In this document: positions 1 through 64,000 of the stretch, piece after piece
Layout: every line of letters starts with the position of its first letter
Position numbering within the stretch: position 1 is the stretch's first letter
Source of the DNA: Candidatus Eremiobacteria bacterium
GTDB taxonomy: Bacteria; Vulcanimicrobiota; Vulcanimicrobiia; Vulcanimicrobiales; Vulcanimicrobiaceae
Direction of reading: 5' to 3'
DNA length: 64,000 bases
Assembly: GCA_963737065.1 (NCBI GenBank)
Contig: CAVTRC010000001.1
Span: 2,304,001 to 2,368,000, forward strand
The notes under the pieces: model-generated
Told to the model about the DNA's origin: nothing
Seen by the model: the letters and a program-made list of their open reading frames with translations, nothing else
Database searches by the model: none
Translations under genes and position numbers: made by a program

Positions 1-40
1 TCTATCCGCTCACGCCAAGCAACGTACTGCCGCTTGTGAA

Positions 41-484
41 ATGACACGTCAGCCCGACGTCTTTGCGTCGATCGGTGCGACCGTTCGAGCCGTGCGCGGG
101 CGGCTAGACCGCTCGTTGCAAGATGCGGGGCTGCGACTGGGGCAGTACCAGCTCTTGCGTGTGCTGTGGGAGCAAGACGGGTTGACGCCGCGCGAACTTG
201 CGGAGCGTCTCGACGTCGAGATGCCGACGGTGACGCGGACGGTTCAGCGTCTGCTGCGCGACGGCTTCGTACGCCGCGAGGCGCATCCCGCCGACGCGCG
301 CTCCGTTCGTATCTACGTCACGCAGCGCGGCCGGGAGCAACGCGAACGCGTCTTCCGGATTCTCGACCGCGAGACCGAGCACGCATTGAACGGCTTCACA
401 CAGTCCGAGCGCGAGAACCTGGTCGCGCTCATGGAGCGCATCGCGGAGAACCTCCGTCACGACCGCGACATTCCGCGCGCTTGA
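41..484 (+). CDS. MarR-family transcriptional regulator
   Basis: 147 aa winged-HTH pattern: LTPRELAERLDVEMPTVTRTVQRL...HPADARSVRIYVTQRG. Confidence 0.9.
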   Translation: MTRQPDVFASIGATVRAVRGRLDRSLQDAGLRLGQYQLLRVLWEQDGLTPRELAERLDVEMPTVTRTVQRLLRDGFVRREAHPADARSVRIYVTQRGREQRERVFRILDRETEHALNGFTQSERENLVALMERIAENLRHDRDIPRA

Positions 485-524
485 AATAGGAGTAGAATAG
501 AAACGTCAGCACGGAGGGCCACCG

Positions 525-1742
525 ATGGGTCGCGGGTTTATTGTCGCTTGGGCTGCATTCGCCGTTATGGGAGCGGCGATTTGGGCTATCCCGGCTCACG
601 CGCAGCTCAATCCCGTACCGATGGTTACGGCCGACCCCGAACATCTCAATCCCGGCTTCGCCTCCGACCCGATGGGCGCGATCACGAGCACGCGAGAGCT
701 CATCGCCGAGGGCAAGATGGACGAGGCGATCAAGCACCTCGAAACGTACGTGGTCGCGCATCCGATGGAGCCCGCGCCGCGTCGTTTTCTAGGCGACCTC
801 TACTTCCGTACCGGCCAACTGAGCCGCGCGAAGTTTACTTACGAAGAGTTGCTGCGCCAAAACCCGGCGGATAAGGAAACGCATAACCGTCTCGGCACCG
901 TGCTTGCCGTGCAGAATCACGTCGATGCGGCGATCGATCAGTTCAATAAGGCGCTCCCCGGTACCGATTCCGTTGACGACCTCGTCGCGTTACACACGCG
1001 CAGAGGCGATCTCGCGAGCTACCTCGACGAAATCCATCGTCTCTCGAAGCAATATCCGACCGATCCCGCGATCCAAGGCGAAGTCGGTCAAGTCTTCAAT
1101 GCGTTGCGTCAGCCGTACGAGGCGAGCGTGCACTTTCGTCAAGCGCTCGATGAAGACCCGAAGAACCTCACCGCGATCAACGGTCTCGGATTGTCGCTGC
1201 TCATGATGCACGAGTACGCCGACGCCGAGCAGCAATTCGTCAATTGCATCGGCCTCGATCCATACACGTATCAGTGCGAAAACAACCTCGCGGCAGCCGA
1301 ACTCGAAGCACATCACCTCGACAAAGCGAGAGTCGCGTTGGACAAAGCGTTCCACCTCGCTCCCGAACGCGCGGAGACCTTCGTCAACTACGGTTTCCTG
1401 GCCGACGTTGAAGGCGATTGGCAGAAGGCGGTTTCGTACTACGCGAAATCGATTCAGATGTTCCCTTATCTGCGCGAATCGTACATCGATCTCGCGATCG
1501 CATACGAAGAACACAAGATGTATCCGCTGGCGCAAGCGGCGTTGATCAAGGGCATCGCTTCGGTCAACGATGACGGACGCATGCACTTCCTTTTAGGCAA
1601 AGCGTACGAAGCGCAAGGCGACCGCCGCGACGCAATGGCCCAATACAAACTCGCCGCCGCCGGCACCGACCCCGATGCCGCCCGCATCGCCAAGCTTCAA
1701 GTAAACGACATCAGCAGCAACGGCAAACAACCACAAGAGTAG
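525..1742 (+). CDS. Exported tetratricopeptide-repeat protein
   Basis: Signal peptide ending AHA; repeated TPR-like helices (LGDLYFRTGQLSRA, AINGLGLSL, HFLLGKAYEAQGD); GGAGG RBS. Confidence 0.85.
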   Translation: MGRGFIVAWAAFAVMGAAIWAIPAHAQLNPVPMVTADPEHLNPGFASDPMGAITSTRELIAEGKMDEAIKHLETYVVAHPMEPAPRRFLGDLYFRTGQLSRAKFTYEELLRQNPADKETHNRLGTVLAVQNHVDAAIDQFNKALPGTDSVDDLVALHTRRGDLASYLDEIHRLSKQYPTDPAIQGEVGQVFNALRQPYEASVHFRQALDEDPKNLTAINGLGLSLLMMHEYADAEQQFVNCIGLDPYTYQCENNLAAAELEAHHLDKARVALDKAFHLAPERAETFVNYGFLADVEGDWQKAVSYYAKSIQMFPYLRESYIDLAIAYEEHKMYPLAQAALIKGIASVNDDGRMHFLLGKAYEAQGDRRDAMAQYKLAAAGTDPDAARIAKLQVNDISSNGKQPQE

Positions 1743-1784
1743 CCGTTCATACCGATCCTTCGGACACGTTCCGGATGGGACGCG

Positions 1785-2171
1785 TTACGATGGCGTGTTG
1801 ACGTTGGGCGGCTTGAACAATAGGCCGTCGATTTTGTTGTCGGCGTCGAGATGAATGAGTATGTCGTCGGTTCCCTTGTCGAAGTGTGCGATGAATCTTG
1901 CGGGAGTGAATTCAATGCGTTGGTACTTGCCGAGCGAATCGGTGAGCGAAGCCAGAATCGCGTCGACTTTACTTGCGGGAACTTGCGCAAGAAACGAATC
2001 GCTGAACCATGACGGATCGGCATGCCCTGTGCGCAGCATCGTATCGACGCGCTCCGTTGCGATTGCGATGGGCGACGGTGATGCGGCGGGTGCCGGCGTA
2101 GGATCCGTGCGGCCGGCGGTTGCCGAACAGATAAAAAGCAACGCCAGCATAACGCCTATATATGTACGCAT
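1785..2171 (-). CDS. Small exported hypothetical protein (resembles the N-terminal domain of some beta-lactamase-like proteins)
   Basis: Start moved to MRTYIGVMLALL signal peptide; WFSDSFLAQVP and KIDGLLFKP segments. Confidence 0.6.
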   Translation of the reverse strand: MRTYIGVMLALLFICSATAGRTDPTPAPAASPSPIAIATERVDTMLRTGHADPSWFSDSFLAQVPASKVDAILASLTDSLGKYQRIEFTPARFIAHFDKGTDDILIHLDADNKIDGLLFKPPNVNTPS

Positions 2172-2400
2172 GGTGCGCGCGCTTCCGCGCTCGCGCGTGC
2201 CTTCCTCTGCGATACCAGCGAAGTCTCGCGCCTGAGCGGAATCCATAACGGCGTGGGCTGCGTCGAGGACCCGGTAACGAACAGCGGGTGCAGCAAGAAC
2301 GGGCGATCGGTACGATGCATTTCGCAAAACGCCTGAAGTCTTGCACGGGCATCGCCATGGCGTACGACGATCGCGTCCGGCGCTCGCGATCACCTCTTGG

Positions 2401-3582
2401 TTACCGGTGCGCGATTCCGTCGGTAAATCGCTCTAGGTCCGCGAGAATCATCGCACGATGCTCGTCGAAAAGCGGCAGCTCGTGCAGCACGCCGCGCGCG
2501 TCCCACGTGCGCTCGATCATCGCTCGGACGTCTCTGCGCACGATCGACATCGGAAGACTTGCCCGGCGCGCGAAGCGGCGTAGCCTATCGTCATCGTAGA
2601 TCGCGCGATCTTTCGATTCACCAAACGATAAGGCAAGGTTATGATCGACGTTCGGATACGGAAGCGTGCTGACGTAGTCGTACGCCGGCGAAACCTGCGG
2701 TGTTCGCGCATCGCGATAGATCAGCGATGAGTTTTTTAAATGCATGTCGCCGTTGCCGATCATGGCATTGAACGTAATCCGGCGGATGAGTTCGCGCGCG
2801 TCGGTGAAGGCACCGCGCTCGTTCGTTAGTCGCACCATATCCGCGTACGTGTAATTTTTATATTTCTCATGCGGAAATTGCCCGAAGGCTTGATTGAAGT
2901 CTTCGGTGTGGACGCGCAGCGTGTCCGAAGCTCGATCGAAGCGTCGAATCGCAAACGCCATGCCTCGCACGTTGAAATCGGCGGGGATGCCGGTAATCTC
3001 GTCAATAGGCACAAGACGTATTTCCGGCACGTCGATTCCGGCAGCTTGCGCGAATCGCAGCATCGAGTATTCGTTCTCCGTGAGGCCCGGATAGTTGCCG
3101 GAGGACAGCTTTACGATCCAGTCGCCGCCGAGACCGTGCACGGGAATCGTCAATGCGTCTGTTTCCGTAAGCAGTGCACTGAGCTTCAATTGGACGCCGG
3201 GAAGGGAGAAGGTCAGCGCATCGCTAGGCGGCGGTGCAACTGGTTGCGATGGCGATAAGACAACCGCTCCGATCAAGTCTGCACCGAGATACGTCAGCAG
3301 CGGAAAGTCCCGCTCCGGCGAGACGTCCAGATGCTTGGCGATGAGGGTGCGAAGGCCACCTTCCGGGAGTAGGTTCGCGAAGAACGGAGGTGCGAGGCGG
3401 TGTGTCCGTCCTGTCGACTCGAGGACGGAGCCGTCATGAGACACGAACGATTGGCTAAGAACGGGACGGTCGTGGTCCGCAACGTACTCCGGCGTAAACG
3501 CGAATACGGTGGAGTCGTCCGGAAGGTTCGTCAGGTGTCCGACGAGCGTGTCGCGTAACGAGACAGCGAGGGTCTGAATCAC
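2401..3582 (-). CDS. hipA: HipA-family toxin kinase with N-terminal couple_hipA domain
   Basis: PPFFANLLPEG, SLPGVQLK, WIVKL, RRFDR, GNGDMHLKN, SPAYD motifs; GTG start overlaps the antitoxin stop (GTGA). Confidence 0.92.
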   Translation of the reverse strand: MIQTLAVSLRDTLVGHLTNLPDDSTVFAFTPEYVADHDRPVLSQSFVSHDGSVLESTGRTHRLAPPFFANLLPEGGLRTLIAKHLDVSPERDFPLLTYLGADLIGAVVLSPSQPVAPPPSDALTFSLPGVQLKLSALLTETDALTIPVHGLGGDWIVKLSSGNYPGLTENEYSMLRFAQAAGIDVPEIRLVPIDEITGIPADFNVRGMAFAIRRFDRASDTLRVHTEDFNQAFGQFPHEKYKNYTYADMVRLTNERGAFTDARELIRRITFNAMIGNGDMHLKNSSLIYRDARTPQVSPAYDYVSTLPYPNVDHNLALSFGESKDRAIYDDDRLRRFARRASLPMSIVRRDVRAMIERTWDARGVLHELPLFDEHRAMILADLERFTDGIAHR

Positions 3583-3827
3583 ACCGGCATACTTGCAATG
3601 ACCCCTTCGACGAGCCGCGTCGCTCGTTTCGGCACAAGCATCGGCGTCAAGTCCAGCGCCGCGGCCAGTTGGTGAAGGCGCGAGACACGCAGATCGGCGC
3701 CGCGTTCTACTTCGGAAAGCCACGCCTGGGTGACGCCTGCCCGCTCGGCGAGCTGCTTTTGCGTTAACCCAGCCCGTAGACGCGCTGCGCGGATCGCCTC
3801 CCCGCTATACGGAATGGCATATACCAC
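3579..3827 (-). CDS. hipB: XRE-family HTH antitoxin (HipB-like)
   Basis: AIRAARLRAGLTQKQLAERAGVTQAWLSEVERG HTH; coupled upstream of hipA. Confidence 0.85.
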   Translation of the reverse strand: MVYAIPYSGEAIRAARLRAGLTQKQLAERAGVTQAWLSEVERGADLRVSRLHQLAAALDLTPMLVPKRATRLVEGVIASMPV

Positions 3828-3835
3828 ATATCGAA

Positions 3836-3853
3836 TATACGCTATTGCGTATA
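3836..3853. promoter_or_regulatory. Putative HipB operator palindrome TATAC-N8-GTATA
   Basis: TATACGC-TATT-GCGTATA immediately upstream of hipB; second imperfect site TATAC-N8-ATATA at 3806-3823. Confidence 0.65.
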
Positions 3854-3875
3854 CCCAAGCAATGTCGTATCCGTT

Positions 3876-4256
3876 TTACTTTCGAGCGATGCAGTCGATT
3901 TCGACTCGGACGCCGCGCGGTAATCCCGCGACGGCAACGGTCGATCGCGCGGGTTTTGCGGCGCCGAAATACTCGCCGTAGACTTCGTTGACGGCTTGGA
4001 AGTCGTTCATGTCGAGCAGAAAGATCGTCGTCTTCACGACGTCGTCGTAGTTGTAACCGGCCGCCGATAACACCGCGCCGAGATTGCGGCAGACTCGGTC
4101 CGTTTGCGCGGCTACGTCCCCTTCGACGACGTTCATCGTGTTCGGATCGAGCGGAATCTGCCCCGAACAGAACAGTTCGCTGCCGTTTTTTATACCTTGG
4201 CTGTACGGTCCAATGGGCGCCGGCGCGTCGTTGGTTTGAACGGCCTCACGGCTCAC
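3876..4256 (-). CDS. ridA: RidA/YjgF enamine-imine deaminase
   Basis: APAPIGPYSQ, CSGQIPLDP, KPARSTVAVAGLP, VEIDCIA; GTG start overlaps upstream stop. Confidence 0.92.
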   Translation of the reverse strand: MSREAVQTNDAPAPIGPYSQGIKNGSELFCSGQIPLDPNTMNVVEGDVAAQTDRVCRNLGAVLSAAGYNYDDVVKTTIFLLDMNDFQAVNEVYGEYFGAAKPARSTVAVAGLPRGVRVEIDCIARK

Positions 4257-5287
4257 GCGTTCACCGCGTCGCGCGTCATGACGCCTTTGAATGCCATCGG
4301 CGGTTCGTCGGTGATATCGAAGTTCTTGGCATACAGCTCGTCGATCGTACGCATCTCTTCGTCGGTGAGCTCCGGCGTCTCCGGCGCTTTCGCGAACTCG
4401 ACCAGCTGTTCGCGATCGTAGATGTTCGGCAGGATCGTCATCACGCGCGGCTCGCGCAACAGCCATTGAATCGCCGCTTGTCCGAGCGTGCGGTTCGGAC
4501 GTTCCAAGAAGCGCAGCTGCTCTACTTTTTTGATACCGTTCGTCAGCCAATGACGCGGGCGATGCCTGCGATGGTCGTTCTCAGCGAAAACGGTGTCTTC
4601 CGTATAGTGGCCTTCGAGCATACCGCTCGCATGCGGGACCCGAATCATGTAGCCGGTATCGGCCTTTGCATCATACGCCGCTTTGATCTGCTCGTTGCCG
4701 GGATATTGCTCGAGAATGCTCCAGATGATCTGCAGCGATGAGACGTTGTGTTTCTTCACCGAGTCGACGCCTTCGTACAAGAATCCGATCGCCGGTCCAA
4801 GCGCGATCCCGTACATCCGAATCTTTCCTTCGCGCTTGAGCTCTTCGAGCGTCGTCCACATCTGCTCGTCGTTCACGTGATCCATCTTTGCATTGTGCAC
4901 CTGATAGATATCGACATAATCGGTGCCGAGGCGGCGGAGCGATTCATCGAGTGCCTTGCGAATGTACGCGGGCGAAACGTCTTGCGGTAATTCGTTTTGG
5001 CCGCGGCGCGCGCTCGGATTCGAATAGATATCGTAGCCGAACTTCGTCGCGTAGACGACGTCGGCGCGGCGCGAACCGAAGGCTTCGCGCAGCTGTTCCT
5101 CGCTGCGCCCGTTGCCGTACGTATCCGCCGCGTCGTAGAACGTAATGCCGAGGTCGAACGCTTCGTGCAGCATCTTCACGGCATCATCGTCGCTCATCTC
5201 ACCCCACCATCCGGTCGAGGTAGTCCACATGCCGAAGCCTATTTCGCTGACCGTGACGTCGGAGTTCGGATACGTGCGGTACTTCAT
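4253..5287 (-). CDS. Aldo/keto reductase
   Basis: VSEIGFG, FYDAADTYGNGRSEE, ATKFG, SLRRLGTDYVDIYQVH. Confidence 0.92.
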   Translation of the reverse strand: MKYRTYPNSDVTVSEIGFGMWTTSTGWWGEMSDDDAVKMLHEAFDLGITFYDAADTYGNGRSEEQLREAFGSRRADVVYATKFGYDIYSNPSARRGQNELPQDVSPAYIRKALDESLRRLGTDYVDIYQVHNAKMDHVNDEQMWTTLEELKREGKIRMYGIALGPAIGFLYEGVDSVKKHNVSSLQIIWSILEQYPGNEQIKAAYDAKADTGYMIRVPHASGMLEGHYTEDTVFAENDHRRHRPRHWLTNGIKKVEQLRFLERPNRTLGQAAIQWLLREPRVMTILPNIYDREQLVEFAKAPETPELTDEEMRTIDELYAKNFDITDEPPMAFKGVMTRDAVNA

Positions 5288-5346
5288 CGTGCTTTTGCTC
5301 CTTGGCGGGCGGGCTTCTGAACCGCACGGCGCCAACCCTCACTATT

Positions 5347-6771
5347 GTGGAACAGTCCAGCCTCATTGAAGAAGACTTTTTGCGGGTGAGCCGCTGGATC
5401 GACCAATACTTCCAGCACCCCGAGCGTTATGCCGTCCTGCCGAACGTCCGCCCCGGGGAAATTGCCGCGCAACTGCCCGACCACGCGCCCGAGAGCGGCG
5501 AGCCGTTCGAGCACATCCTCCGCGATTTCGAGCGCATTATTGTGCCCGGCATCACCCATTGGAATCACCCGCGGTTCTTCGCGTATTTCGCCACGAGCGC
5601 CGCGCCGGTCGCGATCATGGCCGAAGCGCTCGCCGCGACGCTCGACGTCAAAGTCATGCTGTGGCGCACGTCGCCCGCGGCCGCCGAACTCGAGTCGGTC
5701 GTGATGCGCTGGCTCGGGCGTTTATTGGGCGTTCCGCCACGCTGGACGGGCATCATTTACGACACGGCGTCGATCGCGGGTTTCACTGCGCTTGCAGCGG
5801 CGCGTGAGTCGCTCGGATTCGCGATCCGGGAGAGCGGCATGACGGGCCGCGATCTTCCCGTGATGCGGATCTACGCAACCGAGCACACGCACTCGCACAT
5901 CGAGAAGGCCGCGATCGCGCTCGGCATCGGACAAGTTAACGTCGTCAAAGTCGACTGCGACGCGCGCTTGCGCATGAGTCCCGCCGCATTGGAAGCAGCA
6001 ATCGAACGCGATCTCAAGCGCGGATTCCGGCCGTGTGCCGTCGTCGCGACGGTCGGGACGACGTCGACGACATCGATCGACCCCGTCGCAAAGATTGCCG
6101 AGGTCACCGAACGCTTCGGCGTGTGGCTGCATGTGGATGCCGCATATGCCGGCGTTGCGGCAATCATTCCCGAACATCGCGATGTGATGGATGGTGTCGA
6201 GCGCGCAGATTCGCTCGTCGTCAATCCGCACAAGTGGCTCTTCGTTCCGATGGATCTTTCGGTGCTGTATTTGAAGGACGAGGCGACCGTGCGCCGCGCG
6301 TTTCGTTTGGTGCCGGAGTACTTGACGACGACCGACGCCGACGTGCGTAACTACATGGATTACGGATTGCAACTCGGCCGCCGCTTCCGTGCGCTCAAAC
6401 TGTGGTTCGTGCTGCGCCATATGGGTGCGTCGGGGATGCGCGAACGCCTTCGCGCGCACATCGCCCTCGCTCAGCTCTTTGCGTCGTGGGTTTCGGCGGA
6501 GCACGACTGGGAAGTCCTCGCGCCTCATCCGTTCTCGGTTGTGTGCTTTCGCTTCCATCCTTCGGGATTCGGCGACGAGGCCGAACTCGAACGGCTCAAC
6601 GCGGCGTTGCTCGATGCGGTGAATGCCACCGGCGAAATGTTCATCTCGCACACGAAAATCGGCGGCCGCTATGCGTTGCGGCTGGCCATCGGGAACCTTC
6701 GGACAGCGGAAGCCGATGTGCGGGCAGCTTGGTCGATTCTGCAGCGCGAAGCAATGAAAGTTCCGGCATGA
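5347..6771 (+). CDS. Group II PLP-dependent decarboxylase (aromatic-L-amino-acid decarboxylase-like)
   Basis: THWNHPRFFAYF, WLHVDAAYAG, NPHKW (PLP Lys), LGRRFRALKLWF; start uncertain (GTG 5347). Confidence 0.9.
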   Translation: MEQSSLIEEDFLRVSRWIDQYFQHPERYAVLPNVRPGEIAAQLPDHAPESGEPFEHILRDFERIIVPGITHWNHPRFFAYFATSAAPVAIMAEALAATLDVKVMLWRTSPAAAELESVVMRWLGRLLGVPPRWTGIIYDTASIAGFTALAAARESLGFAIRESGMTGRDLPVMRIYATEHTHSHIEKAAIALGIGQVNVVKVDCDARLRMSPAALEAAIERDLKRGFRPCAVVATVGTTSTTSIDPVAKIAEVTERFGVWLHVDAAYAGVAAIIPEHRDVMDGVERADSLVVNPHKWLFVPMDLSVLYLKDEATVRRAFRLVPEYLTTTDADVRNYMDYGLQLGRRFRALKLWFVLRHMGASGMRERLRAHIALAQLFASWVSAEHDWEVLAPHPFSVVCFRFHPSGFGDEAELERLNAALLDAVNATGEMFISHTKIGGRYALRLAIGNLRTAEADVRAAWSILQREAMKVPA

Positions 6772-8033
6772 GCCGCTTGCATGCCCTGATGATTGATGGC
6801 GGCGGCGAAGACGGCACTGAGCGGATCGCGGCGTTGCAACGGGCGGGGGTCGAGGTAACGGTCGCCAGCAGCATTGGTGAAGCGGTTCGTATAGTAGAGC
6901 GGCAAGAGGGCTTGCACGTCGCCTTGTTCGATATCGGGTTGTTCAATACGTTGAGCGCCCGCCTCGCTGCCTCCATCGAAGAACTCCAGCGCCAACGGAT
7001 ATCGGTACTTCAATTGAATCAACTGAAGAACGATCTTATCGCCGTGCTCGCGCATGATATCAAGGGACCGCTGACGTCGATCGTCGGTTTTGCGGAGCTC
7101 CTCGAAGAGGGCTTCCTGGAAGGCGACGCGGCGACGGATGCTGCGCGTACGATTCGCTCGAACGCCCAGCGCCTTGCGACGCTTGCGAACGATGTGCTCG
7201 CGCTTTCGCGCGTGGAGCACGGCGAATTGGAAATCGCCGACGAGCGCGTCGACCTCGTAAAATTGATCCAAGAAGCGATCGACCTTCACGCGAGCGAGCG
7301 CGAGATTACATTTCACCACGACGTTGCGGAGGCATTCGTCCGCGGCGATTCGGAACGCTTGCGCCAAGTGTTCGACAATCTATTGCGCAACGCGATCAAG
7401 TACTCGCCAAACGGAGAGTCTGTTTGCATCCACGTATGCCTCGACGGAGAGTCATACGTTGCGTCGGTCGTCGATCGCGGTATCGGAATACCGGAAGAAG
7501 AACGCGAGCGGCTCTTCGACCGTTTTTCACGCGGATCGAACGCGCGGCGCGCCAAGATTTCAGGAACCGGCATCGGCCTGTTCATCGTCAAGATGATCGT
7601 GGAACGCCACGGCGGTGACGTCAGCATCACCAGCAAGGTAAGTGAAGGAAGCCGCTTCGAGGTGCGTTTGCCCCGCATCGATGCGGCCGACTCCTTGCGT
7701 CCGATGCGCGTCACCTTGCTCACGCATGACGCGACGCTTTCCCGCTTCGCAGCGTATGAGTTGCGCACGCGCGGCTATCGCGTGCGCGAAGCACCATCGC
7801 TCGAACAGGCCGCGAGCAGAGATTTGCGAACGGGAGACGTGCTCGTCGTCGACGACGGGGTCGCGCCGCTCGGCGAACTCCGTGCATCGGTCCGAGACGA
7901 CGTCTCAGTGCGCCTCGTCGGACTGGGAGAACCCGACGACAACGGTTGGGATGCAACGCTGCCCAAGCCGTTCCTCGTGACCGATCTTCTGCGCGCGATC
8001 GATTCGCCGGCGGATCGCCTCGTCCGTCAATAG
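6768..8033 (+). CDS. Cytoplasmic sensor histidine kinase flanked by receiver-like domains
   Basis: H-box AHDIKGPLTSI, N-box NLLRNAIKY, G-boxes DRGIGI and GTGIGL; C-terminal VVDD...KPF; ATGA overlap with the decarboxylase. Confidence 0.88.
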   Translation: MSRLHALMIDGGGEDGTERIAALQRAGVEVTVASSIGEAVRIVERQEGLHVALFDIGLFNTLSARLAASIEELQRQRISVLQLNQLKNDLIAVLAHDIKGPLTSIVGFAELLEEGFLEGDAATDAARTIRSNAQRLATLANDVLALSRVEHGELEIADERVDLVKLIQEAIDLHASEREITFHHDVAEAFVRGDSERLRQVFDNLLRNAIKYSPNGESVCIHVCLDGESYVASVVDRGIGIPEEERERLFDRFSRGSNARRAKISGTGIGLFIVKMIVERHGGDVSITSKVSEGSRFEVRLPRIDAADSLRPMRVTLLTHDATLSRFAAYELRTRGYRVREAPSLEQAASRDLRTGDVLVVDDGVAPLGELRASVRDDVSVRLVGLGEPDDNGWDATLPKPFLVTDLLRAIDSPADRLVRQ

Positions 8034-9301
8034 AGACGCAGGTACGCGCGGTGCTCCCAGGGGTGAACGGCGCGCCGGTACTGTTCGTATTCCTCGAGCT
8101 TGGCATCGCGAAATGCGTGATACAAATGATCGCCGAGCGCCGCGCGAACGACGGCGTCCTCGTCTAAATCGCTAATCGCTTGACGTAGCGATTTCGGCAA
8201 GGTTCCGATCCCGCGTTCTCTGCGCTCGCGATCGTTCAACTCGTACGTCGAGCCGGCAAGCGAACCGCCCGGAAGAAGGGAGCGCTCAACGCCGTCCGCC
8301 GCGGCACCGAGCAGCACGGCGAGCGCGAGATACGGATTGCACGCGGGATCAGGGCTGCGCATCTCGATGTGACGCGGCCGCTCTGCGGGCGGCACGCGCA
8401 CGAGCGCGTTTGCGCTGCGCTCGGACCATACGGTGTAAATTGGTGCATCCCACGCGGCAACGAGGCGCTTGTACGAGTTGACCGTCGGATTGCAGATTGC
8501 GGTCGTTGCTGCTGCATGTTCGAGCAACCCGCCGACGACATAGAGCATCGTCTGCTCGTCCGCGCCACCGCCGAGGAGCAATTCGACGTGCAGTCCGCTG
8601 CCGGCGCGGTCTTGCAGCGGTTTCGGCATGAACGTTGCATCCAAGCCGAAACTTGCGGCGACATGCTTCGAAAGCGTGCGCAGCGTCAACATGTTGTCTG
8701 CTGCCGCGAGCGAATCGCCGTAGGCGAAGTCGATTTCGTGTTGACCGGGACCGTGTTCGTGATGGGCCGATGCAACACGGATACCCATGCTTTGTAGTGC
8801 CGCGACGATTGCATTGCGCGCATCTTCGCCGCGATCGTTCGCCGAGAAATCGAAATACGATCCGACGTCGGCCGTTTCGGTCGCCCTTTCGAACAGATAA
8901 AACTCGGCTTCGAGTGCAATCTGCAATCCGGGCAGCACGTCGTTTGCGCGTTCCACGGCGCGTTTGAGCGTCGTGCGCGGACAGCCTTCGAACGGCGAAC
9001 CGTCCGGCATTTCGATATCGCAGAGCAAGCGCGCTTCGGCGCCGTCACTACCCGACCACGGATACAACGCGAAGGTCGCCGGATCGGGCCGCAGCACCAT
9101 ATCGAGCTCTTCGCCGCGGACGAAGCCGTCGATCGAACCGCCGTCGAACGTGACGCGTCCGGCAAGCGCCGCTTCCAGTTCCGAGACCGGAATTGAAACA
9201 TTCTTGCTAACGCCGAAAATGTCGGCAAAGACGAGACGCACGAAACGCACGTTTTGATCTTTGGCGAGCTTGATGATATCGCGTTTATGTGTGGAGTGCA
9301 T
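8027..9301 (-). CDS. Glutamine synthetase-family protein (divergent active site)
   Basis: FDGGSIDGF, EAEFYLF, HHEHGPGQHEI, FMPKP, NSYKRL, EMRSPDPACNPYL. Confidence 0.85.
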   Translation of the reverse strand: MHSTHKRDIIKLAKDQNVRFVRLVFADIFGVSKNVSIPVSELEAALAGRVTFDGGSIDGFVRGEELDMVLRPDPATFALYPWSGSDGAEARLLCDIEMPDGSPFEGCPRTTLKRAVERANDVLPGLQIALEAEFYLFERATETADVGSYFDFSANDRGEDARNAIVAALQSMGIRVASAHHEHGPGQHEIDFAYGDSLAAADNMLTLRTLSKHVAASFGLDATFMPKPLQDRAGSGLHVELLLGGGADEQTMLYVVGGLLEHAAATTAICNPTVNSYKRLVAAWDAPIYTVWSERSANALVRVPPAERPRHIEMRSPDPACNPYLALAVLLGAAADGVERSLLPGGSLAGSTYELNDRERRERGIGTLPKSLRQAISDLDEDAVVRAALGDHLYHAFRDAKLEEYEQYRRAVHPWEHRAYLRLY

Positions 9302-10412
9302 CGATCGCAATCGCTAGACGAAGAGTGAGTTGGTCGTGTGCGCTCTCGAGCGTCCGTCCCGAGATCTCGCTGATTTGGCGAAGGCGGTAGAACACGGTGT
9401 GCCGGTGAACGTTCAACTCTGCTGCCGCCGTTTTGACGTTTTGCCCGGTTGCGAAATAGACGCGCAACGTGCGCTCGAGTTCCGTTTGATGTTTCTCATC
9501 GTACGCGCGCAGCGGCGCGAGCGTTGTTTGCGCGAATGCGCGCAGCGCGTCTGCATCGGCGCCCCCGTGCAGCAGCGGATACGCTCCGAGGTCCTCATAC
9601 GAAGCGATCCGGTCGCCGCCGTAAATCCGCCGAGCAATCGCAAGCGATGCTTCGGCATCCGCGACGCCGCGCGCAACGTCGAGCAATGCAACGACGCCGC
9701 TGATGCCGCCGCTCAGTCGCAGCTTCAGCTGCCGCTTTGCAGCGGTCTTCGGAAGCAGCATAGCGGCCGTTTTGGCGTTCTCCGCATCGACTTCGCGCGC
9801 AGCCGGAACGATAGCGACGAGCGCAGCGCCGCGATCGATCAAGCCAAGTTCACCTTCGGAAAAGCGAAACGCTTCCGTCAACGCGCGCAGCGTATCCGCG
9901 GCGTTCGGCAGTAAGTCGTCCGGGTCGGCTTCGAGCGCGACGCAGACGTAGTGATTGACGATCGTCACTCCCCGCGCCGCCGCGTCCTCGCGCGCTGCGG
10001 TCGTGTCGGGATATGCGCGTGCGACGAGACGCTCCCAAAATGCGCGCTTGCGCCCGCGTCCGCCCGTTGCATCGCGCGCGAGTTCGACCGCGATCGCGCC
10101 GGCAGCGAGGCGCAGCATGGGAAGCAACGCGTCGTAGTTCGTGTCGCGCTTCCCGATGAGCGATAGCCACCCATACGCTGCATCGCCCGCCGCAATTGGA
10201 AGCGTCCGCGCGCGTTCGCCGTTGAGACCGCGCGCGCTCGCGGGCAGCGATCCTTTCCCGGCCGTCGCTACCGGTCGCCAATCGACGTCTTCGACCAGCA
10301 CGCCGGTCCCCGTACGCTGCGCGAGCAGTGCCGCAAGCGCCTTCGCCCCGCCGCCCGAAGCGGCGACGCGCGCCAATGCTTCCGCGAACTCGACGATCAG
10401 CTCGGGAGTCAT
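9285..10412 (-). CDS. PucR/CdaR-family transcriptional regulator
   Basis: C-terminal LAPLRAYD...ELERTLRVYF...AAAELNVHRHTVFYRLRQI. Confidence 0.88.
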   Translation of the reverse strand: MTPELIVEFAEALARVAASGGGAKALAALLAQRTGTGVLVEDVDWRPVATAGKGSLPASARGLNGERARTLPIAAGDAAYGWLSLIGKRDTNYDALLPMLRLAAGAIAVELARDATGGRGRKRAFWERLVARAYPDTTAAREDAAARGVTIVNHYVCVALEADPDDLLPNAADTLRALTEAFRFSEGELGLIDRGAALVAIVPAAREVDAENAKTAAMLLPKTAAKRQLKLRLSGGISGVVALLDVARGVADAEASLAIARRIYGGDRIASYEDLGAYPLLHGGADADALRAFAQTTLAPLRAYDEKHQTELERTLRVYFATGQNVKTAAAELNVHRHTVFYRLRQISEISGRTLESAHDQLTLRLAIAIDALHT

Positions 10413-10451
10413 GCCGCGCCCTTTCGGCGAACGTGCCGATGGTTCTTGGAA

Positions 10452-12251
10452 ATGGACGCAGCGGTTCTTCGTGAGGCCGTCGCCTCGCTATACGCCGATA
10501 CACCCGACGCGGTCGTGCTCTATGATCGCGCCGGCGTTGCGATTGCCGCAAATGAAGCTGCCGAAGTTCTGACCGGCTACGCGCCGCGGGAATTCCTTGG
10601 GACATCGTTCGATACGCATGTCTCGTCGCGGGACGCCGACCGCATCAACGTCGCCGTGCGAACTGCGCTGGCGGGAAGCACCGACCACTTCGATACGAGC
10701 GCGAAGCATAAAAACGGCTCCGTCATCCCGGTCGAGTGCTATGTCTTTCCGGCGCGCTTCAATGACGAAATCGTGGGCGTTTTTGCACAAGCGCGCGATA
10801 TCGTTGCACTTCGCTCGGCGGAACGCTCGCTGACGATCAATCAGGAAAAATTCCGCTCGCTCTTCGAATACCATCCCGACGGCATCATGGAGATCAAAGG
10901 CGACCGGACGATCTCGCGTGTCAACGTCGCGCTCGAAAGTGAGACCGGGTATTACAGCGAGCAACTGGTCGGGAAACCGTGGACGGAGCTCGTCGCACCG
11001 GAATTGCGCGGTGACGCCGAAGAGCTTTTGCGCTCCGCGATGCGCGGCGAAGCAATGGAGAACGACTCGCTATTGCTCGACCGTCTCGGCAACCGTCTCG
11101 ACGTCCAGTTGAAACTGGTTCCGCTGCGCGTCGGCGATGACATTCTCGGCGGGTACGCAGTTTTCAAGAACGTTACCGCGCAGAAGAACGCGGAACGCGC
11201 AATCGCCGCGCATGGCGAACAGATTCGCCGGCTCTATATGGTTGCGGCTGCGCGGGGTGAGTCACTGGACCAACAAATCGACGGCGCGTTGCAGCTCGGG
11301 ATCGAACTTTTTGGCTGGGATCAGGCATACGTTGCCCATGTGGAAGATGAGCGCGTGCGCGTGCTCAACGTTTACGGCGAGCCGTCGGGAACGAAGGGAT
11401 CGTCATATCCGCTCGCAACCAGCGTGACGAGCTACCTGCTGCGCGGAGCCAATCCGCTCTTTATCGGCGACATCGAGTCCGAACCGTGGCGAAACGACGC
11501 CATGCGCGATATGGCGGCATGGCGTTCATATTTTGCGGTTAGCCTCAGTGTGTTCGACGAGTTTTACGGCGGACTCGTTTTCGCAGGGCTCGCGCCGCGT
11601 ACCGAAGGTCTGTCCTCAAACGAACGCGATATGGCGCAACTGATGGGGCTGTTCATATCAACCGCGCTCGAACGCGCCGCGCAGAGCGAGCGTATCGAGC
11701 AACTGGCGTTCAACGACTCGCTCACCGGTCTTCCGAACCGCGTGCTCTTCAGTGACCGTATCGAGCGAACGATTGCGACGGCGCGCCGTTACGAACGCGG
11801 GTTTGCGGTCATGTACGTCGACGTCGACAAATTCAAGCACATCAACGATACCTACGGTCATGCGATCGGCGACGAGGTGCTCAAAGAAGTCGCGAAGCGC
11901 TTGCGCGACTCGACGCGCGAAAGCGATACCGTAGCGCGGTTCGGCGGCGACGAGTTCGTCATACTGCAGCCGGTCGTCGACGGCGCGAGCGACGCCGCCG
12001 ATCTCGCGCGCAAACTGAACGTTGCGATGCAAGAGCCGATCATCGTGGACGGGGTCAAGCACGCCGTGCACGTCAGTATCGGGATCGCGCTCTATCCGGC
12101 CGACGCGCAGACGATCGATGCGTTGATGCGGGCCTCGGATCGCGCGCTCTATCGGGCGAAAAAACAAGGCCGCAACCGGTGGTGCTTCGCGAACGCGGAC
12201 GTCGCGCGGCGTGACCTGCAGGCGACGCCTAGCCGCCAAGCTGCGGAATAA
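10452..12251 (+). CDS. PAS-PAS-GAF-GGDEF diguanylate cyclase
   Basis: DSLTGLPNR, DVDKFKHINDTYGHAIGD, RESD I-site, RFGGDEF active site. Confidence 0.92.
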   Translation: MDAAVLREAVASLYADTPDAVVLYDRAGVAIAANEAAEVLTGYAPREFLGTSFDTHVSSRDADRINVAVRTALAGSTDHFDTSAKHKNGSVIPVECYVFPARFNDEIVGVFAQARDIVALRSAERSLTINQEKFRSLFEYHPDGIMEIKGDRTISRVNVALESETGYYSEQLVGKPWTELVAPELRGDAEELLRSAMRGEAMENDSLLLDRLGNRLDVQLKLVPLRVGDDILGGYAVFKNVTAQKNAERAIAAHGEQIRRLYMVAAARGESLDQQIDGALQLGIELFGWDQAYVAHVEDERVRVLNVYGEPSGTKGSSYPLATSVTSYLLRGANPLFIGDIESEPWRNDAMRDMAAWRSYFAVSLSVFDEFYGGLVFAGLAPRTEGLSSNERDMAQLMGLFISTALERAAQSERIEQLAFNDSLTGLPNRVLFSDRIERTIATARRYERGFAVMYVDVDKFKHINDTYGHAIGDEVLKEVAKRLRDSTRESDTVARFGGDEFVILQPVVDGASDAADLARKLNVAMQEPIIVDGVKHAVHVSIGIALYPADAQTIDALMRASDRALYRAKKQGRNRWCFANADVARRDLQATPSRQAAE

Positions 12252-13533
12252 ACGGCGTCAGCACCGAAAGAATCGATAGCGCCCCGATCGCGATCGCGGT
12301 TATCCAGGCGATCGTATTAGCAACAGGGCCGTTCGTATACGCGCCCATCACCGATGTACGGTTGATAATGATCAACATGAGGATCAGTTCGAACGGCAGG
12401 AGCGCGCCTTCGAGCGCTTGCGCGAAGAGGATCATTTTGAGCAGCGGCAGTCCCGGAAGCAAGACGAATCCCGCGCCGATGATTAGCCCGGCCGCAAAAA
12501 GCGTGAAGAACACCGGTGCTTCCGAAAAGCTGCGGTCGACCGCAGCTTCGAAGCCGAGCGCTTCGCAAATGATGTAGCTCGTCGAGAGCGGCAAAACGGT
12601 CGCGGTGAACAATCCCGCATTGAGGATTCCGAGCGCGAAGATCGTGGACGCGGCCTCGCCGGCGAGCGGCTTGAGCGCGACCGCGAAATCCATCGCTTGC
12701 TGTGGGTTGAGTTTCGCGCCGTGCTCGTTCGCGAAAAAGATCGTCGCCGCGTTCGCGATGATCATGAAGCCCGCGAGAGCGATCGCTAGAACCGAGCCGT
12801 TGACCACGTCAGCGCGCGCGAGCGGCAATTCTTCGGCGCGCGAGCCTTTCTCAACCACTTGCGATTGTAGAAAGAACTGCATATACGGCGAGATCGTCGT
12901 GCCGATGATCGTGACGACCATGACGACCCAGCCCGGTGTCGCCCACTGAACGTGCGGTACGAGCGTTCCGGTTGCGACGTGATGCCAATCGGGACGCGCC
13001 AGCACGGCCGACACGATGTAGGTAACGTAGATTAATGAAAAAACGACAAACGTACGCTCGACGATCTTATTGTTGAAGCGTAAGACGAAGAAGAAGACGC
13101 ACACGAGCGCGATCGGTACGGCGATGTAGCGCGAGATACCCCAATTTTCCGATGCGGCCGCGATACCGGCGAATTCGGTGGACGTGATCAACGTGTTGAT
13201 CAAGAACAAGACGAGCATCGCGAAGACGGAGATCTTGACGCCGAAGTTCTCGCGAATGAGCGCAGCAAGACCTTTTCGGGTAACGCAGCCCATGCGCGCC
13301 GACATCTCTTGCACGACGATCAACGCGACTGCGAGCGGCACCATCACCCATAAGATGTCGTAACCGAACTGCGCCCCGGCCGACGAATACGTCGCAATGC
13401 CGCCGACGTCGTTCCCGGCCGACGCGGTAACGAACCCGGGACCGAGAACCGCAGCGAGAAGAAGCAGCGACCGCCACAGCGATCGCCGCCGGGCGGGCTG
13501 CTCCACGGCCTGTTCAGTTGCCGACGCCTGCAT
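12229..13533 (-). CDS. NRAMP-related divalent metal (probably Mg2+) transporter
   Basis: LGPG...GNDVGGIATYS, QEMSARMG, GTTISPYMQF; about 11 hydrophobic segments; lacks canonical DPGN. Confidence 0.85.
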   Translation of the reverse strand: MQASATEQAVEQPARRRSLWRSLLLLAAVLGPGFVTASAGNDVGGIATYSSAGAQFGYDILWVMVPLAVALIVVQEMSARMGCVTRKGLAALIRENFGVKISVFAMLVLFLINTLITSTEFAGIAAASENWGISRYIAVPIALVCVFFFVLRFNNKIVERTFVVFSLIYVTYIVSAVLARPDWHHVATGTLVPHVQWATPGWVVMVVTIIGTTISPYMQFFLQSQVVEKGSRAEELPLARADVVNGSVLAIALAGFMIIANAATIFFANEHGAKLNPQQAMDFAVALKPLAGEAASTIFALGILNAGLFTATVLPLSTSYIICEALGFEAAVDRSFSEAPVFFTLFAAGLIIGAGFVLLPGLPLLKMILFAQALEGALLPFELILMLIIINRTSVMGAYTNGPVANTIAWITAIAIGALSILSVLTPFIPQLGG

Positions 13534-14821
13534 GCTGCGGGTGCCGGGACGCTGTGCGGTGCGCAGTAAACTTTGGCAGACGTTTCGCCATATCTTCCGG
13601 CATGATCGCATCGATCGCGTCATCGACCGTTACGATGCCGAGCATCTTTCCGGCTTCATCGACGATCGGCACGGCGAGCAAGTCGTAGCGCGCAATCGTC
13701 GCCGCAACTTCCTCCGCTTCCGTATCGGGACGAAGCGTCACAAGATCCGTGTCCATGATCGCTTCGATCGATTCTTGCGGATCGGCGAGCAGCAGCCTGC
13801 GCAACGATAACGCGCCGAGCAGCATATCTTGCTTGTCGACGACGTAGAGATAGTAAATGAACTCCGACGCCGGCGCGATCTCGCGGATTTTGCGAATCGT
13901 CGCTTCCGCCGTACGATGCGGATAGATCCACGTGTAGTCCGTGGTCATCAAACCGCCCGCCGTATCTTCGGCGTATTTGACGAGTTCGCGCAACTCGCTT
14001 GCCGTGTATTCGTTCATCTCCGCGAGCAGCTCTTGTTGTTGCTCCTCATCGAGTTCGGCGAGCAGGTCGGCGGCGTCGTCGGCGTCCATTTCTTCGATGA
14101 TGTCGGCCGCGCGCTCCGTACCGATATCTTCGATCAGCGAGCGCTGCGTGTCCGCATCGAGGTGCTCGAATGCGTCCGCTGCGGTCTCGTCGTCCAGCTG
14201 ACTGACGACTGCGGCGGCTTCACGCGCCGAAAGATCTTCGATGATGTCCGCAAGCTCTGAAGGGTGCAGCCGCGATAGCTTGCTCTCGGCCACGGAAAGG
14301 CTCACTTGTGACGGATTGGTCTCGCGAATCGGCGATACGGAATCCCACGCGATCATCGAGCGCGGAATCGAACGATAAATTCCCGGCGTAAACCGCTTGC
14401 CGAACGACTTGAGACCGAGACGGCGCAGCAAGCCGCCGACGCCGACGTCAGCCGCAACGACGCGCATCGCATCGCCGGCTTTTGCGATCTCGATGTCGTT
14501 GATGCGCACGACTTTGCGGCCGTCGACGTCGACGATCTGCTTGTCGAGCAAATCGGCGATGAGGTAGAGCGCGTCGCGTTCCGGCGGCGCCGGCTCCTTC
14601 GGCGTGAGGCTGAGCGCGATCTCGCCGTCGTCGATATCGGAGACCGTGTCAATCGGCGCAAAGCGCGGACCTTGCGTCGTCTTGATCACCAGTCCGTCGA
14701 TCTTCGGAAAGACGTCCTCGGGCTTATTGACGAGAAAGTCGCTGACTTTGCCGATCGGTATCTGATTGACGGTCGCTTTGCGCCCGACCAATTCCGAAAC
14801 AAACCCCTCGGTAAATGCCAT
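13514..14821 (-). CDS. MgtE-like cytosolic protein (PRC-barrel, MgtE_N, 2 CBS domains; no membrane domain)
   Basis: LLDKQIVDVDGRKVVRIND, LHPSELADIIE, DTAGGLMT, YDLLAVPIVD...GIVTVDD. Confidence 0.88.
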   Translation of the reverse strand: MAFTEGFVSELVGRKATVNQIPIGKVSDFLVNKPEDVFPKIDGLVIKTTQGPRFAPIDTVSDIDDGEIALSLTPKEPAPPERDALYLIADLLDKQIVDVDGRKVVRINDIEIAKAGDAMRVVAADVGVGGLLRRLGLKSFGKRFTPGIYRSIPRSMIAWDSVSPIRETNPSQVSLSVAESKLSRLHPSELADIIEDLSAREAAAVVSQLDDETAADAFEHLDADTQRSLIEDIGTERAADIIEEMDADDAADLLAELDEEQQQELLAEMNEYTASELRELVKYAEDTAGGLMTTDYTWIYPHRTAEATIRKIREIAPASEFIYYLYVVDKQDMLLGALSLRRLLLADPQESIEAIMDTDLVTLRPDTEAEEVAATIARYDLLAVPIVDEAGKMLGIVTVDDAIDAIMPEDMAKRLPKFTAHRTASRHPQHAGVGN

Positions 14822-14849
14822 CGCGCCTCACCCCCTCTCTCTTCATAGG

Positions 14850-15021
14850 CGACGCACGCTGCGCGTCGCCTGGCACTCCGCAACGCTTCCGCCACTTCGC
14901 GGCGGAAACGTAGCTGCGCGCCCCCACCGCGACTATCGCGGTGGGCCCCCCAACGACGCACGCTGCGCGTCGCCTGGCACTCCGCAACGCTTCCGCCACT
15001 TCGCGGCGGAAACGTAGCTGC
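14850..15021. repeat. Two identical 68-bp palindromic units (14850-14917, 14954-15021) separated by a 36-bp hairpin
   Basis: Exact direct repeat CGACGCACGCTGCGCGTCGCC...TTCCGCCACTTCGCGGCGGAAACGTAGCTGC; spacer contains CCCACCGCGA-CTA-TCGCGGTGGG. Confidence 0.95.
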
Positions 15022-15092
15022 CGAAAAACAAATAAACCGTCCGCCTCGCCGGCGGCCGGTTCGAATGGGCGCAAGGAACAAGTCCGACGCTA

Positions 15093-15252
15093 CCTCATTC
15101 GCATCCGAGCTTTGGCACCACGCGCCGTACCCCAAGAGGGAGCCGCGTTAGACACCGCCTTGTATCGGCGTAGTCTGGTCTACCCACTTGGCGTCTCTCG
15201 ACGTTTCGGGGCAGCGGCTTGTGTATCGCGTGGACGCCTCACCTAGCGAGGT
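15093..15252 (-). ncRNA. M-box (ykoK) Mg2+ riboswitch
   Basis: Minus strand carries CTCGCTAGGTGAGGC, GCTGCCCCGAAACGTCGAGAGACGCCAA, GGGT and GTGCCAAAGCTC hallmark blocks; upstream of Mg transport genes. Confidence 0.92.
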
Positions 15253-15330
15253 ATCCGTTCTAAGTATACGGCACATGTCGAGGCCCCGCATAATCGCGAG
15301 GCCTCGTTGCTTTTTGCATGCGACGCGGAG

Positions 15331-16008
15331 CTATTGCGCAGTTGGTACGGGATCGACCGTATCGAGATAGTTCGCAACGTAGAATTCGTAGAAGTGTCCG
15401 TTTTTGAACGACTGCGGATTCACAAGCGGCGGGAACTGCCACTGCGTCGCGGTGACTTGCGCCGGGCCTGCAATTGCTCCGACCTCGATACCGCTCCACG
15501 ATACGTCGATTCGTACGATATACAAATCGCCGGTCGATCCGCCGGGCGTTGACGTCGGACTGGGCGTTGGCGTCGGCGGAACCGTTTGAAATGCCATCGG
15601 CTTCAACGCGTCGGGTTCGTCGTTACGGCCGTCATGCAGCGTGCACGCGGGCAGTACGCTCGTGAGGTTCTGCAGCGAAAACGGCGCGTCCGAGTAGTAC
15701 CATGGGCCGAGCAGTGCCGTAGTCGGGTAGCACCTCGTGTACCAGCTCACGACCGCGAACGTTCCGTCGTTTGCAATGGTGAGCGGATCGTAGAAGTCCC
15801 AGCGCGGACGGCCGTCCCGATCCATGGATATGCGCGAGTTCGAGAGCGCCGGTATCGACGGCGCACTGGTCTGCGGCTTCAGATGGTGAACGGCCGGTGC
15901 AACGTTCCCGCTGCTGCCCGACATCGATGAAGTGCTGCCGCCGCAAGCGGCCAAAACCGCGAACGCTAATGCAGCAGACGAGAAGAGACGCGCGCGTTCG
16001 AGAAACAT
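15331..16008 (-). CDS. Hypothetical lipoprotein, paralog A
   Basis: Lipobox LAAC; strong similarity to 16123-16812. Confidence 0.75.
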   Translation of the reverse strand: MFLERARLFSSAALAFAVLAACGGSTSSMSGSSGNVAPAVHHLKPQTSAPSIPALSNSRISMDRDGRPRWDFYDPLTIANDGTFAVVSWYTRCYPTTALLGPWYYSDAPFSLQNLTSVLPACTLHDGRNDEPDALKPMAFQTVPPTPTPSPTSTPGGSTGDLYIVRIDVSWSGIEVGAIAGPAQVTATQWQFPPLVNPQSFKNGHFYEFYVANYLDTVDPVPTAQ

Positions 16009-16122
16009 ATGTATCCTTCCACGGAGCGCCGTTCTGGTTATCGACCTGGCGGATGTAAGCCTGCTCCGTAAACCGGCGCGCATCAAAAGAAACGGTAAAG
16101 GAGCCGTGTTAAATGTAAACGC

Positions 16123-16812
16123 TCAGCGTGCGAGCGGCACCGGGTCGTTCGTGTCGAGATACTTCGCGACGTAGAATTCGTAATAGTGACCGCTCGTAAA
16201 CAGCTCGCGATTGACGAGCGACGGAAATTCAAACGTTGTTGCGCTCACGTTTGCCGGACCGGCGATCGCCGCGACCTCAACGGAGCGCAACGTCATGTCG
16301 ACGCACACGATGTACACGTTCTCCGGAGATTCTGTCGGAATCGGGATCGGCGCTACGGTCGGCGTCGCTGTTGGAACGGGCGTCGGTGGAACGGTTTGGA
16401 AGCGCATCGGCAGACGCGCCTCGCTCTCCGGGATAACGGGGGTCGCATACAACGCACATCGTGCGAGTGTCGTGATCGCCGGGTTGGCCAATGACGATGT
16501 TCCATACGCCAAATACCAGGGGCCATTGAGACCTGACGTCGGATAGCAGGCGGCATAGGAAAAGGTCACGGCCAACGTGCCGTCGCTCGCGAAAGTCAAC
16601 GGCTGATAGAACCTCCAGCGAGGCGTCCCGTTCGGGCCGTTCGATAGCGCTGATGCCGTGAGCAAACCGGATCGCGGCGCGGCAATGGCGACGAGGCCCC
16701 CCTCCTGCGTGATGCGGGGCGCATCGGGCGCGGAAACATTACGGGCGCATGCGGCGAGAATCGCTGCAGCGAGCATCACAAAGACGGCGACACGTAACGG
16801 AACGGCTGACAT
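16123..16812 (-). CDS. Hypothetical lipoprotein, paralog B
   Basis: Lipobox LAAC; GGAGG RBS; shares PRWxFYxPLT, CYPT, GPWY, AIAGPA, YEFYVAxYLDT with paralog A. Confidence 0.75.
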   Translation of the reverse strand: MSAVPLRVAVFVMLAAAILAACARNVSAPDAPRITQEGGLVAIAAPRSGLLTASALSNGPNGTPRWRFYQPLTFASDGTLAVTFSYAACYPTSGLNGPWYLAYGTSSLANPAITTLARCALYATPVIPESEARLPMRFQTVPPTPVPTATPTVAPIPIPTESPENVYIVCVDMTLRSVEVAAIAGPANVSATTFEFPSLVNRELFTSGHYYEFYVAKYLDTNDPVPLAR

Positions 16813-16930
16813 AGGCGATGGCCTCCACAGGAAGCGCCAACTACTCTATCGGCCGGGCGGAAACGCTATCGTGTGCGATATGCCCGCGTCGAATCGAAAG
16901 AAATCGTAAAGACTCTGTATCGCACGCCGC

Positions 16931-18271
16931 TTATGCGATGAGTGCTTGGATCATGAGCGCCGCGACCTCACGCGAGTCGAGTTCGTACTGAGAGAGAACG
17001 CTCGTCGCTACTTGCGTGAGGATTTGTTCGCGCGTGAATGCCGTCACGGCTGAGCCGACATTCAAATCGCGGATAGAAGACTCCGATGACGTCAGATTCA
17101 CCGCCGCGACATTGTCGCTGTTCGAATCTTCTTGCGTGGACACCATCTGCGCACCGATCTGAGCGCGCACTTGCGAAATCTGGTCGAGTGCGTTTTGCAC
17201 GCGTAACTGCGCGTCCATCGCTGCCCATTGGTTGCTCGAATCGACCCCTTGCGTGTTGTCAAACTGGTCGACCATCGTCGGACGCAAGACGGAGATGTCG
17301 CTGACCTGCAACGCGTTCGTCGAGAGCGTCGGCAACGAAATTGCAACCGTGCCACCCTCGGTACCGGAGTCGTTGATATTGATCGCCGTGCCGCCGCCCG
17401 TTGCCCGGGGATCGAGGATGAAGATCCCTTCCGCAACTCCACCTGCGTCTTGCGGCGACAAATTCGCGAGGTTCACGGTCAAACCGTATCCTGAGGGCAT
17501 TGAAATATTGACGGGGCTTCCACCGCCCCCGAGATTCGGGCCGGCATTGACCGGCACTCCCGGTTGAACTTGTATGGATTCCGTCCCGTTGTTTGCGAAC
17601 GACGGATCGGTGCTGTACATGTCTTGTTCGAACGTCAGTGAACCGGTCGCTGCATCGTAGTTTTCGAGCTTAAACACGAAGACGCCGGTGAAGTGTTGGC
17701 CGGGCGCCTCGATCGTTTGCGAGTTCGGGTCGAACATGAGAGGACTCGATAGCTGCGAATTCGCGACGTCCGGAGTCGCTGCGTTACCGTCTGGTGCTTG
17801 ACCGGGATTGATCAGTTGCACGACGACGGGCGCGTTTGGCGCGGCAACATACGTGTCATGCGATCCGTCGAACAGTTTTACGCCGTTAAAATTCGCACTC
17901 GAAGAGATGTGGTTGATCTCTTTGAGCATCTGATCGATTTCAGTCTGAATCGCACTGAGCTGTTCGTTGGAATTGATGTCGGAGTTTGATTCGATGACTA
18001 GCGAATTCACGCGTTGCAGAATCTGCTGGATCTGCGCCGCGGCGCCGTCGGCAACCGCCAGAAGGTTTCCACCGGTTTGGACGTTTTCGACCGCTTGTTG
18101 CAGGCCGCTAACGCGCGTTTGCAAGCTCTCTGAGATTGCAAGGCCACTCGGATCGTCGGCGGCATTTTCAATCCGTAAACCGCTCGAGAGTTTGCTCGTG
18201 AGCGAAGACAGATTGTCCTGGTGCTGGCCGAGGTTGTAGAGGATGTTATCCATTCCGTTCGTGATGTTCAT
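16931..18271 (-). CDS. Flagellin-family protein (atypical termini)
   Basis: KLSSGLRIENAADDPSGLAISE, NFNGVKLFDG, RAQIGA, SESSIRDLN, REQILTQ. Confidence 0.9.
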   Translation of the reverse strand: MNITNGMDNILYNLGQHQDNLSSLTSKLSSGLRIENAADDPSGLAISESLQTRVSGLQQAVENVQTGGNLLAVADGAAAQIQQILQRVNSLVIESNSDINSNEQLSAIQTEIDQMLKEINHISSSANFNGVKLFDGSHDTYVAAPNAPVVVQLINPGQAPDGNAATPDVANSQLSSPLMFDPNSQTIEAPGQHFTGVFVFKLENYDAATGSLTFEQDMYSTDPSFANNGTESIQVQPGVPVNAGPNLGGGGSPVNISMPSGYGLTVNLANLSPQDAGGVAEGIFILDPRATGGGTAININDSGTEGGTVAISLPTLSTNALQVSDISVLRPTMVDQFDNTQGVDSSNQWAAMDAQLRVQNALDQISQVRAQIGAQMVSTQEDSNSDNVAAVNLTSSESSIRDLNVGSAVTAFTREQILTQVATSVLSQYELDSREVAALMIQALIA

Positions 18272-18504
18272 CGGCGCAAGCCTCCCGAGCGTGCGCGAGC
18301 GCGGTCCGAACGGTAGAGTCCGCGAACGCGAGCAGACTCAGTCGAGCGCGTGTGCTGGAGACGCTCGACGGTGACGTACGCATTCACCGGGCTGATGGAA
18401 ACGGATGAGAGAACGGTGCTGGGCGACGGAACAGCAGAAAACACGCGTACACTATCGCGATACGCGCGTTCAAACCGTCCTTGATTTATTCCCAGCACAT
18501 CCAT
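18268..18504 (-). CDS. Small hypothetical protein coupled to flagellin
   Basis: GGAGG upstream; ATGA overlap with the flagellin start; no recognisable family. Confidence 0.4.
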   Translation of the reverse strand: MDVLGINQGRFERAYRDSVRVFSAVPSPSTVLSSVSISPVNAYVTVERLQHTRSTESARVRGLYRSDRARARSGGLRR

Positions 18505-18546
18505 GACCGAGGTCTGTTTCCTCCCTGAAACGTCCCTGTAGTATTC

Positions 18547-18574
18547 CTATCGGCTAAACCCGCCGAAAAGTTTC
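18547..18574 (-). promoter_or_regulatory. Sigma28 (FliA)-like promoter for the flagellin unit
   Basis: GAAA-N16-GCCGATAG versus consensus TAAA-N15-GCCGATAA. Confidence 0.55.
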
Positions 18575-18619
18575 CGCTAACCGCGCGGTTCCCCGTAAAA
18601 ACGCCGTTATCCCGAGACG

Positions 18620-21600
18620 ATGACGTTTAAGTACGTCATGAGGCGCTTCTCGAGCGAACGCGCGTTCGGCCGCGTTATCCAACTCTTCGGGCTCGCGCTG
18701 ATGGTCGTTTCGGCGACGGCGTTTTTTGCCACGCGCAATGTGCGCGCGGAAACGATCGAAACTGTCCTTCGGCAATCGGCGCAAGCGATGCACGCCGCAC
18801 TCGACGTGGCCGCGGCCCCTTCACCGTCGCCTTCGCCTACGCCAGAATCCGCTGCGATGGAAGACATCGGCGAACATTCCGGACTGATCGCCACGCCTGG
18901 TCCAAGCACGCCGCCGGTCATCTCGCACGGTGGGCGTCTTGAATACACTATTAATGGAAGCCTCAGCCTCGGGAACCGGTCGTCGGGAAGCACGCGGCTC
19001 GATGGGACGGGCGAAACGCTCGTTTCCAACGTGGCGGAAACCGACGGCTCCGTCGGGATGAATCTCGAGCTGCGCCGCCGCACCGCGATGACGACCACGG
19101 ATCTTCAGATTCCGCTCGGGATCTCGACGCAAGGCGCGCAGTACGGGTACGGCAATCTTTCGTATTCGACGCCAAAGTATACGCTGGGTTATGCCTCCAT
19201 TCCGATCGCGTTGCTCGGTCAACTGACGCTCGGTGCAACGCAGCGCGGTCCGTACATGACGGTGCCGTACGGAACGGGCGACATCTCGATGTTCGAGGGG
19301 TTCACGACCGGCGTCGATCAGGAAGGCCTACATTTATATGGTATGCGAGCCCGCCGGCTCTATGGACGGACGCTCATGGAGCTCGGCTACGTCTATAATC
19401 CGCAAGCGCCGCAAACGGGATCGGCCGGCACGGCATTTGTCGGGGTCGCGTATGCAAAGAACGCGTTGTCGGCGATTCTCGAAACAGCGGAACAACATCG
19501 CGAAACTCCGACCGGCGATCTTTCGCTGTTTTCGTCGCAGCTTCGCCTAGACGATGGACTGCAGCAGGGAACGTACTCGCTGACGCTTCGGGACATTCCG
19601 GAGCGGCTGCTGTCCTACAATGCCGGCGAACTCTCCGGCGACAAGCTCGCCGATTTTTCGTATCGTTCGAATGGCCGCGGTGCATTGGGGCTCGACTTCG
19701 CGCTCGAGAAGAGCAGCTATCTCGGCCAAGTTTCGTCGCAGGAGCGCTCGCTGCTCAACTATGATTTCACGACGGGCGCGATCGGCTACAGCGTCGGGTT
19801 ACAGAATCAGCGCATCGCGGGCAGTCCGACCGAGTGGTCGGGGCTCGGCTCGCTGCAGCTGTCGTTTCCGATTCGAAACGGTTACGGCGTCGCGAGCGCA
19901 CAGTTTGGTCGAACGACGGAAGACGGAACCGGTCCGGTTGGGACAGCGCTCTATAACGTTGCTCTCTCCCGGCAGTTCGGCTCGTACGTCGTCGGCGGCT
20001 CGTTGACGCGGCAAAACCAATCGAGTACGACGACGGGCTTTTCACGTCAGAGCACGGCCGCCGTATCGTTTCAACGCACGTTTGGCAAAACGTCGATCGG
20101 CTACCAATATCAACTTTCGCGAACGCAGTCGCCCGTCAGCGATGCGTTGCAGAGCTTTCCCGCGTTCATCGTGCAGCGGCAGATTTCGCCCGTCATCTCG
20201 GTTCAAGCGCAGTACAGCATCCAACACCTAAGCGACCCGATCAATCCGGGATCGAACGGAACGTCGCGAAACTTCAGCATTCAGTTGAATGCACCGTTTG
20301 CCGTCGGAAATACGAACGTCGAAGGACGAACGGATCCGCGCTTGCCCGCGATGATCGAAGGGCGCATCACGGCGGATCTAGGCAACAACAACGCGCTCGC
20401 GGGCCTTTTAACCGGCGGACTGGGCAATATCGTCGTCGTTCTCGACAACACGCAAATTCAACGCACCGACTTGCAAGGCAATTTTCAGTTTTCGTACGTG
20501 CGTCCCGGCTCGCATCAATTACGCGTCGAGACGGCGTCGCTTCCGCGCGGCTATACCGTCGATCAACCGATCGTTACGCTGAACCTCGACGGCGGACAGA
20601 CCGCGCAAGTATATCTTCGCGTCGGCGATTTCGGCGGTATCGTCGGTCACGTGTTCGGCACCGATGCGAACGGCCAACGCATTCCGCTCGCCGGAGTAAA
20701 GCTGCGGATCGACGGCGGCCAGTACGCGCAGACGGATCAGCAAGGCATCTACGGCTTTGGGCGCCTTCTCTCCGGCAGCCACACGATCGAGATCATCGAG
20801 AACACCGTACCGGCCTTTGCGTCGTTCGACGAAAAATCCGTGAAACGGGACGTTAGCGTTCAGCGCGGTTCAACGGCAACGCTCGACTTCGTCGGCGAAC
20901 AGCTGGGATCGATTACCGGCAAAGTCGTCTATGATGCGACGCTCGCGCCCAATTACACGGGTCCGGTCATGAATGCATACGTCGTTGCAGAACCGGGAGA
21001 GCACGCAGCGATTACCAACGACGACGGCACGTTTTTGATCGACGACCTTCCCCCGGGTGACTACACCGTGTCGGTTGATCCGGAAACGGTTCCGGAGGAA
21101 ACGGGACAGCTCGGCGATCCTCTTTCCGTTGTGTTAAAGGGCAACGATAATTATCGCGGCGCGCTCTTCCTCGTCGGCCACGCCGTAAAGAAGGTCGTCT
21201 TCAGCCTTCTCTCTGGCGGTGCGGTGCCGGCAAGTCTCCACGTAAGTGAAGGCCGGTTGCCGCCGGGTGGTGCGACTGATGTTAGCGTTACTGCTCCCGC
21301 GGACGCTCACACCGTCACCGTATCGGGGCTCGGCGACGACGTCGACTTGAGCTTTGATGCAAAACGAAAGGAATGGACCGGCACGGTTCTCGTTCCATCG
21401 AAGGCGGCCGCCGGCACCGTCACGTTGACCGCTTCGGTCAGGCAGACGTCGGGCTCGATTGCGACCGCGACGGCAAAGGTCGTAATCGATCCGAAGTTGC
21501 CGATCGCGATCGTTCAATTGATTCCAGCGAATGCGGCGATCGGATCGTTCGCCGCCGCGCGTGCACGATTTCTGGTTGACGCGCGTCCCGGCGACAAGAT

Positions 21601-21742
21601 CGACTGGGAGGACGGACAGGAAACGGTTCTGGGCAAGCCCGTCGTCGGGCGCATCTTTACGTTCAGCCTGCGTCTTTCTTTACGCCCTCTGCATGGAGTG
21701 CTCCTAACCAAGACTGCTCGCTTGCCGATAAGCATTATGTAA
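18620..21742 (+). CDS. Usher-like outer-membrane protein: beta-strand-rich core plus three carboxypeptidase-regulatory/Cna-B-like Ig domains
   Basis: Signal-like segment; long amphipathic strand region; repeats TDLQGNFQF..PGSH, TDQQGIYGF..SGSH, TNDDGTFLI..PGDY. Confidence 0.65.
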   Translation: MTFKYVMRRFSSERAFGRVIQLFGLALMVVSATAFFATRNVRAETIETVLRQSAQAMHAALDVAAAPSPSPSPTPESAAMEDIGEHSGLIATPGPSTPPVISHGGRLEYTINGSLSLGNRSSGSTRLDGTGETLVSNVAETDGSVGMNLELRRRTAMTTTDLQIPLGISTQGAQYGYGNLSYSTPKYTLGYASIPIALLGQLTLGATQRGPYMTVPYGTGDISMFEGFTTGVDQEGLHLYGMRARRLYGRTLMELGYVYNPQAPQTGSAGTAFVGVAYAKNALSAILETAEQHRETPTGDLSLFSSQLRLDDGLQQGTYSLTLRDIPERLLSYNAGELSGDKLADFSYRSNGRGALGLDFALEKSSYLGQVSSQERSLLNYDFTTGAIGYSVGLQNQRIAGSPTEWSGLGSLQLSFPIRNGYGVASAQFGRTTEDGTGPVGTALYNVALSRQFGSYVVGGSLTRQNQSSTTTGFSRQSTAAVSFQRTFGKTSIGYQYQLSRTQSPVSDALQSFPAFIVQRQISPVISVQAQYSIQHLSDPINPGSNGTSRNFSIQLNAPFAVGNTNVEGRTDPRLPAMIEGRITADLGNNNALAGLLTGGLGNIVVVLDNTQIQRTDLQGNFQFSYVRPGSHQLRVETASLPRGYTVDQPIVTLNLDGGQTAQVYLRVGDFGGIVGHVFGTDANGQRIPLAGVKLRIDGGQYAQTDQQGIYGFGRLLSGSHTIEIIENTVPAFASFDEKSVKRDVSVQRGSTATLDFVGEQLGSITGKVVYDATLAPNYTGPVMNAYVVAEPGEHAAITNDDGTFLIDDLPPGDYTVSVDPETVPEETGQLGDPLSVVLKGNDNYRGALFLVGHAVKKVVFSLLSGGAVPASLHVSEGRLPPGGATDVSVTAPADAHTVTVSGLGDDVDLSFDAKRKEWTGTVLVPSKAAAGTVTLTASVRQTSGSIATATAKVVIDPKLPIAIVQLIPANAAIGSFAAARARFLVDARPGDKIDWEDGQETVLGKPVVGRIFTFSLRLSLRPLHGVLLTKTARLPISIM
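21705..21731 (+). promoter_or_regulatory. Sigma28-like internal promoter before the putative major fibre subunit
   Basis: TAAC-N15-GCCGATAA, 64 nt before ATG 21796. Confidence 0.55.
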
Positions 21743-21795
21743 CTCGCTTACCCGCTTATGCCACGGAGGGCAATCTTGCGCATGGTGAAAGGTCG

Positions 21796-22476
21796 ATGAA
21801 CCAAAAACGTATTGCAGGGCTCGCGCTAATCGCGTCCCTTTTCGCGCTGGCGGCCCCCGCAAATGCGGCGACCGTCAATAAAACGATCACGGTCAAGTGG
21901 AACACGCAGGCAACGGCCACGCTGAACGTCCATACGAACTACGCTGCATCCGGTCTGTCGAACAGCCCTGGCACGGCCGGTTCGATTCTAGCCCACGGCG
22001 CCGGCGCTTGTACCGCAGCCGACCCGACGAATTCGGACGGTACAAACGACTTCGGTCAAGTATCGCCTGACGGCGGCGGCGGCATGCAGGACTGCCTGTA
22101 CAAAAACGCAGCCAATGCGATCGTCGCGACAAACTCGACGAACTGGAATCTCACGGCAGCGACGGCCACGAACCCGACGACACTCGGCGCTGAGCTTTGC
22201 GCATTGGCGAACGGTGTCGCGAACTTCCCGTTCAGCGCGGCCGCGCTGCCGGTTACGCAAACGGTTCGTGCGGCAGCACTTTCCAGCGCATCGACGGCGA
22301 GCTGCGTGTCCGGCAGCGTGCTGAACAACACCGCTCTGACGCTTGCGAACGAAACGAACGCGTTCACCGGTGCCAGCCCGGCGAATATCGGGTTCGATCT
22401 CGATCTCGTTCTCGGACCAACCGCGAACACCGGTAACCAGTCGGAAGTCGTGACGTTCACGCTCACGGCGAACTAG
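21796..22476 (+). CDS. Putative major pilin/fibre subunit
   Basis: Signal peptide (ANA), Ala/Thr/Asn-rich beta protein, 4 Cys, NDFGQV motif, C-terminal strand VVTFTLTAN. Confidence 0.65.
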   Translation: MNQKRIAGLALIASLFALAAPANAATVNKTITVKWNTQATATLNVHTNYAASGLSNSPGTAGSILAHGAGACTAADPTNSDGTNDFGQVSPDGGGGMQDCLYKNAANAIVATNSTNWNLTAATATNPTTLGAELCALANGVANFPFSAAALPVTQTVRAAALSSASTASCVSGSVLNNTALTLANETNAFTGASPANIGFDLDLVLGPTANTGNQSEVVTFTLTAN

Positions 22477-22551
22477 TTCGTAAAGGTTACACTCTTTACT
22501 CGCTTCGCCGCGGGACGCGCAGTGCATTCGCGGCGAAGTGTTCGGGTCACA

Positions 22552-23349
22552 ATGCAAAATCGACGAATCGCACTCTTTGCGTTCATCTTTGCGGCGGTAC
22601 TTGTCGTGCCAAACCGGGTCAGTTCGGAAGGCCTCGGCATCGAAGTCACGCCGGCAAAACTCGAAGTGCAAATTGGACCGGCCGCAAGTTATAACATCCC
22701 GGTTACGGTTCGCAACTCTTCCAGTGATTCGACCCACGTACAGGCCACGATGGTGGACTTCGGCGTGTCGACGAACGGAAGCTACGAGTTTGGACGCGTC
22801 GGAGCGCGGCCGTTCTCGCTGATGAAATACGCAGCGATCCGCCCTCGTGAATTCGACTTGCCCGCGGGAACCACGCAACAGGTTCAACTCACGATCGTGA
22901 TGCCGAACGATTCAAAGCTTTCTGGTGAATACGCCGGAATCGTCTTCTTCCAAACGCGGCCGATTCGGCGCGCCGGTTCGAACGTGGCGTTTTCCGCCCG
23001 CGTCGCATCGAAGATTTACGAAGCAATTCCGGGCAGCGTCAAAATCGACGGTGCAATCACCAAGATGGTCAGTGCAAAGAGTGGACGCGGCCAAGTGTAT
23101 CGCGTGAGCTTTAAAAACACCGGGAACGTTCACGTCTATCTCCGTGGGCAAGTAACTATCCAGAAGAGCGGCCAAGTCGTCGATCAAGTTGCAATGGAAA
23201 ACGGCATGCTCGTCGAGCGCGGCGGAGACCGCATCGTCGAGGTGACGGGAAAGAAACTTCCTCCGGGACAGTATCAAGCGATTGCGACAATGGACTACGG
23301 TGGCCAAACAGAAACCGGCGGCGAGATTCAGTTTAGCGTTGAACGATAA
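22552..23349 (+). CDS. Putative pilus chaperone (PapD/DUF916-like, two Ig domains)
   Basis: Signal peptide; IEVTPAKLEV, VTVRNSS, GEYAGIVFF, FKNTGNVHV, LPPGQY. Confidence 0.7.
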   Translation: MQNRRIALFAFIFAAVLVVPNRVSSEGLGIEVTPAKLEVQIGPAASYNIPVTVRNSSSDSTHVQATMVDFGVSTNGSYEFGRVGARPFSLMKYAAIRPREFDLPAGTTQQVQLTIVMPNDSKLSGEYAGIVFFQTRPIRRAGSNVAFSARVASKIYEAIPGSVKIDGAITKMVSAKSGRGQVYRVSFKNTGNVHVYLRGQVTIQKSGQVVDQVAMENGMLVERGGDRIVEVTGKKLPPGQYQAIATMDYGGQTETGGEIQFSVER

Positions 23350-23410
23350 CGCCGGCTTCTAAACAACCTAGATCGCTACGGTCTGCGCTAAGGGAAGTGC
23401 GCAGAGCCTC

Positions 23411-24106
23411 TTGGAGAGCACAAGGATCGTGTACGCAGCGCTTGTCAGAAGGATGGTGTACGGAATCGTTGCGTTTGCAACGGCGGCGCTAAGCCTTGCG
23501 CCAGCGTTTGCATCGACCGCAATGGACGTCACTAAGGTCAAATGGAGCGCGATGCCGATCGTGCACTTCACGCTAACGCCGAACTATGCGTCCGGATTCG
23601 GCTCGGTCAAGGCGACCTTTGGAACGCAACCCGCGCCAACGCATGGTCCCGATGCACTTCAAAACAATGGAGCGGTCGATTTCGGTTCGGTCCTCGGTGG
23701 AACGACGTACCTTTACAAGTACGCCGCGCACGTTAACGTGACGACGAACGACCCAATGGGTTTCTTCGTGTACGCCGAAGGCGCCGCGGACTTTTTTAAC
23801 ACCGCTGATAGCTCGACGCAGCCGCTGAATTCGACGCTCTACTATCTTCAGTCGACGAGCGGTTCACCGCCGGACCCGAACACGGGATTTTCGGCGGCGC
23901 TTCCCTTCTATCGCACGGGTTCCGTCGTCACCGGCGGCAGCCAGTTCACTGCACCGACGATTTCCTACACGACGTATCCCGCACCGGTCGCAACCGCGAT
24001 GAGCGCAAACGGCGACTACTACTTCGACTATCAACTGCGCGTGCCGGGTGCAGCCACGCGCGGTCTCTATTACGTTTGGATCGTCTATACGGTGGTGGCG
24101 CGGTGA
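23411..24106 (+). CDS. Putative minor pilin-like subunit
   Basis: Shares VKW..L..NY, VDFGSV and YKYAA with the major subunit; ends GLYYVWIVYTVVAR; alternative start 23453. Confidence 0.6.
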   Translation: MESTRIVYAALVRRMVYGIVAFATAALSLAPAFASTAMDVTKVKWSAMPIVHFTLTPNYASGFGSVKATFGTQPAPTHGPDALQNNGAVDFGSVLGGTTYLYKYAAHVNVTTNDPMGFFVYAEGAADFFNTADSSTQPLNSTLYYLQSTSGSPPDPNTGFSAALPFYRTGSVVTGGSQFTAPTISYTTYPAPVATAMSANGDYYFDYQLRVPGAATRGLYYVWIVYTVVAR

Positions 24107-24822
24107 AAAAGCTTCGCTACCTCTTTTTGATCTTCGCATTCCTAGCGGCCGCGCCGATCGTCGTTGAAGCCGCGCTGCAAAGTCAGCAGGCGCAGATCGC
24201 CGTTACGATCATCGTGAACGTGACTCCCAACCCACTCGGCTACACTGGAAAACCGGCGATCGCCGGCAACCAAATCGTGGCAACAGCGAAGCTGCGGGGA
24301 GCGCCTCCCGAGATCGAGCGCGTATTCGAAGCGCAGCAGCTCCATTTCGTTCCGAAAGGCGCTGAAATTGTCGCACAGGCGCAAGTTCAGCATGCGATAA
24401 AAGTTGAGGCCGAGGTCACTCCAAATCCGAATGCAACGCTTCTGACGTCCGATGCTTCCGGATATCAAGTGATCTTGAATGCGGAAGCCGGTACCCCGAC
24501 GTCGGTTCCGTGTGCGTATCATGTCCAGGTTAAGACGACGAAGACCGGATGGACGCTCAAGCATGGTCTTGCCGGAAACTTCAGCAATGGCGGAAGCGAC
24601 TCGTTCGTGGGCTCTAGCCTGGCGAATAACTCCCACGTCGGACCAACGCCGTTACCGACTGCAACGCCGTTCGTTGTTTATTCTACCGACGGCGGCGTGT
24701 GGGCAGTGCTTCAAACGAACAGCGGTACGCAAACGTATTGCGTCGATCTGACGCTCAACATGCCGATCACAACTGCTCAAGGAACGTATAGTTCGAATGC
24801 GATCTATACGTTGTACTACTAA
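24103..24822 (+). CDS. Putative minor pilin-like subunit
   Basis: GTG start overlapping upstream stop; signal peptide; ends GTYSSNAIYTLYY. Confidence 0.6.
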   Translation: MKKLRYLFLIFAFLAAAPIVVEAALQSQQAQIAVTIIVNVTPNPLGYTGKPAIAGNQIVATAKLRGAPPEIERVFEAQQLHFVPKGAEIVAQAQVQHAIKVEAEVTPNPNATLLTSDASGYQVILNAEAGTPTSVPCAYHVQVKTTKTGWTLKHGLAGNFSNGGSDSFVGSSLANNSHVGPTPLPTATPFVVYSTDGGVWAVLQTNSGTQTYCVDLTLNMPITTAQGTYSSNAIYTLYY

Positions 24823-27800
24823 TGTTTGCACGGAAGCTGCGCGGCGTTGTTGCGGGTGTATCGATCTTTCTTGCCGCGATATCGATCGGTCTTGCGCAAG
24901 TGCGGCCGCCGAGTCCGGTAGTTCACGGCGGGCAGCGGACCGTTCCGCGCCCGCTGATCACGGCATTGCCGCTTCCGGGTGCGACACCGGCTCCGGGCGC
25001 GACATCAACTCCCGCCTCGCATTTCGGTGCTCCGCTAAAAGGGTCGGGACGCGAGTATCCGGCTGGGACACGCGTCCCGCTTGCGGACCTTCCACGTCTG
25101 CCGATGAAAGCGTTGATTCCGACGATCAAAGCAAAATCGTATAGACAGCGGCATCCCTTCGCGCAGACCGGTGTAACGATCAACATCGTTTCGAGTACAT
25201 GCGCGAATCTCGTCGGCGATCTGTTCCCGACCGGCTGTAATCTGACGTTCAAAGCGGCAAGTTTGGCCGCCGGGAAGTACCAAGACTACGAGATCGCCCC
25301 GAACGCGACAACAGCGACGGCGGTCGGCGCTTCCTATACCAACACCGATTCGAATCGTACGATCGCTCTTACGAACGCCGGAGTCTACACGCTCGGCGTC
25401 TATGACGTAAACAATAACGATTGGGTCGCAGTCGTGTACGTCAACGCCGGAAACCCGGTGTTGCTGAAGGTCTATCAAGATCCGTACTTCTCGGAAGAGA
25501 CGTACCAATTCGATGCGTCGAGCAGCGGTGACGCGTACGTTCACATGACGAATCTTTCGGCGAACGATCTCTACGTCGTCGACATTGAATCGACATCGGT
25601 CCATCCGACGTGTGTTTTTTCCGCGCCGGCGCAAACGTCGATGCCGGCAAACACCCTGTGCAACCCGGGTAATTCGGCGGGAGAAACTGCACCCGGCGGC
25701 GTGCTCTCCGTTGCATGGCCGATCACATCCGCGCTCGGCGCGGGAACGTATTCGATCACGCTGTACGATAAATCCGTATCGCCGGCTCCCGGTCAGCGAA
25801 TCGCGCAAGTGCAGGTTTCGCTGACTGGTTCGAACGGCATCACGATGACGCTCAACGGTAACACGAACGGTTCGAACACGACGGTCAATCCGTCGCCGGC
25901 ACCCGCGGTGGTGCCGCAAGCGGCAACGGTATTCGCGTGGGACGATTCAAGCGAACAGTCCGTGTCCGGCGTTACGCTGGGTGTCGGAAGTTTGAGCGGC
26001 GACAAATATATTTGGTCGATCAACGATCCGACCGGTTATACGGCCGGTAAAGTCGGTCCGGTTACCTTGAATGGCATTGCGAGTCAAGGATTCACGTTCG
26101 GGACGATGGGCATCTACGGCCCGGGCGACTATCCCTCGCGAATCTTCACGGCGGGAATCTACGATTCGACCAGTCAGTCGATGTACGCCTCGCAGTCGTT
26201 CAAGGTCGTCGGCTACAACGCTGAAACCGCGTTCCATACGACGTCGGACGCATCGTCGCTGAGCGTCGCGCAGGGTTCGAACGCGACCGCAACGTTGAAG
26301 TTCACGAATTCCAGCGACCTCAACTACGGCGTTGGAAATGGCGACTCACTGGCCGGCATCGCGTACACGACCGGCCCCGACTTTACACCGCAGTCGGGTG
26401 GGTCCGGCACGGGTGTCGGTGTCATGATGGCGCTGGCCGGGAAGACGCTCGCGCAGTGTGTGATCCCCTCGGGATGCTCGACCACCGTAACGGATCCGAC
26501 GACCGGGTACGTGTGGAGCGTCAACGACTATTGCAGCGACAGCACCGTAACCACCACCGGCGAATGTTACCTGGTGATGTTGCCGCAGAGCAACGGCGTT
26601 TCATTACCGGTCGGTGACACGCTCACGATCCCGAACGTCACGTTTTATAATGCGACCGGCAGCGGTTGCAGCACGCAGTGCCAAGGATCGACGTCGATCT
26701 TGCCCTCGCACGGTGTCAAATGGTCGCGCATCGACACGCAGGAAGCGTTCTTTCCGACGTACTTCCAAAACGGCGCAACCACCTTAACCGGCACCGCGCA
26801 TCTGGCACTCGTGGGCTATCAAAACATCGGCGGCAGCAACAACCGCTTCACGTCGCCCGGCGTGCCGGAAGCGCATCTTTATCAGACACGCACGGTTCAC
26901 GCGACCTATGGATATCACAGTCCTTACGGGCTGACCAGCCAGGACTACATCATCTACGGTCTGACGGTCAATAACGGTGCATCATCTCAAACGATCAAGA
27001 CGGTTGCCGTGGCGCAACCCGGTCCGTTCTCAGGCGCCAACACGTTGAACAACGTCGCCGTCGACTCCAGCTCCAGCGGCAATAACGGCTGGGGTCTCGT
27101 CATCGGCGGACAGGCGCCATGTCAGAACCTCACGGCGGAATACTTCTGCGTCTACGCCAAGGGGACGAACCCTGGCGTCAAGGCGGGCAATTCGGCGACG
27201 ATCTACATCGATCAGAACGTCGCGCCGTTCAATTACGGTTACACCGACTGGGTCGTCTCGTCTGTGAATCCGAACTTCTCGATTACGGCAGACGGTACGA
27301 CGACGGTTCCGGTGAACAGTCCGTCGTTGTCGATCGATACGCTCGCGTTCGCGCAATACGCGCTCGACAGCTCGTCGATGTCGGCTTCGTTCGCACCGGG
27401 CACGGCCGGTCAAGGTGCGACGTCTACCGAAAATATCGTCGTCAGCAATGCATCGACGTCGAGCGATCCCAACCCCGACTACGTCGACGCCATTCTGATC
27501 GGTGTGCCGAACGGCGCGCCCCTCGTGAACGGAAATCCGACCACGTCGAGCACCGGCTGGTCGTACCTCGGGTCGTATAACGCCGGCAGCACGATCTACT
27601 ACTGGTTCGGCGTTTGTCCCAGTCAGTACACGAACGCGAACACGTATCTGCCGCCCGCGGCCACACCGAACACGTCGGTTCAAAACGCGCTGCCTCAATG
27701 TACGGCCGCACAGGAGAACAACTCGCTCGCGCCCGGCGGGACGTTCACCGGCACAATGGTGCTCAGCAACTTAAATAGCCCAAGCGTTAGCGTGCAGATG

Positions 27801-28889
27801 TGGGCGCACGGCGCCAACGGCGACGGCTGGTCGGCGCCGAAGACGATGACGTTGCCGGTATCGACCGTTACCGCGAGCGCCGGCTTCTCGAATGCCGGTA
27901 AATATGGCTCGCCGCCCGCGGTTGCGTCGAACACGGTGCCCACGATTGGCGGCAACAGCGACCCGTTGAACGGCAACTCGTACGTCTACACCGTGAAAAA
28001 CACCACGCAGGCGACGAACATTACGTCCTTCCGCGTACGCATCCCGGGTGTCGACGTCAGCGGAAACAACGCCTACGACGGCTCGAATGCCTGGCACGTG
28101 ACCAATGCAATTCCCACGCTCGGCGGAAACGTCGACGGCTGTACGATCACGAACGCGATTGCTGCGATGGCAGCTACGGCCGCTGGAGCAGACGGTGAAA
28201 TCGACGTCGGAGGAGCGAGCTGCAAATTGAAAGCGGGCGATACGATCACGTTGAGCTTCAGCGCGATCGGGCCCGAAGCGCAATCGGATTCCTATCCGTT
28301 CGATACCTACTGCTTGAACAATACGGCGGGTACGTGCACGGTGACGAACGGTTCGAATGCCGGCGAAAATTGGCTGGGCGACACGCGGGTTCAGGTGCAG
28401 TTGACGATCGGCTTGAACGTCGTGGTGGATCCCAGTAATCCGGGCCCAGGCAGCTCGACACCGGTCATCAGTTGTCCCGGATGTTCGTTCTCCGGTACGA
28501 CGGTCGACGTCGGAACGATTGGATCGAACTCGACGGGCGCGTTTACCGACATCGTTCGCGCGTCGATTTATATCCAGTCGAACACCACGGTGAACTACAC
28601 CCTCTCGGTGTCGGCGAATCAGAATCCGGCGAACAGCACCGGAACGCCGACGAACGAGTTGTTGACCGCGGTCGATCCGTCGAACTCAACGAGCGGTGCC
28701 GGCATCAACTTCGATCAAACCTCGTACGCCGTTGTTCCGACCGCGACTACGATGCAGGTGGCTCACGGTGCGAGCATCACGACGAGGAGCTTGCCGTACG
28801 ACGTTCTGCAAGACTTCCAAGTGTCGATCGGCAACGAATCGATTATGCCGCAGGCGTCGGTCGTTACGTATACGTTGATCGCGAACTAA
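24822..28889 (+). CDS. Large (1355 aa) beta-rich tip adhesin with C-terminal pilin-like domain
   Basis: Signal peptide; Ser/Thr/Asn/Gly-rich with many Cys; C-terminal TVDVGTI...VVTYTLIAN parallels the major subunit; TAATG overlap. Confidence 0.65.
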   Translation: MFARKLRGVVAGVSIFLAAISIGLAQVRPPSPVVHGGQRTVPRPLITALPLPGATPAPGATSTPASHFGAPLKGSGREYPAGTRVPLADLPRLPMKALIPTIKAKSYRQRHPFAQTGVTINIVSSTCANLVGDLFPTGCNLTFKAASLAAGKYQDYEIAPNATTATAVGASYTNTDSNRTIALTNAGVYTLGVYDVNNNDWVAVVYVNAGNPVLLKVYQDPYFSEETYQFDASSSGDAYVHMTNLSANDLYVVDIESTSVHPTCVFSAPAQTSMPANTLCNPGNSAGETAPGGVLSVAWPITSALGAGTYSITLYDKSVSPAPGQRIAQVQVSLTGSNGITMTLNGNTNGSNTTVNPSPAPAVVPQAATVFAWDDSSEQSVSGVTLGVGSLSGDKYIWSINDPTGYTAGKVGPVTLNGIASQGFTFGTMGIYGPGDYPSRIFTAGIYDSTSQSMYASQSFKVVGYNAETAFHTTSDASSLSVAQGSNATATLKFTNSSDLNYGVGNGDSLAGIAYTTGPDFTPQSGGSGTGVGVMMALAGKTLAQCVIPSGCSTTVTDPTTGYVWSVNDYCSDSTVTTTGECYLVMLPQSNGVSLPVGDTLTIPNVTFYNATGSGCSTQCQGSTSILPSHGVKWSRIDTQEAFFPTYFQNGATTLTGTAHLALVGYQNIGGSNNRFTSPGVPEAHLYQTRTVHATYGYHSPYGLTSQDYIIYGLTVNNGASSQTIKTVAVAQPGPFSGANTLNNVAVDSSSSGNNGWGLVIGGQAPCQNLTAEYFCVYAKGTNPGVKAGNSATIYIDQNVAPFNYGYTDWVVSSVNPNFSITADGTTTVPVNSPSLSIDTLAFAQYALDSSSMSASFAPGTAGQGATSTENIVVSNASTSSDPNPDYVDAILIGVPNGAPLVNGNPTTSSTGWSYLGSYNAGSTIYYWFGVCPSQYTNANTYLPPAATPNTSVQNALPQCTAAQENNSLAPGGTFTGTMVLSNLNSPSVSVQMWAHGANGDGWSAPKTMTLPVSTVTASAGFSNAGKYGSPPAVASNTVPTIGGNSDPLNGNSYVYTVKNTTQATNITSFRVRIPGVDVSGNNAYDGSNAWHVTNAIPTLGGNVDGCTITNAIAAMAATAAGADGEIDVGGASCKLKAGDTITLSFSAIGPEAQSDSYPFDTYCLNNTAGTCTVTNGSNAGENWLGDTRVQVQLTIGLNVVVDPSNPGPGSSTPVISCPGCSFSGTTVDVGTIGSNSTGAFTDIVRASIYIQSNTTVNYTLSVSANQNPANSTGTPTNELLTAVDPSNSTSGAGINFDQTSYAVVPTATTMQVAHGASITTRSLPYDVLQDFQVSIGNESIMPQASVVTYTLIAN

Positions 28890-28945
28890 CTGCTGCGCGG
28901 GGCGAGCGAAAGGAACGGGAAGCCGGCCATCGCACAGCAAGAGTC

Positions 28946-29737
28946 GTGAGCGATTCTCCGATCCGCCGCCCCGACCCGTTGACGGTCGCGCTTGACGCCG
29001 CGCGCGAAGCGGCAGCCGTGCTGCTCGATCATGCGCATCGTCCGCTGGAAATTGAAGAGAAAGGCCGTCGCGCGGACATCGTCACCGCAGCGGATCGCGC
29101 AAGCGAAGCGGTGATTTTGCGAACGCTTCGCGCGGCGTTTCCAAACGCGAGCGTCCTTGCTGAAGAGAGTGGCCGGTACGAAGGCACATCGGATGAACGA
29201 TGGGTCGTCGATCCGCTCGACGGCACGACGAACTACGCGCACGGCTATCCGCTCTATTGCGTCTCGATCGGGTTCGAACGCGCCGGCGAACTCCTTGCGG
29301 CGGTCGTATACGTGCCGACGACGAACGAGTGTTTTACTGCTGAACGCGGCGCCGGCGCGCGCCTGAACGACGCGCCTATCTCGGTATCCGACATCGACAA
29401 CGTTGCGCACGCGATGGTGTGCACGGGCTTTCATCCATCGGATTACCCGCGCAACGGCAAGTACTTCGAGGAAATGTCTTTCCATGCGCAGGCCGTGCGT
29501 CGCGACGGCTCGGCCGCGCTCGACTTGGCGAATACGGCGTGCGGAAGATTCGACGGCTTTTGGGAGTGGGATCTCAACCCATGGGACGTTGCTGCGGGGA
29601 CGTTGCTCATCACGGAAGCGGGCGGACGGGTCACGCGTATCGACGGAACGCCCGCGGCGCTCGACGCGCGTTCGATTCTTGCAACGAATGCAAGGATTCA
29701 TGCAGAGATGCAGGGCGTTCTTGCGGCCGTACAGTAA
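28946..29737 (+). CDS. suhB: Inositol monophosphatase (SuhB-like)
   Basis: DIVTAAD, AEES, WVVDPLDGTTNYAHG, RRDGSAALD, PWDVAAG. Confidence 0.9.
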   Translation: MSDSPIRRPDPLTVALDAAREAAAVLLDHAHRPLEIEEKGRRADIVTAADRASEAVILRTLRAAFPNASVLAEESGRYEGTSDERWVVDPLDGTTNYAHGYPLYCVSIGFERAGELLAAVVYVPTTNECFTAERGAGARLNDAPISVSDIDNVAHAMVCTGFHPSDYPRNGKYFEEMSFHAQAVRRDGSAALDLANTACGRFDGFWEWDLNPWDVAAGTLLITEAGGRVTRIDGTPAALDARSILATNARIHAEMQGVLAAVQ

Positions 29738-29746
29738 GGCTCGAGC

Positions 29747-30179
29747 ATGAACGCACCCACGCTTGCGCGTATCCTAGGGTCGCTCTTTTTCGTTGCCGGA
29801 ATCGCCGGATTTCTTCCGTGGACCGCAGTTGCGGCGCCGCCGGACGCGCCGGTAATTTCGCTCGACGTGCTCTATCGCTTCATCGGCGGAGTGTTGCCGG
29901 TCAATGCTGCAGTGGACGCGTTGTACCTGATCTTTGGCGTGTGGGGAGCGATCGCGGCGATTCGTTTTGGATCTGCCGTCGCATATTGCCGCATCGTAAC
30001 GTGGTTCTATCTTCCTCTCGTCGTACTCGGTGCATTGCCCGTCTTTGCGTTCTACACGCTCTTCGGTGCGGCGCCGATCTTCGGCTGGGACGTTGCGCTG
30101 CACGCATCGCATTGTTGTCGTTGCCGCGTATGGCGGCTACGGTCGTGCTTCGATACCCCTCGAAGCTACGCCGCAATAG
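29747..30179 (+). pseudogene. DUF4383-like membrane protein with an apparent frameshift near 30107-30110
   Basis: Hydrophobic frame becomes implausible after GWDVALHA; shifted frame reads IVVVAAYGGYGRASIPLEATPQ*. Confidence 0.55.
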
Positions 30180-31521
30180 GTTCGCGTTCACTCCAGCCGC
30201 CGTCGCGAATCTTCAGCGCGGTTAGCGCGGCGCGCGCGCTCCATGCCATGATCCACGCGACCGGCACGCTGAAGAGCGCGAGATGAAGCCGCTCGATTCC
30301 GAGCCATGTCAACGGTAGAACGAACAGTCCGCATACGATTCCGACCGCCATCGAGAATCTCGTGTCGCCCGCCGCGCGGATTGGTGCGATGCCCACCATC
30401 GCCCACCCTTTGATCGGCATCGTAAGCATGTGCACGGCGAGCGGCAGCGCCGCAACGCTCGCGACGGCTGCATTCATCGTAAACAGAAATGACAGCGGCC
30501 AGGCGCAGACAGCGACGACCGCGCCGGTGAGCGTCGTGACGAGCAGCGTCGTGCGCAGCGCACGGTGCAGAAACATCGTCGCGCCTTCGGCGTCGCGGGC
30601 GCCCAGGCGCTGGCCGATGACCGTCTGCGTAGCGCTTTGCAATGGACCGGGAACGACGAACGTAAGGTCGGATACGACGTTGAGCGCGCGAAACGCGGCG
30701 ATGTAGATTGCGCCGAGCGGGGCGAGCATTGCGACGACCGCCATGTCGGGGCCGACGACCGCGAATCCGAAGACGCTTTCCGGAACGCCGAGCCACGCGC
30801 AACGCAACGCCAAGCGCCAGTCGATGGTAAACTGCGAGAACACCCGGTAGATTGGCTTGCGCGCAACGTAGATCACTGCAACGACCGCGGCGATCGTTTC
30901 CGAAATCAGCGTCGACACACCGGCGCCGACGATGCCATACGGGTGGCCCGTCAGCCACCCGAGCGCGAGCACAAGCACGAGCGGGATGTGAATGATGTTG
31001 ATGATCCCGAGCAAATACGCGCCGAGCTTTCGGTTTCCGGCCGCGCCAAGCCCGACGATCAACGTTGACGAGACATTGAACGGTATCAGTGATGCGCAAC
31101 GAACGATCAAATAGCCGGCGCTCGCATGGACCGAAGCGATGTGCGGCAGCATCAGCGTCAGTAGCGGGCGCGCACCGAAGAACGCAACGATCGTCACCGC
31201 AATAGAAGCGATCATCGGCACAGCGAATCCCGAACGTACCGTGCGTCCGAACCCATCGACGTCATGCGCACCGATGCGCTGAGCGGCGATGATACCGACA
31301 CCGCTCCACAAACCGCCGATCGTCATGATGATCGTGAACGTGACCGTAGTCGCAGCGGTGACGCCGGCGAGCGCAATGGTGCCTAGGTAGCCGATGGCGA
31401 TCGTGTCGACAACGCCGAGAACTTGGTCGCCGAGCATCTGTACGGCAAGCGGAACAGAAAGGCGCCGGAATGCGGCGCCTACTTTCGTGTGATCGACGAC
31501 CATGGAAGAAGCGGGCGTCAT
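30166..31521 (-). CDS. MATE-family efflux transporter
   Basis: VDTIAIGYLG, AAQRIGA, VIGQRLGA, RAAGDTR; about 12 hydrophobic segments. Confidence 0.9.
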   Translation of the reverse strand: MTPASSMVVDHTKVGAAFRRLSVPLAVQMLGDQVLGVVDTIAIGYLGTIALAGVTAATTVTFTIIMTIGGLWSGVGIIAAQRIGAHDVDGFGRTVRSGFAVPMIASIAVTIVAFFGARPLLTLMLPHIASVHASAGYLIVRCASLIPFNVSSTLIVGLGAAGNRKLGAYLLGIINIIHIPLVLVLALGWLTGHPYGIVGAGVSTLISETIAAVVAVIYVARKPIYRVFSQFTIDWRLALRCAWLGVPESVFGFAVVGPDMAVVAMLAPLGAIYIAAFRALNVVSDLTFVVPGPLQSATQTVIGQRLGARDAEGATMFLHRALRTTLLVTTLTGAVVAVCAWPLSFLFTMNAAVASVAALPLAVHMLTMPIKGWAMVGIAPIRAAGDTRFSMAVGIVCGLFVLPLTWLGIERLHLALFSVPVAWIMAWSARAALTALKIRDGGWSEREPIAA

Positions 31522-32663
31522 CGCAATCGGTCGAGCACCGCAAAAAAGCGGTCGATCTCCTCATCGGTGGTGTAGAAGTGGGGGCTGACGCGAATTCCGC
31601 AGCCCGGGCGATAGTCCACAAAAACCCGGTCCGCAATCAGTTGGTGGCAAACTCGCTCGGAATCTTCAAAATCGATTCCAATCCAGCCGGTTCGTTTCGC
31701 CGGATCGAGCGGTGAATTTACCGTGAGGTGACGCTCGAGTGCCATGTCGGCGAGCTTCGTCGTTAAACGCACGTTGTGTTCGCGAATATGTGCAACGCCG
31801 ATGCTGCGAATGAGGTCGTGGCCCGGCTTCGCTACGAGATACCCGGGAATCGTCGGCGTGCCGGTTCCGAAGCGATACATTGAAGATGCATATCGAATCG
31901 GCGCGTCTTCGAACGCAAACGGTGCGGCATGCGCCATCCAGCCGGTGACGGCTGGACGGAATCGTTCGAGCAGCGGCGGCTTCACATAAATCCAACCGCA
32001 CCCGGGCCCGCCGAGTAACCACTTGTGCGAACCGCCCGTGACGATATCCAAATCCCAGTCCGTCACGTCGTACGGATACGTTCCGGTCGTTTGATATGCA
32101 TCGACGCACAACAGCGCGCCGACCTTGCGGCAATGCGCCTGGATCGCTTGCACCTCGGCAAGCGCGCCGGACACGTAGTATGCGTGCGAAAGGACCGCGA
32201 TTTGCGTGCGCTCGGTTATCGCCTCAACGATCCGTTCCGTCGGGATCGTGCGTCCATCGTTCGAGCCCACGATGCGAACCGTCGCGCCGTACCGTTCCCA
32301 CTCGGTCCAGACATACGTCAGCGACGGGAATTGCAGCGCTTCGTACACGACTTCGTTGCGCTCGCCGCGAAAATCGAGCGACGTTGCGAGCGCCGCTTGC
32401 AACACCGAAACGTTCGGGCCGAGAAACACCGATCCGGGCGCGGCACCGATGATCGACCCGATGCCATCGCCGACGACCGCGATTTCCGGCAACCAGCGCT
32501 CCCATGCCTGGGGACCGTCTGTCGCCCACTCGTTCCAGTACGATTCGAGCGCGGCTTTCGCGCGCAGCGGCGCCGCGCCCATTGAATGATTCACCAGATA
32601 GGTGGCTGTTTCGAGGATCGGAAATTGATCGCGATGCAGCGCTTGCGTGGCCGTCGTCGTCAT
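31518..32663 (-). CDS. kynU: Kynureninase-like class V PLP enzyme
   Basis: YLVNHSMG, FPS, VDAYQ, GGSHKWLLGGPG, GWMAH, RVSPHFY; coupled to kynA. Confidence 0.72.
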   Translation of the reverse strand: MTTTATQALHRDQFPILETATYLVNHSMGAAPLRAKAALESYWNEWATDGPQAWERWLPEIAVVGDGIGSIIGAAPGSVFLGPNVSVLQAALATSLDFRGERNEVVYEALQFPSLTYVWTEWERYGATVRIVGSNDGRTIPTERIVEAITERTQIAVLSHAYYVSGALAEVQAIQAHCRKVGALLCVDAYQTTGTYPYDVTDWDLDIVTGGSHKWLLGGPGCGWIYVKPPLLERFRPAVTGWMAHAAPFAFEDAPIRYASSMYRFGTGTPTIPGYLVAKPGHDLIRSIGVAHIREHNVRLTTKLADMALERHLTVNSPLDPAKRTGWIGIDFEDSERVCHQLIADRVFVDYRPGCGIRVSPHFYTTDEEIDRFFAVLDRLR

Positions 32664-33442
32664 GACTGCGCGTAATTACCGGTGCCTAAGTGCGTCCGCA
32701 CCTCCCACAGTTCGGGGAAGAACCGGTGTCCGAGCGTGCGCTGTAGATACTCGGCGCCGGACGAACCCCCGGTGCCGATTCTATTTCCGATCATGCGCTC
32801 CACCATGCGGACATGCCGTCCGCGCCAAAGCAAGAAGCGCTCGTCGAACTCGATCAGATCCTCGAGGAGCAGATACAGATCGTAGTACTTGTCGGTGTCG
32901 ACGTAGATGCGGCGGAACGATTCGACCAATTCCTCGCTGGAATCGACCGCGAAACCACGCCGCTTCAGCAGTGCTTTGACGTGATCGTATAAGGACGGTT
33001 CCTGTGCCGCCCGTTCGAGCCGCGTCCGTTGTTCCTTGTCCATCGAAATATACTTCAGCGCCTCCGTGCGCCGCACACCGCATAGGAATTCCACTTCGCG
33101 AAACTGCACGGACTGAAAACCGCTCGCGGGGTTGAGATTGTCGCGAAACTCGTTAAACTCTTGCGGCGTCATGGTTTCCAAGACGTCGACTTGCTGTTCG
33201 AGCAGACGCTGAATCGTGTGAATGCGGCGGAAATACTTCGCGACGCGCAATAATTCATCACGATCGAGCGCGTCGACGACCGCGCGCAGTTCATGCAGCA
33301 CTTGCTTGAACCACAGCTCGTACACTTGATGAATCACGATAAAGAGGATTTCATCGTGATGTTCCGGGCTCGAGAGCGGACGTTGAAGGCCGACGAGTTC
33401 GTCGACCTTCAGATAAGAACTGTACGAGAGGCGGTCGTCCAT
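32660..33442 (-). CDS. kynA: Tryptophan 2,3-dioxygenase
   Basis: HDEILFIVIHQVYELWFKQ, SGFQSVQFREVE, VERMIG..GTGGSSG. Confidence 0.95.
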   Translation of the reverse strand: MDDRLSYSSYLKVDELVGLQRPLSSPEHHDEILFIVIHQVYELWFKQVLHELRAVVDALDRDELLRVAKYFRRIHTIQRLLEQQVDVLETMTPQEFNEFRDNLNPASGFQSVQFREVEFLCGVRRTEALKYISMDKEQRTRLERAAQEPSLYDHVKALLKRRGFAVDSSEELVESFRRIYVDTDKYYDLYLLLEDLIEFDERFLLWRGRHVRMVERMIGNRIGTGGSSGAEYLQRTLGHRFFPELWEVRTHLGTGNYAQS

Positions 33443-33813
33443 TACGGAACCTGTATCGTGAACGTCACCGTTCGAGCCGGTGCAGCGTTCGGTTCAAAGG
33501 GACGCGAGTATTGAAAGGTGATCGTGCTCGTGCCCGCGCGATTGGCGTGATAGATGAAAATCTGCTGCGCGGGTGCGCCGGGCATCGTGGTCGACGGATT
33601 CTGACGAACGTTCCCTTCGTACGCGAGCACGCTGCCGTCACCCGTTTGTTGCGTCCACGAATATCCGGTTGACGGATTGGATTGCAATGCGATGAAGAAT
33701 TCTTCGCCCGTCTGAATCGTGACGGCGCTCGCTGCGTCCGATTCTTGAAGAACCGGCGAATGTGGCGTAAGCGCCAGCAACGCGAGCGCGAGTCCGAGGA
33801 ACAGCTGTTTCAT
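33442..33813 (-). CDS. Chagasin-like (I42) protease inhibitor
   Basis: Signal peptide; SNPSTGYSW, PGAP, YSRPFE motifs. Confidence 0.85.
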   Translation of the reverse strand: MKQLFLGLALALLALTPHSPVLQESDAASAVTIQTGEEFFIALQSNPSTGYSWTQQTGDGSVLAYEGNVRQNPSTTMPGAPAQQIFIYHANRAGTSTITFQYSRPFEPNAAPARTVTFTIQVP

Positions 33814-33923
33814 GCGGTCGTGGTCTCCCGAGCGCGCTCGACTTCGCCATCGTTCGATCCGCGCAGAACGTGTCGAAGGACGAATACGGGGCTTGCTGCG
33901 CTTCTCCTCGAAATCGCGCCCGT

Positions 33924-34583
33924 ATGAAAAACGTGTTGCCGGCGGTGGTGCTGCTTGCCGCCGTGACCGCCTGCTCGCAGTCATCCCAATCACGATCCTC
34001 GTCGGAATCGAGCACGGCACAGTCGCCGTCACCCGCGGCGACGAATCCGACGGGGTTTCCGTTGTACGCCGAGAGCACCGTGCTTGCGTCGAAGGCATGG
34101 AGCGAGAACTCCGGCTCGCAGCATTACAGCGGCCTTGAAGTTGTCGCGGAAACCGCGGCTTCGATGAACCAACTCAACACGTGGTTGACGTCGCTTTCAG
34201 CGAACCCGCCCACCGGCTACAGTGTCGCGGCAAGCGGCAGCGGTGTCACGGAGGCGCACACGCGCGCGCGCGCAATGGGCGTCGATTTTCAGGTCTTCGA
34301 ACACTTCGTCAACGGCAAGCGACATGCGTTGATCGTTGCCGCGATCGATCCGTCGACGTTCGATGAAAAAGCCGGCCCGGTATTGAGCGCGCTGAACCAA
34401 TACAAGAAGTTGCCCCAAGCGTTCCGCGATCCGATCGATGCGCAAGTTCGCTCGCGCACAGGCTTCACGATGAGCGATGCCCTTGCTCCGAACACGCCGA
34501 TCGGCGCAGCGGTCGCAGCCGTTGACGAGCTTCGTTCGTCGGGACAGCGCGGCGTCGTCTTGGTGGATGGGTCACATCAATAG
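33924..34583 (+). CDS. Hypothetical lipoprotein
   Basis: MKNVLPAVVLLAAVTAC lipobox followed by Ser-rich linker. Confidence 0.7.
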   Translation: MKNVLPAVVLLAAVTACSQSSQSRSSSESSTAQSPSPAATNPTGFPLYAESTVLASKAWSENSGSQHYSGLEVVAETAASMNQLNTWLTSLSANPPTGYSVAASGSGVTEAHTRARAMGVDFQVFEHFVNGKRHALIVAAIDPSTFDEKAGPVLSALNQYKKLPQAFRDPIDAQVRSRTGFTMSDALAPNTPIGAAVAAVDELRSSGQRGVVLVDGSHQ

Positions 34584-35292
34584 CGTTCGCATCGGTGCGG
34601 CGCTGTTGACGGTTCTCGCAACGGCGCAAACGCCGCCGCCGAAAAGCTACGTCGGCGTTCAGGCGTTGACGATCATCGGTCAGCATCAGGACGTGGCTGG
34701 AACTCAGCGTGGCGTTGGTGCGGGTCCGCTTCTGCAGCTTCGGGCGGGCGGAAGCCGCCTCGCCGTAAGCCTCGAGGGAATTCCGGTCGTTGGCATTCCC
34801 GGCGTCGCGCCTTCTGCTACGTACGGACAAGCGACGCCGCACGTCGGAATCTTCAACGGCGAATTCGAGTATGCAACGAGCGCGAAGCGGACGCTTTGGA
34901 TCGCGCTCGGTGAAACGGTCTACAACCAACGCACGCCCCTGCCCGCGCAAAGTCAAGTCGTTTCTTCACGCCTTGCCGGCTTTCGTTACGCCACGCGCTA
35001 CATACATCCGACGAGCGAATCGCATTTCATCGAAGCGTTCGTCGGTGCCGCACCCGCGCTCACCGGCTCCGACGTCTACGTCGCAACCGGCGGCGCGGTC
35101 CTCGACACGAAGCCCGAGCGCGCATCGGAGATCGATGCGTCGCTTTCTTTCGGCTACTATCATCGCTCAACGGAGTGGCTCATCGGCGTCCGATCGCTGA
35201 ACTTCGCTGCGAAATTCATCGACACGGGTGAAGCAGCAGATCGCAACGTGGGAATCGGCCCGCTCATCGAGTGGCGACACGTTTTTCCGTAA
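34567..35292 (+). CDS. Hypothetical exported protein, possible small outer-membrane beta-barrel
   Basis: Signal-like N-terminus; alternating hydrophobic strands; aromatic C-terminus EWRHVFP. Confidence 0.55.
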   Translation: MGHINSVRIGAALLTVLATAQTPPPKSYVGVQALTIIGQHQDVAGTQRGVGAGPLLQLRAGGSRLAVSLEGIPVVGIPGVAPSATYGQATPHVGIFNGEFEYATSAKRTLWIALGETVYNQRTPLPAQSQVVSSRLAGFRYATRYIHPTSESHFIEAFVGAAPALTGSDVYVATGGAVLDTKPERASEIDASLSFGYYHRSTEWLIGVRSLNFAAKFIDTGEAADRNVGIGPLIEWRHVFP

Positions 35293-35318
35293 TGCGATCC
35301 CGACCTCGTCGAAGGACG

Positions 35319-35789
35319 CTACGGAAGCACAATCCCTTCGAACGCGAGCAGGCGCCGGCGCATGGAATTCGGGCCCGCACCCTTGATGTGGCCGTCTGCG
35401 CCGACGACGCGGTGGGCGGGAATCAATAGATCGAGCGGCGTTTTTCCCATTGCTGCAGCGACGCCGCGATGCGAGAGCGGTGCACCGATCGCGCGCGCGA
35501 CGTCCGCATACGAAATGAGTTCGCCCGTTTCCAATTGAGCGACGAGACGCCATACGGCAATTTGAAACGGCGTGCCTCCCAGCCGCAACGGCAGATCGAA
35601 GCGACGCAAGCGTTTCTCGAAATATCGGCGCAACTGTTTCGATGCTTCTACGAGGAGCGCGTTGTCGCGCGGCGGTCGCCGTGCCGGCATACGCGCGCGG
35701 AATGTGCACGCCGTTATCTCGCAATCGGTTGCTGTGACAAAGAGCCGCGCGCCCAGTGGCGTCGCAACGACGAGCGCGTCGTTTTCCAC
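35319..35789 (-). CDS. Ogt/MGMT-fold alkyltransferase-like protein (active-site Cys replaced by Ala)
   Basis: GTPFQIAVW, GELISYADVA, IPAHRVV in place of PCHRV. Confidence 0.85.
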   Translation of the reverse strand: MENDALVVATPLGARLFVTATDCEITACTFRARMPARRPPRDNALLVEASKQLRRYFEKRLRRFDLPLRLGGTPFQIAVWRLVAQLETGELISYADVARAIGAPLSHRGVAAAMGKTPLDLLIPAHRVVGADGHIKGAGPNSMRRRLLAFEGIVLP

Positions 35790-35848
35790 GCGGCGGTCTA
35801 CCACGCGTGGGAGGGTTTGTCTTGCGACGGGGTGCAAGCAAGACCGCA

Positions 35849-36706
35849 GTGAAGACGTTGTTCATTACCGGAGCAAGCCGTGGAATCGGTCTTGCGATTG
35901 CCGTGCGCGCGGCGAGCGAGGGCGCCAATGTTGCGATCGTCGCGAAGACGACCGAACCGCACCCCAAACTGCCCGGCACGATTTATACGGCTGCGGAAGC
36001 AATCGAAGCGGCAGGCGGCAACGCGCTTCCAATCGCGTGCGATATCCGTTTTGAAGAACAGGTCGCGGATGCCGTCGCAAAGACGGTCGAACGTTTTGGC
36101 GGTATCGATGCGTGTATCAATAACGCAAGCGCGATTTCGCTGACACCCACAGTTGAAACCGACATGAAGCGCTATGATTTGATGAATGAGGTCAATGCGC
36201 GCGGGACGTTTCTGTGTTCGAAATTGACCGTACCGCATTTGGCGAAGTCGTCGAACGGGCACATTTTGAACCTCGCGCCGCCGCTCGATATGGACGCGCG
36301 GTGGTTCGCCCGGCACACCGCCTATACGGTCTCAAAATTCGGCATGTCGATGTGCACGCTCGGGATGGCCGAAGAGTTCAAGCCGATCAACGTTGCGGTG
36401 AATTCGCTGTGGCCGCTCACCGCAATCGATACCGCTGCGGTGCGCAACGTTCTGGGCGGTGCGGCGATGGCTGAGGCGTCGCGCAAACCGCAGATCGTCG
36501 CAGATGCCGCATGGCTGATTCTCAATCGGCCCGCCGCCTCGTGCACCGGCAATTTTTTCATCGACGAAGATGTCTTGCGCGAGTCCGGCATAACGAATTT
36601 CTCGGTATACGCGAATCACCCAGGCGCGTCGCTCGTTCCCGACTTCTTCGTGTCGGACGAGACAGTAAAACGCTCGTCGACGCCGCTTCTGCCGTTACCG
36701 TGGTAG
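35849..36706 (+). CDS. Short-chain dehydrogenase (HSDL2-like)
   Basis: TGASRGIG, PHPKLPGTIYT, NNASAI, YTVSK. Confidence 0.92.
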   Translation: MKTLFITGASRGIGLAIAVRAASEGANVAIVAKTTEPHPKLPGTIYTAAEAIEAAGGNALPIACDIRFEEQVADAVAKTVERFGGIDACINNASAISLTPTVETDMKRYDLMNEVNARGTFLCSKLTVPHLAKSSNGHILNLAPPLDMDARWFARHTAYTVSKFGMSMCTLGMAEEFKPINVAVNSLWPLTAIDTAAVRNVLGGAAMAEASRKPQIVADAAWLILNRPAASCTGNFFIDEDVLRESGITNFSVYANHPGASLVPDFFVSDETVKRSSTPLLPLPW

Positions 36707-36710
36707 TACG

Positions 36711-37460
36711 ATGAGCGACGTCGTGTACAGCGATGACGGGGCCGTCGCATCGATCCGGTTCAACCGTCCCGAGAAGAAGAACGCAATTACGCTTGCAATG
36801 TATGCTGCGATGGCGTCGGCGCTCGAGGACGCCGATCGCAACGATGACATCCGCGTCGTCGGCCTCTTCGGTGGCGACGTATTCACGGCGGGCAACGATA
36901 TCGGCGATTTCTTAGCGGGAGGCGAATTCGGCTCCGCGGATCACCCGGCGCTGCGGTTTCTGCGCGCGATCCGCGAGTTTCGCAAGCCGATCGTCGCGGG
37001 CGTGAAGGGGGCCGCCATCGGCATCGGCACGACGCTGCTGATGCATTGCGACGCGGTTGTTGCGGGAAAGTCGGCGCGCTTTTCGATGCCGTTTACGAAG
37101 CTCGGCATCGTACCGGAGGGCGGCGCAAGCGCTCTCTTTGCGCTGATCGCCGGACGGATGCGTGCATCGTGGTATTTGCTCTCCGGCGAGCAGTTCGGCG
37201 CGCAGCAAGCATTCGAAATGGGCTTCGTGACGCGCGTCACTGATGATGACGACGTCGACGCGGCGGTGGCGATGATGTGCGGCGAACTTGCAGAACTTCC
37301 GAAGAACTCCGTCATGACCACCAAGCGATTGCTGAAGGCGCGTTTCACCGACATCGTCGTCGCCGCGATGAACGACGAAGCGCACGATTTCGCCGCCGCG
37401 CTGCAGTCCGACGAAGCGCGCGCGTCGTTCATGAAGTTCCTCGATGCCTCGCGAAAGTAG
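36711..37460 (+). CDS. Enoyl-CoA hydratase/isomerase
   Basis: FNRPEKKNAIT, FTAGNDI, AIGIGTT, PFTKLGIVPE. Confidence 0.92.
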   Translation: MSDVVYSDDGAVASIRFNRPEKKNAITLAMYAAMASALEDADRNDDIRVVGLFGGDVFTAGNDIGDFLAGGEFGSADHPALRFLRAIREFRKPIVAGVKGAAIGIGTTLLMHCDAVVAGKSARFSMPFTKLGIVPEGGASALFALIAGRMRASWYLLSGEQFGAQQAFEMGFVTRVTDDDDVDAAVAMMCGELAELPKNSVMTTKRLLKARFTDIVVAAMNDEAHDFAAALQSDEARASFMKFLDASRK

Positions 37461-37890
37461 ACTGTTCGTCAAGACCGGCGTCGCGGCGCTGATTCTCGCC
37501 TTTGCATGGGGCGCAGCGATGGCGCTTAGGGAGGCGCGCGGCGGTAGCGCCGGCGACCTTTGGCCGGTGGAGCACGCGCATCTTGCCTTTGTCGGCTGGC
37601 TCGTCAACTTCGTCATCGGCTTTGCGCTCTGGCTCTTGCCGCTCAATCGCGAACGCTATCCGCAAACGCAAGGGCGGTACTTGGCGTGGATGCCGCTTGC
37701 GATCTATCTGTTGCTCAACGTCGGGCTCGTCGCGCGGATCGTCTCCGAGCCGTTTGCTTATCAAAGCGAAATCGCGCGCATCGTTCTCGGAGTATCGGGC
37801 ATCGCGCAGCTCGCGGCGATTCTTCTCTTTGCGGCGCTTGCATGGTCGCGGACACGGGCTCCTGCGCGGCCTGCGCCGGGTGTGCGCTAA
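37444..37890 (+). CDS. Small 4-TM membrane protein
   Basis: HAHLAFVGW motif; hydrophobic helices. Confidence 0.65.
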   Translation: MPRESRLFVKTGVAALILAFAWGAAMALREARGGSAGDLWPVEHAHLAFVGWLVNFVIGFALWLLPLNRERYPQTQGRYLAWMPLAIYLLLNVGLVARIVSEPFAYQSEIARIVLGVSGIAQLAAILLFAALAWSRTRAPARPAPGVR

Positions 37891-39080
37891 TGTGGGGGTC
37901 GTGGATTCCGCCGGTTCCGCTCACGCTCGGCGCGTTCTTCGGCATTGTTGCGTGGATTCTCGCGATCGCCTACGGAATCGAACCGTCGTTCGCGCGCGGC
38001 CTCGCGTGGATTCATGCAATCGCGCTCGGTTCCATCACCACGATTGCGCTCTCCGTGCTCATTCACGTCATTCCGGCATTCACCGATCTCGAGTGGCGGT
38101 TTCGAGCGGTCGCGCGATGGTGCGCATTCTTTCTGCCGTTCGCCGCGGCGGGGCTCGTCGCCGCGTTCTTCGTGATGAATCTAGGCGGGATTGCGGCGTT
38201 CGGCAGCGTTGCTGCGGTCATCATCGCCGTCTACGTTATCGTCGCAATCATGACGCTCGCGCAACGGGCACCGACGCGGCTGGAAGGAGCGGTCGCGCGA
38301 GCATTCCTCATTGTCATGGGCTTTCTCGGCGTGGCCGTGCTCATCGGCGGCGACGTTGCGCATGGATTGTGGAGTGGTGAGGCGCGAGTTCTACGCTACG
38401 CGCCCGTGCATGCGACGCTCGCAATTGTGGGCTGGTTAACGATGCTCGTGATGGGCGTGTCCGCGCGGACGTTTCGTCCGCTGTTACGCTCGGACTCGCG
38501 ATTGCGGCGGGTTCATATCCCGGCGACTTCCAGTATGTTCTTTTGTGCCGTGCTTGCAGCGATTGGGTTCGCTATCGCAAACGTTGCCGTTACAACTGCC
38601 GGTTTTGCACTCGGACTCGTGGGATCGCTGCTGTACGCGGCCGATGGTTTCGATCGCGTTCGACGCGCGTCCACACCGAATCGTCCCGCGCACGTCTTCA
38701 TCGCCTTCGCGTTTGTCTGGCTGATCGTCGCCGCGGTAGCGGCACTGCTTGCGAATTATCCCGTAGCGATCGTCATCGTCCTCGCCGGATGGCTCGGACA
38801 GATGGTCAACGCGCACTTGCATCATCTCGGCATTCGCGTGATTGCTACGACCTTCGGCGGTGAAGACAATGAAACGCCCCCGTGGCAGATCCTTGACATG
38901 CGAGTTGCATGGACGAGCGTTGTTCTCGATCAGCTGGCCGTGCTCGCGCTGGCGATCGGTGTGCTCGCGTCCTCATCACCGCTGATCGTCTGCGGTGGAA
39001 TTGCCGGCCTTGCCGGTATGCTCGCATTCTTACTCAATGCGCGCATCGCGATGCAAAGAGTAACGCCCGGACTCGTTTGA
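37890..39080 (+). CDS. Polytopic membrane protein with intramembrane His residues
   Basis: About 12 TM; WIHAIALG, VHATLAIVGW, GWLGQM..HLHH; TAATG overlap. Confidence 0.65.
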   Translation: MWGSWIPPVPLTLGAFFGIVAWILAIAYGIEPSFARGLAWIHAIALGSITTIALSVLIHVIPAFTDLEWRFRAVARWCAFFLPFAAAGLVAAFFVMNLGGIAAFGSVAAVIIAVYVIVAIMTLAQRAPTRLEGAVARAFLIVMGFLGVAVLIGGDVAHGLWSGEARVLRYAPVHATLAIVGWLTMLVMGVSARTFRPLLRSDSRLRRVHIPATSSMFFCAVLAAIGFAIANVAVTTAGFALGLVGSLLYAADGFDRVRRASTPNRPAHVFIAFAFVWLIVAAVAALLANYPVAIVIVLAGWLGQMVNAHLHHLGIRVIATTFGGEDNETPPWQILDMRVAWTSVVLDQLAVLALAIGVLASSSPLIVCGGIAGLAGMLAFLLNARIAMQRVTPGLV

Positions 39081-39114
39081 GCCGGGCGTTACGCGGTGTA
39101 ACCCGTTGCGTGCC

Positions 39115-40950
39115 TTACGGATTGCTCGGCGTTTGGGGGTCACCCGCAAATGGGCCGAACGGATCGAGTACGTATCTTGCGGCATACGGCGTGCCGTTGC
39201 CGAGCACGTAGTTATAACCTCTGCGCGTCGGGTAGCCGTTGTTGCCCGGGATATCGTTACGGAACACCGTATCGTTACCGCCGAACGCGAGTAGATAGAT
39301 CGGGTCGTTGGCGTTGCCGACGCGTCCACCAAGCGCTTCATCTTGAACTGCCTGCAAGCCCGCGAACTCGGGAGCCGCAGCACTCGTTCCGATGAGCAAG
39401 TAGAGGCCGCCGGCGAGCGCGGTGACATCCGAGCTGCGATGCGCGCCGCACGGTTGAATGGCGCCGAACGGGCAACCACCCATGTGCATTGCAACGTCCG
39501 GAACAGTGCGCATACTGGAACGCGTGTTTACGAGGTATTGATAGAGCGGTTTCTTCCAATACACACTGATACCGCCGCCCGAGCCCCAGACTGAGCCGGG
39601 CGCGTATCCGTACGACGGATCGAGTGGATCGTCGTATGCGTTCTCGGAAACGTATTTCGAGGTCAACGAATTTGCCACGTGTGTCGTCTGCAAATTCGTT
39701 CCGCCGACGCCCGTCGTGTTCGGATCGTTTGCCGGCCAAATCACGCCTTTGAGCGCCGTACTTCCCGAAGGATCGGTGCATCCGTATGCGCCGCCGTCGC
39801 CCGAGGAGTTGACGAACGTGATTCCTTGCGCATTGCCTTGACGGAACACGTCATGGAACGTCTGGAAGAGATACGTGAAATCTTCCCCGCCATTATACGG
39901 CTTGGTGAAGTACAATTCGCAAAGGCCGAACGACGCGCTCGAAACATCGGCTTGGTTGTCGTCGACGATCGCCGTGTACATGTCGAGGAACGACGGAACG
40001 ATCGACGCATCGGGCGCTTCGTATACGACGAGTCTGGCACCAGGCGCTGAGCCGCCGGCTTGCTGCACGTCGAGAGACACTTCATCAGAGGCGCCGCTGT
40101 TGATGTCGAAGGGCGGGCTTCCGCCGTCAACCGGGCGGCGCTCGATCGCCGGCGGCGTTAGCTTTTCGTGACCGAAATACAGGGCGACATCGCTATCGAG
40201 AAAGTCGCTCGCAGCGAGAATCGCGATCGTCTTTCCCGAACCGTTGAGCCGCGTGTATGACGGATACTTGTACGCTTCTTTAAGATCGTCGAACCAGTAC
40301 GGGCCGTCGACGCTGTAGCGATTCTGCGTAATGGGCGTCTTCGACACCAGCGCCGACTGCGGTCGCATCGCCGGAAGCGGCGCGAACGCTGCAACTTGAG
40401 CGTTTACCGACTTCAGTGCGGCGGGCAGCACGGGCGCGGTGTTGGCTCGCAGCATCGGCGTCGCTTCGTGACCGCGTGCGAGCGTGCTCATGCGGCGTGT
40501 CAAGTGCACGCCGAACGTCTTTTCTACGGTCGCCTGCGGAGCGTCCGCCACGACACCTTGCGTCGTGATCACGGTGCGGAAGCCTTGCGCGTTCAACGCC
40601 GTTGCGACCGTGCGCAAATCGTTCGCGGTCGCGCCGTATGACGCACGGAATTGCGCCGGCGTAAGCCAATGGTGGTACATCGGCGACTTCTTATCGTTTT
40701 GCTCCGAAATCAGCTTATCGAGTTCGCTGCTGTTGCGAAGCGGCAGATGAACGTAAAGCCGAACGCCCTGAGCCGCCGTCTTTGGAACGGTCGCATACAT
40801 GGCATTGTCGGCGGAGCTGGTGTTGGCATTCGAAAGTGACTGTGGTGATGTATCGGAGGTCGTGGGTATCGAGTTGTTTCCGCCCCCGCTGCAAGCGGAT
40901 AAGGCGAAAGCCGCAACGGCACTAGCCGTTGCAACAATGCGGAATCTCAT
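39115..40950 (-). CDS. Sedolisin (S53) peptidase lipoprotein with pro-domain
   Basis: LSAC lipobox; YHHWLTPAQF pro-domain; EVSLD, SSGDGG, GTSAAAP catalytic motifs. Confidence 0.9.
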   Translation of the reverse strand: MRFRIVATASAVAAFALSACSGGGNNSIPTTSDTSPQSLSNANTSSADNAMYATVPKTAAQGVRLYVHLPLRNSSELDKLISEQNDKKSPMYHHWLTPAQFRASYGATANDLRTVATALNAQGFRTVITTQGVVADAPQATVEKTFGVHLTRRMSTLARGHEATPMLRANTAPVLPAALKSVNAQVAAFAPLPAMRPQSALVSKTPITQNRYSVDGPYWFDDLKEAYKYPSYTRLNGSGKTIAILAASDFLDSDVALYFGHEKLTPPAIERRPVDGGSPPFDINSGASDEVSLDVQQAGGSAPGARLVVYEAPDASIVPSFLDMYTAIVDDNQADVSSASFGLCELYFTKPYNGGEDFTYLFQTFHDVFRQGNAQGITFVNSSGDGGAYGCTDPSGSTALKGVIWPANDPNTTGVGGTNLQTTHVANSLTSKYVSENAYDDPLDPSYGYAPGSVWGSGGGISVYWKKPLYQYLVNTRSSMRTVPDVAMHMGGCPFGAIQPCGAHRSSDVTALAGGLYLLIGTSAAAPEFAGLQAVQDEALGGRVGNANDPIYLLAFGGNDTVFRNDIPGNNGYPTRRGYNYVLGNGTPYAARYVLDPFGPFAGDPQTPSNP

Positions 40951-41087
40951 ATGTGTGAAAAAATCCCCCTAGAGCAGCATAGGCCCGTAAGATTGGGATA
41001 GCGCTCCTTTCGTCCTGCTTCGTAGGCGCTCACCTCGTTGGGAAATTCGGGGAAGGCGCACTCGCAGGATTGCTCACCGCGTGCACT

Positions 41088-41738
41088 ATGATCGACGTGC
41101 TGGAGGAAACGATGCCTGAGCGATTGCCAACAAGTCATGAACGGCGTTCGGGACAACCATGGGACGCCTCGTATCACGACGGTCCGGCCCCGTGGGATAT
41201 TGGAAAACCGCAGCCCGCTATCGTGCGTCTGGCGTCCGAAGGCGCATTCTCGGGTACGGTGCTCGACGCGGGTTGCGGGTCCGGCGACAACGTGCTTCAT
41301 ATCGCATCGCTCGGATTAGCCGTCGTTGGTGTTGACGTGGCCCAGACGGCGCTCGCGATAGCGCGCGCGAAGGCTGCGCATCGTGAGCTCGACGTCGAGT
41401 TCAAAACTGCTGACGCACTTCAGCTGGAGGGTTTGCGTCGCACGTTCGATACGGTCGTCGACTGCGGATTATTCCACACGTTTGACGGCGAGGAACGTTC
41501 ACGATACGTGTCGGGCCTCGCGGCGGTGACGAAGCGCGATGCAACCGTATACATCGTGTGCTTCAGTGACGAAGGACCCGATATCGGGCCCCACCCGGTG
41601 AGTCGAGAAACGCTGCGGGCCGCGTTCACTGCCCAGAACGGATGGAACGTCGTGTCGATCCAACCTGACCGGCTGCAAACGAGGTTCCACGGCGATCCTG
41701 GCGCATCGGCATGGTGCGCGACGATCAAACGGACGTAA
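41088..41738 (+). CDS. Class I SAM-dependent methyltransferase
   Basis: PWDIGKPQP, VLDAGCGSG, FDTVVDCGLFH; start uncertain. Confidence 0.9.
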   Translation: MIDVLEETMPERLPTSHERRSGQPWDASYHDGPAPWDIGKPQPAIVRLASEGAFSGTVLDAGCGSGDNVLHIASLGLAVVGVDVAQTALAIARAKAAHRELDVEFKTADALQLEGLRRTFDTVVDCGLFHTFDGEERSRYVSGLAAVTKRDATVYIVCFSDEGPDIGPHPVSRETLRAAFTAQNGWNVVSIQPDRLQTRFHGDPGASAWCATIKRT

Positions 41739-41763
41739 TGTATCGTCACCGGCTGCGCGCTAT

Positions 41764-41808
41764 ATTGACGGAAATCGATATAATGGTTTAATATCGACGT
41801 ATGTCGAT
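41764..41808. promoter_or_regulatory. arsR promoter/operator with two 6-4-6 palindromes
   Basis: ATTGAC-GGAA-ATCGAT (41764-41779, covers TTGACG -35) and perfect ATCGAC-GTAT-GTCGAT (41793-41808). Confidence 0.65.
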
Positions 41809-42133
41809 GCAGCGCTGCTGTCCTCCGGTTGCTGTCGTGAACGAGGAATTCGAATCGTCGGCGTTGCTCCTCAAAGCCGTCGCCGATCCGTATCGCCTCA
41901 CGATGCTCGCTACGCTCGCCGCCGCGGAAGATGAAGTGTGCGTCTGCGACTTTACCGACGCGCTGCCGCTGAACCAGCCCACGGTCTCGCATCATCTGCG
42001 GATCCTGCGAGAAGCCGGCCTCGTCACCTGTGAACGGCGCGGGACCTGGGTGTACTATCGCATCGCGCGTGACGCGCGCTCGCGCCTTCGCGACGTATTG
42101 TCGTCCGTCTTCAAACAGAAAGTAGCTCGATGA
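41801..42133 (+). CDS. arsR: ArsR-family metalloregulator
   Basis: KAVADPYRL, EVCVCDF, QPTVSHHLRILREAGLV, RGTWVYY; N-terminal CC. Confidence 0.88.
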   Translation: MSMQRCCPPVAVVNEEFESSALLLKAVADPYRLTMLATLAAAEDEVCVCDFTDALPLNQPTVSHHLRILREAGLVTCERRGTWVYYRIARDARSRLRDVLSSVFKQKVAR

Positions 42134-42540
42134 AAACTCATCTGAATCTTGGAACGAGTAACCTCGATAAAAGCGTTTCGTTCTACTCGATCCTCTTGGG
42201 CGCAACACCGGCAAAAGTCCTCAGCGACTACGCGTTATTTATCACCGACGAACCCGGTTTAGAACTAGCGCTCGACCTCCGTGATTCCGTAACGCCCACG
42301 ACCGATACCCATTTCGGCATCTACGTCGAATCAGCCGATGACGTTGAGCGCGCCATCGAACGACTCAAAGCCAACGGCCTCATTGATTCTATAGAACATC
42401 AAGATACTTGCTGCTACGCAAATCAGACGAAGGTGTGGTCTTCCGATCCCGACGGCCGGCGCTGGGAAGTTTACACGGTTCACGAGGACACCGAAGAACG
42501 CGACACCGACGACACGCTTTGTTGTTGTTCCGCGAACTGA
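42130..42540 (+). CDS. arsI: ArsI/CadI VOC-family protein (C-As lyase-like)
   Basis: HLNL, HFGI, TCCYANQTKVW, DPDGRRWE, C-terminal CCC. Confidence 0.85.
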   Translation: MKTHLNLGTSNLDKSVSFYSILLGATPAKVLSDYALFITDEPGLELALDLRDSVTPTTDTHFGIYVESADDVERAIERLKANGLIDSIEHQDTCCYANQTKVWSSDPDGRRWEVYTVHEDTEERDTDDTLCCCSAN

Positions 42541-42885
42541 TGAACCCGGGCCGCATGAAAAATTGGCCGGCGAACCCGGAAAGGTCTAAGAATGAATGAA
42601 GCGGTCTTGAATGGGGCTCATAAGGCGTGCCGTGATTCACTGAGGCTGTTCTAACGTCCGGTCTCTACGCACCAACGTCACCGGAAGACCGCCAAGAGCT
42701 GCGAATGCGACAATCAAATGTCACTAAGAGGCGTTCGTCATACCGGCGCGTCCTCGGCACGCGACCGCTACTGTTTCGCGCATTGTAAGCTCGACCTGAT
42801 TTACGTATGGCGGTTAGAAAAATGCTGCTATGCGAATCAAAACATCAAGTGACACATATAAAGAATTGAAACGCAATCGTCCCGT

Positions 42886-43224
42886 ATGAGAAACAAAATC
42901 GTTCAATCGGTGTGGGGCCTGATGGTGGTTGGCGCACTAATTGCTCTGACGTTTGCACCACCGCCGTTCGATCGTATCGCAAGCATCGCGTTCGTCACCA
43001 TCGCAACATTTCAAGTTGCCAGCGACGAAAGAGCGGATACCCGCTTCCTGGCGTTGGTGCTTCTCGCCGGCAGCGTCTTCATCGCCGTACGGTCGCTACA
43101 CTCGCGCGGCGTTCTCATGCAATACCTGGAGGCCAGCTACTTTCTGGTGCTTGGCGTCATACTTGTAGCGGTATACGCGCGAAAGCACAACGCAACCGCG
43201 TTGCCACCTACAGATCTGAAATGA
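42886..43224 (+). CDS. Small hypothetical membrane protein
   Basis: 112 aa with 4 hydrophobic segments inside the remnant. Confidence 0.5.
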   Translation: MRNKIVQSVWGLMVVGALIALTFAPPPFDRIASIAFVTIATFQVASDERADTRFLALVLLAGSVFIAVRSLHSRGVLMQYLEASYFLVLGVILVAVYARKHNATALPPTDLK

Positions 43225-43294
43225 TTACTGAATAAATAGATTTCACGCGTGCGTTTTCCGAATTGGGTCACGAGGAGTCGCCGGAATTCGATGA

Positions 43295-43462
43295 CTTCAC
43301 GACTTACGGCATACTTGCGCTTCGAAGTTGCTTCGGGCGATGGTGCCCATCAACGTCGTAGCGAAACGGCTCGCGCACTCATCCTCGAACGTGACACTCG
43401 ACCGATATATCCACGTCCTCGAAGGGATGGATCAGAAAGGCGTTGCAAATTGTGGCGACCAT
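43295..43462 (+). pseudogene. Tyrosine integrase C-terminal remnant
   Basis: LHDLRHTCASKLL...VAKRLAHSSSNVTLDRYIHV preceded by in-frame TGA at 43292-43294. Confidence 0.85.
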
Positions 43463-43550
43463 GGAGAGGTGGCAGAGCGGTTTAATGCAGCGGTCTTGAA
43501 AACCGCAGAACGTGTTGAGCGTTCCGAGGGTTCGAATCCCTCCCTCTCCT
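43463..43550 (+). tRNA. tRNA-Ser (anticodon UGA)
   Basis: GGAGAGG/CCTCTCC acceptor stem, GCGGT-CTTGAAA-ACCGC anticodon arm, long variable arm, GTTCGAATC T-loop; CCA not encoded. Confidence 0.95.
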
Positions 43551-43558
43551 TCGTTTCG

Positions 43559-44791
43559 TTAGGCCGATTCCGTACTCGTGCGTTTCGCACTTGCCAGCAT
43601 CGTAGCCGCAATCGCCGGGATCACACCGCAGAGTGAAAATAGCGCAACCGCGTGCCATGCCGCCGGGATGCCCGCGTTCTGCATGATTGCTTGAAAAATG
43701 GCGGGCGTCAGAATACCGGTCGCCATGACCCACGTCAAACCGAAGCCGAGCGCGCTACCCGCATGATTTTCGCCGCCGACTTCTGCCATCGCAACGACGG
43801 CGATACCGAACCAGCCTTCTGCTGAAATTCCAAGAAGAACTGCGACGCCGGCGAGCACTGAGATCGGTAAATTCCCAACGTCCGCAACAATAACTGCCGC
43901 CACCGCGCATAGCACGCACGTGATCGTTAACGGCGTCATGCGTCGTCCGTGGAATAAACGGTCGCTGATCCATCCCCAGGCAAGGCGTCCCGTCGCGGCG
44001 GCAAACTGCGTGATAACGAACACCAAACAGGCAAAGCTCGCCGAAACATGCAGCACGTGCACGAGCGTCCACGGAAAGAATCCCATCAGCGCGACTTGCG
44101 CGGCGAAAAGCACGATACTGACGAGCGTAATCAGGATTAGGCGCGGCTCCCGCCCCATACGCAAAATGTCTTTGAGCAGCACGCTCGCGCGTATTCGGCT
44201 GCCGTGGAGTTGCGGCGGTTCACGATAGAGCGCTGCCGCGCCGAGCGTGATGATGAGCACCAGTACGCCGAGCGCAACGAGCGCGCCACGATAGCCGTAG
44301 TAATCGGCGCCGATTGCAATGACGATTGCGCCGGCCACACCGCCGAGCGGCGTTCCCATCTGTCGTATGCCCATCGCGAGACCGCGCTCTTGCGGTTTAA
44401 AGAAGAACAGAATGGCGTGGCTACCCACAGGATTGATTGCGGCGAAGCCCATTCCGTAGATTGCGAACCACACGGCGAGCCAGGCAAAGCTCGGAACCGC
44501 GGCCGCTGCCAGCAACGCGCACCCCATGACGACGCCGCATGCAATGAGCACGGCTTTGTCGCCGAACCGATCCGTTGCGGCGCCGCTCACCGCGGTTGTC
44601 AGCGTCGCACCGAGCAGCAGCGCCGTGATCAAGACCGAGATGTGAGCGGTGTCGGTAGGAAATGCTTTCGAGACGTACGGAAGCAGCGCGCCGACGGCAA
44701 CGAGAATCATCGATGCAGCGACCATCGATGCGGTAAAGAGCCCGAGGATCTCGTAGCGCGACTCGGTCGGATGCGCCGTGTGGCGTAACAT
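43559..44791 (-). CDS. MFS transporter
   Basis: GAATDRFGDK, ERGLAMGIRQ, GWISDRLFHGRR; 12 TM. Confidence 0.9.
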   Translation of the reverse strand: MLRHTAHPTESRYEILGLFTASMVAASMILVAVGALLPYVSKAFPTDTAHISVLITALLLGATLTTAVSGAATDRFGDKAVLIACGVVMGCALLAAAAVPSFAWLAVWFAIYGMGFAAINPVGSHAILFFFKPQERGLAMGIRQMGTPLGGVAGAIVIAIGADYYGYRGALVALGVLVLIITLGAAALYREPPQLHGSRIRASVLLKDILRMGREPRLILITLVSIVLFAAQVALMGFFPWTLVHVLHVSASFACLVFVITQFAAATGRLAWGWISDRLFHGRRMTPLTITCVLCAVAAVIVADVGNLPISVLAGVAVLLGISAEGWFGIAVVAMAEVGGENHAGSALGFGLTWVMATGILTPAIFQAIMQNAGIPAAWHAVALFSLCGVIPAIAATMLASAKRTSTESA

Positions 44792-44911
44792 GCATGCTCC
44801 TCCGCGGGATGCTCGGAATGGCGTGCCGTTCGCCGCGCTTGGCGCGAGGCCCGCCCGCCAAAGCGCCCTCTGCAATTGCGAACGCAACGCTTTCGCGCTA
44901 TAAGCGTCGGT

Positions 44912-46030
44912 ATGCAGCTGCTTTGGACGCTCGTTCGCGCGATTGAAATTTCGGCCGCAATGGCGTGGGAAGTTGCGTGGAGTTTGGTACTGGGCTTCAC
45001 GCTCTCCGGGCTCGTGCAAGCGGTCGTTTCGAAACAACACATGCAGCGCGTGCTCGGGCGGAACGGTGCGCGCGAGACGGCGATTGCGACGCTCTACGGA
45101 GCGGCGAGTTCCAGCTGTTCGTATGCGGCGGCCGCGCTCAGTAAGACGCTTTTTAAAAAAGGCGCGGCCCTTATTCCGTCGCTCGCGTTCCTGTTTTCAT
45201 CGACGAATCTCGTGATCGAACTCGGGCTGATTCTGTGGTTTCTCATGGGCTGGCAATTCACCGCCGGTGAATGGATCGGCGGGGTAGTGCTTGTCATCGC
45301 GATGTCGCTGCTCGTGCGCGCCACGTATCCGAAACATCTTGTTGAAGAAGCACGCGCGCATGTCGACGGCACATCCGGACACGAGCATGGAGACAATACG
45401 GTCGACGGCACGACCCTGTGGGATCGTCTGCGTAATCCGCAAACGCCGGTCGTCGTCGCGCAAAACGCGGCGATGGATTGGTCGATGTTATGGAAAGATT
45501 TGCTCGCCGGTTTTATCGTTGCGGGCGTGCTTTCGGCGTTTGTGCCCGACACTTGGTGGAGTCATCTTTTCATCGGAACGGTAGGCGGCGCTCTCGTCGG
45601 TCCGCTCGTTGCGATCGTTACGTTCGTGTGTTCGATCGGTAACGTGCCGATGGCAGCCGTCTTGTGGGCCGGCGGTGCCGGCTTCGGCGGCGTCCTTGCG
45701 TTCCTGTACGGTGATCTCATCGTGCTGCCGCTGCTGGATATATATCGGAAATATTACGGCTGGCGAATGGCCGCGTATATCGCCGTAGTATTTTATGTGA
45801 CGATGGTCGCCTCGGCTTTACTCGTCGACGTTGCATTCAGCGCATTGCACCTCGTGCCCGCGCGTACGCAAGGCGGCTTCGCACTCGAAACCGCCTTTCG
45901 CATGAACTATACCTTTTGGTTGAATCTGGTCTTCGGCGCGCTCGCTCTATGGTTGTGGCAAATAAATCGCCGCCATCCGATGGAGCACGCGTGTCACGCG
46001 CACCATCACGAACATGGCATGGAGCACTAA
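44912..46030 (+). CDS. DUF318/ArsP-type permease with His-rich tail
   Basis: GAASSSCSY, STNLVIELG, TFVCSIGNVP; ends HACHAHHHEHGMEH. Confidence 0.8.
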   Translation: MQLLWTLVRAIEISAAMAWEVAWSLVLGFTLSGLVQAVVSKQHMQRVLGRNGARETAIATLYGAASSSCSYAAAALSKTLFKKGAALIPSLAFLFSSTNLVIELGLILWFLMGWQFTAGEWIGGVVLVIAMSLLVRATYPKHLVEEARAHVDGTSGHEHGDNTVDGTTLWDRLRNPQTPVVVAQNAAMDWSMLWKDLLAGFIVAGVLSAFVPDTWWSHLFIGTVGGALVGPLVAIVTFVCSIGNVPMAAVLWAGGAGFGGVLAFLYGDLIVLPLLDIYRKYYGWRMAAYIAVVFYVTMVASALLVDVAFSALHLVPARTQGGFALETAFRMNYTFWLNLVFGALALWLWQINRRHPMEHACHAHHHEHGMEH

Positions 46031-46374
46031 CGCCCCTCTTCGCGATCTTGTTGTTCGATCGATGTTCGGCGTTCATCGAGGATGAAGCGATTGGCGTTTT
46101 CGCGTTGCTCGTCGGAAACGTGCTCGTCGAAATATTTAATCAACGCTTCGTCGCCCGCGCCTTCGCGAATGAGATGATCGAAGTCGCCTTCGCTGACGCC
46201 GACACGCTTTAAAAAGCCGAGCGAGAGCGGGCAGTATGCAACGTAGTCGCCGTGGGTCCCGGCAGCCTCTGCGCGGGCTTTGTCAGCTAAACGCGCGAGC
46301 CACGCGTAGCGCCCGAGCGTCTCTTTTCCGCTACGCGGCGGCGAGGTTCGGAGATCCGGTGTTGTAGTAGCCAT
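46027..46374 (-). CDS. DUF5069-like protein
   Basis: DLRTSPPRS, LGRYAWLARLADKARA, YCPL. Confidence 0.7.
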   Translation of the reverse strand: MATTTPDLRTSPPRSGKETLGRYAWLARLADKARAEAAGTHGDYVAYCPLSLGFLKRVGVSEGDFDHLIREGAGDEALIKYFDEHVSDEQRENANRFILDERRTSIEQQDREEGR

Positions 46375-46376
46375 TT

Positions 46377-47273
46377 CTACGCTATTCCCGTCAACTCGTT
46401 GTTTAGTGCAATCGCGGCTCGCGCGCCGCTCGCGGCCGCGAACGCAATTTGATGGAGATGCGTTACCGCATCGCCGATCGCATAGACGCCGGGAACGTTC
46501 GTGCGATACTCGCCGTCAACGTCAACGTGACCTCGCTCGGTTAACCGGCAGCCAAGAGTTTCCGCTAAGCCGCAACACTGCATGAGGTTTACGTTCATGA
46601 AGAGCGCGTTGCGTTCTACCGAATCGCCGTCTTCGAATTCGATTCGCTGCAGCAGTCCGTCGCGCTCACGAAGCCGCCGGATCGGCGCTTGTTTCACCTG
46701 AACGGAGTTACGAGCGAGCCAATCACGATCGTCATCGGATATCGGCGTCGCGACGTCCGCGCAAACCACGATGTCGTGACTCCATTGAAAAAGCTCTTGC
46801 GCGAGACCGACGCCGCTTCGCGTGTTGCCCCACACGGCGATCGGGCGGTCGCGCACTTCCCAACCGTCGCAATAGGGACAAACAAACGCGCTGAGGCCCC
46901 AGCAGCGATCGAGTCCTTCTATTTCCGGCAGCTTGTCGCGCATGCCGGTCGCAAGAACGAGCCGCCGCGCGTGCACGCGTTCGCCGTCGTCGGTGACAGC
47001 CACAAATCCGTCGCCGGTGATCTCCGCATCCGAGACTGACGCGGCATAGAACGTCACGCCGTCATACTGCGCCAATTGAGCGCGCGCTTCTTCGAGCAAT
47101 TGTGCGGGCCCAATGCCGTCGCGAGACAAGAAGCCATGCGACTCCCGCGCCGGTAAGTTGCGTGGCTGGCCCTTATCCAGCACAACCACAGAGCGTCGAG
47201 CGCGACCCAACACTAACGCACATTGTAGGCCGGCGGGCCCGCCTCCCACGATTGCGACCTCGTACGTCGTCAT
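46377..47273 (-). CDS. Thioredoxin reductase-like FAD oxidoreductase
   Basis: GGGPAG, LATG, CPYCDG, TNVPGVYAIGD. Confidence 0.9.
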   Translation of the reverse strand: MTTYEVAIVGGGPAGLQCALVLGRARRSVVVLDKGQPRNLPARESHGFLSRDGIGPAQLLEEARAQLAQYDGVTFYAASVSDAEITGDGFVAVTDDGERVHARRLVLATGMRDKLPEIEGLDRCWGLSAFVCPYCDGWEVRDRPIAVWGNTRSGVGLAQELFQWSHDIVVCADVATPISDDDRDWLARNSVQVKQAPIRRLRERDGLLQRIEFEDGDSVERNALFMNVNLMQCCGLAETLGCRLTERGHVDVDGEYRTNVPGVYAIGDAVTHLHQIAFAAASGARAAIALNNELTGIA

Positions 47274-47397
47274 TCGCGAGTTCTACCCATAGCTCAGCGA
47301 GCGAACGGTCAATCTTTGCGTGCGCGGAGAAAACGGGTAAGGGCGTATGTGCATGAGGTTTTACCTTTCACTTAAACTCGGGGAGCGCATTAAAAGC

Positions 47398-48090
47398 ATG
47401 AATCAAACGTTTTTCGCACGCAGCGTCGCTGCGGCAACCGTGGTAGGAATGCTTGCGGTTTCCGCTCCGGCGTCCGCGCAGACGACGCAGGGAACGCCTA
47501 CGAACCCGAGCGCGACGAGTACCCAAGGAACGCAAGGAACGACCACCGATCAACAATCGCAAGGTCAAACACCGAGTACGCAGACGACGCAAGGCCAGCA
47601 ACCGGTCGACCAAACCAACAAAGGTGTCGCGACGCCTGCGCAATGCGGAGCATCGTCGCCCGCCGATACGAACAAAAATAACGGCAGCAAAGGCACCCAG
47701 CCGGTCGAAAGCAGCGGCGCGGCATCGAATGCACCGTCGGGCGCGACGACTTCGGGCGCGGGCACATCGAACACCGACAACGCCGACTGTCCTTCAGGCG
47801 GCACGACGTCTGCACCGGGCAGCATGAGCACCGGCGGCTACCACTCTGCGCCGAACGGTCAGCCCACGAACAGCACGCCGTCGAATACGACGACCACGAC
47901 GAATTCGCGCGATATGAACAACATGTCGATGCCGATGACGTCGGGACAGAGCACGATGACAAACACGCTGCGCGACAATCCGAACGGTTCGAATTGGCTC
48001 CAGAAGTTCAACCGTCCGAGCGTTGCAGCATCGAATCGCCACCATCACACGAATGCACTCGGTACGACGACTCATCCTCCTAAGCCATAA
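47398..48090 (+). CDS. Secreted low-complexity Thr/Ser/Gln/Asn-rich protein
   Basis: Signal peptide ending ASA; TQG repeats; almost no hydrophobic core. Confidence 0.7.
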   Translation: MNQTFFARSVAAATVVGMLAVSAPASAQTTQGTPTNPSATSTQGTQGTTTDQQSQGQTPSTQTTQGQQPVDQTNKGVATPAQCGASSPADTNKNNGSKGTQPVESSGAASNAPSGATTSGAGTSNTDNADCPSGGTTSAPGSMSTGGYHSAPNGQPTNSTPSNTTTTTNSRDMNNMSMPMTSGQSTMTNTLRDNPNGSNWLQKFNRPSVAASNRHHHTNALGTTTHPPKP

Positions 48091-48125
48091 CGAGATATAG
48101 ATCGACGTGACCAACGAAAAGGCTC

Positions 48126-49049
48126 TCAGCTCTTCGCTGAGAGCCTTTCACGTCCGTGCGCTGATTGCAAATATTGCAACGGTCCGATCGGGACGATACG
48201 CGTCGGATTGATATCGTCGTGCGTCATGTAATAATGACGTTTGATGTGATCGAAATCGACGGTTTGCGCAATGCCGGGTACCTGGTAGAGGTCGCGTAAG
48301 TATCCGTAGAGGTTCGGATAATCGACGATGCGGCGAAGATTGCATTTGAAGTGACCGTAATAGACGGGATCGAAGCGGATCAACGTGACGAAGAGGCGCC
48401 AGTCAGTCTCAACCGGATGTGGACCGAAGAGATACCGCCGCGTCGCCAGACGCTGTTCGAGTTCATCGAGCGTCGCAAACACGCGGTAAGCAGCCTCTTC
48501 ATAGACCTCTTGCGCGGTTGCGAAGCCGGCGCGATAGACCCCGTCGTTAACCGTTTCGTAGATCACTGCATTGAGTGCATCGATTTCGGTCCGTAGATCG
48601 TAGGGATACAGATCCGGCAGCGGATCTCCGATCGCATTGAACTCCGTTTCGAACATACGCATGATATCGTCGTCGGAATTGCTCACGACGCGCTTCGTCT
48701 CCAGATCCCAGAGGACAGGAACGGTGACACGGCCGCGATACCGCGGTTCGCTCGCGAGGTACAGCTCGCTTAAAAAATGCGCGCCGTATCGCCATCCGCG
48801 TTCGTCGCGAATCGGATCCACGATCGTCATCGGGATCGCAGGTTCCAGGCGCTTGAGTTTGCGCGCAATGATCGTACGGTGTGCCCAAGGACAGGCTAGC
48901 GAAACGTACAATTGATAGCGCCCCGCGACGGCGCGAAATCCCGAGCTTCCATCGGCGCTCACCCAACTGCGAAAACGATCTTGTTGGCGGACGAACCGGC
49001 CGTCTTCGGATTGTTCCGCGGGGAATTGTGCTTTCGCCGGTGTTTCCAT
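48126..49049 (-). CDS. Glutathionyl-hydroquinone reductase (YqjG/omega-like GST)
   Basis: CPWAHR, VTVPVLWD, NDGVYRAGFA, RFDPVYYGHFKCN, HIKRHYY. Confidence 0.92.
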   Translation of the reverse strand: METPAKAQFPAEQSEDGRFVRQQDRFRSWVSADGSSGFRAVAGRYQLYVSLACPWAHRTIIARKLKRLEPAIPMTIVDPIRDERGWRYGAHFLSELYLASEPRYRGRVTVPVLWDLETKRVVSNSDDDIMRMFETEFNAIGDPLPDLYPYDLRTEIDALNAVIYETVNDGVYRAGFATAQEVYEEAAYRVFATLDELEQRLATRRYLFGPHPVETDWRLFVTLIRFDPVYYGHFKCNLRRIVDYPNLYGYLRDLYQVPGIAQTVDFDHIKRHYYMTHDDINPTRIVPIGPLQYLQSAHGRERLSAKS

Positions 49050-49136
49050 ACGCTGTTCAATTGGCAGACGTTGGGGGAAGTTGCTTTCGCGCACCTAAAA
49101 ACGGCGTAGCCGAAACTCTTTTCCAGGGAGGCTCGC

Positions 49137-49703
49137 TTGCTCAAGGGCTTTGTTCTCGGCATCGTTGCCGTCATCGTGATCGGGCTGATTGCGGCGTATG
49201 TCGGCATCACGCAGGGCCTCCTGATTCCAGCGAACGCCGACGCGCGCCCGGGCAAAATGGAAACGTGGGCGGCTCGCGTGTCGCTGCGCGCGACCTTGCG
49301 GCGACAAGCCTCGCGCAGTCCGAATCCCTTGCCGACGTCAATGCCCAATCTGCTCGACGGCATCAAATTGTACGGCGAAAACTGTTCGGTTTGCCATGGT
49401 GTTGCGGACGGACGCGCGAGCACGATTGCGCGCGGGCTCTATCAAAACGCGCCGCAACTCGCCAAAGACGGCGTGGAAGATGATCCGGACGGTATTACGT
49501 ATTGGAAGATCTATCACGGCATCCGGTTGACCGGTATGCCGTCATTCGGGGCAGCGCTTTCCGACAATCAAATCTGGGCACTTTCGCTCTTTCTGAAACA
49601 CATGGATAAACTTCCGCCGCAAGCAGAACGAGCGTGGAAGAATTTGAAAAATCCCGCACCGGCTGCGCCGGCGAGCGAGCACTCAAAGAAAGGCGGGCAG
49701 TAA
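49137..49703 (+). CDS. Membrane-anchored c-type cytochrome
   Basis: CSVCH heme motif, GIRLTGMPSF axial Met; TTG start with GGGAGG RBS. Confidence 0.88.
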   Translation: MLKGFVLGIVAVIVIGLIAAYVGITQGLLIPANADARPGKMETWAARVSLRATLRRQASRSPNPLPTSMPNLLDGIKLYGENCSVCHGVADGRASTIARGLYQNAPQLAKDGVEDDPDGITYWKIYHGIRLTGMPSFGAALSDNQIWALSLFLKHMDKLPPQAERAWKNLKNPAPAAPASEHSKKGGQ

Positions 49704-49704
49704 G

Positions 49705-50667
49705 TTGCTGATCGATGCGAGAACCGAAACACATATGCTAGACGTGGAACGGCTCGATCTGCGCGGGTTGCCCGTGTGGGAGCGTCCGACGCGCGTGCTC
49801 GACGTTTTCGACCGCTTGCCGCCGGGGCAAGCCGTCGTGTTCATCACCGAAAACGAGCCGCGTGGTCTAGGCACGCGCATCGAAGAGTCGCGCAAGCATG
49901 AATTGATTCTCGATACCCGGCGCGTCGGCGATCGTGAATGGCACGTCGTAATGACGCGAGCAGCCGTTGAGACCGATGCGCCCTCGCCGATGGGAATTCT
50001 CAAACGCTCACGCGTGTTCTCTCATCTCGACGAGGTCTCGCGTAGCAAGCTCGCCGCCGTTGCCACGCTGCATACCTCGCGCCGCGGACAGACCGTCGTC
50101 ATGGAAAACAGCGATTGGCCCTTCATCGGCGTCGCATTCGAAGGCGTCTTCGCGCTCGCGAGCCGGAACGGCACGTCACGCCAGCGGATCTTCCACGAAA
50201 TTTTTCCGTACGAAGTCTTCGGTGAACTCGAACTCTTCGACGGCGCGCCGACGATCGGACGCATCATCGTGCTTTCGAAAGCTGCGCGCTACTTGCGCTT
50301 GCCGAACGATGCCGTGTTGCAAATTGCCGAGCATTCGCCGAAGCTCTACGAGGCACTCGGCCGCGTTGCGGCGCAACACGCGCGCGACCTCGCCGAGTTG
50401 CTCGTCAATCAGAACACGATGCCGATCATCGCGCGTATCGCACAGGTGTTGCTGCCGTACGCAATGCCCGAGAAGGGACTGAGCGCGGCAATGCCGCCGC
50501 TCCCGAACATGACGCAGGCGCAGATCGCAGCGGCGGCCGGAACGGTAAAGGAAGTTGCTGCACGCGCGATCGCGGAGCTCGAATCGAAGAATTTACTCCG
50601 TCGCGAACGGGGGCATGTCCGGTATCTCGATCGTCAGGGCTTGATCGATCTGATACGCGAGTCGTAA
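49705..50667 (+). CDS. Crp/Fnr regulator with N-terminal DUF2249-like domain
   Basis: LDLRGLPVWER N-domain; FGELELFD; TQAQIAAAAGTVKEVAAR HTH. Confidence 0.85.
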   Translation: MLIDARTETHMLDVERLDLRGLPVWERPTRVLDVFDRLPPGQAVVFITENEPRGLGTRIEESRKHELILDTRRVGDREWHVVMTRAAVETDAPSPMGILKRSRVFSHLDEVSRSKLAAVATLHTSRRGQTVVMENSDWPFIGVAFEGVFALASRNGTSRQRIFHEIFPYEVFGELELFDGAPTIGRIIVLSKAARYLRLPNDAVLQIAEHSPKLYEALGRVAAQHARDLAELLVNQNTMPIIARIAQVLLPYAMPEKGLSAAMPPLPNMTQAQIAAAAGTVKEVAARAIAELESKNLLRRERGHVRYLDRQGLIDLIRES

Positions 50668-50679
50668 GGCCGCCGCCAA

Positions 50680-51438
50680 TCACCGCGGTTCGCGAGGTTT
50701 CGAGAGACCCAACCAAAACGTTTCAACGCCCGCGAGCATCACTGCGCCCGCGCGGATGAAACGTGCCGGCGAGAATCGCGGCTTTGCAAACGCGGCCGCG
50801 AGTTCGTCATCGGTGTGCGCAGCGTGCTGGTCCTCGAGCGCGTCGTGCCATGTCCAGAATCCCAGCGGGAGATCGGGCCGGCGCGTCGCTTTGATCGTGC
50901 GAAGGCCAAGAATCAACTGTTTCCAAAATCCGGCCGCCGCCCAATGTTCGATCGCGTACGACGCGCCGGCAGCAGTTGATTCATCGTGCGAGCCATACCA
51001 TTCCAGAAGCGTGTCGCAGAACGCGAGCGTCTCGGCCGAACCGTGTTCGCGTTTGCCGATCTCCTTCCACGTCAACCCGATCGATTCGGCGAATTGCACG
51101 AGCCATTCGAAGTGTCCGGCTTGAAACCTGAACGTGCCGCCTTCCACCGATCCGGTCGGCGAGAAGCCGACGCCGAGCTCATTCAGCAAAATCTCTTTGC
51201 CCGCGTGGTAACTCTCGAGGTCCGGTGCGTTGATGCACTTGCGCAATTGCGCCTCGATGAAGAGATGACTGAAGACTGAGAATTGCACCGTGAAGTGGCG
51301 CAGTTCGTCGTCGCTCGCGGCGCCCGTCGCAAACCACTCCGTGTACGGATTATGCTGTACGATCGGATGCGCTCCGATTTCCTCGTCGACGGCGCATCGA
51401 AACGCGTCGACTGCTGATGTGGGCGCTGCTGCGATCAT
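50680..51438 (-). CDS. Heme-oxygenase-like diiron (HDO; TenA/PqqC/CADD fold) enzyme of unknown function
   Basis: HP N-terminus; ligand pattern NE...H(FEW)...E(HW)...HxxxExxH; AGGAG RBS. Confidence 0.8.
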   Translation of the reverse strand: MIAAAPTSAVDAFRCAVDEEIGAHPIVQHNPYTEWFATGAASDDELRHFTVQFSVFSHLFIEAQLRKCINAPDLESYHAGKEILLNELGVGFSPTGSVEGGTFRFQAGHFEWLVQFAESIGLTWKEIGKREHGSAETLAFCDTLLEWYGSHDESTAAGASYAIEHWAAAGFWKQLILGLRTIKATRRPDLPLGFWTWHDALEDQHAAHTDDELAAAFAKPRFSPARFIRAGAVMLAGVETFWLGLSKPREPR

Positions 51439-51469
51439 GATCGATCTCCTGGTACAAAACAAGAGCAAT

Positions 51470-51500
51470 AAAAAAGCCGCCTCGCTGTCGGCGAGGCGGC
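51470..51500 (-). terminator. Intrinsic terminator (attenuator) upstream of the HDO gene
   Basis: GCCGCCTCGC-CGACA-GCGAGGCGGC-TTTTTT on the minus strand. Confidence 0.88.
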
Positions 51501-51524
51501 GTGTGTTCTAGCGGACGGTATTCG

Positions 51525-51602
51525 CTAAGACAACGGCAACCTGCAGCCGACTTCATCGAAGCGGCTGTAATAATACGAAACGGTTGCGGGCTGTCTGGAC
51601 AT
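51525..51602 (-). CDS. Tyr-rich attenuator leader peptide MSRQPATVSYYYSRFDEVGCRLPLS
   Basis: ATG..TAG of 25 codons with TAT TAT TAC, between promoter and terminator; below the ORF-track cutoff. Confidence 0.78.
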   Translation of the reverse strand: MSRQPATVSYYYSRFDEVGCRLPLS

Positions 51603-51614
51603 GGTTTAGCGAGG

Positions 51615-51643
51615 AGTCTAACATGAAGGACGCGGCAATGCAA
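51615..51643 (-). promoter_or_regulatory. Sigma70 promoter of the leader/HDO unit
   Basis: TTGCAT-N17-TAGACT with extended TG, 12 nt before the leader ATG. Confidence 0.7.
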
Positions 51644-51836
51644 TACATCGTCCGTCCTTGCGACGGCATGTTGCGGCTTCGCGTTCGCAGGTGCCACGTT
51701 TGCCGCGAACGGCCCGGCGGCGGGTCATGACCCAACCGATGTGTCGCGACGCTCAGGCGCAGGGAAAGCGCGATTCGCGTCGCAGCAGTCGCCGCACTGC
51801 CCGCACGCGGCATCGTGCTGCGTGGCCCGTTTTACA

Positions 51837-52190
51837 ATGAGTTTTTTCTTGAAGTGGCTGAAGGCGGAAACGACCGCGCACATCGGATTGCGTCCGCATC
51901 GCCTCGTTGAGCTGCCCGTTGACTTCGACACCGCGTACGGTCGCGTTCTCCACGCGATTGAAGTAACGCTCGGCGCGAACGTCTACATCGACGATCGCAA
52001 CGGCCGCTTTATCGAAGCGGGCTTCGGACTGGTGAACAACGAGCGCGTGCGCGTGAGCTTCGAAACCGAATCGGCGTTCGCAACTTGCGTGCGCGTCGAA
52101 GCGTACTTCCCCGCGGGCGCCAAAATTCCGAAGAAGTCCGCGGCGGTCGACGTATTAGCCGATACGCTCGAAGCCGGTATAACGGCGTAA
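51837..52190 (+). CDS. Hypothetical protein
   Basis: Globular-looking ORF from MSFFLKWLK filling the gap before serS. Confidence 0.6.
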   Translation: MSFFLKWLKAETTAHIGLRPHRLVELPVDFDTAYGRVLHAIEVTLGANVYIDDRNGRFIEAGFGLVNNERVRVSFETESAFATCVRVEAYFPAGAKIPKKSAAVDVLADTLEAGITA

Positions 52191-53438
52191 AACGTCCGGT
52201 ACTTCGATCGAGCCGTCGGCTTGTTGGTAATTTTCCATAATTGCAAGGAGCGTGCGGCCGACCGCGAGCCCCGAACCGTTCAGCGTATGCACGAGTTCGG
52301 GTTTCGACCTTGGATCGCGCCGAAAGCGGATCGATGCACGGCGCGCCTGGAAATCGGTGCAGTTCGAGCACGAACTGATTTCACGGTAGCCTTTCGAACT
52401 CGGCAACCACACTTCGAGGTCGTAGGTCTTCGCGGAATTGAAGCTGACGTCGCCCGCGCACAACGCCATGACGCGATGCGGAAGCCGAAGCTCCTCGAGG
52501 AGCGTGCGTGCGTCCTCGGTTAAGCGCTGGAGCGCCTCCAACGATTGCTCCGGTTGGGAAAGCCAAACGAGTTCTACTTTTTCGAACTGATGTTGACGAA
52601 TCAGTCCGCGGGTGTCTTTGCCGGCCGCACCCGCTTCTTTGCGGAAGCAAGGCGTATACGCCGTCATTTTCCGCGGCAGCGACTGAATATCCAGAATTTC
52701 GTCGCCATGCAACGCGGTCAGCGGAACTTCGGCCGTTGGAATCATGAACAGGTCCGCATCGCGGTCGATGAACATCGCATCGGAAAATTTCGAAAGCTGC
52801 CCGGTGCTCCACATCGTACCGCGCGAAACGAGCAGTGGAGGAATGACTTCGAGGTAACCGCGTTCGTTGGCGCGGTCCAAAAAATACTCCACGAGCGCGC
52901 GCGAGAGGCGCGCACCTTTCCCTTTCAAGATCGCAAAACGGCTGCCGGATAGCTTTGCGGCGCGTTCGAAGTCGAGAATGTCGAGCTCTTCGCCGAGTTC
53001 CCAATGCGGCTTCGGCGTGAACGGGAATTCGCGCGGCGTTCCCCACGAACGCACGCAGACGTTGTCTGCTTCGCCCGCTCCGTCGGGGACCGAGTCATCC
53101 AGAACGTTCGCCGTATTTTCTAGAAGCGATCGCAGCGTCGAGTCGGGATTATCGGGCGCGAGCGCCTTTGCACGTTCTTCATCGCGCGCGATCCGCTGCG
53201 AAAGCTCATCGAGCTTCGGCTTGAGATCCCGTGCCGCGGCGGCTTTATCCGGCGCTTTACCGATCTCGGCCGACAAGCGATTCTTCTCGGCTTTTGCCGT
53301 TTCGACGTTCGCAAGGGCGGAGCGGTACTCTGCGTCCAAGCGCAGAACGTCATCGACGAACGACGCATCATTCCCGCGACGCTGTGCCGACCGCCGAACG
53401 CGATCGGGATCGCGTCGTAGTAAAGCGATATCGAGCAT
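52155..53438 (-). CDS. serS: Serine--tRNA ligase
   Basis: MLDI start, PTAEVP, FRKEAG, RGLIRQHQFEKVE, YREISSCSNC, HTLNGSGLAVGR. Confidence 0.98.
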   Translation of the reverse strand: MLDIALLRRDPDRVRRSAQRRGNDASFVDDVLRLDAEYRSALANVETAKAEKNRLSAEIGKAPDKAAAARDLKPKLDELSQRIARDEERAKALAPDNPDSTLRSLLENTANVLDDSVPDGAGEADNVCVRSWGTPREFPFTPKPHWELGEELDILDFERAAKLSGSRFAILKGKGARLSRALVEYFLDRANERGYLEVIPPLLVSRGTMWSTGQLSKFSDAMFIDRDADLFMIPTAEVPLTALHGDEILDIQSLPRKMTAYTPCFRKEAGAAGKDTRGLIRQHQFEKVELVWLSQPEQSLEALQRLTEDARTLLEELRLPHRVMALCAGDVSFNSAKTYDLEVWLPSSKGYREISSCSNCTDFQARRASIRFRRDPRSKPELVHTLNGSGLAVGRTLLAIMENYQQADGSIEVPDVLRRYTGFERIG

Positions 53439-54663
53439 GGAACAGCGCGGCTTCGTCTTTCACTCAGAAAATCTTTTGTCGCCCGCGGATGCGATTGCGA
53501 CGTTTCTAGCGAGAATTTCACTCTCGCAGCGCGACGTCGAACGCGTGCCGTTAGATGACGCGCACGGCCGCGTTTTAGCCCAGGCGATCGATGCGGATTC
53601 CGACTATCCGAGCGCGCCGCGTTCGGCGATGGATGGTTTTGCGGTGCGCGCGGCAGATACGCCGGGAAGGCTGCACGTGCTCGGTGACGTACGCATGGGA
53701 GCCGCATGGCCGGCCGCAGTCGCATCCGGCACGGCGGTGCGGATTCCAACCGGAGGCGTCGTGCCCGACGGCGCAGATGCCGTTGTCCCGGTTGAAGATA
53801 CGATTCTCGAGGGCACATCGGTCGGCATATCGGACGGCGTTGCGGCGGGCGAGAACATCAACGAACGCGCGAGCGATATGCGTGCGGGCGAAGCAATACT
53901 CGACGCGGGTACGCGCATTACCGCACCGCACGCGGGATTGCTCGCAACCCTCGGTATCGTGAACGTTCCGGTGTACAAACGTCCGCGGATCGCGGTGCTT
54001 TCCAGCGGCGATGAACTCGTTGCGCCGGATGCCGTTCCAGTGCCGGGGCAAGTGCGCGACTCAAATCGCTTCGCAATCGCTGCGACGGTACGCGCGCTCG
54101 GCGCGGAGGCGGTTCACGTCCCGAGCGCTTCCGATGAACCCGGCGCGCTGGAACGCGCGTTACGCGACGCGCTTGCGAATGCGGACGCGGCGATACTCAC
54201 CGGCGGGTCGTCGGTCGGCGAACGCGATCGCACGCCATCGGCGATCGCATCGCTCGGTGCGCCGGGCGTGATCGTACACGGCGTGCGCGTGAAGCCCGGG
54301 AAACCGACCGTACTTGCGGCTATCGGCGCGCAACCGGTGATCGGTCTGCCGGGAAACCCGACGTCCGCCGTCATTATCTTGCAGGCAATCGTCCGTCCCG
54401 TGATCGACGCGATGACGGGCGCGCGATATCGGCCCGCAACCGTTGAAGCGCGTCTCGACGTCCCGGTTTCGAGCCGGCGTGGTTGGACCTGGTACGTTCC
54501 TGTGGCTGTAAAGAATGAAGGCAGCGAGCCCGTGGCGCATCCACTTCCTTTGCGCTCCTCGACGGTGAGCATCATCGCTCGCGCTGACGGATACATCGTT
54601 TTGCCGGAGGACGTCGAGGCATATCCTGCGGGAACACGCGTTCGCGTTACGCGATTTATTTAA
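53437..54663 (+). CDS. moeA: Molybdopterin molybdotransferase
   Basis: SAMDGFAV, IPTGG, SSGDEL, DSN, TGGSSVG, KPGKP, GLPGNP. Confidence 0.95.
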   Translation: MEQRGFVFHSENLLSPADAIATFLARISLSQRDVERVPLDDAHGRVLAQAIDADSDYPSAPRSAMDGFAVRAADTPGRLHVLGDVRMGAAWPAAVASGTAVRIPTGGVVPDGADAVVPVEDTILEGTSVGISDGVAAGENINERASDMRAGEAILDAGTRITAPHAGLLATLGIVNVPVYKRPRIAVLSSGDELVAPDAVPVPGQVRDSNRFAIAATVRALGAEAVHVPSASDEPGALERALRDALANADAAILTGGSSVGERDRTPSAIASLGAPGVIVHGVRVKPGKPTVLAAIGAQPVIGLPGNPTSAVIILQAIVRPVIDAMTGARYRPATVEARLDVPVSSRRGWTWYVPVAVKNEGSEPVAHPLPLRSSTVSIIARADGYIVLPEDVEAYPAGTRVRVTRFI

Positions 54664-54692
54664 AATCCCACGTACACGGAGGTAATCTACAC

Positions 54693-55790
54693 GTGATCCG
54701 TCCGGCGCCTGAAATCGAGGCGATTCCCGCGATGACGCCGTTCATCGGACCGGAACAACTGATGCGCGAAGGCGGCCGCAGCGAGCTCGTGCGTCTCGGC
54801 GCAAACGAGAGCGCGTTCGGGCCGTCGCCGCGCGCCGTGACCGCGATGGCTGCGGAGCTGCCGCGTATTTCGTGGTACGGCGATCCCGAGTCGTACGAAC
54901 TGCGCACGGCTCTATCAGCGAAACACGGCTGCCGCGTCGAGGAGGTCGTCGTCGGCGCGGGCATCGACGACCTGATGGGCCTCGTCGTGCGTGCATTTGT
55001 TGCGCCCGGCGCTGCAGCGCTGACGACGCGCGGATCGTATCCGACCTTGAACTATCACGTCACCGGTTACGGCGGGCGGCTGGTATATGCGAACTACCGC
55101 GATGACGGACGGCCGGATCTCGACGCATTGCTTGACGTTGCGACCCGCGAAAAGCCATCGGTCGTGTATCTCGCGAATCCCGACAATCCGAGCGGAACGT
55201 TCATTCGCAAGGACGACATGATTGCGTTTTTCGATGCGCTTCCGCGCGACGCCGTCTTTCTCTTGGACGAAGCGTACGCCGATTTCGTCGACGAGACCGA
55301 CCTCTTGCCCGCGCACATCGAGGACCGTTTGATTCGCGCTCGTACGTTTTCGAAGGCATACGGCATGGCGGGCGCGCGCATTGGTTATGCGATCACGACG
55401 GAACCCAACGTCGCGACGCTGCAGAAAATTCGCCTCCACTACGGCGTGAATCGCAACGCGCAGATCGGCGCGCTGGCTTCGCTCGAAGATGAACCGTTTC
55501 GATCCTATGTCGTCGATGAAGTCGCCGCCGCGCGCGCTGATTACTACGCGCTCGCAACGCAACTCGGTCTTGCATGGATCGAGTCCTTCACGAACTTCGT
55601 CTGCATCGATGTGGGAACCGCCGATCGTGCAACGCGCGTGATGAACGAACTGCTCGCGCGCGGCGTGTGGATTCGCAAACCCGGCCTGCCGCCGCTCGAT
55701 CGTTTCGTACGCGTGAGCGCCGGGACGAAGCCGATGCGCGATGCCTTTGCCGCGGCGTTCAGAGCGGTCCTTAACGAGGTTCGCGCGTGA
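54693..55790 (+). CDS. HisC-like class I/II PLP aminotransferase
   Basis: RLGANE, LANPDNPSG, LDEAY, RTFSKAYGMAGARIG. Confidence 0.88.
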   Translation: MIRPAPEIEAIPAMTPFIGPEQLMREGGRSELVRLGANESAFGPSPRAVTAMAAELPRISWYGDPESYELRTALSAKHGCRVEEVVVGAGIDDLMGLVVRAFVAPGAAALTTRGSYPTLNYHVTGYGGRLVYANYRDDGRPDLDALLDVATREKPSVVYLANPDNPSGTFIRKDDMIAFFDALPRDAVFLLDEAYADFVDETDLLPAHIEDRLIRARTFSKAYGMAGARIGYAITTEPNVATLQKIRLHYGVNRNAQIGALASLEDEPFRSYVVDEVAAARADYYALATQLGLAWIESFTNFVCIDVGTADRATRVMNELLARGVWIRKPGLPPLDRFVRVSAGTKPMRDAFAAAFRAVLNEVRA

Positions 55791-56512
55791 GATACGCGAT
55801 CGTCTCGGACATTCACGGCAATATCGAGTCGCTCGAGCGGGCGTTTGCGTTGATCGGCGACGAAGAGGCGGTGCTGTGTTTGGGCGATATCGTCGGATAC
55901 GGTCCGAACCCAAACGAGTGCGTTCGCCTCGTTCGCGCGCGGGCTGAAAACGGGGTTCTCGGCAATCACGATATCGCCGCTCTGGAGAACTTCGGCGTCG
56001 AATACTTCAACGATGCCGCACGCGCCGCGATTGCATGGACGCAGAACGTGCTCAACGAGGAAAGCCGAGATTGGCTCAACGGCCTCTCGTACGAACTGCG
56101 CTACCCGGAATTTTTGCTCGTGCACGGTGCGCCGGTGAATTATTTCGAGTACATTCTCGACAAACGGACGGCCGCGCGCGCATTCGCGAACACGGATGCT
56201 CCGCTCATCTTTGTCGGGCACACACATATTGCGGAGTATTGGGTCCAAGAACCCGACGGAAGCATCGGCCATAAACACATGCAACACGGCGGCGAATTAC
56301 AGCTGCAAGATGGCCGCCGCTATATCGTCGACGTCGGAAGCATCGGCCAGCCGCGCGATCTCAATCCCGAAGCGTCCTTCGCGATGTACGACAGCGCGAC
56401 ACGGCGCGTGGAATGGGTGCGCTTTCCCTATCCGATCGCCGAAGTGCAAGAGAAGATTCATCACGCGCACTTGCCGGATTATCTCGCAACGCGTCTGGAG
56501 TCCGGGCGGTGA
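55787..56512 (+). CDS. Metallophosphoesterase
   Basis: SDIHGN, GDIVGYG, GNHD, VHG, GHTH. Confidence 0.92.
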   Translation: MRYAIVSDIHGNIESLERAFALIGDEEAVLCLGDIVGYGPNPNECVRLVRARAENGVLGNHDIAALENFGVEYFNDAARAAIAWTQNVLNEESRDWLNGLSYELRYPEFLLVHGAPVNYFEYILDKRTAARAFANTDAPLIFVGHTHIAEYWVQEPDGSIGHKHMQHGGELQLQDGRRYIVDVGSIGQPRDLNPEASFAMYDSATRRVEWVRFPYPIAEVQEKIHHAHLPDYLATRLESGR

Positions 56513-56955
56513 GCGTGCCGGTCGACGACGGTCATTGCTTTGCGTGCGGCCCGGAGAACCCGATCGGTTTGCACCTGCACTTCGACCCCGACAACGACGG
56601 CGTGCACGCGCGCATTACGCTTCCGCCACAATTCCAAGGCTGGCGCGATATCGCGCACGGCGGCATCGCGATGTCGCTGCTCGACGAAGCGATGGCGCAT
56701 GCCGCCGGTCACGCCGGCCACCGCGGCGTCACGGCAAGCATAAACGTACGTTTTCGAAAGCCCGTACCGCTCGGCAAAGAACTGCGGATTACCGGTCGCG
56801 TCACCTGGCAACGTCGCAACGTGCTCGGCATGGAAGCCGCCGTCTGCGATGATTCCGGCACCGTACTCCTCGACGGCGACGGAAAATTCGTGTCGATGGG
56901 CTCCGTAGAAGCCGTAAACGACCGAAGAAATCCCAGCGCGACGAAGTCCCGCTAG
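56509..56955 (+). CDS. PaaI-family thioesterase
   Basis: CFACGPENPIGL, HGGIAMSLLDE; GTG start overlapping upstream stop. Confidence 0.9.
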   Translation: MSVPVDDGHCFACGPENPIGLHLHFDPDNDGVHARITLPPQFQGWRDIAHGGIAMSLLDEAMAHAAGHAGHRGVTASINVRFRKPVPLGKELRITGRVTWQRRNVLGMEAAVCDDSGTVLLDGDGKFVSMGSVEAVNDRRNPSATKSR

Positions 56956-57038
56956 CAACATGGCGACGACACAAGAGATGTTTAGGCGCGCCCTAGGGGC
57001 GAGTATTGCTTTCCAAAACCTGTCGCGCGCCATGGTCC

Positions 57039-57060
57039 GGGGGCCCCACGAAGTGGGGGG
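57039..57060. repeat. Short REP-like hairpin GGGGGCCCCACGAAGTGGGGGG
   Basis: Resembles the reverse complement of the spacer hairpin at 14918-14953. Confidence 0.45.
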
Positions 57061-57089
57061 TGCGCAGGCTAGGCCGGAGCACCTTTCAA

Positions 57090-57584
57090 ATGGCTAAATC
57101 CAAACAGACGCGACTTCAAGCGAAAGAAGAAACGAAGAAGCATAACGCGCCGGCGGTTGATAATCGGCGTGCGCGGCACGAGTACCACATCCTCGATTCG
57201 GTCGAAGCCGGGCTGGCATTGACGGGAACGGAAGTGAAGTCGATTCGTCAGGGCGGCGTGAGCTTGAATGAAGCGTATGCGCGCTTTCGCGACGGCGAAG
57301 CGTGGCTGCTCGGCATGCACGTGCCGTCGTACAAACAGGGCAGCTTTTCCAACGTCGATCCCAATCGCCCGCGCAAATTGCTGTTGCACAAAGGACAAAT
57401 CAACGACTTACAGTCGCGCGTGAAAGAGAAGGGGCTGACGATCGTGCCGCTGCGGATGTATTTCACGCGTGGCAAAGTGAAGGTGCAACTGGGACTCGCG
57501 CGCGGCAAAAAGATGTGGGACAAACGCGAAGACATCGCCAAACGCGACGTCGAACGCGAAATCCAACGCCATGCGAGGGGCTAA
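57090..57584 (+). CDS. smpB: SsrA-binding protein
   Basis: NRRARHEY, EAGLALTGTEVKS, RKLLLHK, RGKKMWDKR. Confidence 0.97.
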   Translation: MAKSKQTRLQAKEETKKHNAPAVDNRRARHEYHILDSVEAGLALTGTEVKSIRQGGVSLNEAYARFRDGEAWLLGMHVPSYKQGSFSNVDPNRPRKLLLHKGQINDLQSRVKEKGLTIVPLRMYFTRGKVKVQLGLARGKKMWDKREDIAKRDVEREIQRHARG

Positions 57585-58458
57585 ACCGGAAGCGGCGATC
57601 GAGCAGAGCGTCGAGCGCGACGGGATCGTTCGCAAAGGGGATCGCGTCGTCGTTGCGTGCAGCGGCGGCGCCGATTCGGTTGCACTAGCAGCGGCGCTGT
57701 GCGCCGTGCGCGCGCCAATGGCACTCCAACTCACGCTCGCGTATGTCAACCACGGCACGCGCGAGTCGGCGTGGCAAGACGAGTGCGTCGCGCTGCGGAT
57801 CGGCGCAACATTCGGCATTCCTGTTCGCGTCGTGCCGCTCTCCGGCGATCGGTGTGATGAGGCATCGCTGCGGAAGGCACGCTACGAGGCGCTGCTCGAC
57901 ATCGCGCGCGACGTCCGTGCGAACGTCGTTGCAACCGCGCATCATCAAGAGGATCAAAGCGAGACGGTGATGCTTGCACTGTTGCGCGGCACCGGGCCCG
58001 GTGGGATGGTGGGCATGCGTCCGCGCCGCGAAATGGCGCCGGGCATTGAACTTGCGCGTCCACTGCTGCGCATGGCTTCCCACGAGCTACGCCACTATTG
58101 CCACGTTCATGCATTGCCGTACGCGGTCGACCCGACGAATGCCGACCTCGGCTTACGCCGAAACGCCGTTCGCCAAGCGCTTGAAGCGCTTCGTCCGTAT
58201 TTCCCCGCTCTCGATGCTGCCGTCGCGCGCACCGCCGAACTGCTCGGCGAAGAGGCCGAGCGAACCGGCCGCGCGGCATTGCGCCGGCGCGTTCGCGACG
58301 CTCTCGACACGGAACAGGCGCTGCGTGACGTCGATTTTCAGCACGTCGAAGCCGCCGTACGCGCGTTGGAACGCGGCCGCTCCGGGCGCTTTCATATGAG
58401 GACCGGCATTGAAGTAGAAATCGCAGGCGGCAAGATTATCGTTAGAAAGGCGCAGTGA
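57571..58458 (+). CDS. tilS: tRNA(Ile)-lysidine synthetase (short form)
   Basis: SGGADS PP-loop, ARY, TAHHQEDQSET, RPLL, DPTN..RNAVR; tilS-hpt-ftsH synteny. Confidence 0.92.
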   Translation: MRGAKPEAAIEQSVERDGIVRKGDRVVVACSGGADSVALAAALCAVRAPMALQLTLAYVNHGTRESAWQDECVALRIGATFGIPVRVVPLSGDRCDEASLRKARYEALLDIARDVRANVVATAHHQEDQSETVMLALLRGTGPGGMVGMRPRREMAPGIELARPLLRMASHELRHYCHVHALPYAVDPTNADLGLRRNAVRQALEALRPYFPALDAAVARTAELLGEEAERTGRAALRRRVRDALDTEQALRDVDFQHVEAAVRALERGRSGRFHMRTGIEVEIAGGKIIVRKAQ

Positions 58459-59033
58459 AGACGACGGATTCCTACGACGCAGCAATCGAGCGGGCGCTCT
58501 TCACCGCAGAGGAAATCGCCGGCGCACTCGCGCGTCTCGCGAAGCAGATCGCGGACGACTACCGCGGGCAACCGTTGACCCTGGTCGGCGTGTTGAAAGG
58601 AGCGCTCTATGTCGTCACCGACCTCGCGCGTGCGCTCGCCGCGATTCCGGACGGCCCGAGCGAAATCATCGTGGACTACATCTGCGTTTCCAGCTACGGG
58701 AATTCTACGCGTTCGTCGGGCGAGGTTCGTATGCTCAAGGACGTGAGTGAGCCCATGACCGGCCGCAACGTCGTGATCGTCGAGGACATCGTGGATAACG
58801 GCCTCACGTTGCAGTACCTCCGGTCGTTACTCGAAGAGCGGAGGCCGGCACGCCTGCGAGCCTGCGTCCTCTTCAACAAGCCCTACCACCGGCGTGTCGA
58901 CGTCCCGATCGACTATATCGGCCTACAATCTCCTGACGAATTCGTCGTAGGTTACGGTTTGGACTACCAGGAACTGTTCCGGAACCTGCCCTACCTGGCA
59001 CAGCTCCGTCCAGCCGTCTTTAAGGAAGGGTAG
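58455..59033 (+). CDS. hpt: Hypoxanthine phosphoribosyltransferase
   Basis: GVLKGA, SSYG, IVEDIVDNG, FVVGYGLDY. Confidence 0.95.
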   Translation: MKTTDSYDAAIERALFTAEEIAGALARLAKQIADDYRGQPLTLVGVLKGALYVVTDLARALAAIPDGPSEIIVDYICVSSYGNSTRSSGEVRMLKDVSEPMTGRNVVIVEDIVDNGLTLQYLRSLLEERRPARLRACVLFNKPYHRRVDVPIDYIGLQSPDEFVVGYGLDYQELFRNLPYLAQLRPAVFKEG

Positions 59034-59087
59034 AGTCTAATATATCGCGTGAACGCGCGATCAAACACATCAAAGGCTTTTTAAGTA

Positions 59088-61004
59088 GTGAGTAAACATC
59101 TCCGGTCCATTCTTCTGATCGTGCTCGCCGTCATCGCGGTTTTCGTGATCGTCGAGCGTATGGTGCAGCCGGGTGAAGGGGCGACGAATCTCCCTTACGG
59201 CAAGTTCTATCAGAAGCTGGAATCGTATCAGGTTGAGTCCTTCAACGCCGTCGGCCAACAGGCGTCCGGCGCGCTTTCGGATGGTTCGAAGTACACCGTC
59301 TCGTTGCCGAACACCGATCACGAGTTTGTGAAAGACGTGCAGGCGCACGTCAAGAGCGGACAAGTGAATTTCCAGCAGCAGAGCAACAGCGGGCTACTTT
59401 CGAGTCTCGTAACGCTCGCGCCGCTGCTGTTGATGGCGCTCTTCCTGTTCTTCATTCTTCGTCAAGCGCAAAGCGGCGGAAGCCAAGCGCTCTCGTTCGG
59501 GCGGTCGCGCGCGAAGATGATGTCGGAGAATCGTCCGAAGGTCACGTTCGCCGACGTTGCGGGTGTCGATGAGGCAAAAGAGGAGCTCGGCGAAATCGTC
59601 GACTTCCTGAAGTACCCGAAGAAATATCAGGCACTCGGAGCGCGCATTCCGAAAGGCGTATTGCTGCTCGGACCGCCGGGATCCGGTAAGACGCTGCTCG
59701 CACGCGCTATCGCAGGCGAAGCCGGCGTGCCGTTCTTCTCGATCTCCGGTTCGGATTTCGTCGAGATGTTCGTCGGTGTCGGCGCTTCGCGCGTTCGCGA
59801 CCTCTTCGATCAAGCGAAGAAATCCGCGCCGTGTATCGTCTTCATCGACGAAATCGATGCGGTTGGGCGGCAGCGCGGCGCCGGCCTCGGCGGCGGACAC
59901 GACGAGCGCGAACAGACGCTCAACCAATTGCTTGTCGAGATGGACGGCTTCGATCAAAACACGGGCGTCATCTTGATCGCGGCGACGAACCGCCCCGACG
60001 TGCTCGATCCCGCCCTGCTTCGTCCCGGCCGCTTCGACCGTCAAATCGTCGTCGATCGCGCCGACTTCCGCGGCCGTCAGAAGATTCTGGAAGTGCACGC
60101 GCGCAACAAGCCGCTCTCGAAGGAAGTCTCCCTGGAAACGCTTGCAAAGCGCACGCCGGGCTTCTCGGGTGCAGATCTCGAGAATCTATTGAACGAAGCG
60201 GCGCTGCTCGCGGCGCGCAAGAACAAGAACATCATCGAGATGCAAGATTGCGATGAAGCGATCGACCGCGTCATGGTCGGCCCGGAGCGTAAGTCGACGG
60301 TGATGTCGAAGAAAGAAAAAGAGAACACGGCGTATCACGAGTCGGGCCACGCCATCCTTGGCGGCATGCTCGATAAAGCCGATCCGGTGCACAAGGTCAC
60401 GATCATTCCACGCGGTATGGCGCTCGGCTTAACGTGGTCGCTCCCCGAAGACGATCGCCACAGCGTCACCAAAGAAGAACTGCTCGCGCAAATCACGATG
60501 GCGCTCGGTGGCCGTCTGGCCGAAGAGATTCAATTCGGCGACGTCACGACCGGTGCGAGCAACGACTTCCAAAAGGCAACCGAACTCGCGCGCCGCATGG
60601 TGACGCAGTACGGCATGAGCTCGCTCGGCCCGATTCAGTTCGGACGCGGCAACCACCAGGTATTCCTCGGCCGCGATCTCGGCGAAGAGCGTAACTACTC
60701 TGAAGAAGTTGCGAGCAAAATCGACGGCGAGGTTCGGAACATCATCGAAACGTGCTATCAGCAAGGCCGCAAGATTCTCGGCGAAAACTGGGATAAGGTG
60801 GAACGTATGGTAGCCTCGCTGCTCGAGTACGAAACCGTTGACGCCGAAGAAGTACGCGCGATTCTCGAGGGAAAGCCTTACGATAAAAATTCAGGTGGAA
60901 CCGGCGTCTCTGCCGTGCCGCCTGCGCCCGAAAAACCCGCGGAGGAGCCGCAGCGCGAGAAGCCCTCGCGACTGCCCCCAACGATTCGCCCGGAACCGGC
61001 ATGA
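59088..61004 (+). CDS. ftsH: ATP-dependent zinc metalloprotease FtsH
   Basis: 2 [28 protein letters not shown]. Confidence 0.98.
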
Positions 61005-62299
61005 ACCGACAAATCGTAATCGCGTTGGCGGCGCTGGCAATTGGGCTAGCGCCGCTCGGCATTTCGGCCGCTGCCGACGTCCCGACCGTCGGAAGGTTGC
61101 CGCACGGCGGCAACTTCGTGCTCTACCGCGATCAAACGGTTCCCGCCGCGGCCGTCGATCTGTGGTTCCGCGCGCCTGGCGCCGGTTACGATAATGCGTT
61201 GCCCGGGATCGCGCGCATCGCGGCGACCGCCGCCGCAACCGCAACGCTCGAGAGCGGCAAGTCGCTCTTCGGATTCGTGCGCAGCGTAGGCGGCCACATG
61301 TCGATCAATGTGTATCCCGACATCATCGGCGTGAGCGCCGTCGTGCCGACGAATGCCGCACGCCGGGTCATCGCCGCGATGAGCGCGGCGTATTTTTCGC
61401 CGGCGATCGACGATTCGGCGCTGAAAACGGCGCAAAAAGATGCAGCCGTCTTGTCGGTCGCGCGCCGCTATTCGTCCGACGATGTACTGCATGATGCGCT
61501 CTTCGCGCAGATTTTCTCGTCGGGACCGAACCACTATTCGCCGCTGCCGGAAACCGTTGACCAGATAAGAAAGATTTCGCTCGCCGACGTAAGATCGTTC
61601 GCGAAGCGCGCGTTCCGCTCGGCGAACGCGACGATGTCGCTTGCGGGCAATGTCGATCCGTTGTGGATCGAGGCCGTGACGGCCGGGACGCCGGGCTCAC
61701 CGGATGCGCCGATTAGATCGCCGATCGCCGGAGCGCCTGCAAACACCAGCATTAGCGGCAACGTGCCGGGCGTCGGCATCGCGTGGACCGGTCCGCCGAT
61801 TAGCGATGAGCGCGCTGCGACCGCAATGGATTTTATCGCCGACTATCTGTTTCGCGATGAAACCGGAACGGTCGTGAGAGCGGTCACGTTGCAGAGCGGA
61901 AACTACGTGAGCGGCCAATTCATCACGCTACACGACCCGGGCGTCATGCTGGTGACGATCGGTGGCGACAAGCCGGCGCAATTGAAGCAAACGGTGCTCA
62001 ATGCGGTCGCCGCTCTCGCGACGCCGCTCGACTCCAAAACGTTCGAGGCAGCTCGTGCGGCCTTCGTCTATCATCTTGCGGTCGATACGCAGCTTCCGAT
62101 CGAGCAGGCCGACAATCTCGGGTGGTATGCGGCAGAAGGCAATGCGTCGTACGCACCGAGCGATCCGAGCAGCAGCTATTGGCAGCGCGCGAAAGACCTC
62201 GATCCGGCATATGTCGCGTCAGTGGTCAAACAGTATTTGTCGCATCCCGTCGTCGTCGACTTGACGGCTTCCCCCGCGTCGAAGGAGTCCGCATCGTGA
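61001..62299 (+). CDS. Exported M16 peptidase-like protein, non-catalytic
   Basis: M16-type N-terminus VDLWFRAPG..PGIA but no HxxEH; signal peptide. Confidence 0.75.
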   Translation: MNRQIVIALAALAIGLAPLGISAAADVPTVGRLPHGGNFVLYRDQTVPAAAVDLWFRAPGAGYDNALPGIARIAATAAATATLESGKSLFGFVRSVGGHMSINVYPDIIGVSAVVPTNAARRVIAAMSAAYFSPAIDDSALKTAQKDAAVLSVARRYSSDDVLHDALFAQIFSSGPNHYSPLPETVDQIRKISLADVRSFAKRAFRSANATMSLAGNVDPLWIEAVTAGTPGSPDAPIRSPIAGAPANTSISGNVPGVGIAWTGPPISDERAATAMDFIADYLFRDETGTVVRAVTLQSGNYVSGQFITLHDPGVMLVTIGGDKPAQLKQTVLNAVAALATPLDSKTFEAARAAFVYHLAVDTQLPIEQADNLGWYAAEGNASYAPSDPSSSYWQRAKDLDPAYVASVVKQYLSHPVVVDLTASPASKESAS

Positions 62300-63606
62300 A
62301 ATCCCGCGTCGCCGCGCTCGCGCTCATCTGCGCGTTCGCGCTTCCGTCCGTCGCCTTCGCCGCGGCACCCGTCGTTCAAAACAGCAGTGGGGCGACGCTC
62401 ATCGAGCAGCAAGACAATGCGGCTCCGCTCGTTCATGTGACCGTCGTCGTGCGCGCCGGACTCAATCGACAGACGATGTCGCAAAACGGCCTGGCCGCGT
62501 TGACCGCGCAAACGGTTCTGCGAACGGCCGTCGACGGAACGCCGCTCGAAGATGCACTCGCAGCACATGGCGGCGGCGTTCATTTTGCGGTCGATCCCGG
62601 CGACGTTCGATTTGCGGTCGAATCGACGCCGGCGCAAGCGCCGGCGGTGTTCGATCTGTTCCGTCGCGCGATCGCTGCGCCCGCATTCGACGCAAAAACC
62701 GTTACGTCGGCGCGAACCGCGCTGCAGACGCAGATCGCGATGAACGAGCAAGTCGCCCTGCAAGTCGGAATGGACATGCTCGCCGGGAACGATGCGCCCT
62801 CCGCCAATGCAGCGCTTCCCGCACTCGGTATTCCCGGCGCACTTGCGCAAATGGGGCCCGCCGACGTGCGCGGATTCTATGCGAAGTTTTACCGTCGCGG
62901 TGGCTCGTTCGTAAGCGGTGTCGGCCGCCTCGACGCGCTCTCGGCCGGTATGCTGGATACGCTCGCGCAAACATTGCCGGCCGGCGACACTACCGCTGTC
63001 GCGGTTTCGCTTCCGAAGCTGCAAGGCACGACGCATCAATATGTCACGCACCGCGATATCTCTGCGCCTTGGTTGATCGCGCAGTATCCCGCGCCGCCGA
63101 TTGACAGTAAGGATTACGGGCCGATGCTCGTGCTTTCTTCGTTCATGCAACGCACGCTCTCGGAGATTGCCCAAGTCCCAGGCGTCGTTTCATCGACTGC
63201 GAGCTCGCGCGCGGTCGGCGCAATGTATCAGTACGACCGTACCGATCCGAATCTTACGCTCTATGTGAACGGCAGCATCGGCAACCCGAACCGCGCATTT
63301 GCTACGGCGCTTTCGGTCGCAAGCATTCTCGCCGCGACAAAACTGCAAGGATCGATCGACGATTTCAAAGCGCTTGCGGCAGGCGACTTCGTCAGCGAGT
63401 CGACGAGCTTGGAATCGCGCGCGTGGCTTGCCGTGCTATTCAGCCAAAACGGTCAATCGGCCGATTACGTGAGCCGCACGCTGAGCGCAATTGCAAACAC
63501 GAACGCCGCCGATTTACAGCGCGTTGCTCGTCAATATCTCGGTAATCCCGCGATCGCGCTCGTGCTGCCGCGCGATACGAACGCGCAAGCTTCACAAAGC
63601 CCCTGA
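62296..63606 (+). CDS. Exported M16 peptidase-like protein, non-catalytic
   Basis: VVRAG..NGLAALTA, DVRGFYAKFY, DLQRVARQYL; no HxxEH. Confidence 0.75.
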   Translation: MKSRVAALALICAFALPSVAFAAAPVVQNSSGATLIEQQDNAAPLVHVTVVVRAGLNRQTMSQNGLAALTAQTVLRTAVDGTPLEDALAAHGGGVHFAVDPGDVRFAVESTPAQAPAVFDLFRRAIAAPAFDAKTVTSARTALQTQIAMNEQVALQVGMDMLAGNDAPSANAALPALGIPGALAQMGPADVRGFYAKFYRRGGSFVSGVGRLDALSAGMLDTLAQTLPAGDTTAVAVSLPKLQGTTHQYVTHRDISAPWLIAQYPAPPIDSKDYGPMLVLSSFMQRTLSEIAQVPGVVSSTASSRAVGAMYQYDRTDPNLTLYVNGSIGNPNRAFATALSVASILAATKLQGSIDDFKALAAGDFVSESTSLESRAWLAVLFSQNGQSADYVSRTLSAIANTNAADLQRVARQYLGNPAIALVLPRDTNAQASQSP

Positions 63607-63633
63607 AAGTCGCGCTTAGGGCCAGTTTACGCA

Positions 63634-64000
63634 ATGCGTAAACTGGCCCTTGTCCACGATTACCTCAACCAGCGCGGAGGCGCCGAACGCGTCTTTGCGC
63701 ACATGGTTGCGGCGTGGCCGGATGCTCCCGTGTTCACGGCATTGTATGATGAAGCCGTTATCGGCGATTTGATCCCCCGCGAGCGCGTGCAGACATCCGC
63801 GCTCGCGCGCATTCCGGGCGCGAACCGCAATTTTCGTTACTTGGCACCGCTGTATCCGCGCGCATTCGAGGCTTTCGATTTTTCGCCGTACGATGTGGTG
63901 ATCAGTTCGACGAGTTCGTGGGCGAAGGGCGTCCACGTTCGTTCGGATGCCGTGCATGTGTGCTTCATTCACACCGTCAGCCGTTTCTTGTTCGACTACG
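63634..64000 (+). CDS. GT4-family glycosyltransferase (runs off the window end)
   Basis: MRKLALVHDYLNQRGGAERV...DVVISSTSSWAKG...HVCFIHT. Confidence 0.88.
   Translation, partial: MRKLALVHDYLNQRGGAERVFAHMVAAWPDAPVFTALYDEAVIGDLIPRERVQTSALARIPGANRNFRYLAPLYPRAFEAFDFSPYDVVISSTSSWAKGVHVRSDAVHVCFIHTVSRFLFDY

Follow-up and report, generated by a model that had tools for sequence, protein, structure and literature searches.

We describe a cluster of six co-directional genes, lying within a window of 64,000 nucleotides (the whole stretch of DNA that was analysed), which probably encodes a pilus of the donor-strand-exchange type, whose assembly relies on a WxL-type chaperone and a non-canonical usher; that the subunits polymerise and that the pore acts as an usher is what we infer. 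The first-pass annotation had proposed a hybrid of chaperone-usher and WxL features, and this is borne out at the level of the components, as a WxLIP-like chaperone is encoded together with a predicted barrel, by which a fibre would be built. A literature search found no published description of the cluster. Annotation misses the system, since apart from generic domains none of the genes reaches a family cut-off.

Gene cluster and conservation

Six ORFs on the plus strand, in the order U-P1-C-P2-P3-A, occupy positions 18620..28889 of the window (Table 1). They were annotated as exported at first pass, and each ORF indeed starts with a signal-peptide-like stretch, as judged by eye. Intergenic gaps of 53, 45 and 61 nt are followed by overlaps of 4 nt and 1 nt, with the GTG start of P3 overlapping the stop codon of P2. 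A scan of the region for sigma-70 promoters and terminators gave no more matches than shuffled sequence, and no sorting signal (LPxTG) stands at the end of any of the six proteins.

Table 1 Coordinates of the genes and features in the window.
Feature	Position	Strand	Description
U	18620-21742	+	1040 aa; predicted outer-membrane pore, usher-like
U barrel region	18938..20290 (residues 107-557)	+	predicted, ~26 strands without globular insert (no plug)
U, three CarboxypepD_reg/Cna-B-like domains	20336..21181 (residues 573-854)	+	Pfam; resemble usher CTD1/CTD2
U, two further small beta domains	21218..21739 (residues 867-1040)	+	no family match
P1	21796-22476	+	226 aa; likely major pilin
C	22522-23349	+	275 aa; likely start ATG 22552; soluble WxLIP/DUF916-like chaperone
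P2	23411-24106	+	231 aa or less; putative minor pilin
P3, ORF from first TTG	24076-24822	+	248 aa
P3 from GTG	24103..24822	+	239 aa; predicted pilin fold with two donor-like strands
A	24822-28889	+	1355 aa; likely tip adhesin
A pilin domain	~28395-28886	+	hhalign to P1 and P2

Of 33 Vulcanimicrobiota-type loci (L002-L034), 20 retain all six genes in this order, and most of the other 13 are cut by contig ends; the compared loci are related to one another, so that these conservation counts are not independent. Gene order, together with the subunit homology found by profile comparison, indicates that the cluster is more than a chance arrangement. One locus (L031) holds chaperones and pilins with no U within it, another (L110) has no P3 match, and P1 is duplicated in both. 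In Armatimonadota-type loci a single small pilin is accompanied by a chaperone and a barrel, and A has no match there; their barrels reach 0.2% against the U barrel in profile comparison and are tied to U solely via the CTDs and gene context.

Chaperone and predicted pore

The chaperone-like protein of the first-pass annotation can be placed more precisely: judged by sequence, C is a WxLIP (DUF916)-like and not a PapD-like chaperone, soluble and without a membrane anchor. C scores 26.0 bits against PF06030 (DUF916), just below the cut-off of 27.3, and 18 of 27 homologues match this family at E<=0.01, while two distant relatives (L099 and L104) pass the cut-off. Among solved structures, the sole matches below E 0.01 are to EfmWxLIP1 (E 7e-4). 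Neither DUF3324 (PF11797) as a second domain nor PapD_N was found in any of the 27 homologues, and PapD_C was found in one (E 0.008). PapD_N is present in all three chaperones adjoining canonical ushers of the phylum; the C profile matches such chaperones at E 3e-4 to 3e-8, which makes a remote kinship of C to PapD-type chaperones likely.

Over the last 110 residues the hydropathy maximum is <=1.3 in all soluble-class C homologues and 1.87-3.82 in anchored ones. An ORF of at least 600 aa bearing U-type CTDs is found in 25 of 37 loci with soluble chaperone homologues, and in none of 38 with membrane-anchored ones. Further, 28 of 151 genomes of the phylum match the chaperone strongly (E<1e-70), and in each of them, by a comparison done by hand, a strong U match lies within 10 kb on the contig that carries the chaperone. 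The next relatives of C by tblastn are chaperone homologues in CPR genomes, and no match to C was found in plasmids.

U, the putative usher of the first-pass annotation, is predicted to be a large outer-membrane beta-barrel. Its AF2 model (pLDDT 86.9, pTM 0.58; domain packing uncertain) has about 26 consecutive amphipathic strands of alternating hydrophobicity, followed by five small beta domains; barrel closure is suggested by the matches to known barrels. FimD, for comparison, has a barrel of 24 strands. For the whole model the best Foldseek matches are FimD/PapC (E 1.5e-13), with low TM-scores to FimD (0.24-0.32), and FimD/PapC pores superpose on U from the first strand (rmsd 5.9-6.2 over 341-358 residues). 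This resemblance of the barrels is partly of a generic kind, since MtrB (Z 20.4, 403 residues aligned) and TonB-dependent receptors (Z 18-19) outrank FimD (Z 17.6, 342 residues of the pore). PF00577 (Usher) matches neither U nor anything else in the source genome, and the U barrel reaches at most 12% against an alignment of FimD and 12 ushers of the phylum, with or without plug columns, in a profile comparison whose preferred strand register was not that of the structural alignment. Given these profile results, the strand 5-6 hairpin and strand 13-14 insertion of U resemble FimD/EcpC by eye only.

The three Cna-B-like domains noted at first pass correspond to three CarboxypepD_reg stretches, a type of domain also common outside ushers, and the CTDs of U reach 94-96% against the usher alignment (hhalign). 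Residues 12-671 of the model align structurally to FimD 131-833, covering the barrel and two CTDs. The two last domains may serve as a second docking site or as a gate; domain 4 or 5 as a relocated plug or NTD was rejected, with profile support below 4%.

An NTD is absent from U (usher NTD profile, 6%), and strand 1 is preceded by a Pro-rich, poorly ordered stretch with a median of ~85 residues, signal peptide included, in 57 U homologues. The plug profile reaches 9%, and the strand 6-7 junction measures 14-15 residues in 60 sequences; a plug HMM, built partly from the phylum's own canonical ushers, finds those ushers at E ~1e-30. The claim of an architecture unlike FimD/PapC thus stands for the missing NTD and plug, about two extra strands and three extra C-terminal domains, but not for the overall layout, as a barrel followed by CTD1/CTD2-like domains is that of FimD. 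Explanations of the usher cycle rest on recruitment by the NTD, displacement of the plug and transfer to the CTDs, and a natural pore keeping CTDs without NTD or plug would reveal which usher parts are truly needed.

We consider it unlikely that the chaperone alone builds the fibre, as in Elr and Pam pili, with U, separate in origin and convergent on the usher layout, acting as a passive exit pore and anchor of the base and not as a catalyst. ElrD does polymerise with ElrE alone (bioRxiv 10.64898/2026.10.17.759780), U is without NTD and plug, which PMC3960871 gives as recruitment parts in FimD/PapC, its barrel has no sequence homology to usher barrels that profile comparison can detect, and at one locus (L050) a similar chaperone adjoins two secretins in place of U; against this, the CTD-like domains are placed as in FimD and show the highest conservation within U (0.51-0.59, versus 0.37-0.47 in the barrel), which fits a binding role.

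Subunits

Profile comparison groups P1, P2 and the domain at the C-terminus of A as homologous pilins: P1 and P2 match at 98% (hhalign), and the last 185 aa of A match P1 at 93% and P2 at 81%, with the A-P1 alignment beginning after the donor strand of P1. The C-terminal strands quoted in the first-pass annotation (VVTFTLTAN, WIVYTVVAR, NAIYTLYY and VVTYTLIAN) are all as given, and the D[FV]Gx[VI] motif is common to the three subunits named above (P1 residue 85, P2 90, A 1229) and not to P3. The motif also occurs once in U, at residue 670. No pilin family reaches cut-off for the small proteins (Pfam and other family profiles), the pilins have no Pfam match to the WxL domain (PF13731) at E<=0.1, and neither the P1 nor the P2 profile leads to a related solved structure; the feature-level Atlas neighbours of P1 are WxL (0.93) and SCPU (0.92).

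P1 has three invariant Cys, and its donor-like strand at the N-terminus ends with a Trp that is likewise invariant; P2 bears the same strand. The alternating pattern of this strand, fitted to these sequences, is kept in 22/22 P1 and 23/25 P2 sequences. With a mean identity of 38.5%, P1 is the most variable pilin and likely the major one; P2, the most conserved subunit (53.5%), would be a minor pilin. A complex prediction for three P1 copies scored 0.29 against a mark of 0.42 and weighs neither way. A consists of a ~1165-aa Cys-containing N-terminal region followed by the pilin domain, has no Pfam match (nor have 13 homologues), and is likely the tip adhesin.

Structure models cover U and P3, and the folds of P1, P2, C and the A N-terminal region rest on homology. 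P3 is predicted to have a donor-strand-exchange pilin fold. Two donor-like strands lie 26-53 residues apart in 24/24 homologues (motif count). One of five AF2 models is confident (77.8; others 57-65), and in it the first strand is folded back into its own domain and the second is free, making P3 a candidate self-capping base subunit. The fold search gave TLP-1b (Z 8.8), Saci0406 (7.3), CfaE (7.2), CanA (7.1) and the pilin domains of CsuE and FimH (6.4), values near the range given by common domain arrangements, and glycoside-hydrolase domains score close by (Z 7.9 and 7.1). The second strand aligns with N-terminal extensions of donor-strand-exchange subunits. ElrD and PamA/B are not among the matches listed for P3, and their entries may be absent from the library; P3 matches the Pam family NF058581 weakly (14 bits, cut-off 55).

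That the genes encode a short stalk or fixed complex of few subunits displaying A, instead of a long pilus, seems less probable still than a passive pore: A is big enough to project unaided, and P2 and P3 each occur once and are well conserved, but P1, which varies most among the pilins, is preceded by a ribosome-binding gap of its own and occurs in duplicate at two loci, as major pilins often do, and the Armatimonadota-type loci, with a small pilin, chaperone and barrel, have no A match. We give very little credence to the small proteins being complete monomeric Ig-like proteins secreted via U as a surface coat without strand exchange, as the folded-back first strand of P3 and the lack of a pilin family at cut-off might suggest, against the conserved alternating N-terminal strands, free C-terminal strands, the dedicated WxLIP-like chaperone and fold matches that are mostly to strand-exchange fibres.

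Proposed assembly and relation to known systems

For the favoured donor-strand-exchange pilus, the outer membrane must be crossed, since the source genome encodes Omp85. All six proteins would cross the inner membrane by Sec, and C would bind the C-terminal strand of each subunit and fill its groove. The complexes would dock on the C-terminal domains of U, where the extra domains may replace the missing NTD as a second docking site. A, whose pilin domain is without a clear N-terminal donor strand, would enter first as the tip, followed by P2 and many P1, each inserting its Trp-ending N-terminal strand into the preceding subunit while the fibre threads through the barrel. P3 would then give its second strand to the fibre and fill its own groove with the first, ending growth and holding the base. 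Candidates for closing the resting pore are the strand 5-6 hairpin, long loops or one C-terminal domain.

In a wider reading, which we put forward tentatively and hold somewhat more doubtful than its opposite, U would be the prototype of a second usher class across several diderm phyla, assembling WxL-type pilins without NTD or internal plug, with extra C-terminal domains as docking site and gate, a wider barrel passing the 1355-aa tip, and a two-donor-strand subunit that self-caps and ends growth. The system would then supply the diderm branch that is missing from a single superfamily of WxL, Pam and chaperone-usher pili, whose chaperone would be membrane-anchored in monoderms, while diderms would have it in soluble form and coupled to a pore. 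The data suggest a simple rule, namely a membrane anchor without an outer membrane and a barrel with one.

With chaperone-usher pili (FimD/PapC; archaic Csu/SCPU), the cluster shares an operon that encodes a pore and a soluble two-domain chaperone along with pilins and a tip protein whose pilin domain is C-terminal, a barrel followed by CTD1/CTD2-like domains, and a pilin fold like CfaE, CsuE, FimH and PapA. It differs in having no PF00577, PapD_N or SCPU match, a tip protein of 1355 aa, and a U with ~26 strands and five C-terminal domains but neither NTD nor plug. A plain archaic chaperone-usher system was rejected: PF00577 is matched in 17/151 genomes of the phylum at other loci, where canonical archaic systems have a plug, a PapD_N chaperone and an SCPU pilin, so the cluster is a separate system.

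In the WxL/Elr pilus, ElrE (DUF916/DUF3324, Enterococcus faecalis) primes WxL pilins for donor-strand exchange (bioRxiv 10.64898/2026.10.17.759780). Common features are a chaperone that belongs by sequence to the WxLIP family, pilins of ~200 aa with a single domain, an adhesin with a C-terminal pilin domain, and a donor strand of alternating small hydrophobic residues with a large aromatic at its end, which is Trp here and Phe in WxL. C is without the membrane helix that 96.7% of WxL chaperones have, there is no WxL Pfam match or LPxTG subunit, an outer-membrane pore is present, and the host is a diderm outside Bacillota, to which the system is described as confined and beyond which a published screen found none (bioRxiv 10.64898/2026.10.17.759780). 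The soluble pore-linked chaperones would thus extend the WxL-type chaperone family to diderms.

Pam pilins are described as CPR-only (bioRxiv 10.64898/2026.03.03.709456). Donor-strand chemistry would be common to both systems, as are the chaperone kinship with CPR homologues and the weak NF058581 match of P3; Pam pilins, however, are two-domain with an internal donor linker, whereas P1 and P2 each have one domain and an N-terminal strand, and Pam chaperones are membrane-anchored without an usher, in contrast to soluble C with U. Finally, the freshwater fibrils TLP-1a/b (PDB 9IKJ/9IKK) are secreted and put together through donor-strand exchange in n+4 donor geometry (PMC11494351). TLP-1b is the best P3 match (rmsd 3.0, 126 residues) at just 13% identity; no source organism or assembly genes are on record for TLP-1, and the cluster may hint at the assembly route of such orphan fibres.

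The six-gene operon and its conservation

Reading the open reading frames of the window bore out the six genes, lengths and terminal strands claimed in the first-pass annotation. The genes are closely packed, with overlaps between P2 and P3 and between P3 and A. Pfam recovered CarboxypepD_reg/SdrD_B-type domains in U, a below-threshold WxLIP_PGBD match in C and nothing else, while no NCBIfam match to the operon proteins reached its cut-off, a weak Pam pilin match being seen in P3.

Features of the operon, its flanks and related loci
Feature	Position	Strand	Length (aa)	Description
Operon U-P1-C-P2-P3-A	window 18620-28889	+
U		+	1040	predicted usher-like outer-membrane pore
P1		+	226	pilin-like
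C		+	275	WxLIP/DUF916-like chaperone
P2		+	231 or less	pilin-like
P3	GTG at 24103	+	239, counted from this GTG	pilin-like
A		+	1355	adhesin-like
Flagellin-like gene	window 16931-18271	-	446	divergent from operon
Lipoprotein-like ORF	window 15331-16086	-		Pro/Thr-rich stretches
Lipoprotein-like ORF	window 16123-16812	-		Pro/Thr-rich stretches
Inositol-monophosphatase-like ORF	window 28472-29737	- (in ORF list)		by eye; convergent with A gene
L031	7324-18933			enlarged array
L035	8778-13289			Armatimonadota-type three-gene version
L050	89-4904			Aerophobetes
L075	8162-11377			Methanoregulaceae archaeon

The operon is real and conserved. The nearest homologues of C (43-69% identity) reside in loci L002-L034, which belong to Vulcanimicrobiota/Eremiobacterota wherever a phylum is stated, pointing to Vulcanimicrobiota as the probable source of the window. 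Of these 33 loci, 20 contain all six genes in identical order. Among the other 13, contig ends cut eight, L024 lacks the P1 match only, and L012, L031, L032 and L034 carry frameshifts or rearrangements. Across 151 sampled genomes of the phylum, the C profile matched 36, of which 28 strongly, and U matched strongly in 29; strong C and strong U were found together on one contig, at most 10 kb apart, in 28/28 strong-C genomes, and in the 29th strong-U genome U lies at a contig edge. Two further loci (L110, L111) hold the same kinds of parts in shuffled order, L110 without a P3 match. At the level of sequence, the gene content, homology and linkage of the operon parts are established.

Enlarged arrays with two chaperones and several pilins were observed in L031 and L110, the former with two adhesins and with U absent within the locus. 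The Flagellin-like gene is situated upstream of U in all 22 loci with sufficient flank, possibly reflecting a common control region or mere synteny; in the host genome Flagellin_N is matched four times, and two genes belong to the FlhA family. The two lipoprotein-like ORFs are similar to each other, match no family and were detected by tblastn in none of the related loci. The region of the inositol-monophosphatase-like ORF, downstream of A, is conserved in many loci.

The predicted pore

The sole cultured phylum member is described as having a Gram-negative envelope (PMC9758169), and Omp85 is encoded by the host genome. For U residues 90-1040, AF2 with an alignment of 67 sequences gave a model (pLDDT 86.9, pTM 0.58) predicting a barrel of about 26 consecutive strands at 107-557 (own count), followed by five small beta domains. 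Most of these strands show alternating hydrophobicity across the alignment. FimD has 24 strands and MtrB 26. Foldseek placed FimD and PapC at the top (E 1.5e-13, TM 0.24-0.32); VIA-align ranked MtrB first (Z 20.4, rmsd 8.0, 403 residues), TonB-dependent receptors next, and the FimD and PapC pores lower than MtrB (Z 16.7-17.6, rmsd about 6), with the alignment beginning at strand 1. The Atlas placement of the region is among outer-membrane barrel clusters without names.

Ushers consist of an N-terminal domain (NTD), pore, plug and two C-terminal domains, CTD1 and CTD2 (PMC3960871). In profile comparison the CTDs of U matched those of ushers at 94-96% and the barrel gave no match (≤12%), and neither the AF2 model nor the profile comparison revealed a folded domain ahead of strand 1 or a barrel insert. 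The earlier proposal of an usher unlike FimD/PapC thus holds with regard to the NTD and plug, but the full-length FimD alignment (VIA-align) continues beyond the barrel through two C-terminal domains. Full-length relatives of U form a compact family (about 50 clusters at 50% identity), outside which matches are restricted to the CTDs.

Chaperone and subunits

WxLIP_PGBD is matched by 18 of 27 aligned C homologues, PapD_N and DUF3324 by none, and a PDB search with the C profile found E. faecium WxLIP1 (E 7e-4), the match spanning the N-terminal domain. C has no C-terminal membrane helix. Among the best 80 of 91 confirmed stretches, with flanks of up to 10 kb and coverage of at least 0.6 (leaving out L023, L028, L034 and L079), a long ORF with U-type CTDs occurs in 25/37 loci with soluble chaperones and in 0/38 with anchored ones, mostly CPR, a contrast that is a pattern and not a statistic, since the loci are related and the flanks short. 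Of the 12 soluble-chaperone loci without such an ORF, six are on truncated contigs, three are frameshifted and one is at a contig end; L031 shows none within the locus, and in L050 a tandem double WxLIP-like chaperone is followed by two secretin genes in place of the barrel with CTDs. Eleven weaker chaperone loci of the phylum (L098-L108) mostly have an adjoining 640-1020-aa protein, with a CTD match in eight and a plug match in none.

The next tier of C homologues (22-33% identity, same 80 of 91 stretches) comes from Armatimonadota-type and CPR genomes and a small number of others. The Armatimonadota-type version (L035, L036, L037, L039, L047) has a 170-aa pilin, a soluble chaperone and an 800-aa barrel that carries Cu_amine_oxidN1 at its N terminus plus a pair of SdrD_B domains; directly upstream in L035, L036 and L047 is a gene resembling type IV pilins. 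In L075, three pilin-like genes (170-186 aa) precede a membrane-anchored chaperone homologue, and the module may therefore reach archaea. Anchored chaperones with pilins in CPR style were also seen in L040 (Gammaproteobacteria) and L072 (Terrimonas), possibly mis-binned contigs.

The pilin folds are predicted. P1 and P2 are homologous along their length (profile comparison, 98%), and at the N terminus of both an alternating strand closes with Trp, much as the Elr consensus closes with Phe. A closes with 185 residues that resemble P1 (93%) and P2 (81%), the match starting past the N-terminal strand of P1, as expected for a tip protein; the strand immediately ahead of this region could be a donor linker. 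P3 is more distant and without the DFG motif, and two similar strands 26-53 residues apart occur in 24/24 of its homologues (fitted patterns). The top AF2 model of P3 (77.8) has its first strand ordered within a sheet and leaves the second free. The domain resembles TLP-1b (Z 8.8), Saci0406, CfaE, CanA, CsuE, FimH, FimA, TasA and PapA, whose N-terminal extensions line up with the free strand; TLP-1 is described as an orphan strand-exchange fibril (PMC11494351). Given modest Z-scores and the tendency of AF2 to fold donor strands back, we put forward P3 as terminator as a hypothesis only.

Comparison with known systems

Most likely the operon encodes a pilus system that works by donor-strand exchange and employs a non-canonical usher. 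By analogy with the Fim/Pap and Elr pathways, subunits would be joined by strand exchange, and the same pathways suggest their order in the fibre, docking onto the C-terminal domains of U and gating of U. The Synechocystis system is ruled out as the identity of the operon by its FimD-like usher and PapD-like chaperone, as described (10.1101/130278), and Pam pili differ in having two-domain pilins and no usher (10.64898/2026.03.03.709456). Within the literature covered, mostly non-subscription papers, we found no account of a WxLIP-type chaperone paired with an outer-membrane barrel; the supplements of the Elr and Pam preprints may list such loci.

In Elr, a WxLIP-type chaperone is described as priming WxL pilins for donor-strand exchange; a C-terminal membrane helix is reported on 96.7% of such chaperones, and the Pfam-based screen for the WxL/Elr system, as presented there, returned Bacillota only (10.64898/2026.10.17.759780). 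Canonical ushers, serving as a control, were detected in 17/151 phylum genomes, accompanied by plug, PapD_N chaperone and SCPU pilin, and a profile search found none in the host genome. The first-pass annotation had regarded the operon as a hybrid of chaperone-usher and WxL-like systems, a reading that is supported. The operon has no Usher profile match, NTD, plug or PapD chaperone, and no chaperone anchor, WxL domain or sortase features. Nevertheless, its chaperone appears to belong to the family found in WxL pili, and the system likely works in the manner of chaperone-usher pili.

Follow-up and report, generated by a model that had tools for sequence, protein, structure and literature searches.

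The locus studied here lies on the minus strand of the window, i.e., the whole stretch of 64,000 nucleotides that we analysed (GCA_963737065.1, CAVTRC010000001.1:2304001-2368000), which belongs to a Candidatus Eremiobacteria genome (G000; 3.08 Mb in 2 contigs, 95% complete). It comprises an HDO gene, encoding a predicted heme-oxygenase-like dimetal oxidase of 252 aa (P0001; 50680..51438, ATG at 51438), which is monocistronic, the following gene being convergent, and whose Shine-Dalgarno sequence AGGAG (51446..51450) stands 7 nt before the ATG. Ahead of it we found, in the direction of transcription, a sigma70-type promoter (51615..51643) with a -35 box TTGCAT (51643-51638), a 17-nt spacer and a -10 box TAGACT (51620-51615) provided with an extended -10 TG (51623-51622); a leader ORF of 25 codons (51525..51602), whose homologs in relatives count 19-29 codons; inside this ORF, the control codons Tyr-Tyr-Tyr (TAT TAT TAC, 51567..51575); by folding, a 1:2 hairpin (anti-antiterminator or pause hairpin, 51544..51567); a 2:3 antiterminator (51487..51551); and an intrinsic 3:4 terminator (51470..51500), whose stem (51500-51476) has 10 bp, 9 of them G-C, and is followed by six T (U6 in the RNA). 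The initial annotation had called the promoter, the ORF with its Tyr codons, the hairpin, the terminator, the AGGAG and the HDO start, and all its coordinates are correct. It had also drawn an antiterminator from the complementarity between GTCGGC (51551-51546) and GCCGAC (51492-51487); this pairing exists, as part of a longer structure. Indeed, folding with the Tyr codons occupied by a ribosome gives, as the antiterminator, an interrupted stem of about 65 nt (-27.7 kcal/mol) with an inner hairpin (51528-51508) instead of a 6-bp helix.

At -63.2 kcal/mol (z -4.8), the fold of the 171-nt leader is more stable than that of all 200 shuffled sequences. The leader is also one of five candidates, and the only Tyr-rich one, returned by a genome-wide script that searched the 3.08 Mb for a short ORF combined with a strong terminator and a biased codon run. 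The window promoter stays below the threshold of a consensus promoter scanner and its call rests on conservation, the pattern TTG-n3-N16..18-TAnnnT being found ahead of 54 of 58 related leaders. The leader ATG is located 12 nt past the -10 box in the window, and 7-12 nt past it in relatives, so that the leader ORF, which has no Shine-Dalgarno sequence, is near-leaderless. Rfam covariance models assigned no leader family at gathering score and gave three chance-level matches (E 5.1-9.6). On the other side of the HDO gene, cytochrome c and DUF2249-Crp/Fnr genes converge on it (window 49137-50667, plus strand), and this neighbourhood, together with an upstream serS, is kept in several relatives, including G071. 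Among 57 HDO loci of relatives, no conserved downstream partner or reductase gene was present.

The family carrying this leader belongs to the Vulcanimicrobiota (Eremiobacterota). From 79 HDO loci, we set aside 4 broken genes, 5 loci cut off upstream, 6 duplicates and 3 loci from other phyla, these last having no leader, and kept 61, of which 58 leaders were parsed by script and three, with G-U pairs in their terminators, by eye. A Tyr leader followed by a terminator is present in 60 of these 61 distinct intact loci. The run contains 3-6 Tyr codons in 55 of 58 leaders, its length shifting by whole codons, and both codons are used (TAT 155, TAC 112, over the 58 leaders), Tyr making up 267 of 1453 leader residues. 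Regardless of the length of the run, 50 of 56 leaders have 16-17 nt between its end and arm 2, a constancy which is what a ribosome footprint would require. Outside the run, the peptide is variable and its stops are scattered over codons 19-29, the alignment showing that the RNA motif extends beyond the early ones; the terminator is near-invariant (alignment A2). The lone exception is found in a TyrA-positive genome (G033, HDO 54% identical), where the leader (L094:6444, minus strand) is rich in Val, Leu, Ile and Thr from its ATG and has its Tyr codons one frame off; this may reflect the decay of a Tyr leader, a changed specificity or an error in the assembly. We also observed that the longest runs (5-6 Tyr) occur in most of the genomes having both tyrA and HDO (L034, L040, L044, L046, L051-L053, L055 and L063), which may reflect ancestry only, since these are close kin.

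Folds were then computed for the transcript ending at the terminator loop, the part covered by the ribosome being masked. In the window leader, placing any Tyr codon in the A site gives a probability of 0.85 that the terminator arm is paired upstream, against 0.15 for a ribosome located at the stop. Across 57 leaders, this upstream pairing exceeds a probability of 0.5 in 57 with the ribosome on the last Tyr codon, in 56 on the first, in 2 at the stop and in 36 on naked RNA. This comparison of folds, proposed as a check at the outset, thus gives the antiterminator with a ribosome on the Tyr codons and favors the terminator at the stop. Because 36 of the 57 leaders form the antiterminator even as naked RNA, the 1:2 hairpin matters in the window without being the conserved part, and the conserved switch would be the covering or freeing of arm 2 by the ribosome. 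The claim of a 1:2 hairpin therefore holds for the window, where this hairpin dominates the naked RNA and is even lengthened in the minimum free energy structure by pairing of the leader 5' part with its 3' part, but it does not extend to most relatives. The antiterminator was also compared with shuffled sequences: 3 of 100 were as low in the window, and, when region 2 was shuffled in the 57 leaders, at most 5 of 100 matched in 45 of them (median z -2.5), the other 12 failing to beat this limit of 5/100. When the full-length RNA is folded, the equilibrium lies with the terminator, even if a ribosome occupies the Tyr codons, and the switch must therefore be kinetic, i.e., co-transcriptional.

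The initial annotation had suggested aligning the regions upstream of HDO homologs for conserved Tyr runs and covarying stems; the runs are indeed conserved, but covariation in the antiterminator core is thin. RNAalifold, applied to the 2:3 region of 53 leaders (50 of the 57 scripted ones plus L012, L014 and L057; L013 and the near-duplicates L031, L048, L052, L055, L068 and L075 being left out), gave 8 consensus pairs with one two-sided change and a covariation term of -0.13. The core pairs are invariant in alignment A3, and a core that hardly varies neither proves nor disproves pairing; in 17 of 57 leaders, this core has 4 bp only. Pairs changed but kept in the 2:3 stem were seen in L013 (by eye) and otherwise only in leaders of aromatic operons, those of G071, G033, G037 and G072. 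The spacing, the conservation of the frame and the ribosome-masked folds all back the 1:2 / 2:3 / 3:4 layout of a classical attenuator that had been recognized in the window, and the conserved Tyr run, together with these computed folds, argues for the proposal that stalling on Tyr codons opens transcription. We are thus highly confident, from sequence and folding, that the leader is a ribosome-mediated transcription attenuator opening under Tyr starvation.

Its working can be pictured as follows. Judging from the distance to the -10 box, transcription would start a few nt before the leader ATG. When Tyr-tRNA is ample, the computed folds suggest that the ribosome passes the Tyr codons and covers arm 2 up to the stop, letting the terminator end the transcript at about position 51470. 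Under Tyr starvation, the ribosome would stall on the Tyr run and cover arm 1, leaving arm 2, 16-17 nt further on, free; the free arm 2 would capture the 5' arm and loop of the terminator, and the polymerase would read into the HDO gene.

In E. coli, the short leaders trpL, hisL and pheL each have a series of control codons, alternative 1:2/2:3/3:4 pairings and a U-tailed terminator, and each controls a single biosynthetic target. The HDO leader resembles them by its control-codon run, its alternative pairings and its U-tailed terminator. It differs by being Tyr-only and near-leaderless without a Shine-Dalgarno sequence, by its phylum (Vulcanimicrobiota), by its long interrupted antiterminator with an inner hairpin, and by its target, an HDO gene. 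The initial annotation knew of no Tyr leader controlling an HDO gene, and our literature search, whose coverage left out most subscription journals, likewise found neither a Tyr-only leader before such a gene nor an HDO acting as a Phe hydroxylase. Older comparative surveys of attenuators, by the Gelfand and Lyubetsky groups, may list Tyr-containing leaders before aroF-tyrA. In Corynebacterium glutamicum, the accessible text on aroF reports a Phe-Tyr-Phe leader (PMC4046766), and attenuators are predicted before tyrA operons in the available part of another study (PMC1173090). As described there, Tyr codons control aromatic synthesis in these leaders, as in the HDO leader, and the leaders are mixed-aromatic or uncharacterised and stand before shikimate or prephenate genes; unlike them, the HDO leader is Tyr-only and precedes a non-shikimate enzyme. 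Mycobacteria have attenuators made of leaderless polycysteine sORFs (10.1101/834739, from the accessible portion), whose short ORF, like that of the HDO leader, lies right at the mRNA 5' end and contains a homopolymeric codon run; the HDO leader differs from what is described there by an ATG some nt inside the transcript, by an intrinsic terminator and by its amino acid. A Cys-rich leader also exists in our genome, outside the window (G000:C1, about 1930210-1930360, plus strand). It has five Cys in eight codons, a promoter, a terminator and a near-leaderless build, and precedes a gene that we named APS/PAPS-reductase-like by eye; from its sequence it is a probable cysteine attenuator.

We fetched 11 heads of the PDT-DAHP synthase operon, and 10 of them have a leader of the same layout as the HDO leader, with W/F/Y codons, the eleventh (G046) being without one. 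These attenuators (L087, L089, L090, L092, L093, L097 and L099-L102) stand before a PDT-domain/DAHP-synthase fusion operon with aroH, tyrA and pheA. The HDO leader may thus be a Tyr-only offshoot of the W/F/Y attenuator heading the aromatic operon in Vulcanimicrobiota relatives. In such related leaders, the amino acid encoded corresponds to what the gene behind the leader produces, and Tyr is therefore the expected product of HDO. That the target gene supplies the Tyr which is sensed would be a strong genomic inference.

Gene content points in the same direction. In our genome, neither HMMs nor tblastn with the proteins of relatives matched TyrA, PheA, PhhA, AroH or AroQ, and AroC, two DAHP synthases, TrpA and HppD are kept, hppD standing elsewhere than the HDO locus. 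In the family set of 91 genomes, 15 (from 9 genera) carry an intact HDO behind a Tyr leader, and TyrA passes the cut-off in none of them; among the 73 HDO-less genomes, it does so in 57, the remaining 16 being without TyrA. The other three are G033 and G071, both TyrA-positive, the HDO of G071 being split into three fragments at the locus matching that of the window, and G018, with a broken HDO and no TyrA. Among 48 further HDO genomes, TyrA was found in 11, one of them broken, which makes 11 of 63 genomes with both TyrA and HDO (10 intact tyrA). The exclusion between TyrA and HDO thus appears strong but incomplete. These counts come from related genomes, many of them incomplete, and we attach no P value to them. 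They include genomes flagged as unpublished (G014, G034, G047, G057 and G025 in the HDO-less set; G113 and G120 in the tallies of 151 genomes; G155/L072, for one leader and one TyrA-negative genome; G367/L185, for one of seven Acidimicrobiia loci), on which no conclusion depends. AroH is present in 13 and TrpA in 47 of the 63 HDO genomes, and AroQ in none of the three that were tested; since AroH is mostly lost while TrpA is kept, it is the prephenate branch in particular that has gone, making prephenate an unlikely substrate. PhhA was found in none of the 151 relatives. In G072 and G017, aroH is joined directly to pheA, tyrA being gone from between them.

Some genomes show other peculiarities. 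In family f3 (32 genomes), TyrA is found in 24 and prephenate dehydratase (PF00800) in none, which may point to an unrecognised route to Phe. Three near-complete genomes (G030, whose aromatic leader is L099, G011 and G045) have trpA and no TyrA, PhhA or HDO; G030 retains the aromatic attenuator and PDT. In our genome, a pterin-binding (MetH-like) match is split into three pieces in different frames (G000:C1 2266145-2266851), where relatives have one frame of 1170-1240 codons, either through frameshifts or through assembly errors.

HDO homologs of a sister clade occur in another context. An Acidimicrobiales homolog (61% identity) sits between a divergent Lrp/AsnC gene and hppD. We examined 81 sister-clade loci, i.e., the best 80 of 185 metagenome loci and this Acidimicrobiales query locus. 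In this set, hppD is present in 70 of 81 loci, directly downstream in 69 (immediately downstream in 62 of the 67 loci whose sequence runs on for 300 nt or more beyond the HDO gene), and the divergent Lrp/AsnC gene in 58 of 81. Sister-clade proteins show a median identity of 57%, have 83 of 102 invariant positions in common with the Vulcanimicrobiota clade, and group with it in a quick tree (SH-aLRT 94). Among 251 Acidimicrobiia genomes (GTDB), HDO is found in 7, touching hppD in all 7, and PhhA in 18 others; this non-overlap is uninformative, about 0.5 overlaps being expected (7 and 18 of 251). Among the 18 phhA loci, phhA touches hppD in 2 and stands next to an Lrp gene in 6, and in G279 and G326 it lies opposite hppD, at the same position as HDO in G223. 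The available part of one study places asnC genes divergent from phhA and describes Phh as the entry step from Phe to Hpd (PMC1173090). TyrA-family genes are retained by most sister-clade genomes, matches being obtained in all 6 that were tested (two are weak), as a catabolic role would predict, and the HDO genes of this clade have no Tyr-rich ORF upstream (L071; six upstream regions). The sister-clade HDO would thus be used catabolically, in the order Lrp, HDO, hppD.

As for the protein, its AF2 model (pLDDT 95) adopts a seven-helix heme-oxygenase-like fold. The sole Pfam match is PF14518 (E 1.4e-5, below cut-off). The best fold match is CADD (Z 21.3, rmsd 2.4, 211 aligned residues, 16% identity), further ones being HrmI, BesC, FlcD and UndA. 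The predicted ligands E87/H109/E164/H198/E202/H205 are invariant in 120/120 close homologs, 81/81 and 18/18 sampled homologs, and four of the six align with the CADD/BesC motifs; in the accessible text of a review, the HDO ligand set is 3H/3C (PMC13108848). P0001 is, on its modelled fold, a member of the HDO superfamily (3H/3C), for which use of a dimetal site and O2 is predicted. It resembles CtCADD/NePabS, BesC, HrmI and UndA by its fold (Z 19-21) and 3H/3C ligand set, but is only 12-19% identical to them, and in the available text none of these is reported to hydroxylate an aromatic ring. The reactions listed there for HDOs are C-C cleavage, N-oxygenation, desaturation, rearrangement and self-sacrifice, aromatic hydroxylation being absent from the accessible text of this March 2026 review (0 matches for "aromatic"; PMC13108848). 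Searches with P0001 returned one irrelevant match in the PDB (single sequence), only generic TenA/PqqC-like clusters in a structure atlas, and only "hypothetical" or PqqC names in a cluster look-up. No redox partner gene was found linked to HDO. Two homologs carry extra domains, P0123, which is eukaryote-like, a cytochrome b5 domain, and P0148 a methyltransferase domain; the cytochrome b5 fusion fits a reductant-fed monooxygenase. Longer forms gave 3 matches; two apparent fusions, P0279 (HDO-HppD) and P0280 (HmgA-HDO), have the look of neighbouring genes read through after frameshifts, and we rejected them as true fusions and counted them as adjacency.

A switch answering Tyr starvation in TyrA-less cells, combined with a place ahead of HppD, leaves one fitting reaction, the para-hydroxylation of Phe (or phenylpyruvate). 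From these genomic contexts, we consider it probable that the HDO clade is a pterin-independent diiron phenylalanine 4-hydroxylase, serving Tyr synthesis in Vulcanimicrobiota and Phe breakdown in Acidimicrobiia and, probably, in other phyla. With two Fe, O2 and an electron donor, it would convert imported or home-made Phe into Tyr, a step that, given the gene content and context, would replace TyrA/PhhA. P0001 has no Biopterin_H domain (PF00351) and would work like the aromatic amino acid hydroxylases without being one of them. PhhA (PF00351), the pterin-dependent type of enzyme which is the only one known to date for making Tyr from Phe, offers the closest parallel: it 4-hydroxylates Phe, as proposed here for HDO, and stands in for TyrA in some bacteria, PAH supplying Tyr in Dyella and Legionella, which are without TyrA, and occurring alongside TyrA in Echinicola, according to the accessible part of the GapMind study (10.1101/741918). 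Like the sister-clade HDO, it sits by hppD/hmgA and an Lrp/AsnC regulator in the contexts described. PhhA and HDO differ by an unrelated fold and cofactor, HDO having seven helices and a 3-His/3-Glu site.

Other readings would keep part of this scheme. With the same attenuator and role, the substrate could be phenylpyruvate, converted into 4-hydroxyphenylpyruvate and then into Tyr by transamination or into homogentisate by HppD. This fits the loss of TyrA, the sensing of Tyr and the coupling to hppD equally well; yet HDO occupies the slot of PhhA, which takes Phe, and the characterised HDOs mostly use fatty or amino acids, in the accessible text of the review (PMC13108848), which leaves phenylpyruvate a small chance. 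The enzyme could instead recover Tyr, or HPP, from halogenated, nitrated or O-methylated tyrosine. Such recovery would also switch on in Tyr starvation and feed HppD, and it is compatible with TyrA being present in 11 of the 63 HDO genomes; we consider it unlikely, as it leaves unexplained both the clean deletion of tyrA between aroH and pheA (G072, G017) and the swap with phhA beside hppD. A direct replacement of TyrA by an O2-dependent oxidative decarboxylase of prephenate or arogenate, with UndA-like chemistry, would account for the TyrA exclusion, and HDO decarboxylases exist, as stated in the available text (PMC13108848). But prephenate is probably not made in most of these cells (50 of 63 HDO genomes are without AroH, and AroQ is found in 0 of 3 tested) and the hppD context does not fit, so that this reaction is highly improbable.

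The logic of the switch could also be reversed: a surplus of Tyr would cause a TnaC-like peptide stall and thereby induce an HDO with a catabolic task, or the leader would be a general sensor of translation stress. The catabolic context of the sister clade and the separate location of hppD in our genome would suit this proposal; it is nonetheless very unlikely, since the peptide is unconserved beyond the run, the RNA motif carries on irrespective of where, between codons 19 and 29, the peptide stops, termination is favored once the ribosome has reached the stop, and homologous leaders head biosynthetic aromatic operons. Nor do we give more than a slim chance to a CADD-type self-sacrificing p-aminobenzoate synthase consuming its own Tyr, as Tyr27 of CADD is described to do in the accessible part of PMC9522330. 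CADD is the best fold match, Y32 of P0001 aligns with CADD Y27, and our genome has folP-like genes and only one chorismate-binding gene. Against it, TIGR04305 scores 18.5 bits for a cut-off of 200, 7 of 120 close homologs have Phe in place of Y32, the HDO-less G010 has the same folate gene pattern while the HDO-bearing G003 has two chorismate-binding genes, no folate neighbours were seen at HDO loci, and turning on a Tyr-consuming suicide enzyme during Tyr starvation would be illogical. Finally, the Tyr-rich peptide could be a RiPP precursor modified by the HDO, a short Tyr-rich ORF standing directly before an oxidase and HDOs being able to modify ribosomal peptides, according to the available text (PMC13108848). 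The strong terminator between the ORF and HDO, the free variation in length and C-terminus of the peptide, the absence of any transporter or protease nearby and sister-clade HDOs without such an ORF make this the most improbable reading of all.

The attenuator would represent a new, Tyr-only and near-leaderless variant of classical attenuation, none having been found described for Vulcanimicrobiota in our literature search, and it acts as a functional label linking an unannotated and widespread enzyme family to tyrosine supply. If the hydroxylase function is true, this family would provide a non-homologous alternative to pterin-dependent PAH, and the first ring-hydroxylating HDO, one operating in core amino-acid metabolism. 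It would also close the apparent Tyr auxotrophy of many soil genomes, explain an unassigned gene in Tyr-degradation operons and offer a pterin-free Phe-to-Tyr biocatalyst. The wider HDO family need not have one job, and its distant members may perform other chemistry. In the context of those that we looked at outside the two clades (L073, L074 and two plasmids), no Tyr leader or hppD was noted. On a Gloeothece verrucosa plasmid (L214:7893-10788), an HDO homolog (49%) lies beside a 2OG-Fe dioxygenase and a cysteine-desulfurase-like gene, which suggests a role in secondary metabolism.

Follow-up and report, generated by a model that had tools for sequence, protein, structure and literature searches.

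The window analysed here, the whole of a 64-kb stretch of DNA, holds a gene for a predicted heme-oxygenase-like dimetal enzyme (HDO) that is preceded on its own strand by a compact leader, and the question raised by this locus is whether the leader controls the gene and, if so, which signal it reads. We conclude that the leader is a new, tyrosine-reading entry in the class of the trp, his and phe attenuators: it is quite probably a ribosome-mediated leader-peptide transcription attenuator that senses how much tyrosine is available and controls the HDO gene downstream, and it looks like a previously undescribed switch turning the gene on in tyrosine shortage. The sequence-only reading that preceded this study had placed a promoter, a leader ORF, Tyr codons, a hairpin, a terminator, a ribosome binding site and the HDO start on the minus strand, and all of them lie exactly where it put them (Table 1). 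These elements, their conservation, their covariation and their complementarity are direct observations. The leader RNA (51610-51465) folds with a z-score of -5.2 relative to 200 shuffles.

Table 1. Features of the leader and the HDO gene, in positions of the window
Feature	Position	Strand	Remarks
-35-like hexamer TTGCAT	51638-51643	-	read from sequence
Extended -10 box TGtTAGACT	51615-51623	-	TAGACT 51620-51615, TG 51623-51622; read from sequence
Leader ORF MSRQPATVSYYYSRFDEVGCRLPLS	51525-51602	-	25 codons + stop
Tyr codons TAT TAT TAC	51567-51575	-	proposed sensing site
Hairpin 1:2	51544-51567	-	-12.9 kcal/mol
Long-range helix, 5' strand	51582-51596	-	leader codons 3-7; MFE fold
Long-range helix, 3' strand	51528-51541	-	overlaps antiterminator strand; MFE fold
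Segment 2 zone, antiterminator upstream strand	51536-51551	-	GUCGGC..AGGU..GC
Small hairpin starting at leader stop codon	51509-51527	-	MFE fold
Intrinsic terminator	51470-51500	-	10-bp G+C stem 51500-51476, 5-nt loop, U6 51475-51470; -21.4 kcal/mol
Complementary hexamers GTCGGC and GCCGAC	51551-51546 and 51492-51487	-	
HDO ribosome binding site AGGAG	51446-51450	-	7 nt 5' of ATG
HDO gene	50680-51438	-	ATG at 51438

The two promoter hexamers are separated by a 17-nt spacer, and the upstream TG makes the second of them an extended -10 box; a promoter scan missed the pair because TAGACT matches the consensus at only 3 of 6 positions. Among the Eremiobacterota rows of alignment A3 the -10 columns hold TG in 65/66 and TAnnnT in 63/66, and the -35 window contains TTG in 51/74 leaders, a count that is a lower bound as some starts are mis-set; the Melainabacteria leaders showed no recognisable conserved promoter. 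The leader ORF begins 7-13 nt past the conserved extended -10 box, the ATG of the window leader lying 12 nt 3' of it, and no Shine-Dalgarno sequence was seen before the window ORF. A Shine-Dalgarno-like word occurs in 6/74 leaders, where two cases are a scanning error and four overlap the -10 region. Since a Shine-Dalgarno sequence is lacking and the start follows the -10 box by a few nucleotides, the leader ORF is probably leaderless or nearly so. From the conservation of the reading frame and the promoter-to-ATG spacing we infer that the leader is translated.

The relatives used for comparison were the best 80 of 441 HDO matches in species-representative genomes. The covariance model R1 has one match in the window (51465-51629, 105 bits), and nowhere in the 64 kb does the element occur except before the HDO gene. 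Among the relatives R1 matches 75 of the 80 loci, once each and in every case immediately before the HDO homologue; the five loci without a match have no readable upstream sequence, which makes the figure 75/75 for the assessable loci. The loci with a match belong to the Eremiobacterota and to the Melainabacteria, the latter being non-photosynthetic Cyanobacteriota. Conservation begins at the -10 box and tracks the frame of the Tyr codons, and an 86-codon ORF (51813-51553) that covers promoter and leader in a different frame was set aside on this ground. The sequence between the helices differs among clades; the terminator loop CCGA is conserved. No leader family of Rfam reached its gathering score in the whole window, and at E <= 10 the region 51300-52300 gave chance terminator matches only; a search of six loci assigned no family to the leader, and the Trp, His, Leu, Thr and Phe leader models did not match.

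Each of the 76 leaders has an ORF of 19-28 codons (ATG in 75, GTG in 1), and 60 distinct leader peptides are encoded. The sequence-only reading had staked itself on the Tyr codons being conserved upstream of homologues, and this they are: 69/76 leaders carry 2-6 adjacent in-frame Tyr codons, only two of them adjacent in 4 leaders, and the remaining 7/76, which form a single clade, have three dispersed Tyr codons, none adjacent. The run is in frame with the start codon in 69/69, at spacings of 21, 24, 27 or 30 nt, all four of which are multiples of 3. Runs of at least three identical residues other than Tyr are restricted, among the 60 peptides, to Leu (4 peptides) and Ala (3 peptides). The Tyr run is the only feature that the leader peptides of Eremiobacterota and Melainabacteria have in common, and its distance to the stop codon varies from 18 to 48 nt. 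Within the window the run is not significant by itself, as TAYTAYTAY occurs once in 64 kb versus 0.33 times expected and at least once in 29/100 shuffles; the arrangement is significant because it is conserved upstream of the homologous gene in 75/75 assessable loci. The rarer Tyr codon, TAT, accounts for 61% in leaders versus 37% in HDO genes, and for 35% versus 0% in Melainabacteria, in a comparison that treats related sequences as independent. Past the Tyr run, the pattern of changes suggests that the constraint is on the RNA rather than on the peptide: the C-terminal half of the peptide shifts in frame and varies in length over an RNA that stays the same, although UCGGCUAG is conserved, and Arg, Tyr and Cys codons are swapped together with compensating changes on the opposite arm (pairs 87-101, 88-100 and 90-98).

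The RNA elements bear out the 1:2 / 2:3 / 3:4 layout proposed from the sequence, through covarying stems and a conserved 2:3 complementarity. The 5' arm of hairpin 1:2 begins at the last base of the final Tyr codon. This hairpin (helix 1) has 7 pairs, of which 6 are changed on both sides, and 92.5% of cells are paired; the terminator (helix 2) has 10 pairs, again with 6 changed on both sides, and 99.6% of cells are paired. Taken together the two helices are 96.7% paired, with compensatory double changes in 12/17 pairs, a result equalled by 0/500 shuffles, and slid controls reach at most 49%. For the antiterminator, the proposed pairing of the two hexamers is conserved, whereas its length of 6 bp was too short: in the window 2:3 consists of 13 pairs, 51551-51536 with 51487-51500, which span the whole 5' arm of the terminator and give a duplex energy of -19.2 kcal/mol. 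The 2:3 complementarity is kept in 85.7% of cells versus 20-51% in slid controls, and double changes number 21 cells versus 4.2 in shuffles; pairs with double changes come to 3/10, no better than shuffles (296/500), so the covariation of 2:3 is thin, and kinship by itself can inflate the other measures. In the clade of leader L069 the 2:3 pair 105-211 has changed from C:G to U:A, and the same terminator base pairs again in 3:4, where pair 211-228 is A:U in 7 rows. The 2:3 duplex has a median energy of -16.2 kcal/mol and beats a pair of control regions from within its own leader in 73/74 cases; a shuffled segment 2 still averages -12.1 kcal/mol, and 95% of shuffles are beaten in only 35/74 leaders. 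The long-range pairing has a median of 19 bp versus 9.1 in shuffled sequences and lies above the shuffle mean in 72/75 leaders. When full leaders are folded with the ribosome absent, the MFE structure contains the terminator in 75/75 and hairpin 1:2 in 71/75.

The effect of a ribosome was modelled with an assumed footprint of 29 nt. For an A site positioned at the last three Tyr codons, the model opens 1:2 and forms 2:3 in 75/75 leaders, and for positions at least five codons past the Tyr run it forms 2:3 in at most 1/75; in the window, a ribosome on Tyr12 allows all 13 pairs of 2:3 to form. At equilibrium with the ribosome on Tyr12 the terminator is still favoured (-39.0 versus -27.7 kcal/mol), and therefore antitermination must be kinetic. 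Folding of transcripts that end short of the 3' arm already gives pairing in the 2:3 zone in 39/75 without a ribosome, and in 73-74/75 when the A site lies 4-7 codons ahead of the last Tyr codon, so that the simple footprint model, as it stands, does not single out the Tyr codons.

We propose the following sequence of events; that leader translation is coupled to transcription, that the switch responds in this direction and that tyrosine is the specific signal are deduced from the architecture. The transcript would start a few nucleotides 5' of the leader ATG, and a ribosome would load on the leaderless or near-leaderless start as RNA polymerase proceeds. Where no ribosome is present, the long-range helix (51596-51582 with 51541-51528) would lock the segment 2 zone. 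When tyrosine is sufficient, the ribosome would reach the stop codon and either cover segment 2 or allow both 1:2 and the long-range helix to fold again, after which the 10-bp terminator would form and transcription would stop 37 nt short of the HDO start. When charged tRNA-Tyr is scarce, the ribosome would stall at the Tyr run, hiding the 5' arm of 1:2 and breaking the long-range helix, and segment 2 (51551-51536) could then capture the emerging 5' arm and loop of the terminator (51500-51487), so that the terminator would be blocked and the HDO gene transcribed. The distance from the terminator stem to the HDO start is 18-38 nt in Eremiobacterota, which leaves no room for a second promoter, and therefore the HDO gene can be read solely through the terminator.

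Leader-peptide attenuation is textbook biology, and the order of the elements here is that of trpL, pheL, hisL, leuL and thrL, i.e. a promoter, a short ORF in which the regulatory codons form a run, 1:2, 2:3, a 3:4 terminator and the structural gene. In energy, too, the elements resemble those of classical attenuators (here -12.9 for 1:2, about -19 for 2:3 and -21.4 kcal/mol for 3:4), and in the trp attenuator the terminator surpasses the other elements in stability and control has to be kinetic. Unlike in the classical attenuators, the regulatory residue would be tyrosine, the start is probably leaderless or near-leaderless with no Shine-Dalgarno sequence, there is an additional long-range helix, and the target is a single HDO gene, not a known biosynthetic operon; the leader shows no similarity to the leader families of Rfam. 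The attenuator would give the uncharacterised HDO clade a functional label, which can guide specific assays and complementation tests, and the element may serve as a compact tyrosine-responsive switch. Element and gene are conserved together across Eremiobacterota and Melainabacteria, two groups that are, to our knowledge, almost entirely uncultured and whose gene regulation is almost undescribed. A literature search found no tyrosine-codon attenuator and no HDO in tyrosine biosynthesis, and nothing usable emerged for amino-acid biosynthesis in Eremiobacterota; as far as this search shows, tyrosine would be a new sensed amino acid for leader-peptide attenuation. In the accessible text of PMC1262725, RNA-level control by tyrosine is the domain of T-boxes, and the attenuators listed act for other amino acids. 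The leader of Corynebacterium glutamicum aroR contains Phe-Tyr-Phe and, according to the accessible text of PMC11802643, is unresponsive to tyrosine. A further precedent is given by the leaderless polycysteine short ORFs of mycobacteria, which, as summarised in the accessible part of 10.1101/834739, attenuate downstream genes according to cysteine; there, as in our proposal, a leaderless short ORF with a codon run for one residue controls downstream genes, the differences being the residue, Tyr here instead of Cys, and the phylum.

The product of the downstream gene is, judging by its structural model, a heme-oxygenase-like dimetal enzyme. The AF2 model is all-helical (pLDDT 86.6) and is predicted to form the seven-helix heme-oxygenase-like bundle, a fold that it would share with CADD and NePabS. 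Foldseek matches are CADD, BesC, PqqC, HrmI, UndA and SznF, with CT610/CADD as the best PDB folds (TM 0.72/0.83); unlike in fold, the protein is remote from CADD in sequence, with only 16% identity. The PF14518 score of 25.4 bits is below the cut-off of that family, and TIGR04305, the CADD family, gives 18.5 bits, far short of its cut-off of 200; weak TIGR04305 matches were found in 15/30 HDO homologues (best E 2.9e-5), which makes CADD the sole family matched, if weakly. Profile and single-sequence searches of the PDB returned weak unrelated matches and no CADD or HDO chain, the ESM Atlas returned generic PqqC/TenA/HDO clusters only, and NCBIfam at 1e-5 had no match. The clade comprises 3282 database proteins at E <= 0.001. 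Invariant His, Glu and Asp positions in the sequence include H198-x3-E202-x2-H205, E164, E82 and H58/E62; metal ligands in the HDO superfamily are described in the accessible text of PMC13108848 as 3 His and 3 carboxylates on core helices. Tyr32, within an N-terminal H..Y..W motif, is nearly invariant, and this tyrosine of the N-terminal helix region and the abundance of aromatic residues are counted among the likenesses to CADD and NePabS, whose sacrificial residues are given, in the accessible accounts, as Tyr27/Lys152 and Tyr25/Lys159, respectively. The context of Tyr32 resembles a CADD peptide quoted in the accessible text of PMC9522330.

What the enzyme does is approached here from the direction of the switch. 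HDO contains 1.6% Tyr versus 2.95% in 26 window ORFs and is rich in Phe and Trp, a composition that fits a protein made in tyrosine shortage. Tentatively, the HDO clade might be a tyrosine-supply enzyme, an O2-dependent non-canonical route to tyrosine induced at low tyrosyl-tRNA, and we hold this to be possible yet doubtful; the reaction could then be the para-hydroxylation of Phe, or the oxidative decarboxylation of prephenate or arogenate in replacement of TyrA. The closest characterised relative of the clade performs unusual tyrosine chemistry. Against the attenuator reading, the nearest characterised relatives consume a tyrosine and do not make one, and induction in tyrosine shortage has no evident physiological reason. 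A variant, less likely than tyrosine supply, is that the peptide with the Tyr run is itself sacrificed as a substrate, which would render CADD-type chemistry catalytic.

A related explanation dispenses with sensing altogether, in that the Tyr-rich peptide would be the sacrificial or precursor substrate of a CADD-like HDO, as PqqA is the precursor peptide for PQQ, and the terminator would merely set a high ratio of peptide to enzyme. The fold nearest to CT610/CADD and the CADD family as sole weak family match speak for it, as do the strict linkage of peptide and HDO (76/76) in otherwise variable neighbourhoods and the range of 2 to 7 Tyr per peptide; moreover, CADD and NePabS cut protein-bound tyrosine to yield pABA in a single turnover, according to the accessible text of PMC9522330 and PMC11965152. 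Yet beyond the Tyr run the peptides show no conservation among clades, and hence nothing like the recognition region of a precursor, and their C-terminal half changes frame and length over a constant RNA. A terminator that fixes a ratio requires neither a conserved loop nor 2:3 complementarity, no peptidase, transporter or maturation gene lies alongside (the neighbours in related loci are variable and unrelated), and HDO has a nearly invariant Tyr32 of its own. We therefore regard the substrate explanation as improbable.

The tyrosine signal could also be read in the opposite direction, by an arrest peptide of the TnaC type: free tyrosine would be sensed within the ribosome tunnel, and high tyrosine would stall the ribosome and so turn the gene on. 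Such induction would suit a tyrosine-consuming enzyme, the closest characterised enzymes do act on tyrosine, and all that the RNA architecture says is that read-through follows when a ribosome is detained on the Tyr run or ahead of it. A run of variable length (2-6), no other conserved residues and a variable distance to the stop codon are, however, the mark of a charged-tRNA sensor, and neither the Tyr-poor composition of HDO nor the enrichment of the rarer Tyr codon in the leader agrees with an arrest peptide, which makes it very improbable. We give only a slim chance to a riboswitch, or a leader bound by a protein or sRNA, in which the Tyr codons would be incidental to a U/A-rich spacer: the strong structure of the RNA (z = -5.2) and the conserved CCGA loop would be expected of one, but Rfam offers no match, the sequence between the helices differs by clade, and the UAY repeats stay in frame over all four spacings (69/69), where an RNA motif needs no frame. 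Scarcely credible, finally, is that the leader constitutes a separate small gene or sRNA, terminated on its own and unrelated to HDO expression, or that the terminator belongs to the upstream serS, for although the off state of the proposed attenuator would yield an RNA of about 135 nt that might have a role of its own, the 18-38 nt between terminator and HDO in Eremiobacterota have no room for a promoter and the element stands solely before the HDO gene, in a single copy at each locus and nowhere else in the 64 kb of the window. The terminator was rejected as the end of serS, which itself ends 655 nt upstream, with an opposite-strand ORF (51837-52190) in between.

The surroundings of the gene differ from those of its nearest relatives. 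Genes for pABA synthases of the CADD family sit among folate biosynthesis genes according to the accessible text of PMC9522330, whereas neither the scanned ORFs of the window nor 72 ORFs adjacent to HDO in related loci include a folate gene; a leader with Tyr codons is not reported for CADD genes in the accessible text of PMC9522330 and PMC11965152. The same 72 ORFs flanking HDO in related loci include no conserved partner gene. Among 36 downstream same-strand ORFs scanned, an OCD/mu-crystallin gene follows HDO in 4.

The gene for the predicted heme-oxygenase-like dimetal (HDO) enzyme is preceded by a leader that probably acts as a ribosome-mediated attenuator reading tyrosyl-tRNA supply, since the anatomy of this leader, its conservation in two phyla, the coding signature of its Tyr run and its mutually exclusive helices all fit such a mechanism. 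The promoter, leader ORF, Tyr codons, hairpin, terminator, AGGAG and HDO start described in the sequence-only reading all lie at the positions given there. The layout resembles that of trpL, pheL and hisL. Tyr shortage would turn the gene on, a direction that follows from the architecture and gains weak support from the Tyr-poor composition of the HDO enzyme. The window leader folds at -57.1 kcal/mol (z = -5.2), far beyond its shuffles. The Tyr triplet run by itself is without significance in 64 kb (1 seen, 0.33 expected, present in 29 of 100 shuffles).

Features of the leader and its surroundings (window positions) and of HDO-containing genome loci (L numbers)
Feature	Position	Strand	Remark
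serS	53438-52155	-	nearest upstream same-strand gene
117-codon ORF (MSFFLKWLK...)	51837-52190	+	between serS and leader; divergent from leader promoter
-35-like TTGCAT	51643-51638	-	read in sequence; 17 nt to TAGACT
-10 TAGACT	51620-51615	-	TG at 51623-51622 just before
Leader ORF MSRQPATVSYYYSRFDEVGCRLPLS, 25 codons	ATG 51602, stop 51527-51525	-	
Three Tyr codons	51575-51567	-	
Hairpin 1:2	51567-51544	-	
Terminator (3:4), 10-bp G+C stem, then T6	stem 51500-51476	-	
AGGAG before HDO gene	51450-51446	-	
HDO gene, 252 codons	ATG 51438	-	
Ornithine cyclodeaminase/mu-crystallin gene	L030:1841-2755		
Ornithine cyclodeaminase/mu-crystallin gene	L033:3768-4682		
Ornithine cyclodeaminase/mu-crystallin gene	L038:718-1692		
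Ornithine cyclodeaminase/mu-crystallin gene	L045:3765-4694		

A scan of species-representative genomes gave 441 stretches with HDO relatives, the best 80 of which were analysed. Judged by its closest homologues, the window belongs to Eremiobacterota (Vulcanimicrobiota). In nearly all of these 80 loci a terminator lies just 5' of the HDO gene, with stem sequences that differ by clade, and a short reading frame containing a Tyr run is found about 100 nt farther upstream. A covariance model built from alignment A2 (74 distinct leaders) was searched against the window and the 80 loci (561,637 bases); it matched the window once, at 51465-51629 with 105 bits, and 75 loci once each, every time directly 5' of the HDO homologue. 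An extra weak match in L025 (E 0.005), on the strand opposite a terminator, is regarded as spurious. Three of the five loci without a match have no upstream sequence (L022, L038, L043), and in L068 and L072 an intron and the contig end intervene; the element is present in 75 of 75 assessable loci, 10 of them from Melainabacteria (Obscuribacterales). In L068 and L072, both Melainabacteria, a group II intron (Rfam RF01998, RF00029; L068:115-1685, L072:33-105) lies directly 5' of the HDO gene and ends about 30 nt before its start codon, roughly where other loci leave the terminator U tract; these contigs stop in or at the intron, and any leader there would fall outside the sequence. A quick maximum-likelihood tree built from 81 HDO proteins unites the 12 from Melainabacteria (L055, L057, L058, L061, L063-L068, L072, L075) in one group (SH-aLRT 99); with midpoint rooting this group falls inside the Eremiobacterota sequences, beside the L027/L050/L059/L062/L071 group. 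This nesting suggests a single inter-phylum transfer of the HDO gene plus leader, which could have run in either direction. L065 is labelled Flavobacterium psychrophilum and L033 Candidatus Acidiferrales; their HDO genes and leaders hardly differ from those of Obscuribacterales and Candidatus Cybelea, respectively, and probable mis-binning or mislabelling would account for both contigs.

An ORF of 19-28 codons is present in 76 of 76 leaders (start ATG in 75, GTG in one), which together encode 60 distinct peptides. The Tyr run noticed in the window is conserved upstream of HDO homologues, as adjacent codons in 69 of the 76 leaders, in frame with the start in every one of these and 21, 24, 27 or 30 nt from it; the remaining seven, of one clade, carry three separate Tyr with no adjacent pair. 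The longest unbroken run is of two codons in 4 leaders, three in 18, four in 31, five in 11 and six in 5. The only other residues found in runs of three are Leu (4 of the 60 peptides) and Ala (3 of 60), and the Tyr run is the only feature common to the peptides of different clades, e.g. MTAKNAYSYYYYTYSLGVG in Melainabacteria. TAT, the rarer Tyr codon, is enriched in the leaders of Eremiobacterota (61% versus 37% in HDO genes) and of Melainabacteria (35% versus 0%), in a comparison of related and hence not independent sequences. Beyond the Tyr run, Arg, Tyr and Cys codons replace one another while the opposite arm changes to compensate, and the RNA word UCGGCUAG is kept although the peptides end in different frames; judged by these two patterns, selection downstream of the run is on the RNA and not on the peptide.

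RNAalifold recovers both the hairpin after the Tyr run (1:2) and the terminator. In alignment A3, whose model fitting favours these two helices, they are 96.7% paired with double-sided changes in 12 of 17 pairs; their covariation was equalled by none of 500 shuffles, and slid controls reached at most 49% pairing. The antiterminator (2:3) was left out of the fit and scored over ten pairs between columns 100-111 and 206-217: 85.7% of its cells pair, versus 20-51% when slid, and 21 cells show double changes, versus 4.2 in shuffles (0 of 500), but the pairs with double changes number three of ten, which is not above the level of the shuffles (296 of 500). The hairpin and terminator first proposed from the window both covary, and covariation in the antiterminator is modest. 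Its clearest instance in the antiterminator is a clade in which C:G in 2:3 becomes U:A and the same terminator base changes partner in 3:4. The duplex of segment 2, the upstream antiterminator strand, with the 5' arm and loop of the terminator has a median energy of -16.2 kcal/mol, versus -12.1 with shuffled segment 2; it beats 95% of shuffles in 35 of 74 leaders, and in 73 of 74 two control regions from that leader give weaker duplexes. An extra long-range helix pairs the 5' part of the ORF with sequence at and after its end (51596-51582 with 51541-51528 in the window), with a median of 19 bp versus 9.1 when shuffled, and above the shuffle mean in 72 of 75 leaders. As this helix overlaps the antiterminator strand, it could help to lock that strand when the leader carries no ribosome.

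Ribosome positions were simulated with our own model (29-nt footprint, equilibrium folds). With the A site on Tyr12 and RNA up to the terminator loop, the window leader forms 13 pairs, 51551-51536 with 51487-51500. In the full leader at equilibrium, with the ribosome on Tyr12, the terminator still wins (-39.0 versus -27.7 kcal/mol), and the switch must therefore be kinetic. Control of the trp attenuator is kinetic. When the A site occupies the last three Tyr codons, all 75 leaders have hairpin 1:2 open and 2:3 paired, and 2:3 forms in at most one of 75 once the A site is at least five codons past the run. Pairing in the 2:3 zone is also allowed with the A site 4-7 codons before the last Tyr (73-74 of 75) and in shortened transcripts without a ribosome (39 of 75); the model supports the geometry without being specific to the Tyr codons. 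When no ribosome is placed on it, the full leader forms the terminator in 75 of 75 cases and hairpin 1:2 in 71 of 75. Only 18-38 nt separate the terminator stem from the HDO start in Eremiobacterota, so that read-through is the only predicted route to expression of the gene.

In the Eremiobacterota rows, the -10 columns hold TG in 65 of 66 and TAnnnT in 63 of 66, mostly 9-10 nt from the leader ATG (12 nt in the window); no promoter was recognised in Melainabacteria leaders. A scan for Shine-Dalgarno-like words 5' of the leader ATG flagged six of 74 leaders; two of these words are scan artefacts and four overlap the -10 region. We infer that the leader start is leaderless or nearly so, for which the leaderless polycysteine ORF attenuators described in mycobacteria are a precedent (10.1101/834739).

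The regulated protein scores 25.4 bits against Pfam PF14518, under the cut-off, and obtained no name from NCBIfam at 1e-5; PDB sequence searches returned no HDO-fold chain and only weak unrelated matches (E of at least 0.1). Its AlphaFold2 model, with 30 homologues as input, is confident and all-helical (pLDDT 86.6), and its best PDB fold match is CT610/CADD of Chlamydia (TM 0.72/0.83, 16% identity), followed by BesC, PqqC, HrmI, UndA and SznF. The sole weak family match is to the CADD family TIGR04305, in 15 of the 30 homologues (best E 2.9e-5; 18.5 bits for the window protein against a cut-off of 200). From the fold matches of the model and these below-cut-off scores, the product is predicted to be an HDO enzyme, a distant CADD relative outside the CADD family. 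It is rich in Phe (7.1% versus 3.8% in 26 long window ORFs), Trp (3.6% versus 1.0%) and His, and poor in Tyr (1.6% versus 2.95%; median 1.5% in the 30 homologues). CADD and NePabS make p-aminobenzoate by cleaving one of their own tyrosines (PMC9522330, PMC11965152). That the nearest known relatives consume a tyrosine is a puzzle, and it keeps two rival readings alive. The Tyr-run peptide might itself be a sacrificial substrate, which we consider improbable; a free-tyrosine sensor of the TnaC type, with the logic inverted, is less probable still. No folate or aromatic amino-acid genes were found among the HDO neighbours (window ORFs and 72 flanking ORFs of related loci), which differ between loci. 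In four loci an ornithine cyclodeaminase/mu-crystallin gene begins, on the same strand, inside the HDO gene or right where that gene ends; it is the sole recurring downstream partner (4 of 36 downstream same-strand ORFs scanned).

In the literature searched, RNA-level control by tyrosine is described for T-boxes (PMC1262725), and in C. glutamicum an aroR leader with the residues Phe-Tyr-Phe is unresponsive to tyrosine (PMC11802643). We found there no tyrosine-codon attenuator and no HDO tied to tyrosine biosynthesis. The leader matches no Rfam leader family (window at gathering score; 51300-52300 at E up to 10, apart from chance hits to the terminator). An attenuator reading tyrosyl-tRNA would be significant for the new amino acid sensed, for the lineages involved and as a functional lead for a large clade of HDO enzymes.

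The opposite-strand ORF between serS and the leader has no Pfam or NCBIfam match and overlaps the convergent serS by 36 nt at their 3' ends. Its position rules out the terminator as the end of an upstream gene and places the leader in a divergent intergenic region. A convergent gene for a Crp-like regulator lies 3' of the HDO gene, which therefore stands alone. Elsewhere in the window, a full-length M-box magnesium riboswitch (RF00380, 125.6 bits; 15087-15257, minus strand) is followed on the same strand by family-less ORFs and then an NRAMP/MntH-like transporter (13623-12229). A tryptophan 2,3-dioxygenase (TIGR03036, 273.9 bits) adjoins a class-V aminotransferase protein that weakly matches kynureninase (31518-33442, minus strand), and the two may form a kynurenine pathway pair. 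Two very long ORFs of 1040 and 1355 aa (18620-21742 and 24822-28889, plus strand) match nothing in NCBIfam at 1e-5. At 2401-3723 (minus strand) lies an ORF for a HipA-like kinase that matches the HipA N-terminal domain; it probably encodes the toxin half of a toxin-antitoxin pair.

Follow-up and report, generated by a model that had tools for sequence, protein, structure and literature searches.

A minus-strand gene of a Candidatus Eremiobacteria bacterium, situated in the 64,000-nucleotide stretch of DNA analysed here (the window), stands behind a short open reading frame (ORF) with a run of tyrosine (Tyr) codons followed by an intrinsic terminator, an arrangement that we read as a ribosome-mediated Tyr leader-peptide attenuator. 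The gene product is probably a dimetal oxygenase, with iron as the probable metal, that belongs to the heme-oxygenase-like HDO superfamily; its metal and its use of O2 are what we infer for it. Our preferred reading, to which we give a probability of about 0.4, is that this enzyme is a pterin-independent para-hydroxylase of phenylalanine (Phe) or phenylpyruvate, both the substrate and the product being deduced. The elements of the locus are as follows.

50680 to 51438, minus strand: HDO-family gene of 252 aa, with its ATG at 51438-51436 (ORF list and translation)
51446 to 51450, minus strand: Shine-Dalgarno sequence AGGAG of the HDO gene, read from the sequence
51470 to 51500, minus strand: intrinsic terminator of the attenuator, with a stem-loop at 51500-51476 followed by TTTTTT at 51475-51470 (terminator scan)
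51486 to 51553, minus strand: predicted antiterminator, formed, with the ribosome stalled at the Tyr codons, by a segment 3' of them and the 5' arm of the terminator
51525 to 51602, minus strand: leader peptide ORF of 25 codons plus stop, MSRQPATVSYYYSRFDEVGCRLPLS, read from the sequence

The leader ORF carries three consecutive Tyr codons, TAT TAT TAC, at 51575-51567. Taking at least three consecutive Tyr in a short upstream ORF as the criterion, runs of 3-6 Tyr codons were found upstream of the gene in 58 of 77 related loci from Eremiobacterota and Melainabacteria versus 2 of 4148 control windows, which excludes chance as its origin. Eleven further loci have variant leaders, four of them Tyr-rich with interruptions and seven of a YLIGSYQY type. 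Tyr makes up 19.8% of all leader residues, and its two codons show no clear skew (TAT 159 and TAC 131 in the leaders; TAT 143 and TAC 189 in the window genes). No Shine-Dalgarno sequence is obvious before the leader ATG, and the promoter scan identified no promoter for the leader: the sole minus-strand match has a -10 hexamer, TATTAT, that overlies the Tyr codons themselves and was taken as spurious. Positions 49000-53500, searched against Rfam at E <= 1, contained no riboswitch, T-box or known leader, the only match being a chance snoRNA within a coding region.

The terminator stem of the window has 10 pairs, 9 of them G-C, and the fold z-score is -3.87. A terminator of 7-12 pairs with a T-run is present in all 61 leaders (61/61), and in an alignment of 41 leaders its helix is 97.6% paired and 3 of its pairs vary in a compensatory manner. 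When co-transcriptional folding was modelled with a stalled ribosome, the window leader reached -27.7 kcal/mol with 9 of 10 arm bases sequestered; across the leaders, the 5' arm of the terminator was sequestered in 59/61 when the ribosome stood at the Tyr run versus 5/61 when it had reached the stop codon. The switch is visible in this co-transcriptional test only, for equilibrium folds with a stalled ribosome kept the terminator in 49/61 leaders, including most of those from Eremiobacterota, and lost it in 12/61. Projected on the columns of the alignment, the window antiterminator is 56.7% paired, a figure to be read in the light of a MAFFT alignment that is not structure-aware. The Tyr attenuator proposed in the initial annotation is thus borne out by the leader ORF, the terminator and the Tyr runs of 58/77 loci, and the antiterminator is predicted by the folding models. 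When Tyr-tRNA is scarce, the ribosome would stall at the leader Tyr codons, the antiterminator would form and the HDO gene would be transcribed; when Tyr is plentiful, a ribosome reaching the leader stop codon would allow the terminator to form and end transcription. The textbook attenuators trpL, pheL, hisL, thrL and leuL likewise combine a short ORF, in which codons for the amino acid that is sensed stand in a row, with a T-run terminator and a ribosome-selected antiterminator, pheL-pheA being the nearest case. The present element differs from them in sensing Tyr, in matching no Rfam family, in controlling a single gene of uncharacterised function, in its leader ATG without an obvious Shine-Dalgarno sequence, and in its hosts, which are Eremiobacterota and Melainabacteria rather than Proteobacteria.

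The next gene downstream of the HDO gene (49705-50667, plus strand) is convergent, and the HDO gene is therefore the only one behind the attenuator in the window. The claim that it stands alone there holds for the window and for most relatives, but not for 8 loci in which another gene of the same orientation comes after it. In L025, L028, L034 and L035 this second gene encodes a dehydrogenase of the ornithine-cyclodeaminase/mu-crystallin family, and in L067-L070 a group II decarboxylase-like enzyme dependent on PLP, which most resembles tyrosine decarboxylase models, at 128-158 bits, far below the cut-off of 299. Both kinds of partner could add an amino group to a keto acid. No reductase is conserved beside the HDO gene, no pterin-recycling gene was seen nearby, and the annotated neighbourhoods contain neither a conserved transporter nor an analogue-related gene. 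A tblastn search of the local DNA alone (the window and 80 flanks) with E. coli TyrA, PheA and AroF gave no match. The Tyr content of the HDO family (median 1.6%) is slightly lower than that of the window genes (median 2.3%), which is weak evidence.

The 252-aa product contains all the motifs listed in the initial annotation, namely LNELGV (N86-E87), GHFEW (108-112), AIEH (162-165) and WHDALEDQH (197-205). Its AlphaFold2 model (pLDDT 95.3, pTM 0.91) is an all-helical heme-oxygenase-like fold, and a Foldseek search of the PDB with this model returned 46 matches at E <= 1e-3, every one of the HDO, PqqC or TenA type, with TM scores of up to 0.74. CtCADD, PqqC, BesC and HrmI lead, followed by HamA, PolF, FlcD, UndA, SznF and RohS. 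The protein shares the seven-helix bundle of characterised HDOs (CtCADD/NePabS, BesC, HrmI, UndA, SznF, PolF, FlcD and RohS) at TM 0.60-0.74, although its identity to all solved relatives is only 10-19%. The candidate metal ligands E87, H109, E164, H198, E202 and H205, which supply the three histidines and three carboxylates of the HDO superfamily, are invariant in the alignment of closer relatives and form a complete set in 88/89 sequences, H109 being the one residue that is absent once (88/89) while the other five occur in 89/89. In the family profile, whose best match is 4-aminobenzoate synthase (9pj4), H109, E164 and the helix H198-x3-E202-x2-H205 align with the H, E and HxxxD/ExxH of 9pj4 and BesC. 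The ligand residues of these two structures are presumed, in part from the description in a review. The fold, the PDB matches and the conserved ligand set all agree with the earlier description of an HDO-like helical protein. Further residues invariant in the family are H24, N30, Q52, K67, W112, T137, W166, H208 and E212.

The sole Pfam match of the protein is PF14518 (Haem_oxygenas_2; E = 1.4e-5), at 25.4 bits just below the 28.9-bit cut-off of PF14518.11, while the precomputed Pfam label of the same protein is PF14518.12. Neither Biopterin_H nor PDH_N was matched in the Pfam search, a single-sequence search of the PDB gave nothing meaningful, and the ESM Atlas returned generic TenA/PqqC/PF14518 clusters only. 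The part of the literature covered includes no paper that deals with this HDO family, with leader peptides for Tyr or with an absence of tyrA from these phyla, and the words searched for do not occur in the passages of PMC4040986.

Among species-representative genomes we counted 548 relatives, and identity within the family is 60-82%, across three phyla. Relatives occur in Eremiobacterota, Melainabacteria, Actinomycetota (Acidimicrobiia) and haptophyte and stramenopile algae. Some of the algal proteins carry a cytochrome b5 domain. Such a domain lies N-terminally in P0123 and P0184 and is given by precomputed annotation for P0271 and P0317. In P0388 the HDO part is fused to a mu-crystallin-family dehydrogenase, and in the more distant P0394 and P0396 it is joined to a homogentisate-dioxygenase-like domain. 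An apparent fusion with 4-hydroxyphenylpyruvate dioxygenase, P0392, turned out to be two adjacent genes read through across a frameshift, and no additional domain could be recognised in P0390 (933 aa).

The Actinomycetota loci lack the attenuator and offer a second, independent context. Of the 7 loci of this type, 6 have a divergent Lrp/AsnC regulator before the HDO gene, and 6 have a gene for 4-hydroxyphenylpyruvate dioxygenase directly downstream of it (TIGR01263, E = 5e-123, for that of L076). A homogentisate dioxygenase-like gene is present in 4 of the 7 loci and fumarylacetoacetase in 3, and these clusters also include a maleylpyruvate-isomerase-family gene and an AMP-binding ligase. In L072 and L078 a class II DAHP synthase adjoins the regulator, which hints at a link with biosynthesis.

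Taken together, the Tyr attenuator and the homogentisate cluster point to the node that leads from Phe or prephenate to Tyr or 4-hydroxyphenylpyruvate. That the enzyme supplies Tyr, as had been suggested at the outset, is consistent with the direction of the attenuator, because a ribosome stalled at Tyr codons favours the antiterminator, and with an independent association, since in Actinomycetota the same family is linked to the homogentisate pathway and its 4-hydroxyphenylpyruvate dioxygenase. With O2 and two external electrons, the enzyme would hydroxylate L-phenylalanine in the para position, giving tyrosine, or phenylpyruvate, giving 4-hydroxyphenylpyruvate. This is the sole reaction that would be useful both in Tyr starvation and at the head of Phe/Tyr catabolism. 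It would then act as a non-homologous, pterin-independent analogue of the phenylalanine hydroxylase PhhA, supplying Tyr on demand in Eremiobacterota and Melainabacteria and feeding Phe into the homogentisate pathway in Acidimicrobiia. In Pseudomonas and Legionella, PhhA genes lie beside hpd genes. Like PhhA, the enzyme would both supply Tyr and open the homogentisate route, beside 4-hydroxyphenylpyruvate dioxygenase; unlike PhhA, to which it has no relation in sequence or fold, it is expected to have a dimetal centre instead of a mononuclear Fe with tetrahydropterin. We know of no Tyr leader-peptide control of phhA. The cytochrome b5 domains of some relatives, as predicted from their sequences, may fit the electron demand of a hydroxylase. 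Against a hydroxylase stand the absence of a conserved adjacent reductase, the link with DAHP synthase, and the second genes of the mu-crystallin and PLP families, which fit a keto-acid product, including that of a prephenate route, better than the conversion of Phe to Tyr. The available parts of a 2026 HDO review, which covers about a dozen validated HDOs and names N-oxygenation, C-C cleavage, desaturation and the formation of azetidines and alkynes, include neither aromatic hydroxylation, a further point against the hydroxylase, nor prephenate decarboxylation. According to the same parts of the review, the substrates of most characterised HDOs are free amino acids or fatty acids. The present proteins differ from these HDOs in forming a separate, tightly conserved family with invariant residues of its own, and in occurring in contexts of primary metabolism (the Tyr attenuator and the homogentisate cluster), not in natural-product clusters.

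The main rival to a para-hydroxylase, which we regard as rather unlikely, is an O2-dependent, non-homologous replacement for TyrA that would act by UndA-like oxidative decarboxylation, taking prephenate to 4-hydroxyphenylpyruvate or arogenate to tyrosine. A Tyr attenuator before a single enzyme gene is what would be expected of the committed step of the Tyr branch, repressed by Tyr, and E. coli tyrA itself adjoins the attenuator-controlled pheL-pheA. The structural matches include UndA, which performs oxidative decarboxylation; the strong conservation of the family over three phyla would suit a core biosynthetic enzyme; the DAHP synthase of L072 and L078 is adjacent; the 4-hydroxyphenylpyruvate dioxygenase downstream would consume the product; and the needed amination could come from the mu-crystallin-family dehydrogenase (4 loci, besides the fusion) or the PLP enzyme (4 loci). 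With amination-type partners present in two clades, a keto-acid variant and a TyrA-like variant stay in contention. However, the Actinomycetota gene lies in an operon with a full set for homogentisate degradation and an Lrp/AsnC regulator, where a TyrA replacement would be futile since the 4-hydroxyphenylpyruvate made from prephenate would just be degraded, and the annotated flanks searched contained no aro gene, be it for chorismate mutase, prephenate dehydratase or another step. The protein also departs from TyrA in having no PDH_N match, in using O2 and not NAD(P)+, as it would on this account, and in its occurrence in catabolic operons. The catabolic homogentisate context favours ring hydroxylation of the PhhA kind over oxidative decarboxylation of prephenate, and any relation of the HDO enzyme to PhhA or TyrA would be one of functional analogy only.

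A Tyr attenuator would also be compatible with an enzyme that acts on some other aromatic compound and so restores the charging of Tyr-tRNA, for example by neutralising a toxic tyrosine analogue, a competitor at TyrRS, or by salvaging a 4-hydroxyphenyl compound, or with one that is merely co-regulated and has nothing to do with Tyr supply; we consider this unlikely. Attenuators answer any shortage of charged tRNA, those caused by antimetabolites included. The tyrosine-decarboxylase-like partner in L067-L070 sits uneasily with a role confined to Tyr supply, and HDO chemistry, in the parts of the 2026 review available, is very diverse. Such an enzyme would nevertheless have to account for a Tyr attenuator in two phyla together with the position of the gene before that of 4-hydroxyphenylpyruvate dioxygenase in a third, and the conserved transporter or analogue-related gene that might accompany it is missing from the annotated neighbourhoods. 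Far less probable still is a known function of the HDO/TenA clan, be it that of a self-sacrificing CADD-type p-aminobenzoate synthase, of PqqC or of a TenA thiaminase II, even though CtCADD and PqqC are the best structural matches, 4-aminobenzoate synthase is the best profile match, and some sources name relatives automatically as 'PqqC' or 'Thiaminase-2/PQQC domain'. The initial annotation had held that an assignment of this kind would count against its proposal, and the CADD, PqqC and TenA assignments all failed the model tests: the protein reaches 18.5 of the 200 bits that NCBIfam TIGR04305 (CADD) requires, and PF03070 (TENA_THI-4/PqqC) is not matched at E <= 0.01. In addition to the low identity to every solved relative, no folate, pqq or thiamine genes occur in the annotated neighbourhoods, and a self-sacrificing enzyme that consumes Tyr would make no sense if induced by Tyr shortage.

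To our knowledge, Tyr is made by two routes only, the dehydrogenation of prephenate or arogenate by the TyrA family and the pterin-dependent hydroxylation of Phe. Were a diiron HDO to perform one of these two tasks, it would represent a third way of making Tyr, with no homology to the others; the known reactions of HDOs would be extended by aromatic hydroxylation or by the aromatisation of prephenate, and a metabolic step would be filled for the poorly known phyla Eremiobacterota and Melainabacteria. The Tyr leader peptide would represent a new class of attenuator outside Proteobacteria, and a physiological role would have been assigned to an uncharacterised protein from regulation alone. It is possible, but in our view doubtful, that Eremiobacterota and aerobic Melainabacteria, together with the Acidimicrobiia and algae that have relatives, obtain Tyr solely through the HDO enzyme in place of both TyrA and PhhA; if so, Tyr biosynthesis in these organisms would be obligately aerobic and under a previously undescribed Tyr leader-peptide attenuator.

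The gene for the predicted dimetal oxidase/oxygenase of heme-oxygenase-like fold (HDO) is preceded on its own strand by a tyrosine leader peptide and a terminator, in the following arrangement:

51602-51525, minus strand: leader-peptide ORF of 25 codons (MSRQPATVSYYYSRFDEVGCRLPLS), upstream of the HDO gene
51575-51567, minus strand: Tyr codons TAT TAT TAC of the leader
51500-51476, minus strand: terminator hairpin of 10 pairs (9 G-C)
51475-51470, minus strand: T-run TTTTTT, 32 nt ahead of the HDO start codon
51450-51446, minus strand: Shine-Dalgarno sequence AGGAG of the HDO gene
50680-51438, minus strand: HDO gene, a 252-codon ORF with its ATG start at 51438
49705-50667, plus strand: regulator (DUF2249 fused to cyclic-nucleotide-binding and Crp-type HTH domains), convergent to the HDO gene

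The initial annotation described the HDO gene as the only one behind the Tyr attenuator, and within the window this is the case, since the next downstream gene (49705-50667) is convergent. The attenuator region folded better than shuffled sequence (z = -3.87), and an Rfam search of it matched no family. Opposite the leader, the plus strand carries an ORF of 35 codons (51623-51730; MKDAAMQYIV...) that has a good AGGAG, followed by a 117-aa ORF without family match (51837-52190, plus) that overlaps the serS 3' end; the attenuator may share the divergent promoter region.

All the motifs originally read from the protein were found (N86-E87, GHFEW at 108-112, AIEH at 162-165 and WHDALEDQH at 197-205). 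Its sole Pfam match was PF14518 (Haem_oxygenas_2, "iron-containing redox enzyme"; E=1.4e-5), at 25.4 bits slightly under the cut-off of 28.9 bits, and its only NCBIfam match, to CADD, was very weak (18.5 bits vs a cut-off of 200). A single-sequence search against PDB sequences gave no match. The AlphaFold2 model, built from a 41-sequence alignment, was all-helical (pLDDT 95.3, pTM 0.91), and Foldseek returned 46 PDB matches at E<=1e-3, every one heme-oxygenase-like: CtCADD (TM 0.69-0.72), HrmI (TM 0.73), PqqC, BesC, HamA, PolF, FlcD, UndA, SznF, RohS and TenA proteins, at 10-19% sequence identity. The family profile matched 4-aminobenzoate synthase 9pj4 (E=6e-5) and BesC (E=1.8e-4), and in the profile alignment H109, E164 and H198-x3-E202-x2-H205 pair with the H, E and HxxxD/ExxH of both. 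In an alignment of 89 sequences (the window protein, those of 80 related loci and 8 further proteins, algal ones included), E87, E164, H198, E202 and H205 are invariant (89/89), as are H24, N30, Q52, K67, W112, T137, W166, H208 and E212, while H109 is kept in 88, the exception being locus L070 (L). Given the modelled fold and the conserved candidate ligand residues, the window protein has the HDO-superfamily fold and 3-His/3-carboxylate signature; it lies outside every characterised HDO subfamily.

The family comprises 3282 near-length relatives at E<=1e-3 (90% clusters), or 388 clusters at the 50% level; the best 120 of the 3282 share 66-100% identity and are nearly all unnamed or "hypothetical". 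Species-representative genomes yielded 548 relatives, of which the best 80 were compared as loci (L numbers below). These are labelled mostly Eremiobacterota/Vulcanimicrobiota, with 10 Melainabacteria/Obscuribacterales/"Cyanobacteria" and 6 Actinomycetota/Acidimicrobiia. Two labels are contradicted by the locus content: L028 is labelled Acidiferrales, yet shares its leader start and partner gene with the Eremiobacterota locus L025, and L050 is labelled Flavobacterium psychrophilum, yet its leader peptide is identical to that of the Melainabacteria locus L045, which suggests mis-binned contigs.

Of the loci compared, 77 reach at least 300 nt upstream of the gene. In 58 of them a short ORF no more than 450 nt upstream contains 3-6 Tyr codons in a row, vs 2 of 4148 control windows from those same loci; the runner-up residue run was Arg (23 loci). 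Four more loci (L002, L036, L058, L062) have interrupted Tyr-rich leaders, and in seven a variant leader, MFAPAYLIGSYQYRS..., is followed by a terminator. Tyr makes up 19.8% of residues across 62 leaders. The leader was absent from the seven Actinomycetota-type loci of the 77, and in L051, from a cyanobacterial MAG, the leader position directly upstream of the HDO gene is taken by the reverse transcriptase/maturase of a group II intron (172-1599).

A terminator of 7-12 pairs abuts a T-run in all 61 leaders analysed, and in an alignment of 41 leaders its helix is 97.6% paired, with compensatory changes at three pairs. When a ribosome was placed on the Tyr run, the equilibrium fold retained the terminator in 49/61. 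As attenuation is kinetic, folding was also stopped before the transcript reached the 3' arm. A ribosome placed on the Tyr run then left the terminator 5' arm paired with upstream sequence in 59/61 leaders (mostly at -18 to -31 kcal/mol), as against only 5/61 for a ribosome at the leader stop codon. This difference follows the logic of classical attenuation, with predicted read-through at Tyr shortage. Projected onto the columns of the leader alignment, which is not structure-aware, the window antiterminator reaches only 56.7% pairing.

Behind the leader, the HDO gene usually stands alone, the nearest downstream ORFs being heterogeneous or convergent (scanned in 64 of the 78 loci having one; the other 14 were annotated separately or are near-duplicates). 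The DUF2249-Crp regulator keeps its convergent position in six other Eremiobacterota loci (L018, L041, L042, L049, L058, L065), and a convergent fatty-acid-hydroxylase-family gene is nearest in three. An ornithine-cyclodeaminase/mu-crystallin-family dehydrogenase gene overlaps the HDO stop codon by 3-48 nt in L025, L028, L034 and L035, and L067-L070 have a group II PLP decarboxylase-like gene 11-37 nt further on, its best NCBIfam matches being tyrosine decarboxylase models, far under their cut-offs. No aromatic amino acid genes were found in the window or in the 8-kb flanks of six Melainabacteria loci (L045, L046, L047, L067, L070 and the shorter contig L071), and tblastn of E. coli TyrA, PheA and AroF over the window and loci flanks gave no match. 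Elsewhere in the window are a tandem of tryptophan 2,3-dioxygenase and kynureninase-like genes, both for Trp degradation, with a MatE exporter after them (31521-33442, minus), and a gene for a HipA-type kinase toxin that has the N- as well as the C-terminal HipA domain (2404-3723, minus). The Obscuribacterales loci L045 (1617-7526) and L046 (1971-7692) have a complete urate-degradation set (uricase, HIU hydrolase, OHCU decarboxylase, allantoicase, an amidohydrolase and DUF6986) just ahead of the Tyr leader.

In the seven Actinomycetota-type loci, 4-hydroxyphenylpyruvate dioxygenase directly follows the HDO gene in six (L076: TIGR01263, E=5e-123) and six have a divergent Lrp/AsnC regulator; a homogentisate-dioxygenase-like gene (4/7), fumarylacetoacetase (3/7), mycothiol-type maleylpyruvate isomerase and an AMP-binding ligase also lie nearby, and L072 and L078 have a class II DAHP synthase there as well. 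In an Actinobacteria MAG, another PF14518 protein (E=5.9e-12), distinct from the HDO, is encoded some 4.4 kb upstream of the paired HDO and dioxygenase genes (L079:2843-3610). Among more distant protein relatives, known from metagenome gene calls, P0394 and P0396 apparently combine the HDO and a homogentisate-dioxygenase-like domain in one protein (40% identity to the L076 gene), and P0388 apparently the HDO and a mu-crystallin-family domain; P0392 was rejected as an HDO-dioxygenase fusion, being a frameshifted read-through of two adjacent genes. An N-terminal cytochrome b5 domain is apparently joined to P0123 and P0184, and P0271 and P0317 bear the same precomputed label. The family reaches eukaryotic algae, with named relatives on this branch from Prymnesium parvum, Emiliania huxleyi and Chrysophaeum taylorii, and some relatives (in the set P0123, P0184, P0271, P0317; P0309, P0312, P0332) have a ~50-residue insertion after residue 93.

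By the logic of the Tyr attenuator, the HDO product is needed during a shortage of Tyr-tRNA; the predicted direction of control rules out a Tyr-consuming reaction. The Actinomycetota operons point to an enzyme of Phe/Tyr breakdown that acts at 4-hydroxyphenylpyruvate or immediately ahead of it. Since identity across three phyla is 56-64%, one function is likely common to the whole family. We tentatively prefer (probability about 0.4) a pterin-independent analogue of phenylalanine 4-hydroxylase (PhhA), para-hydroxylating Phe to Tyr or phenylpyruvate to 4-hydroxyphenylpyruvate, because this would serve both contexts; the apparent cytochrome b5 fusions agree with a need for external electrons.

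The main rival, also raised in the initial annotation, is a possible TyrA analogue that would use O2 to decarboxylate prephenate or arogenate oxidatively. In its favour are the partner genes of amination type, the neighbouring DAHP synthase genes and the strong conservation of the family; against it, producing 4-hydroxyphenylpyruvate from prephenate within a degradation operon would be futile. Action on other substrates is slightly less probable than this rival, and a known CADD, PqqC or TenA function most improbable. The family very probably acts at the node from Phe/prephenate to Tyr/4-hydroxyphenylpyruvate.

The available text of a 2026 HDO mini-review (PMC13108848) counts about a dozen validated HDOs, and its list there includes no aromatic hydroxylase or prephenate-using enzyme; among the records returned by literature searches, no paper dealt with this HDO family or with a Tyr leader peptide. 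The Tyr attenuator and HDO gene are a real, strongly conserved regulatory/enzymatic unit, which pairs a new class of leader-peptide attenuator, predicted to sense Tyr, with an uncharacterised HDO family.
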